Shown in pieces: positions 1 to 38,730 of a stretch of DNA of 38,730 nt (positions are counted from its first letter, which is position 1; every line of letters begins with the position of its first letter). The notes below the pieces were generated by a model that saw nothing but the letters and a program-made list of their open reading frames with translations, was not told the DNA's origin and ran no database searches. This stretch comes from a virus. Lineage: Duplodnaviria; Caudoviricetes. The translations under genes and the position numbers were made by a program. The stretch spans positions 1 to 38,730 of IMG/VR virus record IMGVR_UViG_3300027830_000004; one strand, 5' to 3'.

Positions 1-9308: not shown

Positions 9309-11411
9309 ATGGCGATAACCCGCATTACAAAGGGTGTCATCAAACCCAACGAGAATTACGATACACATAATATAGTCTCTACAGGTATTGTTACTTCAGT
9401 TGGATTGGATGTTAATGGAAACGCAGATATAAGTGGTAGTTTGTCAGTTGGTGGTGTGCTGACTTATGAAGATGTAACAAGTATTGATTCAGTTGGTATT
9501 ATAACTGCTCGAACTGGATTAGTTTCACCATATGCAGATATTGATGATTTTGTAAGTGTCGGAAGTAATATTCATTTAGGAAATGCTGGAGTTGTAACTG
9601 CAACAAGTTTTGTAGGAAGTGGTGCTGCCTTAACTGGTATTGATGCAACTGCAATCAAGGATTCTGGTGGTAACGTAAAGGTACAGGCACAAGCATCAGG
9701 TGCAATGTACACTGGTATTCATACATTTAGTTCAGGTGCAGAGGTTGGTAGTAATATTAAATTAGGAAATGCAGGAGTTATCACTGCGACAAGTTTTGTT
9801 GGTAGTGGTGCTGCATTAACTGGTATTGATGCAACTGCAGTTAAAGATTCTGGTGGTAACGTAAAGATTCAAGCACAGGCATCAGGTGCAGTTTATACTG
9901 GTATTCATACCTTTGGCACTAATACAAACTTTACAGATATTGATGTAGATGGTCATACAAATTTAGATAATTTAAACATCGCTGGAGTCTCTACTTTTGC
10001 TGGCACACTTAACGCATCAACTGTAAGTTCCACTGCATTTATTGCAAGTGGTGATTTAGACGTAGATGGTCATACAAATTTAGATAATGTAAGTATTGCT
10101 GGTGTGACTACAGCAAGTGGTAATATTAATATGGGTGGTGGTAATTTAATTTTTGGTGATAGTGGTGGTGATAGTGATGATAAGTTGGTATTCGGAGCAG
10201 GTTCAGATTTTAAAATATTTCATAACGGGAGCAATAATTACATTGATGTTGCTGGAAATGGACATCTTTATATAAGACCAAAGGCTAATTTTTATATTCA
10301 AGATTATACAAATGGTGAAGTTTGGATTGATGGAGCTCTCAATGGAGGTGTACAATTATATAATAATGGATCTCTAAAACTTGCAACGGATGGGAATGGC
10401 ATCACCGTGCAAGGTAATATCAATATGGCTACTGATAGTACGTTGCAACTTGGTGTAGGAAATGATTTTAAATTATTTCATAATGGAACAACGAATTATA
10501 TTCGATCTGCTAATGGTACTATACAAATCGATAATAATTCTGGTGTTCCTAATGCCCAGTTCATACCTGGACAAGGAACAAAATTATATTATGGAGCTTC
10601 TGTAAAATTTACTACAGAAACAAGTGGTGTTAATATTACTGGTATTGTAACTGCAACATCAGCAGATATAAATGGTGATTTAGATGTATCTGGTAATTTA
10701 AATCTTGATTATCGTTTAATTCATACTGGTGATGCAGACACCTACATGGAATTTCCTGCTGCTAATAGGATAAGATTTGCGACTGCCAACCAAGATAGAT
10801 TAGAGATTCGTGAAGACGGAAGAATAGTAACTCACGGATATGATGGAGATAGATTTATATTTAATCATGATATGGGTCATGGTGCAAGAAACGTACAAAT
10901 ATATGCGGTTGGTGATACAAGCACCTGGCATAGTTTTGTTGGTACAAACTTAACTCATGATGGTACAAATTATATTAAACCATCAGATAATGGAAATCAG
11001 AATTGGGGTAATATTTCTGGAATAGTATTTGAAGGTGCTTCTAATGCAAGTGCCATAGCAATGAGATTTGTTGTTGATGTGCCAGGCGATAATGGATTAA
11101 ATTATTCTTTAGGAGCTGGTAATTCAGGAAAAACAGCTGCGATTGAAAATAAAACTGCTGCATTTTTCAATGCAGGGGGAGATTTTATACCTGGAACTAA
11201 TAACACATATAATTTGGGTACAACAGCAATTCGTTGGAAAAACTTATATGTTAATGACTTACAACTTTCTAATGAAGCAAAGAAAGATACTGGTGGAAAT
11301 GATGTTGATGGAACTTGGGGAGACTGGACATTACAGGAAGGTGAGGATAAGGTTTATATGATAAATAATCGCACTGGTAAGAAGTATTCTCTAAAAATGG
11401 AGGAAGAATAA
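9309..11411 (+). CDS. Tail fibre protein, 700 aa
   Basis: Shared fibre modules; an internal ~63-aa duplication; C-terminal LGTT..RW.N.Y..DL.LSN...VDGTWGD.T.QEGE...INNR.GKKY domain also found in the 29635 gene. Confidence 0.85.
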   Translation: MAITRITKGVIKPNENYDTHNIVSTGIVTSVGLDVNGNADISGSLSVGGVLTYEDVTSIDSVGIITARTGLVSPYADIDDFVSVGSNIHLGNAGVVTATSFVGSGAALTGIDATAIKDSGGNVKVQAQASGAMYTGIHTFSSGAEVGSNIKLGNAGVITATSFVGSGAALTGIDATAVKDSGGNVKIQAQASGAVYTGIHTFGTNTNFTDIDVDGHTNLDNLNIAGVSTFAGTLNASTVSSTAFIASGDLDVDGHTNLDNVSIAGVTTASGNINMGGGNLIFGDSGGDSDDKLVFGAGSDFKIFHNGSNNYIDVAGNGHLYIRPKANFYIQDYTNGEVWIDGALNGGVQLYNNGSLKLATDGNGITVQGNINMATDSTLQLGVGNDFKLFHNGTTNYIRSANGTIQIDNNSGVPNAQFIPGQGTKLYYGASVKFTTETSGVNITGIVTATSADINGDLDVSGNLNLDYRLIHTGDADTYMEFPAANRIRFATANQDRLEIREDGRIVTHGYDGDRFIFNHDMGHGARNVQIYAVGDTSTWHSFVGTNLTHDGTNYIKPSDNGNQNWGNISGIVFEGASNASAIAMRFVVDVPGDNGLNYSLGAGNSGKTAAIENKTAAFFNAGGDFIPGTNNTYNLGTTAIRWKNLYVNDLQLSNEAKKDTGGNDVDGTWGDWTLQEGEDKVYMINNRTGKKYSLKMEEE

Positions 11412-12431
11412 ATGTCACCACTTTTTATAGGAGCAGCAAATAGCGGTAATCGTTTTTTTGGTAATCTTTCCTCAAATCCTGGCAGTGCAGTAGAGGGAGA
11501 TACCTATTATAATACAGCAACTAATAAATTATCCATTTATAATGGAAGTACTTGGATGGAGATACCAGCTCCATTAGGAACTGTAGGAAACCCTGCAGCT
11601 TCTGCTGCTGAAATAATTGCAGATGGTCAAAGTGGTGATGGATATTATTATATTAAATTGCCAACTGAATCTTCAGCTACGCAGAGATGGTGTGATTTAA
11701 CAAATGGTTATATGTTAATTGCTCATTGGAGTCCAAATACCACAACTGGTTCTGGTGATGCAAACCCAACACCTGGTTCCACATCTTTTGCTACATCATA
11801 TGGTGGATTTAGTGGTGTAACTGCTGCTGCTGTCGCTGCTCCGAATAGTTCTGATGATGAAGCGAGTAGTCAAACTTGGGTTTGGGATGCAGATACAAGA
11901 GGAACTCAGTCAGGAGGAAGTTTTCATAGAAATTGTGGAAGTTCACAGACATCTGTTCCTTCTCAAGGATCAAAACAATATATCCCTAAACATTATGGAT
12001 TTAATTGGCGATATATGAAATGGGGTGTAAGATTTTCCGTTCCAGCTGGTTCTTCTAGTTATAACTCAATGGATAACTTCTCACCAGGTACGAACGATAT
12101 CAACAGAATTTATGTTGATGGTCTTTCAATAACACACGGTGCATCTGCGACTGATGGAAGTGGGTCAGGTAGAAATCATATCTACACGATTCATGTAAAT
12201 GGAACTCCAACATCAGGAAACAACGGTGGTTCTAATCCAAGTTTTACAAGTAATGGAAATGGTAGAGTTAATTTCTCTAGTCACACTAGTGGCACTGCAT
12301 ATGGTGATTATAAGGCAACCTATGATAAAGGATCTTCTTCTGACACACGAATTGAAATGAGACTACAATCTGACCAAGATACTAATAACGAAGATAGTTA
12401 CATGCGAGCTTGGTATATTTTGATAAAATAA
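11412..12431 (+). CDS. Putative fibre-tip adhesin with a fibrinogen-like N-proximal segment, 339 aa
   Basis: GDTYYNTATNKLSIYNGSTW anchor motif, then NPAASA.EI...GDGYYYIK...WCDLTNG resembling the start of fibrinogen-C/collagen-C domains. Abuts the fibre stop codon and has a GGAGG SD. Confidence 0.6.
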   Translation: MSPLFIGAANSGNRFFGNLSSNPGSAVEGDTYYNTATNKLSIYNGSTWMEIPAPLGTVGNPAASAAEIIADGQSGDGYYYIKLPTESSATQRWCDLTNGYMLIAHWSPNTTTGSGDANPTPGSTSFATSYGGFSGVTAAAVAAPNSSDDEASSQTWVWDADTRGTQSGGSFHRNCGSSQTSVPSQGSKQYIPKHYGFNWRYMKWGVRFSVPAGSSSYNSMDNFSPGTNDINRIYVDGLSITHGASATDGSGSGRNHIYTIHVNGTPTSGNNGGSNPSFTSNGNGRVNFSSHTSGTAYGDYKATYDKGSSSDTRIEMRLQSDQDTNNEDSYMRAWYILIK

Positions 12432-12448
12432 AATAAGTATGTTATAAT
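12420..12448 (+). promoter_or_regulatory. Host sigma70-type (early/middle) promoter
   Basis: TTGATA (12420-25), 17-bp spacer, TATAAT (12443-48) with an extended TGn; upstream of the oxygenase gene. Confidence 0.7.
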
Positions 12449-12464
12449 TAAAAAAAAGTATATT

Positions 12465-13151
12465 ATGGACATAATGGAAAAGAATGTAAATGTTCAATCA
12501 CAGGCATTTGTGAATGTATATCAAGGAGCAATAACATCAGAAAATTGTAAAAAAATAATTGATTTTATAAATTCAAGTGATTTAAAACCAGGTCTAATGT
12601 CTGGTGGTAAGATGAAAAAAGTGAATCCTAAAATAAAAGATTCACTTGATATCACATTAAATTTTTCAGATTCGAGTCTTGCCACTGAAATTCTTAAAAA
12701 TGCATTACACTTTTGTAGTCAAGATTATATAAGAAGAAATCATGAATTAGAAAGAATTCAAGAGTTTGGATTATTTGATACATATAATTTACAAAAATAT
12801 AATCCTGGCCAAGGTTATCATAGTAGTCATTGTGAAAATGCTGGAGGTGCAAATTCTTTTAGAGTACTCGCATGGATGGTTTATTTAAATACGGTAAATG
12901 ACGGAGGTGGGACTTCTTTTGATAATTATGGATTTGAAACGAAAGCACAAGAAGGTGCATTATTGATTTGGCCAGCGTTCTGGACACATTTTCATCATGG
13001 TGTAGTAAGTCCAACTGAAACCAAATACATCGCTACTGGTTGGTATTCTTATAATAGTTTTCTTGGTGTGCCTTGTGATCGAATTGATTCTATTGGAATT
13101 CTTAACAAAGGTGAGGAACCACCAGAGGATGCAATTGTAATTGAACGATGA
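12465..13151 (+). CDS. 2OG-Fe(II) oxygenase (prolyl-4-hydroxylase-like)
   Basis: YNLQKY.PGQGY..SHCE (HxE)...RVLAWMVYLN.V.DGGGT.F...WPA.WTH.H.G...KYIATGW. Confidence 0.9.
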   Translation: MDIMEKNVNVQSQAFVNVYQGAITSENCKKIIDFINSSDLKPGLMSGGKMKKVNPKIKDSLDITLNFSDSSLATEILKNALHFCSQDYIRRNHELERIQEFGLFDTYNLQKYNPGQGYHSSHCENAGGANSFRVLAWMVYLNTVNDGGGTSFDNYGFETKAQEGALLIWPAFWTHFHHGVVSPTETKYIATGWYSYNSFLGVPCDRIDSIGILNKGEEPPEDAIVIER

Positions 13152-13159
13152 TGATAATA

Positions 13160-13166
13160 ATAAATA
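13160..13166 (+). promoter_or_regulatory. T4-like late promoter ATAAATA
   Basis: ATAAATAACTAAAAAG precedes ATG 13186. Confidence 0.75.
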
Positions 13167-13185
13167 ACTAAAAAGTATTGTATAA

Positions 13186-14934
13186 ATGGCGATAACCATA
13201 AGTGGTGCTAATAATGTAGATAAGATTCTGGCAACGGATGGAGTGTTAGATTCAATTTCTGGTTTTAATGTAGTCGGTGTGATGACTGCAGGGACTTTTG
13301 ATGTGACTGGAAAAACAACCACTGGTCATCTTAATGTTGGAAGTAATATACACATAGGAAATGCAGGTATTATAACTGCAACAACATTAATTGGAAATGT
13401 AACTGGTAATATAAATCATACTTCTAATCTTCTTCTTCAAATTAGTGGTAGTGAAAAATTTCGTGTAGGAACTTCAGGTCAGTTAGGAATCGGTGGTGCA
13501 AACTACGGAACATCAGGACAGGTATTAACAAGTGGTGGTTCAGGTAGTGCAGCAACTTGGAGTACGATTACATCAGATAAAATTACAGAAGGAAATACAG
13601 AGGCAGAAGTAGTAGATACAGGTTCAGACGGGCATTTCAAAGTTACAACTGAAGGTAGTGAAAGACTTCGCATCACATCAGATGGTAATATTGGTATCAA
13701 TGACACTGCACCTCCTAATTTTACTGGTTATAAAAGTCTTTCCATACACGGATCGACTGGTGGTGCACTTGTATTTGGTGATGATGGAACGGATGAGTGG
13801 GAGATATATGGGGGAGATGGAGTTGTAAAAATATATGATAGAGCAAACACACAAGAAAGAATTCGTATTTCAGATAATGGTGCGATTGGATTAGGCGGTG
13901 CAAATTATGGATCATCAGGTCAGGTATTAACAAGTGCTGGTTCAGGGAGTGCTGTAACTTGGAGTACGATTTCAGGAACAACAATAAACAATAATGCAGA
14001 TAATAGAATAATAACTGGTTCAGGAACCGCAAATACATTAGAAGGTGAATCTACACTTAATTATGGTGGTAATCAGTTAACCTTTAGTGGTACTGCAACT
14101 CCACTATCAGGAACAGGTCATAATTATTCAGTAAACATTTATAGGGATGGTGGAGGTGGATATGGTTATCTTGATGTAGTAACAGGATCATCTAATCATA
14201 CTGGAATAAGAATTAGAGCATATCATAATGGAACCTATAATAATGTTTTTGAACACACTACTGGTGATTTCACAAGATTTTATACTGGTGGAAATGAAAG
14301 ACTTCGCATCACATCAGATGGTAAAGTTGGGATTAATGAAACTTCTCCAGATGGTATGCTTCATCTGAAAGGTGGTGTTCCTGCAATATTTTTAGAGGAT
14401 AGTGATGGAACTCATGGACAGGCTATCATTGAACAAAATGGTGATATTTTAAAAATTAGACAAGATGCTGGAAATGCTTCCAGTGGAACTGGATCAGTTA
14501 TACAATTTGAAGTTGATGCTCAGGCTTATGCAAAAGTCGATACAGCATTCGGACTTAAGGCTGATAATACTTGTAAGGCATGGCTTTGTTATCGAAGTGA
14601 AGCAGGAAATGAAGGTATAATAGATGACTTTAATGTTGCTACTGTAAATGATGAAACCACAGGAACATTTGGTGTAAACCTAGAGGTTAATGTACATAGA
14701 CATGGTAATGGATGGTCTCAATCCATTGTGTTTGGATGTTATAATGACGGATCTAGACCACTTATAGCCTCTGTTGGATACGCACCATCTCATGGTAGTA
14801 ACAACCCTTGGTGGGATGTAGAAGATAATTTCGTGCGTGTACAAACTCAGCGTTCCGACAATGGTACTGTGCTTGATGCTAAAGTATTTAACTTGGCAAT
14901 GTTCGGAGACACTGGAGATCTTCACCCTGCTTAA
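13186..14934 (+). CDS. Tail fibre protein, 582 aa
   Basis: GGANYGxSGQVLTS x2, DTGSDGH, ERLRITSDG x2 and TINNNADNR modules; KAW...FNVATVND..TGTF.V tip domain. Confidence 0.85.
   Translation: MAITISGANNVDKILATDGVLDSISGFNVVGVMTAGTFDVTGKTTTGHLNVGSNIHIGNAGIITATTLIGNVTGNINHTSNLLLQISGSEKFRVGTSGQLGIGGANYGTSGQVLTSGGSGSAATWSTITSDKITEGNTEAEVVDTGSDGHFKVTTEGSERLRITSDGNIGINDTAPPNFTGYKSLSIHGSTGGALVFGDDGTDEWEIYGGDGVVKIYDRANTQERIRISDNGAIGLGGANYGSSGQVLTSAGSGSAVTWSTISGTTINNNADNRIITGSGTANTLEGESTLNYGGNQLTFSGTATPLSGTGHNYSVNIYRDGGGGYGYLDVVTGSSNHTGIRIRAYHNGTYNNVFEHTTGDFTRFYTGGNERLRITSDGKVGINETSPDGMLHLKGGVPAIFLEDSDGTHGQAIIEQNGDILKIRQDAGNASSGTGSVIQFEVDAQAYAKVDTAFGLKADNTCKAWLCYRSEAGNEGIIDDFNVATVNDETTGTFGVNLEVNVHRHGNGWSQSIVFGCYNDGSRPLIASVGYAPSHGSNNPWWDVEDNFVRVQTQRSDNGTVLDAKVFNLAMFGDTGDLHPA
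13660..13688 (+). repeat. Junction repeat GAAAGACTTCGCATCACATC(AGATGGTAA), copy 1
   Basis: The 29 bp are identical at 14296-14324. The 20-bp core is exact at 21442 and 21664; near copies at 17251, 23475 and 27683. Confidence 0.9.
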
Positions 14935-14939
14935 ATAAA

Positions 14940-15149
14940 ATGGCTGACACAACAAAAGTATTAATTTACAACAACGAATTTGGAACAATTACGGTTTGTT
15001 ATCCTTCTGCTAGAACCAAGAAAACTTGGGATGAAATTAAAGCAGGAATTGGAACTGTAATGTGTCCTGATCAACAATTTCATTTGGTAAATAGATCGGA
15101 TGTACCTACTGATAGAACATTCCGTGATGCTTGGACTTACACACCTTGA
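14940..15149 (+). CDS. Small fibre-associated protein (putative assembly chaperone, part 1), 69 aa
   Basis: Directly follows the fibre gene; ends in DVPTDRTFRDAW. Confidence 0.65.
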   Translation: MADTTKVLIYNNEFGTITVCYPSARTKKTWDEIKAGIGTVMCPDQQFHLVNRSDVPTDRTFRDAWTYTP

Positions 15150-15160
15150 GGTAATTAAAA

Positions 15161-15424
15161 ATGGGATTTGGAATCAATATGTCCAGAGCAAAGGACATTC
15201 ATAAAAATAATATTCGTGAGGCTAGGAAAGATAAACTAGCAGCATTGGATATTGAGTTTCAGATAGCACAAGAAACTAGTGCAGATACTTCTGCTATTGT
15301 TGCAAAGAAACAAGTATTGAGAGATTATCCTGCTCGTGCTGGAATTGCTACTGCTGTTAATACACAAGATTTAAAAGCAGATTGGGATACGACTATTCTT
15401 GGAGATAAACCACAAGGTTATTGA
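15161..15424 (+). CDS. Small fibre-associated protein (putative assembly chaperone, part 2), 87 aa
   Basis: GAGGT SD; helical IREARKDKLAALD...KKQVLRDYP resembling the chaperone LR..R...L..D...Q.LRD.P pattern. Confidence 0.65.
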   Translation: MGFGINMSRAKDIHKNNIREARKDKLAALDIEFQIAQETSADTSAIVAKKQVLRDYPARAGIATAVNTQDLKADWDTTILGDKPQGY

Positions 15425-15906
15425 TGATTAAACTTGATTATCCTTACGCATCCGAATTGAATCCTTTATTATATCAAATATCAAAGGATGATATTGAGTT
15501 TTCTGAAGCAGCAGAATTGCATGTAAATGCAATGGATAAACCTGAAGTCAGAACAATTAAAGTTCCAGGCGATGCTACATTAACTGCTCTTAATATACAT
15601 CAAAAAGATATTAAAGAAGTAGATAAATTTTTTAATTGGTTAAATAAATCAATAGGTGTAGAAATTAAAAGAAGTTGGGTAATAGTATATAACAAAGGTC
15701 AGTCTGCTAATAGTCATCGTCATATAGAATATAAAACAACTTTTTCTTATGGTATTAACATTCCAGAGGGTTCTTCTCCTTTAATTATATCTGGTAATAA
15801 AGTAGAACCAGTTGTAGGTGAAGTTATTGCTTTCTCTGGGGAGTTGTATCATAGTGTTCCAGCATCTGAAATTGATGGTAGATGTGTTCTTGTTGGTCAT
15901 GGATAA
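15424..15906 (+). CDS. 2OG-Fe(II) oxygenase-like protein (HxH type)
   Basis: SWVIVY.KGQ....HRH...SY...GEVIAF.G.LYHSVP.....R.V. The ATG at 15424 overlaps the upstream TGA and is preferred over TTG 15421. Confidence 0.75.
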   Translation: MIKLDYPYASELNPLLYQISKDDIEFSEAAELHVNAMDKPEVRTIKVPGDATLTALNIHQKDIKEVDKFFNWLNKSIGVEIKRSWVIVYNKGQSANSHRHIEYKTTFSYGINIPEGSSPLIISGNKVEPVVGEVIAFSGELYHSVPASEIDGRCVLVGHG

Positions 15907-15911
15907 AATAC

Positions 15912-15918
15912 ATAAATA
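15912..15918 (+). promoter_or_regulatory. T4-like late promoter ATAAATA
   Basis: ATAAATAACTAAAAAA precedes ATG 15934. Confidence 0.75.
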
Positions 15919-15933
15919 ACTAAAAAAATATAA

Positions 15934-18900
15934 ATGGTATTAAGTAGACTCACAAAGATAACTGGACCTGGTGTTGCGACAGACACCAACTGGGTGGGTA
16001 ATAATGCCGATTTTACTGGTATCACTACCACTGCTACATCATTTAATATTGGTGTAACAACATTTCACTCTACACTTGCAGAAGTACATAATATTAAATC
16101 AACAGGAATTATAACTGCAACTGGTGGATCTTTTTCAGGAAATGTTACTGCAACTGGTGGATCTTTTTCAGGAAATGTTACTGCAGTTGATGGAACTTTT
16201 TCAGGTAATGTTTCAATCGCAGGTACATTAACATATGAAGACGTAACTAATATAGATGCAGTTGGTATAATTACTGCACCAGCACTTGATGTTGATGACT
16301 TTTTAGATGTAGGAAGCAATATAAAATTAGGAAATGCAGGTGTCATAACAGCAACAAGTTTTGTAGGTAGTGGTGCTGCTCTAACTGGAATAGATGCAAC
16401 TGCAATCAAAGATTCTGGTGGTAACGTAAAGATTCAAGCACAGGCATCAGGTGCAATTCATTCTGGTGTTTCAACTTTTCAAGATATAGATGTTGATGGA
16501 CATACAAATCTAGATAATGTAAGTGTTGCTGGTGTTTCAACTTTTCAAGATATAGATGTTGATGGACATACAAATCTAGATAATGTAAGTGTTGCTGGTG
16601 TTACAACATTCACAGGTGATACAACCTTTAGTGGTGCGACAAGTGCTATATCTGTTGATGGTGATATAAGATTTACTAATAGTAGTTGGGCAGGTAATGC
16701 TGGTGCTAAATTACAACATCATAATAATTATTTGTATATAACCACTGGAGCTAGTGGATTGTATATTAGGGATGAAGGTTCAAATAATTGGTGGGTTTTC
16801 GATACTAATGGTCATTTCAAACCTGTCATCGATAGTGCAATTGATATTGGAACTAGCTCTGTTCGTGTGAGAAATGGATATTTTGATACCTTATATGGTA
16901 GTGGTGCGAACTTAACTTCATTACCAGCACAAGCAACCATCGCAAACAACGCAAACAATCGAGTCATAACTGGCGGTAGTGGAGTTAATTTAAATGGTGA
17001 AGTAGATTTAGTGTGGGACGGATCGAGGATGGGTGTTTTAAATCAAGCACCTCAAAATCAATACTTCAACACCCTTGTAGTTGGAAATAATTCTGCAGGA
17101 GATAAGGGGATAACAATTCGGACAAACAACACTAGTAAAGGTGTTCTAGCATTTTCTGATACTGATAGTGCTGATGCAAATAGGTATGATGGATATATTT
17201 CATATCAACATAGTGATCAGTCAATGCGTTTCAATACAGGTGGAGCAAATGAAAGACTTCAGATCACATCAGCTGGGAATGTTACTATAGCAACAAATGA
17301 TGTAGCACTTCGTGGAGCAGGAACATTAAGAATTAACAGTGGTTCTACTTCTGGAGCATTAAATTTAGATGGAGGATCTACTAATCATGGTGGTGAAATA
17401 AATCTTCTTGGTGGTAGTAATGGTGGAAGAATATTATTCAGAACTGGACAAGGTTCAGGACAGCAAAGTGAAAAAATGCGTCTTAATGAGAATGGTAATC
17501 TTGGTGTTAACGAGACAAGTCCACAAAGACGTTTCCATGTGACTGGTTCTGCTGGTGATGGTGGTGGTGCTGCACATTTTGGAGTAGCGGGAACGAACGG
17601 TGGAAATGCTTATATTGGTGACACTCCTGTAGTTACAATATCAACAGATGGAAATGCAAATGCTGGAACTAATGATGAAAAAGCACTATTCCAAGTTGGT
17701 AGAGGTGGCGGTGGTGCGGGTGCTACAGCAGTTACAACAGAGCATTTTAGAGTTAATTTGGGTGGTGCGGTTCAGATTGGTGGTGCGGTTGGAAATAATG
17801 CAGATATTGATATTGCAAATACAAAACTGACTATCAAACAATCTGCAAATAATAGAGAAGACGGTATCTATCTTGAGAGAACTGGAGAAAGAAGAGGATG
17901 GTTAATGTTTGTTGGTGGTTCAGGTAGTTATAATGATGCTTTTTGTTTATCTACTAATCAGATGGGAACTAAAACTGATGTTTTAGCAATTGATAGAGGT
18001 AATAGACTTGCAAAACTTGGTGGTGATGTTATTATTGATAGCACTAATAATGGATACGGTGGATTAAGAATTTATGACGATAGCTCTGGTGGATACAATG
18101 TAAATTATGTTGGTGGAAGAAGTGATGGTAATATGTCTCATGTATTTAAGTCTGGTGGTAGAAGTCAAAACCAATCACCTTGGACAGATGCTAGTGGTTC
18201 TGAAATAATGAGAGTAAGTCTAAGTAATGGACTACAACTACAGGGTGATACTGATTCAGCACTTCAATTTCATACAGGTGATCATTATAAATTCAAAACA
18301 AAAGATAGAGAAAGAGTACATTTAGACAACAGGGGTGTGTTGACAGCACCTAAATTATCAACTAAGGCATTAATATTCTCATCTTGTACCAACAAATGGG
18401 CTTCTTCGAGAACTATAACGAATTTTGTGATGCAATTCTACACTGGATCTTCAGGTTCAACATATCACTTTATGAGAATGATTTCACAACCTGACTGGGC
18501 TTTTGATGATGTTGAAATTAGACAATATCGTTATCAATATAATCCATCTGGGTCTGACCATACTGTAAGAAGATATTATTCTTACTATGGTAGTCATAGT
18601 GAACAAATAGTTAGGTACAACCAAAATGGTAGTGGAACTGGTACTGGAAATGATAACTATATAACTAAAAGAACTGACTTTGGACCAGGTGGTTCAATGA
18701 CAATTCACCAAGCATCAAATGGTGGATATTATAGAGACTTATATGGTAGTGATTATGCAATAAGTCTAGGTGCGTATTATGGTGTAGTGCTAGAAATTAA
18801 AATTACTGCTAGTGTTGGCGTATATGATACTGGTGACTATCCAACTGCATATGATTTTTATCCAGCAAACTATGGTGGACAGGCAACACAAAGTAATGCA

Positions 18901-19041
18901 GATAATCATGGTGGTCCTAGAGGTGTTTGGTTTAATACCAAAGCAAACGGAACTGGTTCTGGAACAGCACCAGTCATATCAAGCAAAAACTCTGATAGAG
19001 GATGGTTCACTGGTTCCAACTTCTTAGATACATCATTATAG
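15934..19041 (+). CDS. Long tail fibre protein, 1035 aa
   Basis: Shared modules; serial ERLQITS/EKMRLN/EHFRVN/EIMRVS repeats separate variable segments; unique aromatic-rich C-terminal domain. Confidence 0.85.
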   Translation: MVLSRLTKITGPGVATDTNWVGNNADFTGITTTATSFNIGVTTFHSTLAEVHNIKSTGIITATGGSFSGNVTATGGSFSGNVTAVDGTFSGNVSIAGTLTYEDVTNIDAVGIITAPALDVDDFLDVGSNIKLGNAGVITATSFVGSGAALTGIDATAIKDSGGNVKIQAQASGAIHSGVSTFQDIDVDGHTNLDNVSVAGVSTFQDIDVDGHTNLDNVSVAGVTTFTGDTTFSGATSAISVDGDIRFTNSSWAGNAGAKLQHHNNYLYITTGASGLYIRDEGSNNWWVFDTNGHFKPVIDSAIDIGTSSVRVRNGYFDTLYGSGANLTSLPAQATIANNANNRVITGGSGVNLNGEVDLVWDGSRMGVLNQAPQNQYFNTLVVGNNSAGDKGITIRTNNTSKGVLAFSDTDSADANRYDGYISYQHSDQSMRFNTGGANERLQITSAGNVTIATNDVALRGAGTLRINSGSTSGALNLDGGSTNHGGEINLLGGSNGGRILFRTGQGSGQQSEKMRLNENGNLGVNETSPQRRFHVTGSAGDGGGAAHFGVAGTNGGNAYIGDTPVVTISTDGNANAGTNDEKALFQVGRGGGGAGATAVTTEHFRVNLGGAVQIGGAVGNNADIDIANTKLTIKQSANNREDGIYLERTGERRGWLMFVGGSGSYNDAFCLSTNQMGTKTDVLAIDRGNRLAKLGGDVIIDSTNNGYGGLRIYDDSSGGYNVNYVGGRSDGNMSHVFKSGGRSQNQSPWTDASGSEIMRVSLSNGLQLQGDTDSALQFHTGDHYKFKTKDRERVHLDNRGVLTAPKLSTKALIFSSCTNKWASSRTITNFVMQFYTGSSGSTYHFMRMISQPDWAFDDVEIRQYRYQYNPSGSDHTVRRYYSYYGSHSEQIVRYNQNGSGTGTGNDNYITKRTDFGPGGSMTIHQASNGGYYRDLYGSDYAISLGAYYGVVLEIKITASVGVYDTGDYPTAYDFYPANYGGQATQSNADNHGGPRGVWFNTKANGTGSGTAPVISSKNSDRGWFTGSNFLDTSL
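16114..16185 (+). repeat. Exact 33-bp in-frame tandem repeat (TATGGSFSGNV x2 plus partial)
   Basis: actgcaactggtggatctttttcaggaaatgtt at 16114 and 16147. Confidence 0.95.
16463..16602 (+). repeat. Exact 66-bp in-frame tandem repeat (GVSTFQDIDVDGHTNLDNVSVA x2)
   Basis: Identical units start at 16463 and 16529. Confidence 0.95.
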
Positions 19042-19050
19042 GAGATTATT

Positions 19051-19437
19051 ATGTACGCATACATTGTAAACAACAAAATTAGTGAAATTTACCCTTCAAA
19101 TGAGAAGCCAGGTAAATGTATTAAAATGCCTGATGATTACTGGTTATCGGAAACTCATGATTATAAGTATGATCCTGAAACCGATTCAATTGTAGAAGAT
19201 TTTAATCCACCAGGTCCTCCAGTTCCAACTCAAGAGGAACTCGATGAATATGATCTCACTGCTCTAAGACAAGAAAGAGATGTATATTTGGGTGCGACAG
19301 ACTGGGTTGTGACAAGGGCAGCTGAAACAGGTGAACCAGAACCAGCTGAATGGAAAAAATATCGACAGGATCTCAGAGACATTACCAAGACATATAAAAA
19401 CCAGCACGAAGTTGTCTGGCCAACTCCTCCATCATAA
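19051..19437 (+). CDS. Phage tail fibre assembly chaperone, 128 aa
   Basis: LRQERD.YL..TDW......E......W..YRQ.LRDI.......V.WPTPP; AGGAG SD; directly follows a fibre. Confidence 0.85.
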   Translation: MYAYIVNNKISEIYPSNEKPGKCIKMPDDYWLSETHDYKYDPETDSIVEDFNPPGPPVPTQEELDEYDLTALRQERDVYLGATDWVVTRAAETGEPEPAEWKKYRQDLRDITKTYKNQHEVVWPTPPS

Positions 19438-19440
19438 ATA
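19434..19440 (+). promoter_or_regulatory. T4-like late promoter ATAAATA
   Basis: ATAAATAACTAAAAAG overlaps the stop codon and precedes ATG 19455. Confidence 0.75.
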
Positions 19441-19454
19441 ACTAAAAAGTAATA

Positions 19455-20414
19455 ATGGCATTTACTCGGATACTTGGTCCAGGTATTCATACCGCATCCA
19501 ATATAAACAGTCATAATATAAAGTCTACAGGTATTATTACTGCAGTATCCTTTGTAGGTGATGGATCTGGATTAACTGGTGTTGCGTCTACTGACAACAT
19601 CATTACTGGAACTGCTGCAACATTCAACACATATCCAGTTGATATTAATGCGGGAATGACTGTTGCTGGTGTATCCTCTTTTGCATCTGCAATATCTGGA
19701 ACCACTGCAAACTTTAGTGGTAATGTAAGTGTTGGTGGAGTCTTAACATACGAAGATGTCAAGAACGTAGATTCACTAGGCATCATTACAGCAAGGTCTG
19801 GTGTAGATGTAGATGACTTTTTAGATGTTGGAAGTAATATTAAATTAGGAAATGCAGGTGTTATCACTGCTACAACATTTAAAGGTGATGGTGACTTTGT
19901 AGAATTAGATGTAGATGGTCATACAAATTTAGATAATGTAAACGTTGCTGGTGTAACAACTTTTGCAAGCACTGTAAATGCAGGGACTATAAATGCTACA
20001 TTATTCAGTGGTGCTTCACAAATCGGTATTCAATCTGCAGGTACTCAAATTGGTGCTGGTATTACTCAACTTAATTTTGTAGGAACAGGTAATACATTTG
20101 CAGTTAATGGAACCACAGTAGATATTAGTATTGCAGGTGGTGGTGGAGCTGGTGCTGGTGGAACTTGGAGTACATACACCGCTGGTATTGCAACCACTAA
20201 ATCAGTTGGAGTTAACACATCAAATCTTGACGATACTGATTTAACTGGTATTGGTAATTCATTCAAAGGATTATACATAAGCAATGGAATGATTGTTCAT
20301 GATAATGTGTTGAATGGTAATCATTATATTGGAACTTCGATGAATGGTTTAATGGCAGGTCCAGTAACTATTGATGGTAATCTTGAAATTGACGGTAATT
20401 ATGTCGTCGTATAA
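19455..20414 (+). CDS. Short fibre/adaptor protein, 319 aa
   Basis: Shared modules; C-terminal NGLMAGPVTIDGNLEIDGNYVVV motif. Confidence 0.8.
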   Translation: MAFTRILGPGIHTASNINSHNIKSTGIITAVSFVGDGSGLTGVASTDNIITGTAATFNTYPVDINAGMTVAGVSSFASAISGTTANFSGNVSVGGVLTYEDVKNVDSLGIITARSGVDVDDFLDVGSNIKLGNAGVITATTFKGDGDFVELDVDGHTNLDNVNVAGVTTFASTVNAGTINATLFSGASQIGIQSAGTQIGAGITQLNFVGTGNTFAVNGTTVDISIAGGGGAGAGGTWSTYTAGIATTKSVGVNTSNLDDTDLTGIGNSFKGLYISNGMIVHDNVLNGNHYIGTSMNGLMAGPVTIDGNLEIDGNYVVV

Positions 20415-20420
20415 TAAATA
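20414..20420 (+). promoter_or_regulatory. T4-like late promoter ATAAATA
   Basis: Immediately after the stop, 13 nt upstream of ATG 20434. Confidence 0.7.
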
Positions 20421-20433
20421 AAAATAAAATCAT

Positions 20434-22809
20434 ATGTCAGCGATAAGTCAAAAAAGTATATCTGGTATCACAAGTATCACATCCCCTGCAGGTACTGATG
20501 ATCAAATTTCGCTGCATACAAGTAATACAAACGAAGCATTAAAAATAGATGGTGCTGGTAATCTTCATCTTAACAATCATGTAAACACAACTGGTGTTAC
20601 AACAGCATCAAATTTTAAAACAGGTTCATCAAATTTACATAGTACTGGATTAACTGTTGGTGATACTTTTGTTCATTCAACGGGTGTAAATGGATCGTCT
20701 ATGGATGTAGATGATTTTATAAGTGTAGGTACTAATATTCATCTTGGTAATGCAGGTGTTATCACTGCAACATCATTTAGTGGTGATGGTTCAAATTTAA
20801 CTTCTTTACCTGCTGGATTAGGAACAGCATTAAGTAGCACTCAAACAGATCCGTTAAACAAACTGTATTACACTAATCAGGTTCTTGGTGTTGGTGCAAC
20901 AATTACAGTTGATCCTCCTGAATCAGCATCAGCAGCATATACTCAATATGCAGATATTAAAGTTGATAGTGATGCTGATTTAATTATTGCAGAAGGCGAT
21001 GACTTAATACCTGATGTTTTAGGGTTAGCAGACTTTGGAAACTTTGGTGGTGGTGCAAGTGCAGGTAGAATTCGTGTTAATTCAATCACAAACGCAGCAG
21101 CAAATGGTGCAACAACAATTCAGAATGGTGTTGTAATATCTGGAATGACCACTATCACAGGTGGATTATCTATTGGTGGTACGATAACTTATGAAGATGT
21201 AACTAACATAGATTCAATCGGAATCATAACAGCACGTTCAGGTGTAGACGTAGATGATTTTGTAAGTGTTGGAAGTAATATTCATCTTGGAAATGCAGGA
21301 ATTATAACAGCATCATCGTATCGTGGTGATGGATCACAATTAACTGGAATTGTTGCTGATAAAATATTTGAAGGAAATACAGAGGTAGAAACTATAGATA
21401 CGGGTTCTGATGGTCATGTAAAAATCACAACCGAAGGTGCTGAAAGACTTCGCATCACATCAAGTGGTGCGGTGATGATAAACACTACCAACTCATCATC
21501 AAGAACATTAAATCTTAATGGAACTTTTGGAATACTAAGCACTAACCAGAGTGGTGTACTTGATATGTCTGTAACTGATGCTGGTGCTGCATCAATTGGA
21601 CCATATGTCGCTGGTGGTTCAACATTAATATTAAAAACTAATGCATCTGGTTCAGGTGTTGCAGAAAGACTTCGCATCACATCTGATGGTAAAATTGGCA
21701 TAAACGACTCCACTCCCTCTGTTACCTTAGAAACAGTTGGACATAACCAAGTTACATTTGGAAGTATGCCAGAAACCATAATCTCGTATGGTACTGCCTC
21801 TGCATATAACTCTGGGTCTGCTGGTTCTGGTATTCAATTTGGAGGATATTATAATTCAACACCAGAGTACACAATTTTTGCTGGTGTTCATGGTGTAAAA
21901 CAAGACACTGGTAATGGAACTTATGGAGGAGCATTAATTCTCTCTGTTCGACAAAATAATACATCTAGTTTTGAGAGAATGAGAGTTTCTCAATATGGTA
22001 CTATAACCAATACTACAACTTCTTCACACTCTCAAGGAGCAGGAACATTTAATATTAAGGGAGTCATCAATCAATATTCTCAAGGAAGTGGAAGTGGATT
22101 GATATTTGACTGTGACTTTGGAAGATTAAGTTATTCTGATAATGCTGGTATAGGAAATGGAACTAATTTATCTGCTGCTTTGGCACATTCAACAACAGAT
22201 TGGACAAGTAGTAGCAGTAATATACCAATGACTGTAAACAATGGTTCGTTTAACTATAGAGTAGGATTTGGTGGGTACTTAGATTGTGTGTCAAACGAAG
22301 GTAGAGTGTCTATTGCAGCAGGAAGTGGATCTCCAAATATGGCAGAAAAATTAAATACCGCATCTATGACAATTGAATCTTGGATTTGGTATGACGGTGC
22401 TGGTAGAGAGGTGATAGTATCAAGATATGGAGGTGGATTCCCAAATCAATTTAATATGATTGCTGATCCAAATGGTCAGTTCCACTATAATAATAGTGGA
22501 GTTGGTGCTGGATCTGGTGATGTAGCTGGACAACATTTCCCTGATAAAACTTGGCATCATCATGTATGGCAGTATGATAGTGGTAATAATGTGAATAGGT
22601 GGTATATCAATGGTGCATTTGCTAACTCTAGAAGTGCTGGAAGTTCTCTTGCAGTAAGTAGTGCGACTGGATTTGCTATTGCATCAAGAGCAGATGACTA
22701 TGAAAGATGGGATGGTAAGATTGCTGTTGTAAGAATATATAATCGTGCATTGTCAGCAGCAGAAATCAAGAATCACTTTGAACTTGACCGTGGTAGGTTC
22801 GGAGTATAA
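20434..22809 (+). CDS. Tail fibre with a C-terminal LamG/concanavalin A-like lectin domain, 791 aa
   Basis: MTIESWI...WHHHVWQYD...RWYING...WDGKIAVVRIYNRALSAAEI (about 22366-22809); shared fibre modules. Confidence 0.85.
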   Translation: MSAISQKSISGITSITSPAGTDDQISLHTSNTNEALKIDGAGNLHLNNHVNTTGVTTASNFKTGSSNLHSTGLTVGDTFVHSTGVNGSSMDVDDFISVGTNIHLGNAGVITATSFSGDGSNLTSLPAGLGTALSSTQTDPLNKLYYTNQVLGVGATITVDPPESASAAYTQYADIKVDSDADLIIAEGDDLIPDVLGLADFGNFGGGASAGRIRVNSITNAAANGATTIQNGVVISGMTTITGGLSIGGTITYEDVTNIDSIGIITARSGVDVDDFVSVGSNIHLGNAGIITASSYRGDGSQLTGIVADKIFEGNTEVETIDTGSDGHVKITTEGAERLRITSSGAVMINTTNSSSRTLNLNGTFGILSTNQSGVLDMSVTDAGAASIGPYVAGGSTLILKTNASGSGVAERLRITSDGKIGINDSTPSVTLETVGHNQVTFGSMPETIISYGTASAYNSGSAGSGIQFGGYYNSTPEYTIFAGVHGVKQDTGNGTYGGALILSVRQNNTSSFERMRVSQYGTITNTTTSSHSQGAGTFNIKGVINQYSQGSGSGLIFDCDFGRLSYSDNAGIGNGTNLSAALAHSTTDWTSSSSNIPMTVNNGSFNYRVGFGGYLDCVSNEGRVSIAAGSGSPNMAEKLNTASMTIESWIWYDGAGREVIVSRYGGGFPNQFNMIADPNGQFHYNNSGVGAGSGDVAGQHFPDKTWHHHVWQYDSGNNVNRWYINGAFANSRSAGSSLAVSSATGFAIASRADDYERWDGKIAVVRIYNRALSAAEIKNHFELDRGRFGV

Positions 22810-22813
22810 CATC

Positions 22814-22820
22814 ATAAATA
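22814..22820 (+). promoter_or_regulatory. T4-like late promoter ATAAATA
   Basis: ATAAATAATCAAAAAG precedes ATG 22833. Confidence 0.75.
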
Positions 22821-22832
22821 ATCAAAAAGTAA

Positions 22833-24332
22833 ATGTCTAGAATAAGAACTAATCTTATAACAAACAGAATGGCAAACGGAGCACCTACCGTTTCTCATGG
22901 ATTAGTTATATCTGGAGTTACTACAGTCACAGGAAGTATTAATAATTTAAATCTCACTGGTATTACAACTTCTATTCAACATCAAGCTACGAATATTAAT
23001 GTAACAGGTGTTGTTACTGCAACAACTTTTTCTGGTTCTGGTGCAAGTTTAACAAATTTAAATGGTTCTAATATCGCATCAGGAACAGTTCCTGTAGCGA
23101 GAATCGGAACTGGAACCAAGAGTACTTCAACGTTCTACCGTGGTGATGGTACATTTGCAACAGTAACATCAACAACAATAAACAATAACGCAGACAATCG
23201 AGTAATTACTGGTTCAGGAAGTGCAAATACTTTAGAAGGTGAAGCAAATTTTACTTATAATTCTGATGTTGCAACTCTTACTAGATCAGGTAATGATAAT
23301 GCAAGTGGTCTTGTAATTGCCAATTCAAACAATTCGCAAGGAAGTGCTATTGCACAAGTAGAGATACAAGGTGGTGATAATGCCTCTGGAAGATTAAAAT
23401 TGGAATGCAGTGGTCAAAATCATACTTTGATTGAGGACTCTACAGGTAATTTATCAATTGAAGATAATGGCACAGAAAGACTTCGCATCGCATCATCTTA
23501 TGCAAGAATTGGTATTAATACGACTACTTTTGATACTGCTGGATCTCAAATAAAAATTGAGGGTCGAGGTGCTGGTACAACATCTCCTGCATATTTACAA
23601 ATAAAAGGTGTTGGTTCTGGTGTTGTCCACGCTTATGTTGATTTAATCGCTACTTCTGCGAACAATGCTGGATCTGCATATAGAGGACTTGGTGTTGTAA
23701 TGCTTGATGAACCAACGAATGTTGAATGGTTTTCTGGAAGACCTTATGCAGGTTCAGACGAATATATTATTAGTAGAAAAGCATCTCCTTCATATCGAAC
23801 ACAGTCAGGAGAGAAAGCAAATGCACTTTTTAAAGTTGGTAGTGATGGTAAACTATATAAAGGTGGAGACCAATTCTATCCACTTGTAAATTATTCTACG
23901 TATGCTACCTTTAGTGCTGTAAGTGTTTCTTCTAATTCTTATACTGATTTAAGAACAATACTGTCAAGTTATACTCCTAAAAAAGCAGGTAATCTGATTG
24001 TGATACACCATCAATCACAATGTTGGCAGGGTTCTAGTGCTACTGGCAATGGTGATGCGATGTGGAAGATTCAAAAACAAGAAGGTGGTGGAAGTTGGTC
24101 TGATGTGATTGCAAACGAGCGTATTATGGGTAACATGGATGGTCGAAATTATACTGGAGATAGTGGACTAGCAAGACATCATCGTACAGTTCACCTAATG
24201 GGTAGTTTTGAATGTGCTGGAACTTCAATTAGTTTGAAAACTCAAGGTAAAGTAGACTTTACAAGTCCTGGTTTACAATGGTATCATAATAATGAAAACA
24301 TACTCCAAGTTTGGGAATACGGGAAAGGTTAA
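22833..24332 (+). CDS. Tail fibre protein, 499 aa
   Basis: MSRIR.N.ITN N-terminus; SNIASGTVP, TINNNADNR and ERLRI modules; YTPKK...LIVI...LQVWEY tip domain. Confidence 0.85.
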   Translation: MSRIRTNLITNRMANGAPTVSHGLVISGVTTVTGSINNLNLTGITTSIQHQATNINVTGVVTATTFSGSGASLTNLNGSNIASGTVPVARIGTGTKSTSTFYRGDGTFATVTSTTINNNADNRVITGSGSANTLEGEANFTYNSDVATLTRSGNDNASGLVIANSNNSQGSAIAQVEIQGGDNASGRLKLECSGQNHTLIEDSTGNLSIEDNGTERLRIASSYARIGINTTTFDTAGSQIKIEGRGAGTTSPAYLQIKGVGSGVVHAYVDLIATSANNAGSAYRGLGVVMLDEPTNVEWFSGRPYAGSDEYIISRKASPSYRTQSGEKANALFKVGSDGKLYKGGDQFYPLVNYSTYATFSAVSVSSNSYTDLRTILSSYTPKKAGNLIVIHHQSQCWQGSSATGNGDAMWKIQKQEGGGSWSDVIANERIMGNMDGRNYTGDSGLARHHRTVHLMGSFECAGTSISLKTQGKVDFTSPGLQWYHNNENILQVWEYGKG

Positions 24333-24334
24333 TC

Positions 24335-24751
24335 ATGTACGATCATTTAATCTCACAAACACTTATTGGTATTGGTATTACACAATTTAGATTTGATACA
24401 GGTATTGTAGATGAATCTACTTACTTATCAAAATGTCAAGAGGTTGTTGGTGTCACAACAGACACTAATGAAGCAATTCTTAGTACACCATCTAAAGACT
24501 GGGCAACTTTCAAGGCAAAGTATGATGACTTGCAAACAAAATTTCCGATGGAAGAATTAAGAACGGTAAGAAATATGAAACTTACTGAAACTGATTGGTC
24601 TCAATTAGGTGATGTTCCTGTTGGAATTAAAACAACATATGAATCATATCGTCAATCACTTAGAGATCTTCCATCAAGTGCAAATCCAAGTTTAAATGAA
24701 AAAGGTTATCTTGATGATTCATCAGTTACTTGGCCAACGAAACCATCATAA
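24335..24751 (+). CDS. Phage tail fibre assembly chaperone, 138 aa
   Basis: LR.VRN.KL.ETDWSQL.D......Y..YRQSLRDLP...V.WPTKP. ATG 24335 (after AAGG) is preferred over TTG 24311. Confidence 0.88.
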   Translation: MYDHLISQTLIGIGITQFRFDTGIVDESTYLSKCQEVVGVTTDTNEAILSTPSKDWATFKAKYDDLQTKFPMEELRTVRNMKLTETDWSQLGDVPVGIKTTYESYRQSLRDLPSSANPSLNEKGYLDDSSVTWPTKPS

Positions 24752-24754
24752 ATA
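24748..24754 (+). promoter_or_regulatory. T4-like late promoter ATAAATA
   Basis: ATAAATAATCAGAAAG overlaps the stop codon and precedes ATG 24768. Confidence 0.75.
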
Positions 24755-24767
24755 ATCAGAAAGATAT

Positions 24768-26495
24768 ATGTCCAGAATAAGAGCCAATAAAATAACTAAT
24801 CAATTAGCGGATGGATCACCTACCGTTGAGAATGGTCTTATTATATCTGGAATTACAACTTCAACAACATTCAGTGGTAGTGGTGCAAGTTTAACTAATT
24901 TAAATGCATCAAATATAGCATCAGGCACAGTTCCTACTGCTAGATTGGGTTCTGGAACTGCAAGTTCATCAACATTCTTGAGAGGAGACTCAACATTCCA
25001 AACAGTTAATACAGATTTAGTTTCTGACAGCTCACCGCAGCTGGGAGGTAACTTAGATTGTAATAACAAAAATATAAGTCTTAATGATTCTACTGGTGGT
25101 ACTAACAATAGAATTAAAATTGGAACTAATGATGACCTACAACTTTGGCATAATGCCAGTACAGGAAATAGTAATGTAAGTAATTACAATGGAGATCTTT
25201 ATATACAAGGTAATAATGGAAGTGGTACTGGTGTAAATCAAATAGCTATTAAGTCTAATGCGGCTGTTGAATTAAATTATCAGGGAACTAAGAAATTTGA
25301 AACAAGTAGTTCGGGAGCTACCGTAACTGGAACTCTGACTGCAACTTCTTTCAGTGGTAGTGGTGTAAACTTAACTAGTCTACGAGCCAATCGAAATCTT
25401 ATAATTAACGGTGATTGTTCCGTGTGTCAATATCGAGGTATTACTGGAGAGACTACTGGTGTAGGTATATTAACAACTGACAGATGGAAACTTGAATATT
25501 CTGGTCACGATGAAGCGATTACACAAGAACATCGAAATAATCCTGTATCTGATGCACCATCTAAACTAGGTATATCACATAGTTTTCAAGTAAAGAATGG
25601 TAATCAGACTTCAACTGGTTCTAGCGATTATTGTAGAATAGTTTATACAATAGAATCACAATACATGAGAAATTCTGGTTGGGATTTTCAAAATTCAAAC
25701 TCTTATGTTACTTTATCTTTTTGGGTAAAATCTAGTGTAAGTAAGAACTTTTATGGAATGGTATTTTGTCAAGATAGTCCATTTTTGCAACGTTCTTTTG
25801 AGACAGGTACATTATCTGCTAACACTTGGACAAAAGTAGAAATATCAATTCCTGGTTATTCGACTATGAACTTTGACCATAATGAAGGTCCAGGTTTTAT
25901 TATCTATTGGTATTTGTATGCTCCAACTTCCTATACTTCTGGTAATGGTCCTTTAAATACATGGATGGGTTATAACTCAACCAAATTTACTCCTACCGAT
26001 TCTGATGCTTGGTGGACAGCTGATAACGCAACCTTTGATATTACAGGAGTTCAACTTGAAGTTGGAAGTGTAGCGACTCCGTTTGAATTAAAAAATTACG
26101 ATCAAAATCTTTGGGAATGTAAAAGATATTACCAACGATCAACTGACCAAAACCGTGGAGCTAATTACTCATTAGAAACATCTACTTGGCATTCTGCTGA
26201 TGGTGTACAGAGTTTTAGTAAACATAATAACTATTATGACTTTAAACAAAACTTTGAGCGTGAAATGAGAGTCCCTCCAACTCTTACAATTTATGGGTCA
26301 TCTAATCAAGGTGATATTCACCTTGAAAGTATCGCTGTTGGAAGTAAACAGGTTGATTGGAATAATAATACAACAGAGGTGCAAACCAAAGGTTTTTTAC
26401 TCAGACATATTGAAGACCAAAGTTCTGGCAACTACACAAGTGGTTCTGGTAATGCTTTTGGTATTCTAGCTTACACATTAGACGCAGAATTTTAA
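24768..26495 (+). CDS. Tail fibre with a carbohydrate-binding-like C-terminal region, 575 aa
   Basis: RNLIINGD...DRW...VTLSFWVKS...ITGVQLEVGSVATPFE...CKRYYQ pattern; MSRIR N-terminus. Confidence 0.85.
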   Translation: MSRIRANKITNQLADGSPTVENGLIISGITTSTTFSGSGASLTNLNASNIASGTVPTARLGSGTASSSTFLRGDSTFQTVNTDLVSDSSPQLGGNLDCNNKNISLNDSTGGTNNRIKIGTNDDLQLWHNASTGNSNVSNYNGDLYIQGNNGSGTGVNQIAIKSNAAVELNYQGTKKFETSSSGATVTGTLTATSFSGSGVNLTSLRANRNLIINGDCSVCQYRGITGETTGVGILTTDRWKLEYSGHDEAITQEHRNNPVSDAPSKLGISHSFQVKNGNQTSTGSSDYCRIVYTIESQYMRNSGWDFQNSNSYVTLSFWVKSSVSKNFYGMVFCQDSPFLQRSFETGTLSANTWTKVEISIPGYSTMNFDHNEGPGFIIYWYLYAPTSYTSGNGPLNTWMGYNSTKFTPTDSDAWWTADNATFDITGVQLEVGSVATPFELKNYDQNLWECKRYYQRSTDQNRGANYSLETSTWHSADGVQSFSKHNNYYDFKQNFEREMRVPPTLTIYGSSNQGDIHLESIAVGSKQVDWNNNTTEVQTKGFLLRHIEDQSSGNYTSGSGNAFGILAYTLDAEF

Positions 26496-26497
26496 CT

Positions 26498-26659
26498 ATG
26501 GCTTACGCTTACAAAAAAATGAAAAATGAGGATGGTACTGAACAAAATTACATCCTTGCTGAAAAAGGTATGGTAATACCAAAACATCCAGAAAATAGAC
26601 ATTACCAGGAATACCTTGAATGGGTCGCTGCTGGAAATACACCAGCAGAGGCAGATTAA
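26498..26659 (+). CDS. Small fibre-associated chaperone-like protein, 53 aa (absent from the ORF track)
   Basis: Hand translation gives MAYAYKKMKNEDGTEQNYILAEKGMVIPKHPENRHYQEYLEWVAAGNTPAEAD*, with an IP..P.N..YQ.YL.W...GN.P motif. It fills the gap 2 nt after the fibre stop. Confidence 0.85.
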   Translation: MAYAYKKMKNEDGTEQNYILAEKGMVIPKHPENRHYQEYLEWVAAGNTPAEAD

Positions 26660-26673
26660 CTTAGTGTTAATTA

Positions 26674-26680
26674 ATAAATA
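26674..26680 (+). promoter_or_regulatory. T4-like late promoter ATAAATA
   Basis: ATAAATAATCAAAAAG precedes ATG 26696. Confidence 0.75.
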
Positions 26681-26695
26681 ATCAAAAAGATATAA

Positions 26696-28621
26696 ATGAC
26701 ATCCGAGATACGAGTTAATAAAATTAATAACCGTGCTGGGCTGGGTACTGTAGAGTACACTCCCACAGGTATTATAGTATCTGGAATTGTCACTGCTTAT
26801 GAGTTTGATGGAAACTTTGATACAACACCAGGCATTGTTGTAACAGGAATCGCAACTGCAGCAGGAATAGATTTAAATGGTGATTTAGATGTAGATGGTC
26901 ATACAAATTTAGATAATTTAAGTGTTGCTGGAGTATCTACATTTTCTAGTAATATAACACTTAATGGTGGACTAGTTGCAAGTAGTACAGTAAATGCAGG
27001 ACAAATTTTAGTTGGTACTGGTGTTACAATCGAAGCAAATCAAGTTGCAACTGGACAGGCAACATTCACTGGTATCGTAACTGCATCACATTTTTATGGT
27101 AATGGTGCAAACTTAACTGCTTTAAACGCATCAAACATATCATCAGGAACAGTTCCGTCTGCAAGATTAGGTTCTGGAACTGCAAGTTCCTCTACATTTC
27201 TTGCTGGAGACTCTACATTTAAAACAGTAACAGGAACAACAATAAACAACAATGCAGATAATAGATTAATAACTGGTTCGGGAAGTGCAAATACTTTAAA
27301 TGCAGAATCAAACTTAACTTTTGATGGAACTACTTTACAAGTTGAAAATTCTGGTTCAGGATTAAGAAATTTACTAAGACTTAAAAATAGCAATGCAAGT
27401 GCTGGTGTATCAGGTTTATATTTTAATAGCACTACATCAGGTACAGCGTTTGATGCTGCCTGTGTTCGTAATGGAGTTAATGGATCAGGGCAGGGAAGAT
27501 TATATCTACAAACTAACAACGGTAGCGGATTAGTAACTAATTTAAATATAGAGTATGATGGACAAGTTTCTATACCTACCAATTCACTTAATATTATTGA
27601 TAGTATTGTTCATATTGGAGATACTGATACAAAGATAAGATTTCCTTCTGATAATCAAATTTCATTTGAAACTGGTGGTGCGGAAAGATTTCGCATCAAC
27701 AATATTGGTCATGTAACTGTTAACGCAACTTCATATCAAGCTCTCACTATAACGACAAGTGAAAATGGAACAAATGGACCAGAAATACAACTAATGCATA
27801 ATTCTGCATCTCCTGCTGCAAATGATACTATTGGTCAATTAAGATATAGTGGAAAAGATAGTGCTGGTGATACAACACTTTTTAGTAAAATAGAAACAAA
27901 AGCAACTACTGTCACAAATGGGTCAGAAACTGGACATATAGATTTCTCTACAAGAGGAGGTGGAGCATACAATAGTATGTTCCGTTTGAGTGCTAGAGGC
28001 ACTGCAAGTGCTCCAAGTTATACTACAGATGATATGAATGGTATCATTCTTGATACCTATAATACAGGAAATCCATATCCAAGATATTTCAATTTCATCG
28101 CCAAAGCTGCTGGCAATACTGATAGTAATATAGGGTTCTGGACTGAAGCAGTTGGTGGTTCCCCAACTCAAAAAATGACTATTGACGCATCAGGAACTAT
28201 AACAACACCTCTGCACCCTATTTTTGCGACAAGAATTAATTATGTAAACTCATATGTAAGTTCTGGTACAAAAATTCAAATGAAAGCTGCTCATATTGAT
28301 ACAAGAAGTAGTTTTAGTGACGCAAATGATAGGTATGTTGCACCTGCTGCTGGAAGATATTTATTTTATTTCTTTTCAAATATTGATTATAATGGTGATG
28401 GAACAATTGCTGTTATATTTAGGAAAAATGGTTCAGATTTTACTTCTTCAGAGGGTGGTCATATCTACAGTTATGCACAAAATTCTGGATGGCATCTACT
28501 CAGTGGGCAGATAATTACAACTATGGCTGTAAATGATTATATGGAAGTTTTCACCTCAGCTAATAATATGAAAGTTGATGGAAATAGTTATGGTCAGTTT
28601 GGTGGATACATGATAGGATAA
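26696..28621 (+). CDS. Tail fibre with a C-terminal C1q/TNF-like domain, 641 aa
   Basis: PIFA...RYVAPAAGRYLFYF...MAVNDYMEVF...FGGYMIG; shared fibre modules. Confidence 0.85.
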   Translation: MTSEIRVNKINNRAGLGTVEYTPTGIIVSGIVTAYEFDGNFDTTPGIVVTGIATAAGIDLNGDLDVDGHTNLDNLSVAGVSTFSSNITLNGGLVASSTVNAGQILVGTGVTIEANQVATGQATFTGIVTASHFYGNGANLTALNASNISSGTVPSARLGSGTASSSTFLAGDSTFKTVTGTTINNNADNRLITGSGSANTLNAESNLTFDGTTLQVENSGSGLRNLLRLKNSNASAGVSGLYFNSTTSGTAFDAACVRNGVNGSGQGRLYLQTNNGSGLVTNLNIEYDGQVSIPTNSLNIIDSIVHIGDTDTKIRFPSDNQISFETGGAERFRINNIGHVTVNATSYQALTITTSENGTNGPEIQLMHNSASPAANDTIGQLRYSGKDSAGDTTLFSKIETKATTVTNGSETGHIDFSTRGGGAYNSMFRLSARGTASAPSYTTDDMNGIILDTYNTGNPYPRYFNFIAKAAGNTDSNIGFWTEAVGGSPTQKMTIDASGTITTPLHPIFATRINYVNSYVSSGTKIQMKAAHIDTRSSFSDANDRYVAPAAGRYLFYFFSNIDYNGDGTIAVIFRKNGSDFTSSEGGHIYSYAQNSGWHLLSGQIITTMAVNDYMEVFTSANNMKVDGNSYGQFGGYMIG

Positions 28622-28624
28622 ATA
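28618..28624 (+). promoter_or_regulatory. Possible late promoter ATAAATA
   Basis: Overlaps the stop of the 26696 gene; lacks the extended consensus. Confidence 0.5.
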
Positions 28625-28647
28625 AATGGAAGGAAGTTTTTAAAATT

Positions 28648-28890
28648 ATGCATACAAGTTACACAGTTGGTATCACTACAGGTGAATATAAAGCTCTTCA
28701 GTATGTGATGGCTGATCAAAATGAATGGGTTAACAACGCACTCACAAATCGTGCAAGAATCGCAACAAAAGAAATTCTAACTCTTTATACAAATTATAAA
28801 ATTAATAAAGGAGAGGCAATCACTGCAGTTGGAAGCACTGCTGTAATTGAAGCTGCTTATGCAGAGGGTGTGATTGGTATTGCAACATAA
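28648..28890 (+). CDS. Small protein following the C1q fibre (putative cognate chaperone), 80 aa
   Basis: Position after a fibre; helical EYKALQY...EWVNNALTNRARIA. Confidence 0.65.
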   Translation: MHTSYTVGITTGEYKALQYVMADQNEWVNNALTNRARIATKEILTLYTNYKINKGEAITAVGSTAVIEAAYAEGVIGIAT

Positions 28891-28912
28891 CCATTTAGAA
28901 AAAACCGTCCAC

Positions 28913-28941
28913 TTGACACTTTGTAAAGTGTGATATATAAT
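28913..28941 (+). promoter_or_regulatory. Perfect-consensus sigma70 promoter (early)
   Basis: TTGACA (28913-18), 17-bp spacer, TATAAT (28936-41). Confidence 0.88.
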
Positions 28942-28963
28942 AAAGTCAAAATATATTTTAGTA

Positions 28964-29176
28964 ATGGCAACTGATCAACAAAATCATTTAAAGTCTGTAA
29001 CAGAGCAAGCACAAGGTCTTGTGAATGAAATTAATCAACTTGAAGGACAAGCAAAATCAAAAAGAGATATGCTTTTAAAACTTCAAGGTATCATTGAATA
29101 TCTACAACAAACAGGAGTAGAAATGCCTAAAGATGAAGAACCAGAGGTTGCTCCTGCAGAACCAGTTGAATCTTGA
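28964..29176 (+). CDS. Small coiled-coil hypothetical protein, 70 aa
   Basis: Gln/Glu/Leu heptads with an acidic Pro-rich tail; downstream of the sigma70 promoter. Confidence 0.75.
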   Translation: MATDQQNHLKSVTEQAQGLVNEINQLEGQAKSKRDMLLKLQGIIEYLQQTGVEMPKDEEPEVAPAEPVES

Positions 29177-29177
29177 T

Positions 29178-29185
29178 TATAAATA
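29178..29185 (+). promoter_or_regulatory. T4 late promoter TATAAATA
   Basis: Full T4 consensus octamer in the intergenic gap before ATG 29208. Confidence 0.8.
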
Positions 29186-29207
29186 AAAAGAAAGAGTCAA
29201 AATTTAG

Positions 29208-29609
29208 ATGCCATATATTGGTCGTCCGCAATCATCAGGTGCGTTTGCTAAACTTGATGATGTAAGTTCACAATTCAATAATAGTAAAACTGTTTTCAAT
29301 TTAACGATTGGTAATCAAGCATTTTTTCCTGGCAATCCATATACATTATTAGTGTCATTAGGTGGTGTTATTCAAGAACCATTAACATCATTCACAATTA
29401 ATGATGACCAAATAACTTTTGCATCAGCACCACAATCTGGTGCTAACTTTTTTTGTGTAGTCTTATCTACAACACTCAATACTGAACCATTAAAAACTCT
29501 AACTGTAGGAGCAAGGTCAGGAGCACAGACTCTTGATTTACATGGAAGAACATTATCAATAGCAGATCGCTCTGGTACTAAACATACTATCGGTTTCAAC
29601 CTCACATAA
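29208..29609 (+). CDS. Virion structural/adaptor protein, 133 aa (paralog of the 34208 gene)
   Basis: MPYIGR...LDD.SS.F...LLVSLGGVIQEP...ITFASAP module; C-terminal LTVGARSG. Confidence 0.75.
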   Translation: MPYIGRPQSSGAFAKLDDVSSQFNNSKTVFNLTIGNQAFFPGNPYTLLVSLGGVIQEPLTSFTINDDQITFASAPQSGANFFCVVLSTTLNTEPLKTLTVGARSGAQTLDLHGRTLSIADRSGTKHTIGFNLT

Positions 29610-29612
29610 ATA
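29606..29612 (+). promoter_or_regulatory. T4-like late promoter ATAAATA
   Basis: Overlaps the stop codon and precedes ATG 29635. Confidence 0.7.
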
Positions 29613-29634
29613 AAAAGAAAGCTTTAACGATATA

Positions 29635-32600
29635 ATGGCGAATAGATTTCCGTTAATACTGAATACAAGCTCCAATCAAATACAAGAGTTAGCATCTGGA
29701 GATACTCTTGACTTGACTGGATCTGGATTGAACTTGACTGGTATTACTACATTATCTAGTTCTGCACAACTAAATTTACAAGGTGGTACAAATATAAACA
29801 CAGGGACAAGAGGAGATATATTATTTTATAATGCAAGTGGAACGATACAAAAATTAAGTTTAGGTGCGTCTGGAAAGGTATTAAAATCAAATGGTTCTGA
29901 TTTAGTATATGGTGATACTGGTTCAATTGCAAATGTATATTATGTTTCTACAAGTGGAACTGATGCAAGTGGTTTTGGTTCTGCAATAGACAGACCATTT
30001 AGATCAATTAAATATGCAGTTTCTAATATCGGCACACCATCAGCAACAGCACCTGCGATTATATTTGTAAAAGCAGGTGTATATGAAGAAGGTCAATTAC
30101 CTATTGTAGTTCCTGCACATACAACTGTTGCAGGTGATAGTTTAAGAGCAACAATAATTAAACCAGCATCGGGATTAGATTCAGGTGGTTCGATACAAAA
30201 TAATCGTTCAACTCTATTCAAAATGAGTAATGCAAGTGTATTGCAGGATCTTGTGATGGATGGAATGGGTGGTTATACACCAGGAAGTCCAAACTATAAA
30301 CCAGAAAGTGCAACAGTTGGTGGTGTATATCTTGCTTTGAATAATGCAAGTCCAATCTTAACTAAATCACCATATATTTACAACGTAACATCATTTGGAA
30401 ATGGTGCAACTGGTGCTGTATTAGATGGTTCAGTACATGCGAGTGGTAATCGTAGTATGTTATTCCATACTTATACTGCTGTTCATAGTGATGGATTAGG
30501 TATTTGGTTAAAGGCTAACGCAAACGCTGAAATGATTTCAACGTTTACCTATTATTGTACAATAGGTTTTGCTGTAACAGGTGGTTCAAAGATAAGATCT
30601 CTTAACTCAAGTAATGCATATGGAGAGTATGGTGTCTATTCTGCTGGATTTGATGCAGGAGAAACAGCAAACTCTGGAACAATTAAAGGACAGATGCTTG
30701 TTTATACAAACGTCCTTACAACATCGTTTACAGATGGTGAACAAGTAACTGGTGGAACATCAGGTGCAACTGCATATGTCGTAAATGTACAGGCAGAACC
30801 GAAGAGAATGTATATTGTTCAAAGATCAGGAACATTCCAATCTAGCGAGACAGTTACGGGTGGAAGTTCTGGTGCAACTGCAACTCTTACATCAGGAACT
30901 GCAACAGTCAATCAGTCAGGAAGAATACTTGTAACAACATTTTCAACTGCACCTGATGCTGGTGACTCTCTCCAATTTGCATCCACAGATGGTAATGCAT
31001 TTCAAATTCAATCAGTAAGTTCGGTAACTGCAAATAGTGTTGCATATAAGATATTAGTATTTTCAACATCAAGAGCAACTGCAGTTGCAGCAGATGTTGC
31101 AGTACACGCACGAAAAGAATATAGTCTTGCAAGATTAACAGGTCATGACTTCCTACAAGTAGGTACTGGTGGAACTGACACTACAAACTGGCCAAATAAT
31201 CCAACTCAAAGTCCTGCACAGGCAGACCAAGTAGTTACAAACGAAACCGATCCTGGTCGTGTTTACTATACTGCAACAGATGATTTAGGTAACTTCTATG
31301 TTGGAGACCAATTTAAAGTAGACCAAGCAACGGGTAATGTTACTTTGGATGCGTCTGCATTTAATCTATCTGGTCTTGAATCATTAAGACTTGGTTCAGT
31401 TGGTGGTCTAATTGGTGCTGCTGTTGGTGAGTTCTCAACTGATGTTACTATGTCACAGAATAGTGATACAAAAGTTTCAACACAGAAAGCAGTTAAAACT
31501 TATGTCGATACTTTAGATGGTATTACACCAGTAGGTGGCACATTTACATTAGCAGGTATATCTACAGTCACAGGAACTACACAGTTCACAAAGCAATTAA
31601 ACGTATCTGGTGTTTCTACATTCCACGGTAATGTTGATTTATTAGATGGTGATCGAGTTCGTTTGGGTGCAGCACAAGATTTACAGATATATCATGATTC
31701 AAACCACTCATACATCGCAGAAAATGGTGGTGGTGATTTAAAGATACAAGCAAGTGCTGGTAGTATATTCATACAAAAATCTACTGGTGAAGAGATGATC
31801 AAAGCAACTGTCGATGGTGCGGTTGAATTGTATCATGATGATGTAAAGACAATTGAAACCCTTTCGACTGGAGCAAAAGTTACTGGTGCGTTGGAAGTTA
31901 CTGGTAGTGTATCTATCGGGGCTACATTAACATACGAAGATGTAACTAATATAGATTCAGTAGGAGTCGTAACAGCACGTAATGGACTTAAAGTAACTGG
32001 TGGAACCTCATTCTTTGCAGGAGCAATTGCAGCTGCTGGTGCAATCACAGGTACTGCTTCAACTGCAACTAATATCACAGTCGCTGACGAATCATCAGAT
32101 ACAACTTGTTTCCCAACATTTGTCACTGCTGCAACGGGTAATCTACCACCAAAAACAGGTACGAATCTTACATTTAATTCATCAAACGGAACTTTAACCG
32201 CAACAACATCCAGTGCTTTTAACGCAACGATAACTGGTGATAATGCAGACTCTCTTAATTTTACTAACAATACTTCAAGTGATAATAGAGGTATTTCTTT
32301 TAACGATAGAACTGCAATATCTGCTGACTACAATGATGGATATTTAAGGATAAATAATCAATCTGAATTTAGTAATGGTGTTTATACACCTGGAGTGTTT
32401 AGAGCTGATGGTGGAATTAATTGGAACGGAAATCAAACGATTGTTAATAGTTCTGGTCAAATTAATGCTAGTAGAATATTAACTGGAACAGTTCCTGTTG
32501 CACAAATTGGTACTGGAACTAAAAATACTTCAACATTCTATCGTGGTGATGGTACATTCGCAACAGTTACAGCACCTGCAATTACTACAATCAACAGTGC

Positions 32601-33195
32601 ATCTAATAATAGACTTGTAACATCTGACGGTGGAACAACTGTAACTGCTGAATCAAATTTAAATTGGGATGGAAGTTCATTAATTGTTGGTGGAACTCAT
32701 AGTAATAATTCTTATGATTCAGTTAATTCAACAAAATTAGGATTTGGTGGTGGTAATGATCTTGATAATTACTCCATCGGGACAACTAAGGAGAACTATG
32801 GTGGTAATTACACCAAGTTAGAACTACGCTGGCATACTGGTATCCGAATGGGTGCTCAACAAGGTTATGGTGGTATTCGTTTCTATGATAGTGAAGATTT
32901 AGGAACAGTCAAATTCTCAATTCAGTCTGGTGGTGATCATGTTATGTCTCATACTACATTCAAACCATCAGCTAATAATACTTACGATTTAGGGACTACA
33001 ACTGCACGTTGGAGAAACGTATACACTGGTGACTTACATCTATCCAACCAAAATATGAATGCAAATGATGGTTCAGGAAATTCAGTCGATGGAACTTGGG
33101 GTGACTATACAATGCAAGAAGGTGAAAATGATCTTTTCCTAATAAATAATCGTAATGGTAAAAAATATAAGTTTAATTTAACGGAGGTTTCTTAA
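29635..33195 (+). CDS. Long tail fibre/spike with a pectin-lyase-like beta-helix region, 1186 aa
   Basis: YYVSTSGTD...G....PFRSIKYA...IFVKAGVYEE...GDSLR beta-helix cap; shared modules; VDGTWGDYTMQEGE C-terminus. Confidence 0.82.
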   Translation: MANRFPLILNTSSNQIQELASGDTLDLTGSGLNLTGITTLSSSAQLNLQGGTNINTGTRGDILFYNASGTIQKLSLGASGKVLKSNGSDLVYGDTGSIANVYYVSTSGTDASGFGSAIDRPFRSIKYAVSNIGTPSATAPAIIFVKAGVYEEGQLPIVVPAHTTVAGDSLRATIIKPASGLDSGGSIQNNRSTLFKMSNASVLQDLVMDGMGGYTPGSPNYKPESATVGGVYLALNNASPILTKSPYIYNVTSFGNGATGAVLDGSVHASGNRSMLFHTYTAVHSDGLGIWLKANANAEMISTFTYYCTIGFAVTGGSKIRSLNSSNAYGEYGVYSAGFDAGETANSGTIKGQMLVYTNVLTTSFTDGEQVTGGTSGATAYVVNVQAEPKRMYIVQRSGTFQSSETVTGGSSGATATLTSGTATVNQSGRILVTTFSTAPDAGDSLQFASTDGNAFQIQSVSSVTANSVAYKILVFSTSRATAVAADVAVHARKEYSLARLTGHDFLQVGTGGTDTTNWPNNPTQSPAQADQVVTNETDPGRVYYTATDDLGNFYVGDQFKVDQATGNVTLDASAFNLSGLESLRLGSVGGLIGAAVGEFSTDVTMSQNSDTKVSTQKAVKTYVDTLDGITPVGGTFTLAGISTVTGTTQFTKQLNVSGVSTFHGNVDLLDGDRVRLGAAQDLQIYHDSNHSYIAENGGGDLKIQASAGSIFIQKSTGEEMIKATVDGAVELYHDDVKTIETLSTGAKVTGALEVTGSVSIGATLTYEDVTNIDSVGVVTARNGLKVTGGTSFFAGAIAAAGAITGTASTATNITVADESSDTTCFPTFVTAATGNLPPKTGTNLTFNSSNGTLTATTSSAFNATITGDNADSLNFTNNTSSDNRGISFNDRTAISADYNDGYLRINNQSEFSNGVYTPGVFRADGGINWNGNQTIVNSSGQINASRILTGTVPVAQIGTGTKNTSTFYRGDGTFATVTAPAITTINSASNNRLVTSDGGTTVTAESNLNWDGSSLIVGGTHSNNSYDSVNSTKLGFGGGNDLDNYSIGTTKENYGGNYTKLELRWHTGIRMGAQQGYGGIRFYDSEDLGTVKFSIQSGGDHVMSHTTFKPSANNTYDLGTTTARWRNVYTGDLHLSNQNMNANDGSGNSVDGTWGDYTMQEGENDLFLINNRNGKKYKFNLTEVS

Positions 33196-34208
33196 TGGCG
33201 ATTCTATCCGCTGGTCTTAATCATCCACAGGGTGGACAAATGCAATATGAGTTCTTCTCTGGTGGAACATCATATATGGTGAATGTTTTTACACAATCAG
33301 GAACTTTATATGTCCCTGTCTCAAAAACTGCTGTTATTTTGATGATAGGTGGTGGTGGATCAGGTGGTAATGCTTATGGAGATAATGACACTGGTAAAGG
33401 AGGTGGTGGTGCAGGTGGTTGCTGCTTCCACACTTCTTATTCTTTGACATCTGGAACAGGAAATTATCGAATTATAGTTGGGAATGGTGGGAAAGGTAGA
33501 TATAAAACAAATAACGATGGTACATTATCAAAAGGTGGTACAAATAGTGGAGATGATACAAAAGCATTCGGTGTAGTTGCAAAAGGTGGTGGACAAGGTG
33601 GACTGAGTGATAATTATTTGAGAGCACTTGATGGTGGATGTGGAGGTGGAGCTGGAGCACGTAATGGTAATGGTGGTTGGAATAATGGAGCAGGTAGCGA
33701 CCAAGGAAGTTATAGTGGTTGGACAACTTACGGATATAGTGGAGGAAACTCTGCACAAGGTAACTACTCTGGTGGTGGAGGAGGTGGAATAGGAGGAAAC
33801 GGTAGTGCTCAAAGTGGTGGATCTAATGATTCTAACTCACAAGGTGGAACTGGTGGTGCAGGAAGAGATTTTTCAGCATACTTTGGAACTCGTGTAGGAG
33901 ATAGAGGATGGTTTGGTGGTGGTGGAGGTGGAGGCACCTATCGTCACGGTACAAATACTGTATATCAAGCACCAGGAAATGGAGGAGGTAGTAATTACGG
34001 TGGCGGTGGTTATGGTGTTGGTGCTCGTGAATCTTCACAAAATGATGCTGCTATGTCAATCGATCAAATTTGCGGAATGGATGGAACTGGTGGTGGTGGA
34101 GGAGGAGCCTCAGAGTGTCGAAGTGGTAATAGACAAGATCGTCGAGAGAGTGGTGCTGTATGTGGTAGTGGTGGTAGTGGAATTGTAATCGTTAGGACAC
34201 CTATCTAA
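33195..34208 (+). CDS. Glycine-rich putative fibre-tip adhesin, 337 aa
   Basis: VFTQSGTL...ILMIGGGGSGG...GGGGAGG...GSGGSGIVIVR; many poly-Gly tracts; TAATG coupling with a GGAGG SD. Confidence 0.8.
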   Translation: MAILSAGLNHPQGGQMQYEFFSGGTSYMVNVFTQSGTLYVPVSKTAVILMIGGGGSGGNAYGDNDTGKGGGGAGGCCFHTSYSLTSGTGNYRIIVGNGGKGRYKTNNDGTLSKGGTNSGDDTKAFGVVAKGGGQGGLSDNYLRALDGGCGGGAGARNGNGGWNNGAGSDQGSYSGWTTYGYSGGNSAQGNYSGGGGGGIGGNGSAQSGGSNDSNSQGGTGGAGRDFSAYFGTRVGDRGWFGGGGGGGTYRHGTNTVYQAPGNGGGSNYGGGGYGVGARESSQNDAAMSIDQICGMDGTGGGGGGASECRSGNRQDRRESGAVCGSGGSGIVIVRTPI

Positions 34209-35434
34209 TGCCTTATATTGGTCGAAATCATATAGCTGGTGATCATACTAGTAATTTTAAAGTATTAGATGATATCTCATCTTATACTGCGACTTTTGAT
34301 GGTTCATCAACTAATGTAGTATCTACTGCAAATGAAACATTAAGAATAGTAGAACATCGTTTTTTACAAGGACAGAGAGTAACATATACAAATGGTGGTG
34401 GTGGAAATATTGGTGGTTTAACAACAGGTACAGCATACTTCGTTACTCTTGATACTCATAATACAATTAAATTAGCGACTACTTTAGCAAATGCAAATAG
34501 TAATACAAATATAAATTTATCATCTGTTGGTAGTGGTTCATCTCACACATTGACTGCTGCATTTGATGGAGTTAATCAAAATTTCAAAGCAACTCATAGT
34601 GGTGGATCTGATGTACGAATTAATAATTCAACTCAATTACAAATTGCAATCAATAATGTAATTCAAAAACCAAATAACAATTCATCATATACTGAAGGTT
34701 TTAGAGTTGTTGATCGTGAAAAAATACAATTTAAAACTGCACCATCTTCTGATGATGTATTTTGGGGAACTGTAATTTCAAATACGATTGAATCATTTGA
34801 TATTTCTAATCATAAAGTAGATAATTTTACGGGTGATGGAAGTACAACTGAATTTAATTTATCAAGTCGTTCTCCAAATAATAATAGTGTCATAGTTACA
34901 ATAAACGGTGTTGTTCAACATCCTAGCGATGCTGTTTCCGCAAGATCATACTCACTTACCGATCAAAGTATAGTATTTACATCAGCACCAGCAAATGGTG
35001 ATGAAATTCAAGTAAGGCATATAGGTTTTGCTGGAGCAGCAACTGCAGCAGTTTCTGGTTTCTACGGAAGAACTGGCAATGTTACACTTACTTCGAGTGA
35101 TAATATTACAACTGGAGATATTGCACCAAAAAATGTAAATGCATCTGGTATTGTAACAGCACTACAATTTAAAGGTGATGGTTCGGAATTATCTAATGTT
35201 ATCTCTGGTGTTGACTTAAGATTTGAAGGTGCAATTGTTGGAACAGGAGCAACAATACTAAACTTTGTAGGTTTCAATACTGTTACACCACCAGTTTCTG
35301 GATTGTCTACAGTTACAAGTGGTCAAAACTTGACGATAGGTGTAAGGTCAGGTTCAGCAGTTGAAGCATCACTCACAGGAACATCTTTCAACGTAATCGC
35401 TAGGTCGGGCGGTAACATCTCAATTAACATCTAA
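34208..35434 (+). CDS. Virion structural/adaptor protein, 408 aa
   Basis: MPYIGR N-terminus; two I.INxVxQxP...I.F..AP modules; C-terminal LTIGVRSG. Confidence 0.75.
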   Translation: MPYIGRNHIAGDHTSNFKVLDDISSYTATFDGSSTNVVSTANETLRIVEHRFLQGQRVTYTNGGGGNIGGLTTGTAYFVTLDTHNTIKLATTLANANSNTNINLSSVGSGSSHTLTAAFDGVNQNFKATHSGGSDVRINNSTQLQIAINNVIQKPNNNSSYTEGFRVVDREKIQFKTAPSSDDVFWGTVISNTIESFDISNHKVDNFTGDGSTTEFNLSSRSPNNNSVIVTINGVVQHPSDAVSARSYSLTDQSIVFTSAPANGDEIQVRHIGFAGAATAAVSGFYGRTGNVTLTSSDNITTGDIAPKNVNASGIVTALQFKGDGSELSNVISGVDLRFEGAIVGTGATILNFVGFNTVTPPVSGLSTVTSGQNLTIGVRSGSAVEASLTGTSFNVIARSGGNISINI

Positions 35435-35437
35435 ATA
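35431..35437 (+). promoter_or_regulatory. T4-like late promoter CTAAATA
   Basis: Overlaps the stop codon and precedes ATG 35458. Confidence 0.65.
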
Positions 35438-35457
35438 AAGTATAAGAGATATAAAAA

Positions 35458-36972
35458 ATGGCAGATAGATTTCCACTAGTCGCAAACTCAAGTACGAATC
35501 AGATACAGGAAATTCCTTCTGGAGATAATCTTAATTTAGATTCAAATGGGATTGTCAACGTAGGAGTTATAACTGCGTCTGGATTTAGTGGTCCTGTTGT
35601 CGCTGGTGCTGGTACAAGTAATATAGTTTCAGGAATCGCAACCTATACTCAAGTAAGTGTTGGTGGAGCAACAACATTTACAGAAGATTTAGTTGTTACA
35701 GGAAATGCAAGAGTCACTGGTATATTAACTGTTGGTACTGGATCACTTACAATTACAGATAGGGATATAAATGCATCGGGTGTTACAACAGCATCAAACT
35801 TTAAAACTGGTTCAACAAATGTACACAGTGTTGGTGTTGAAGCTGCTGGTATTAATGTTCTAGGTGGTGATACACCAATCGGTGCTGGTTCTACGATTTA
35901 TAATAGTGGTGCTGCAGTATTTACTGGTATTATAACTGCACCAAGTGCTAATTTTACAGGTAATGTTTCAATTGGTGGAACATTAACATACGAAGACGTA
36001 ACAAATATAGATTCAGTAGGTGTTTTAACTGCAAGGTCTGATATTAGAGCGAATGGAAATATTGTTGGAGATAATGCAACTAATGTATCTGGTATAAACT
36101 CTGTTACAGCAACAACGTATTATGGTAATGGTGCTAATTTAACTGGCATAGATGCAACAAAAATAATAACAGGTAACACAAAAGTTGAAACAATAGATAC
36201 AGGTTCTGATGGTCACGTTAAGGTAACAACTGAAGGTGGAGAAAGATTAAGAGTTTCAAGTGGAGGACAAATTGGATTAAGTGGTGCAAACTATGGATCA
36301 TCAGGACAAGTATTAACAAGTGCTGGTTCTGGTTCGGCTGCCTCTTGGACAACTGTTATCGGTGTTCCTTCTGGTATCATTGCAATTTGGTCTGGTGCAG
36401 AAAATGCAATACCATCAGGTTGGTACTTATGTAATGGTAGTAATAGTACACCAGACTTAAGAGATAGATTTATCGTTGGTTCTGGAACTGGATCTTCATA
36501 TTCAATTGGTGCTACAGGTGGTGCAGCAACAGTTACTTTATCAACATCACAATTACCAGCACATAGTCATACCACAAACAATCATAATCACTCTGCAAGC
36601 GTTTCAGATCCTGGTCATGGTCACAGCGTTTCAGATCCTGGTCACGGTCACAATGTTTCAGTTTCAGATCCTGGACACCAACATAATACGTCAGTAACTG
36701 GAGCGAAACTCTTTCCAGGTTACGGTGGTGCTCACGTTCCTTACGGTGGTTCTGGTGGATATCCAGGTACTCATTTCAACATGAGTAATGCAAATACAGG
36801 AATCAGTGCGAATGCAAGTAATGCAAACACAGGAGTAAGTCTTAGTAATGCAAATACTTCAATCAGTGTTTCTACAGGAAATGCTAATCCCTCCACCAAT
36901 AATACTGGTGGTGGCAGTGCTCACGAGAACAGACCTCCTTACTATGCATTATGTTATATAATGAAGTCTTGA
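35458..36972 (+). CDS. Tail fibre with a phage tail collar domain and His-x-His tip, copy A, 504 aa
   Basis: VPSGIIAIWSG...IPSGWYLCNG....PDLRDRFIVGSG...VTL..SQLPAHSH...HENRPPYYALCYIMK. Confidence 0.9.
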   Translation: MADRFPLVANSSTNQIQEIPSGDNLNLDSNGIVNVGVITASGFSGPVVAGAGTSNIVSGIATYTQVSVGGATTFTEDLVVTGNARVTGILTVGTGSLTITDRDINASGVTTASNFKTGSTNVHSVGVEAAGINVLGGDTPIGAGSTIYNSGAAVFTGIITAPSANFTGNVSIGGTLTYEDVTNIDSVGVLTARSDIRANGNIVGDNATNVSGINSVTATTYYGNGANLTGIDATKIITGNTKVETIDTGSDGHVKVTTEGGERLRVSSGGQIGLSGANYGSSGQVLTSAGSGSAASWTTVIGVPSGIIAIWSGAENAIPSGWYLCNGSNSTPDLRDRFIVGSGTGSSYSIGATGGAATVTLSTSQLPAHSHTTNNHNHSASVSDPGHGHSVSDPGHGHNVSVSDPGHQHNTSVTGAKLFPGYGGAHVPYGGSGGYPGTHFNMSNANTGISANASNANTGVSLSNANTSISVSTGNANPSTNNTGGGSAHENRPPYYALCYIMKS

Positions 36973-36981
36973 GGTGGATAA

Positions 36982-38496
36982 ATGGCAGATAGATATCCAT
37001 TAATTGTAAACTCAAGCACAAGTAAAATACAAGAGTTACCTGCTGGTGGTAATGTTAATTTACATAATAGTGGCATTGTAAATGCAGGAGTTATAACTGC
37101 AACTGGATTTGATGGTCCGATAATTGCTGGTGCTGGAAGTAGTAATATTGTTGCTGGTATTAATACAACATCAAGTATGCGTGTTGGTGGTGATACATCT
37201 TTCTCGGAAGATTTAGTTGTCACTGGTACTTCAAGAGTTACTGGTATATTAACTGTTGGCACAGGTTCACTTACGATAACAGACAGAGATGTTAATGCTG
37301 CTGGTGTTGTGACTTGTGGAAACTTTAAAACTGGTTCTACAAATGTTCATAGTGTAGGAATTGAAGCGGCTGCAATAAATTCTTTAGGTGCTGATACACC
37401 TATTGGAGCAGGTTCAACGATTTACAATAGTGGTTCTGCAGTATTCACTGGAATTGTAACTGCTGCAGCATTAGAAGTTGCTGGAAATATAACTGTTGGT
37501 GGGGTTTTAACATATAATGATGTGAAAAATGTTGATTCGATTGGTGTTATAACTGCAAGAAGTAATATTAGTGCATTAGGAAATATAATTGGTGATGGTG
37601 CGACAAATATATCTGGAATGAATAATTTTACTGCTACAACTCTTTATGGTAGTGGTGCTGACCTTTCAGGTATCGATGCGACTCAAATATTTACAGGTAA
37701 TACAAGTGTCCAAACAGTAGATACAGGTTCTGATGGTCATGTAAAATTCACAACAGAAGGTAGTGAAAGATTAAGAGTATCAAAGGACGGTGCCATAGGA
37801 TTAGGTGGTGCAAACTATGGTTCATCAGGTCAAGTAATTCATAGTCAAGGTTCAGGTTCCGCTGCAGTATGGTCAACATTCCAAGGTGTACCATCTGGTG
37901 TAATTATGATGTGGTCTGGTGCAGAGGGTGCAATACCATCAGGTTGGTATCTATGTAATGGTTCAAACAGCACTCCAGATTTAAGAAATAAATTTATAGT
38001 TGGTTCTGGTACTGGTTCTTCATATTCAATTGGTGCTACAGGTGGTTCTAATACTGTGACTCTATCTACATCCCAGATTGCAGCACACAGTCACACAACT
38101 AATAATCACAATCACTCTGCAAGTGTTTCAGATCCTGGTCACGGACATTCTCTATCCGATCCTGGTCACGGTCATAGTATGTCAATTTCAGATCCTGGTC
38201 ACTCACACAATACGTCAGTAACTGGAGCGAAACTCTTTCCAGGTAATGGTGGTGCCCACGTACCTTATGGAGGAGGTGGAGGATATCCAGGTACTCATTT
38301 TAATATGAGTAATGCAAATACAGGAATAAGTATGAGTGCATCGAGTGCGAATACTGGAGTTAGTGCAGGGAATGCAAACACAAGTTTAAGTGTTTCTACA
38401 GGAAATGCTAATCCCTCTACCAATAATACTGGTGGCGGTAGTGCTCACGAGAACAGACCCCCATATTATGCACTTTGCTATATTATGAAGTCATGA
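36982..38496 (+). CDS. Tail fibre with a phage tail collar domain and His-x-His tip, copy B, 504 aa
   Basis: Collinear paralog of the 35458 gene with the same length; GAGGT SD. Confidence 0.9.
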   Translation: MADRYPLIVNSSTSKIQELPAGGNVNLHNSGIVNAGVITATGFDGPIIAGAGSSNIVAGINTTSSMRVGGDTSFSEDLVVTGTSRVTGILTVGTGSLTITDRDVNAAGVVTCGNFKTGSTNVHSVGIEAAAINSLGADTPIGAGSTIYNSGSAVFTGIVTAAALEVAGNITVGGVLTYNDVKNVDSIGVITARSNISALGNIIGDGATNISGMNNFTATTLYGSGADLSGIDATQIFTGNTSVQTVDTGSDGHVKFTTEGSERLRVSKDGAIGLGGANYGSSGQVIHSQGSGSAAVWSTFQGVPSGVIMMWSGAEGAIPSGWYLCNGSNSTPDLRNKFIVGSGTGSSYSIGATGGSNTVTLSTSQIAAHSHTTNNHNHSASVSDPGHGHSLSDPGHGHSMSISDPGHSHNTSVTGAKLFPGNGGAHVPYGGGGGYPGTHFNMSNANTGISMSASSANTGVSAGNANTSLSVSTGNANPSTNNTGGGSAHENRPPYYALCYIMKS

Positions 38497-38502
38497 TATA
38501 AT
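38475..38502 (+). promoter_or_regulatory. Possible sigma70-type promoter for glutaredoxin
   Basis: TTGCTA (38475-80), 16-bp spacer, TGn-extended TATAAT (38497-502). Confidence 0.5.
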
Positions 38503-38543
38503 AAGAAAACATTAAATTTATAAATCATTATTTAACAAGACAT

Positions 38544-38730
38544 ATGAACTTTGCAGTTTATTCAAAAGAGAGTTGCCCATATTGTGAAAAGATAAAACAA
38601 GTCTTAGACTTGACAAAAACCAGTTATGTAGTGTATAATTTAAATGAACACTTTGATCGTAATTCATTTGAGGATGAATTTGGTCAAGGATCAACCTTCC
38701 CACAAGTGGTGGTTGATGGTAAAAAACTAG
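38544..38730 (+). CDS. Glutaredoxin, 3'-truncated (absent from the ORF track)
   Basis: Hand translation gives MNFAVYSKESCPYCEKIKQVL...GSTFPQVVVDGKKL, with a CPYC active site and the TFPQV cis-Pro motif; the frame runs off the window. Confidence 0.92.
   Translation, partial: MNFAVYSKESCPYCEKIKQVLDLTKTSYVVYNLNEHFDRNSFEDEFGQGSTFPQVVVDGKKL
38610..38639 (+). promoter_or_regulatory. Internal sigma70-type promoter within glutaredoxin
   Basis: TTGACA (38610-15), 18-bp spacer, TATAAT (38634-39). Confidence 0.6.

Follow-up and report, generated by a model that had tools for sequence, protein, structure and literature searches.

The fibre-like genes of a T4-like cyanophage were found to share an in-frame connector of about 21 bp that lies at the joint between fibre modules, and at which related marine cyanophages have exchanged single modules, probably by a route that depends on homology and not on a site-specific recombinase. 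The most probable reading is a microhomology standard that reinforces itself at a structural joint, and not a shufflon. In the phage contig analyzed (the window, 38,730 nucleotides in full), the 20-mer core was present in frame in five fibre-like genes (Table 1).

Table 1. Connector copies, decayed junctions, modules and fibre genes in the window
Feature	Position	Strand	Remark
Connector, version A, exact (ERLRITS)	13660..13680	+	
Connector, version A, exact	14296..14316	+	
Connector, 2 changes within one codon (ERLQITS)	17251..17271	+	Arg here in relative L705
Connector, version A, exact	21442..21462	+	
Connector, version A, 20/21 bases	21664..21684	+	
Connector, one amino-acid change (ERLRIAS)	23475..23495	+	silent sites intact
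Connector, partly decayed (ERFRINN)	27683..27703	+	14/15 of first bases retained
Decayed junction EKFRVGT	13453..13473	+	inherited together with flanks in L281
Decayed junction ERIRISD	13855..13875	+	right boundary of module common to L681
Decayed junction EKMRLNE	17470..17490	+	right boundary of module common to L705
Decayed junction ERMRVSQ	21973..21993	+	precedes laminin-G-tipped gene end
Same peptide joint, ordinary codons	36241..36261	+	internal control
Same peptide joint, ordinary codons	37765..37785	+	internal control
65-aa module	13660..13854	+	87% identity in L681, both neighbours differ there
73-aa module	17251..17469	+	86% identity in L705, both neighbours differ there
74-aa module	21442..21663	+	L323 copy 87-88% identity, equal length, both neighbours differ
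Tail-fibre-like gene, 582 aa	13186..14934	+	two intact and two decayed junctions
Fibre-like gene, 1035 aa	15934..19041	+	fibre repeats in common; no Pfam/PHROG match
Fibre-like gene, 791 aa	20434..22809	+	laminin-G/ConA-like domain at C-terminus
Tail-fibre-like gene, 499 aa	22833..24332	+	
Tail-fibre-like gene, 641 aa	26696..28621	+	

The preliminary description had listed the exact 20-mer at 13660, 14296, 21442 and 21664, with two mismatches at 17251 and one at 23475, and all of these were recovered (shuffled windows: 0 of 100), as were the 29-bp identity between the copies at 13660 and 14296 and the partial copy at 27683. The five genes said to carry them (starting at 13186, 15934, 20434, 22833 and 26696) were the same, all copies being in frame, on the + strand, inside open genes and encoding ERLRITS-type peptides. 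In-frame segments between consecutive copies were also found as described, except that the 212-aa segment between 13660 and 14296 consists of two modules split by the decayed junction at 13855; the second part opens with a block that recurs at another place in the window.

The DNA itself, and not only the peptide, was shown to be maintained, as had been proposed, with synonymous conservation far above that expected from codon use and far above that of other repeated fibre peptides. Six of the nine in-frame CGC codons in the 18 window ORFs sit in the motif, which bears out its unusual codons, and four identical copies have a probability of about 6e-7 given the codon use of the window. A codon-blind scan of 45 AT-rich contexts detected an exact haplotype A or B (the two versions of the connector described below) in 27 of them compared to 0.2 expected, 11 being exact A (0.013 expected) and 16 exact B (0.195 expected). 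Among contigs selected for version A, the peptide variants ERLRID and EKLRIT showed 34 and 47 times the expected match rate, whereas the comparison 6-mers DVDGHT, GHTNLD, TYEDV and GTLTYE showed only 1.4–4.7 times; the flanks of the latter repeats were more alike than those of ERLRID and EKLRIT. Silent-site constraint was restricted to codons 0–7, with fairly sharp edges. The same peptide was found without constraint in phages of 50% GC and in genes 35458 and 36982, where, as previously read, ERLR is encoded by GAA AGA TTA AGA. Up to 17 copies were present in one gene and 25 in one genome.

Versions A and B differ in codon choice at four tightly linked silent sites. Version A, that of the window, was found in Prochlorococcus-type phages and version B in three lineages of Synechococcus phages, a split that spans unrelated phage lineages. 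Judged from these sequences, the two versions appear to follow host genus, version A being represented by one cultured phage only, with two more phages assigned through psbA, a mobile gene. The rule is not strict, since near-A copies were present in Pelagibacter phage Kolga. Among 654 units (from loci partly picked by their A/B haplotypes, loci above 44% GC being left out), 487 were pure A or pure B at the four silent sites, and A/B hybrid haplotypes were found in 21 and 5 units. The versions run against GC content, A occurring in loci of 35.9% GC and B in loci of 38.2%. A third haplotype, C, from phages of about 50% GC such as S-CBP1, was attributed to descent of one module, as it occurs mostly in a single copy and these contigs show no constraint at their other junctions. 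The position of the motif at a module joint and the rarity of its codons in the window would also suit a role of the codons in translation, as a pause at a folding joint, or in an RNA or promoter signal. This explanation is regarded as very improbable, since the codons of A and B differ at the linked sites, two version B codons, AGA and ATA, have their tRNAs encoded by S-TIM5, the copies share no fold, and breakpoints and hybrid haplotypes would be left unexplained.

Mosaic breakpoints were enriched at the motif, cultured isolates included, in line with the earlier claim. In a comparison across 1,498 junctions, segments with 95–100% identity on one side became unrelated beyond the motif. Right ends of homologous segments coincided with a junction in 204 of 522 cases (31.7 expected) and left ends in 82 of 488 (15.5 expected), in a sample whose loci were mostly selected through the motif and whose pairs are only partly independent. 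At 90% identity, linkage was found in 21 of 37 pairs within modules, whereas across the motif it held in 12 of 69 and 6 of 32. Of the 17 fully testable shared modules, 11 had both neighbours replaced, and three window modules recur elsewhere between different neighbours (Table 1). Cultured S-TIM5 and S-TIM61 showed 99.9% identity across 11,169 bp that end at +14 of a motif copy, so that their divergence begins inside it. Besides, S-TIM5 modules were common to the T4-like contigs L365 and L857, and identity stopped at the motif. At four junctions between S-TIM5 and S-TIM61/66, one partner lacked the DNA motif, and the crossovers lay at +22 to +44. Thus, one partner can do without the motif, and part of the breakpoint enrichment is due to selection on the protein.

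Because most loci come from metagenome assemblies and the length of the repeat approaches common k-mer sizes, the mosaics could have been assembly chimeras joined at the repeat. We consider this extremely improbable, given that the same multi-copy motif and junctions occur in cultured isolates, that many junction pairs differ inside the motif, and that contigs from public runs, one of which may be the source of the window, span six of the seven window copies, the copy at 14296 being the exception among the pieces listed. Joints between window copies in public-run contigs had a short side of at most 27 letters; they are best read as motif copies of other phages and were left out of the evidence. 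No rearranged molecules were seen among contigs for the window's own population.

A profile of 40 cyanophage junctions, at which a recurring shaft element (ERxRI-x-x-x-G-x-VGIG) was found, matched four Bdellovibrio MAT fibre chains (PDB 8OML, 8OND, 8OL4 and 8OJN; E 2e-10 to 6e-4), and a single window sequence showed a weak match to Bd2133 (E 0.034). A single-chain fold prediction of the fibre was unusable (pLDDT 39.6), and the clusters returned from a protein atlas were all unnamed. According to the profile matches, the ERLRITS-type peptide is an old structural joint, present also in Bdellovibrio fibres, and the cyanophage fibres are predicted to be most likely trimeric and of MAT type. An old joint of this kind is consistent with a passive footprint, in which crossovers take place anywhere, only those at the joint give fibres that fold, and DNA identity results from frequent copying and short gene conversion with no raised rate of exchange. 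The motif-less partner at the four isolate junctions and the weak breakpoints at other repeats (LTYEDV, 9 compared to 1.7 expected) point the same way. However, neutral copying should not leave two near-monomorphic haplotypes of rare codons, the peptide is unconstrained in genes 35458 and 36982 and in the 50%-GC phages, and decayed junctions are exchanged less, which makes a passive footprint unlikely. Both flanks were kept by the closest relative in 10 of 271 pairs with 0–3 mismatches to a consensus compared to 14 of 36 pairs with at least four (p 6e-9), a dose-response in which cause and effect are not separable.

Crossovers were spread over about −7 to +35 and centred on the first 15 bases. 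Any single crossover position is contradicted by at least 10 of 26 and at least 36 of 76 pairs, and linkage decays gradually but non-monotonically, +15/+16 showing a closer tie to the module downstream than +21/+22. A fixed crossover point was excluded by the incompatible pairs and the gradual linkage. Of the two roles in the preliminary description, that of recombination hotspot was supported, while the cassette boundary had to be refined: 'homology zone' describes it better than 'cassette site', because neither a single cut point nor a site-specific recombinase was found.

The reported lack of a recombinase in the window was confirmed among its 20 proteins, and no tyrosine (PF00589) or serine (PF00239) recombinase was found in five complete genomes; a very diverged enzyme could escape both searches. 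ERF, Rad52 and RecT annealing proteins gave no match in any of the five, and RecA/UvsX was present in four (three above cut-off). S-TIM5 showed no match to the RecA family, ERF, Rad52 or RecT, and its annotation contains none. UvsX-type recombination, as suggested earlier, would be possible in T4-like members, but it is not the only route, because S-TIM5 lacks a RecA-family match.

The lack of a recognized homologous-recombination protein in S-TIM5 would fit a dedicated factor (a host Xer-type recombinase, or an unrecognized host or phage nuclease) that triggers the exchange upon recognition of the motif, with versions A and B then reflecting the factors of two hosts. The version tracks host genus across unrelated lineages, the edges of the constraint are fairly sharp, and the 11-mer at +5 to +15 in version B is identical to an Acinetobacter pdif XerC arm given in PMC10132070, its core being kept in 364 of 533 B-type units. 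However, this core is nearly absent from A-type units (4 of 642), and after spacers of 5–8 bp no unit reached 9 of 11 matches to the XerD arm (means of 1.6–3.0 of 11, under the background of 3.3–3.4). Crossovers do not fall at one point, and their half-way point lies left of the XerC cut. Six folds of four copies showed no conserved hairpin or common attC-type structure (z-scores +0.6 to −1.7), and no integrase or resolvase was found in the five genomes, where copies were co-oriented with two off-pattern matches (G001 74295 and G003 158785, 1 mismatch each). In a search of 185,579 prokaryote genomes for chromosomal copies, the 20-mer gave a single match; this match, in Desulforhabdus, is estimated to be no more than chance and was treated as such. 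All this makes a dedicated factor quite unlikely. If it existed, the enzyme would come from the host or from an unrecognized phage gene, crossovers would be resolved at variable points, and the system would represent a programmed, ocean-wide combinatorial diversification common to unrelated phage families.

A microhomology standard was favoured because crossovers are spread, A/B hybrids and motif-less partners occur, and the five complete genomes contain no detected site-specific recombinase. Modules would be exchanged during co-infection of related cyanophages, which may need a nearly identical stretch of 20–50 bp in register. A module with ends matching the commonest connector of the host's phage pool could enter many fibres and spread, and a drifted junction would cease to be exchanged and stay with its neighbours. 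Such feedback may maintain a single 'standard' in each gene pool, version A for Prochlorococcus and version B for Synechococcus. The protein joint would set where a crossover yields a folded fibre, and DNA identity would make crossovers frequent. Candidate routes are UvsX in T4-like members and, in S-TIM5, the RecA of the host or annealing linked to replication; a homology of 21 bp is on the short side for RecA/UvsX to exchange efficiently.

For the question of how lytic cyanophages change their receptor-binding fibres at the pace needed to track diverse hosts, these results supply a unit of variation (modules of 65–200 aa) and a mappable crossover zone. Exchange at the connector would let cyanophages reshuffle their host-gripping fibres, and, given the function of fibres, module swaps are assumed to change host range. 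As a DNA mark, the connector seems to set two host-linked gene pools apart, yet it crosses phage family lines, a de facto assembly standard that arises without a known dedicated enzyme. Cultured carriers are S-TIM5, S-TIM61, S-TIM66, S-SM2 and P-TIM68, and the connector could be used for an inventory of fibre modules in ocean metagenomes (an estimated 2,900 or so stored stretches).

No paper on this connector motif was found in the literature searched, most subscription papers and supplements being outside its scope; motif-mediated fibre shuffling is already known, and the 21-bp, multi-copy, two-version cyanophage form was not found in that literature. In shufflons and in the Gin/Cin invertible fibre cassettes, short in-frame repeats join alternative adhesin parts. 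The cyanophage connector resembles shufflons and Xer-pdif modules in its short in-frame repeats and in the XerC-arm-like 11-mer of version B, but differs in its direct orientation throughout (apart from the two complete-genome exceptions), with no recombinase found, no second arm and no fixed crossover. In the distal fibre locus of T-even phages, Tetart, Desplats and Krisch are said to have described in 1998 a motif-mediated swapping of adhesins that concerns the adhesin tip, in which short in-frame motifs reportedly serve as homology-driven crossover points with no site-specific enzyme. The cyanophage connector is likewise an in-frame homology in fibre genes, conserved above its flanks, with natural chimeras whose breakpoints lie in the motif; unlike the T-even motifs, its 21 bp are multi-copy with fixed silent sites, frame internal modules of about 65–200 aa and exist in two versions common to unrelated phage lineages.

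Bdellovibrio MAT fibres are also mosaic and share the recurring shaft element (F-x-T...E-R-[LM]-R-I-T-x-x-G-x-V-G-I), with tip exchange described at protein level in the sections of PMC10769870 considered here; the cyanophage genes differ in being phage-encoded and in having a DNA connector, which those sections do not describe. In E. coli O-antigen phages, DNA motifs around receptor-binding domains, shared across genera, have been proposed as recombination hotspots, and the lambdoid boundary sequences (Clark 2001, cited in PMC10408124) are comparable conserved recombination boundaries. The O-antigen phage motifs, like the connector, are more conserved in DNA than their surroundings. According to the parts of PMC10408124 considered, the O-antigen and lambdoid motifs have 63–81% mean identity and lie around a single domain or an entire cassette, one being a non-coding terminator, whereas the cyanophage connector is often 100% identical, is present in multiple copies per gene and has its breakpoints mapped.

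The window, the entire 38,730-bp virus contig, has a GC content of about 36% and carries all its long genes on one strand. Its Pfam/PHROG families include tail fibre, baseplate, tail collar, S74 chaperone, tail assembly chaperone and 2OG-Fe(II) oxygenase, and the sole named-phage match of gene 34208 was Synechococcus phage S-SRM01 (48%). We infer a T4-like cyanophage fibre island; such fibre-rich islands are already known, since 12 putative fibre genes with repeats are reported for P-SSM2 in PMC1079782. The connector, an in-frame repeat of about 21 bp coding for an ERLRITS-type peptide between predicted fibre modules, was confirmed in the window: the 20-mer gave six matches at ≤3 mismatches compared to 0 in 100 shuffles. 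All copies were in frame, including the partial copy at 27683 noted in the preliminary description. Across 18 window ORFs, 6 of 9 in-frame CGC codons sit in the motif, and the probability of four identical copies under window codon use is about 6e-7.

Features of the window and recurrence of its modules in other viral loci (L numbers)
Feature	Positions	Observation
Window module	13660-13854	recurs in L681; neighbours differ on both sides
Window module	17251-17469	recurs in L705; neighbours differ on both sides
Window module	21442-21663	recurs in L323; neighbours differ on both sides
Second module set	901-4767, 9309-11411, 15934-19041, 19455-20414, 26696-28621	repeats LDVDGHTNLDNVSVAG, LTYEDVT, GSNIHLGNAG
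Peptidase_S8 subtilase gene	4767-6689	within fibre island
2OG-Fe(II) oxygenase gene	12465-13151	between fibre genes
2OG-Fe(II) oxygenase gene	15421-15906	between fibre genes; below family cut-off
Collar/short-fibre paralogues (504 aa)	35458-36972, 36982-38496	in tandem; His-rich SDPGH repeats; connector's peptide joint in ordinary codons

The proposal that the DNA, and not the peptide alone, is maintained was supported by exact-haplotype counts far above the expectation from codon use. The exact 20-mer occurred in at least 148 viral loci; among the matches listed there were 145 distinct contexts, every one in an open frame with unrelated flanks. A codon-blind scan for any coding of ERLRITSDG(K/N), which avoids selection by codon, took in 123 loci out of an estimated 210 stretches. 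It found version A, the window's haplotype, over 18 exact bases in 11 of 45 AT-rich contexts (0.013 expected), and version B (GAA AGA CTT CGT ATA ACT TCT) in 16 of 45 (0.195 expected). In contigs picked for version A, ERLRID and EKLRIT kept the same codons 34 and 47 times as often as expected, compared to 1.4-4.7 times for the control repeats DVDGHT, GHTNLD, TYEDV and GTLTYE, despite more similar flanks, and 14.7 and 7.2 times for the highest unrelated controls, IGGTLT and GGTLTY. GKVGIG, just 3′ of the connector, forms a second, weaker conserved block (34 times). With ERLRITS units excluded, the second Arg codon was CGC in 159/236 units of A contigs and CGT in 153/187 units of B contigs. The silent-site constraint spans approximately codons 0-7; at codon 8, an invariant Gly, it is weak. 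Most contigs contain one version and a few mix A and B. Codon bias is argued against by the GC content of the loci, which is lower for A (35.9%) than for B (38.2%) although A is the GC-richer version; an explanation through translation is very improbable.

Version A was found in P-TIM68 and in the complete genomes G001 and G002, whose psbA genes have Prochlorococcus phages as nearest relatives. Version B was found in S-TIM5, -54, -61 and -66 (Aurunvirus), S-SM2 and S-B05 (Kyanoviridae), S-SKS1 (Llyrvirus) and the complete genomes G003 and G004, which contain Synechococcus-phage psbA. A strict rule linking version to host genus is spoken against by the single cultured A phage in hand, the mobility of psbA, the mixed contigs and the near-A copies at 2 of 3 junctions in SAR11 phage Kolga. 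In this Pelagibacter phage (L583) near-A connectors lie at 4007 and 6471, the latter with an upstream flank identical to that of L787 and a different downstream flank; the system may extend beyond cyanophages. In the photosystem region (psbA/psbD) of G002, gene matches come in pieces (L588, L592), as with an intron or insertion.

G001 contained 25 connector matches and S-TIM5 12; up to 17 junctions were seen in a single gene. The G001:C1 copies lie in three separate regions (31677, 132464-138757 and 170176-184006). Modules of S-TIM5 also occur in contigs L365 and L857, both presumably with neck, terminase or sheath genes of T4 type; the connector copies of these contigs lie in a large gene amid neck/terminase genes, and the module pool may therefore supply several virion appendages. 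Version C, a third haplotype of the same peptide, was seen in L584 (S-CBP1) and L491-L575; it is common to many phages of about 50% GC, where most contigs have a single copy and the sequence upstream of it varies. In podovirus fibres it may mark one site at which segments are swapped.

Breakpoints of fibre mosaics were enriched at the motif, as anticipated for a cassette boundary that swaps fibre segments in frame. In 271 ORFs with junctions, homologous segments had 522 internal right ends, of which 204 fell at a junction (31.7 expected), as did 82 of 488 left ends (15.5 expected). Alignments showed 95-100% identity up to the motif and then unrelated sequence, in both directions. Over a 75-bp gap, linkage was kept in 21/37 pairs within modules compared to 12/69 and 6/32 across the motif. 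Of 22 shared whole modules, 17 were testable on both sides: neighbours were new on both sides in 11, on one in 2 and on neither in 4. The three window modules showed 86-88% identity to their counterparts. An assembly artefact is extremely improbable; cultured S-TIM5 and S-TIM61 showed 99.9% identity over 11,169 bp up to motif position +14, followed by about 1.2 kb of divergent sequence. S-TIM5 and S-TIM66 had breakpoints at +14, +22, +23, +24, +33 and +44, and several others well away from motif copies. In a pooled set (1,498 junctions, 563 loci, GC >44% excluded), and with near-identical pairs excluded, both flanks were shared with the closest relative in 10/271 near-consensus pairs compared to 14/36 with ≥4 mismatches (p 6e-9). 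That the connector is a passive footprint is considered unlikely. One ORF of L302 contains two copies of a downstream module (99% identity), each preceded by a different upstream module, an intragenic duplication at the connector. The second, older module set of the window showed near-ordinary silent variation; LTYEDV, with 9 breakpoints (1.7 expected), may be a weaker breakpoint.

That an enzyme recognises the connector is quite unlikely. A fixed crossover position was contradicted by at least 10/26 pairs at 95% identity and 36/76 at 90%, and the data were fitted far better by a mixture of positions between about -7 and +35, tailing off to +58. In the 86 pairs that share upstream sequence and the 63 that share downstream sequence, linkage switched half-way at +4 to +6 and was mostly downstream by +15, with +21/+22 unexpectedly linked less than +15/+16. 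A/B hybrid haplotypes were also present in the pooled set. Searches of the five complete genomes found neither a tyrosine or serine recombinase nor an annealing protein of the ERF, Rad52 or RecT families; RecA/UvsX was found in four and not in S-TIM5, whose annotation names no recombinase. Version B contains an 11-mer identical to the XerC arm of an Acinetobacter pdif site, as given in PMC10132070; a Xer pdif site is nevertheless unlikely, as version A is without the XerC core and no XerD arm follows the connector. No common hairpin was found among four connector copies. At four isolate junctions one partner was without the DNA motif, which indicates that the peptide joint itself admits crossovers.

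A 40-junction profile matched four Bdellovibrio MAT fibre chains of known structure (best E 2e-10), described as trimeric beta-helix fibres in PMC10769870. The peptide is thus an ancient structural feature that occurs once in each shaft subdomain, and the window proteins are predicted from these matches to have a trimeric fold. We consider homology-driven module exchange at this structural joint, with one connector per gene pool, to be the probable explanation. A crossover in register at the joint would yield a folded fibre, near-identity over about 20-50 bp would make crossovers frequent, and host-range selection would spread modules with matching ends; junctions that drift would become frozen, and this feedback would sustain one connector per co-infecting gene pool.

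Conserved motifs have been proposed as hotspots in coliphage tailspikes, according to PMC10408124. The literature searched, mainly open-access main texts, showed no description of the connector, of its A and B versions or of cyanophages shuffling single modules. Motif-mediated fibre swapping as such is known from T-even phages, reportedly since Tetart in 1998.
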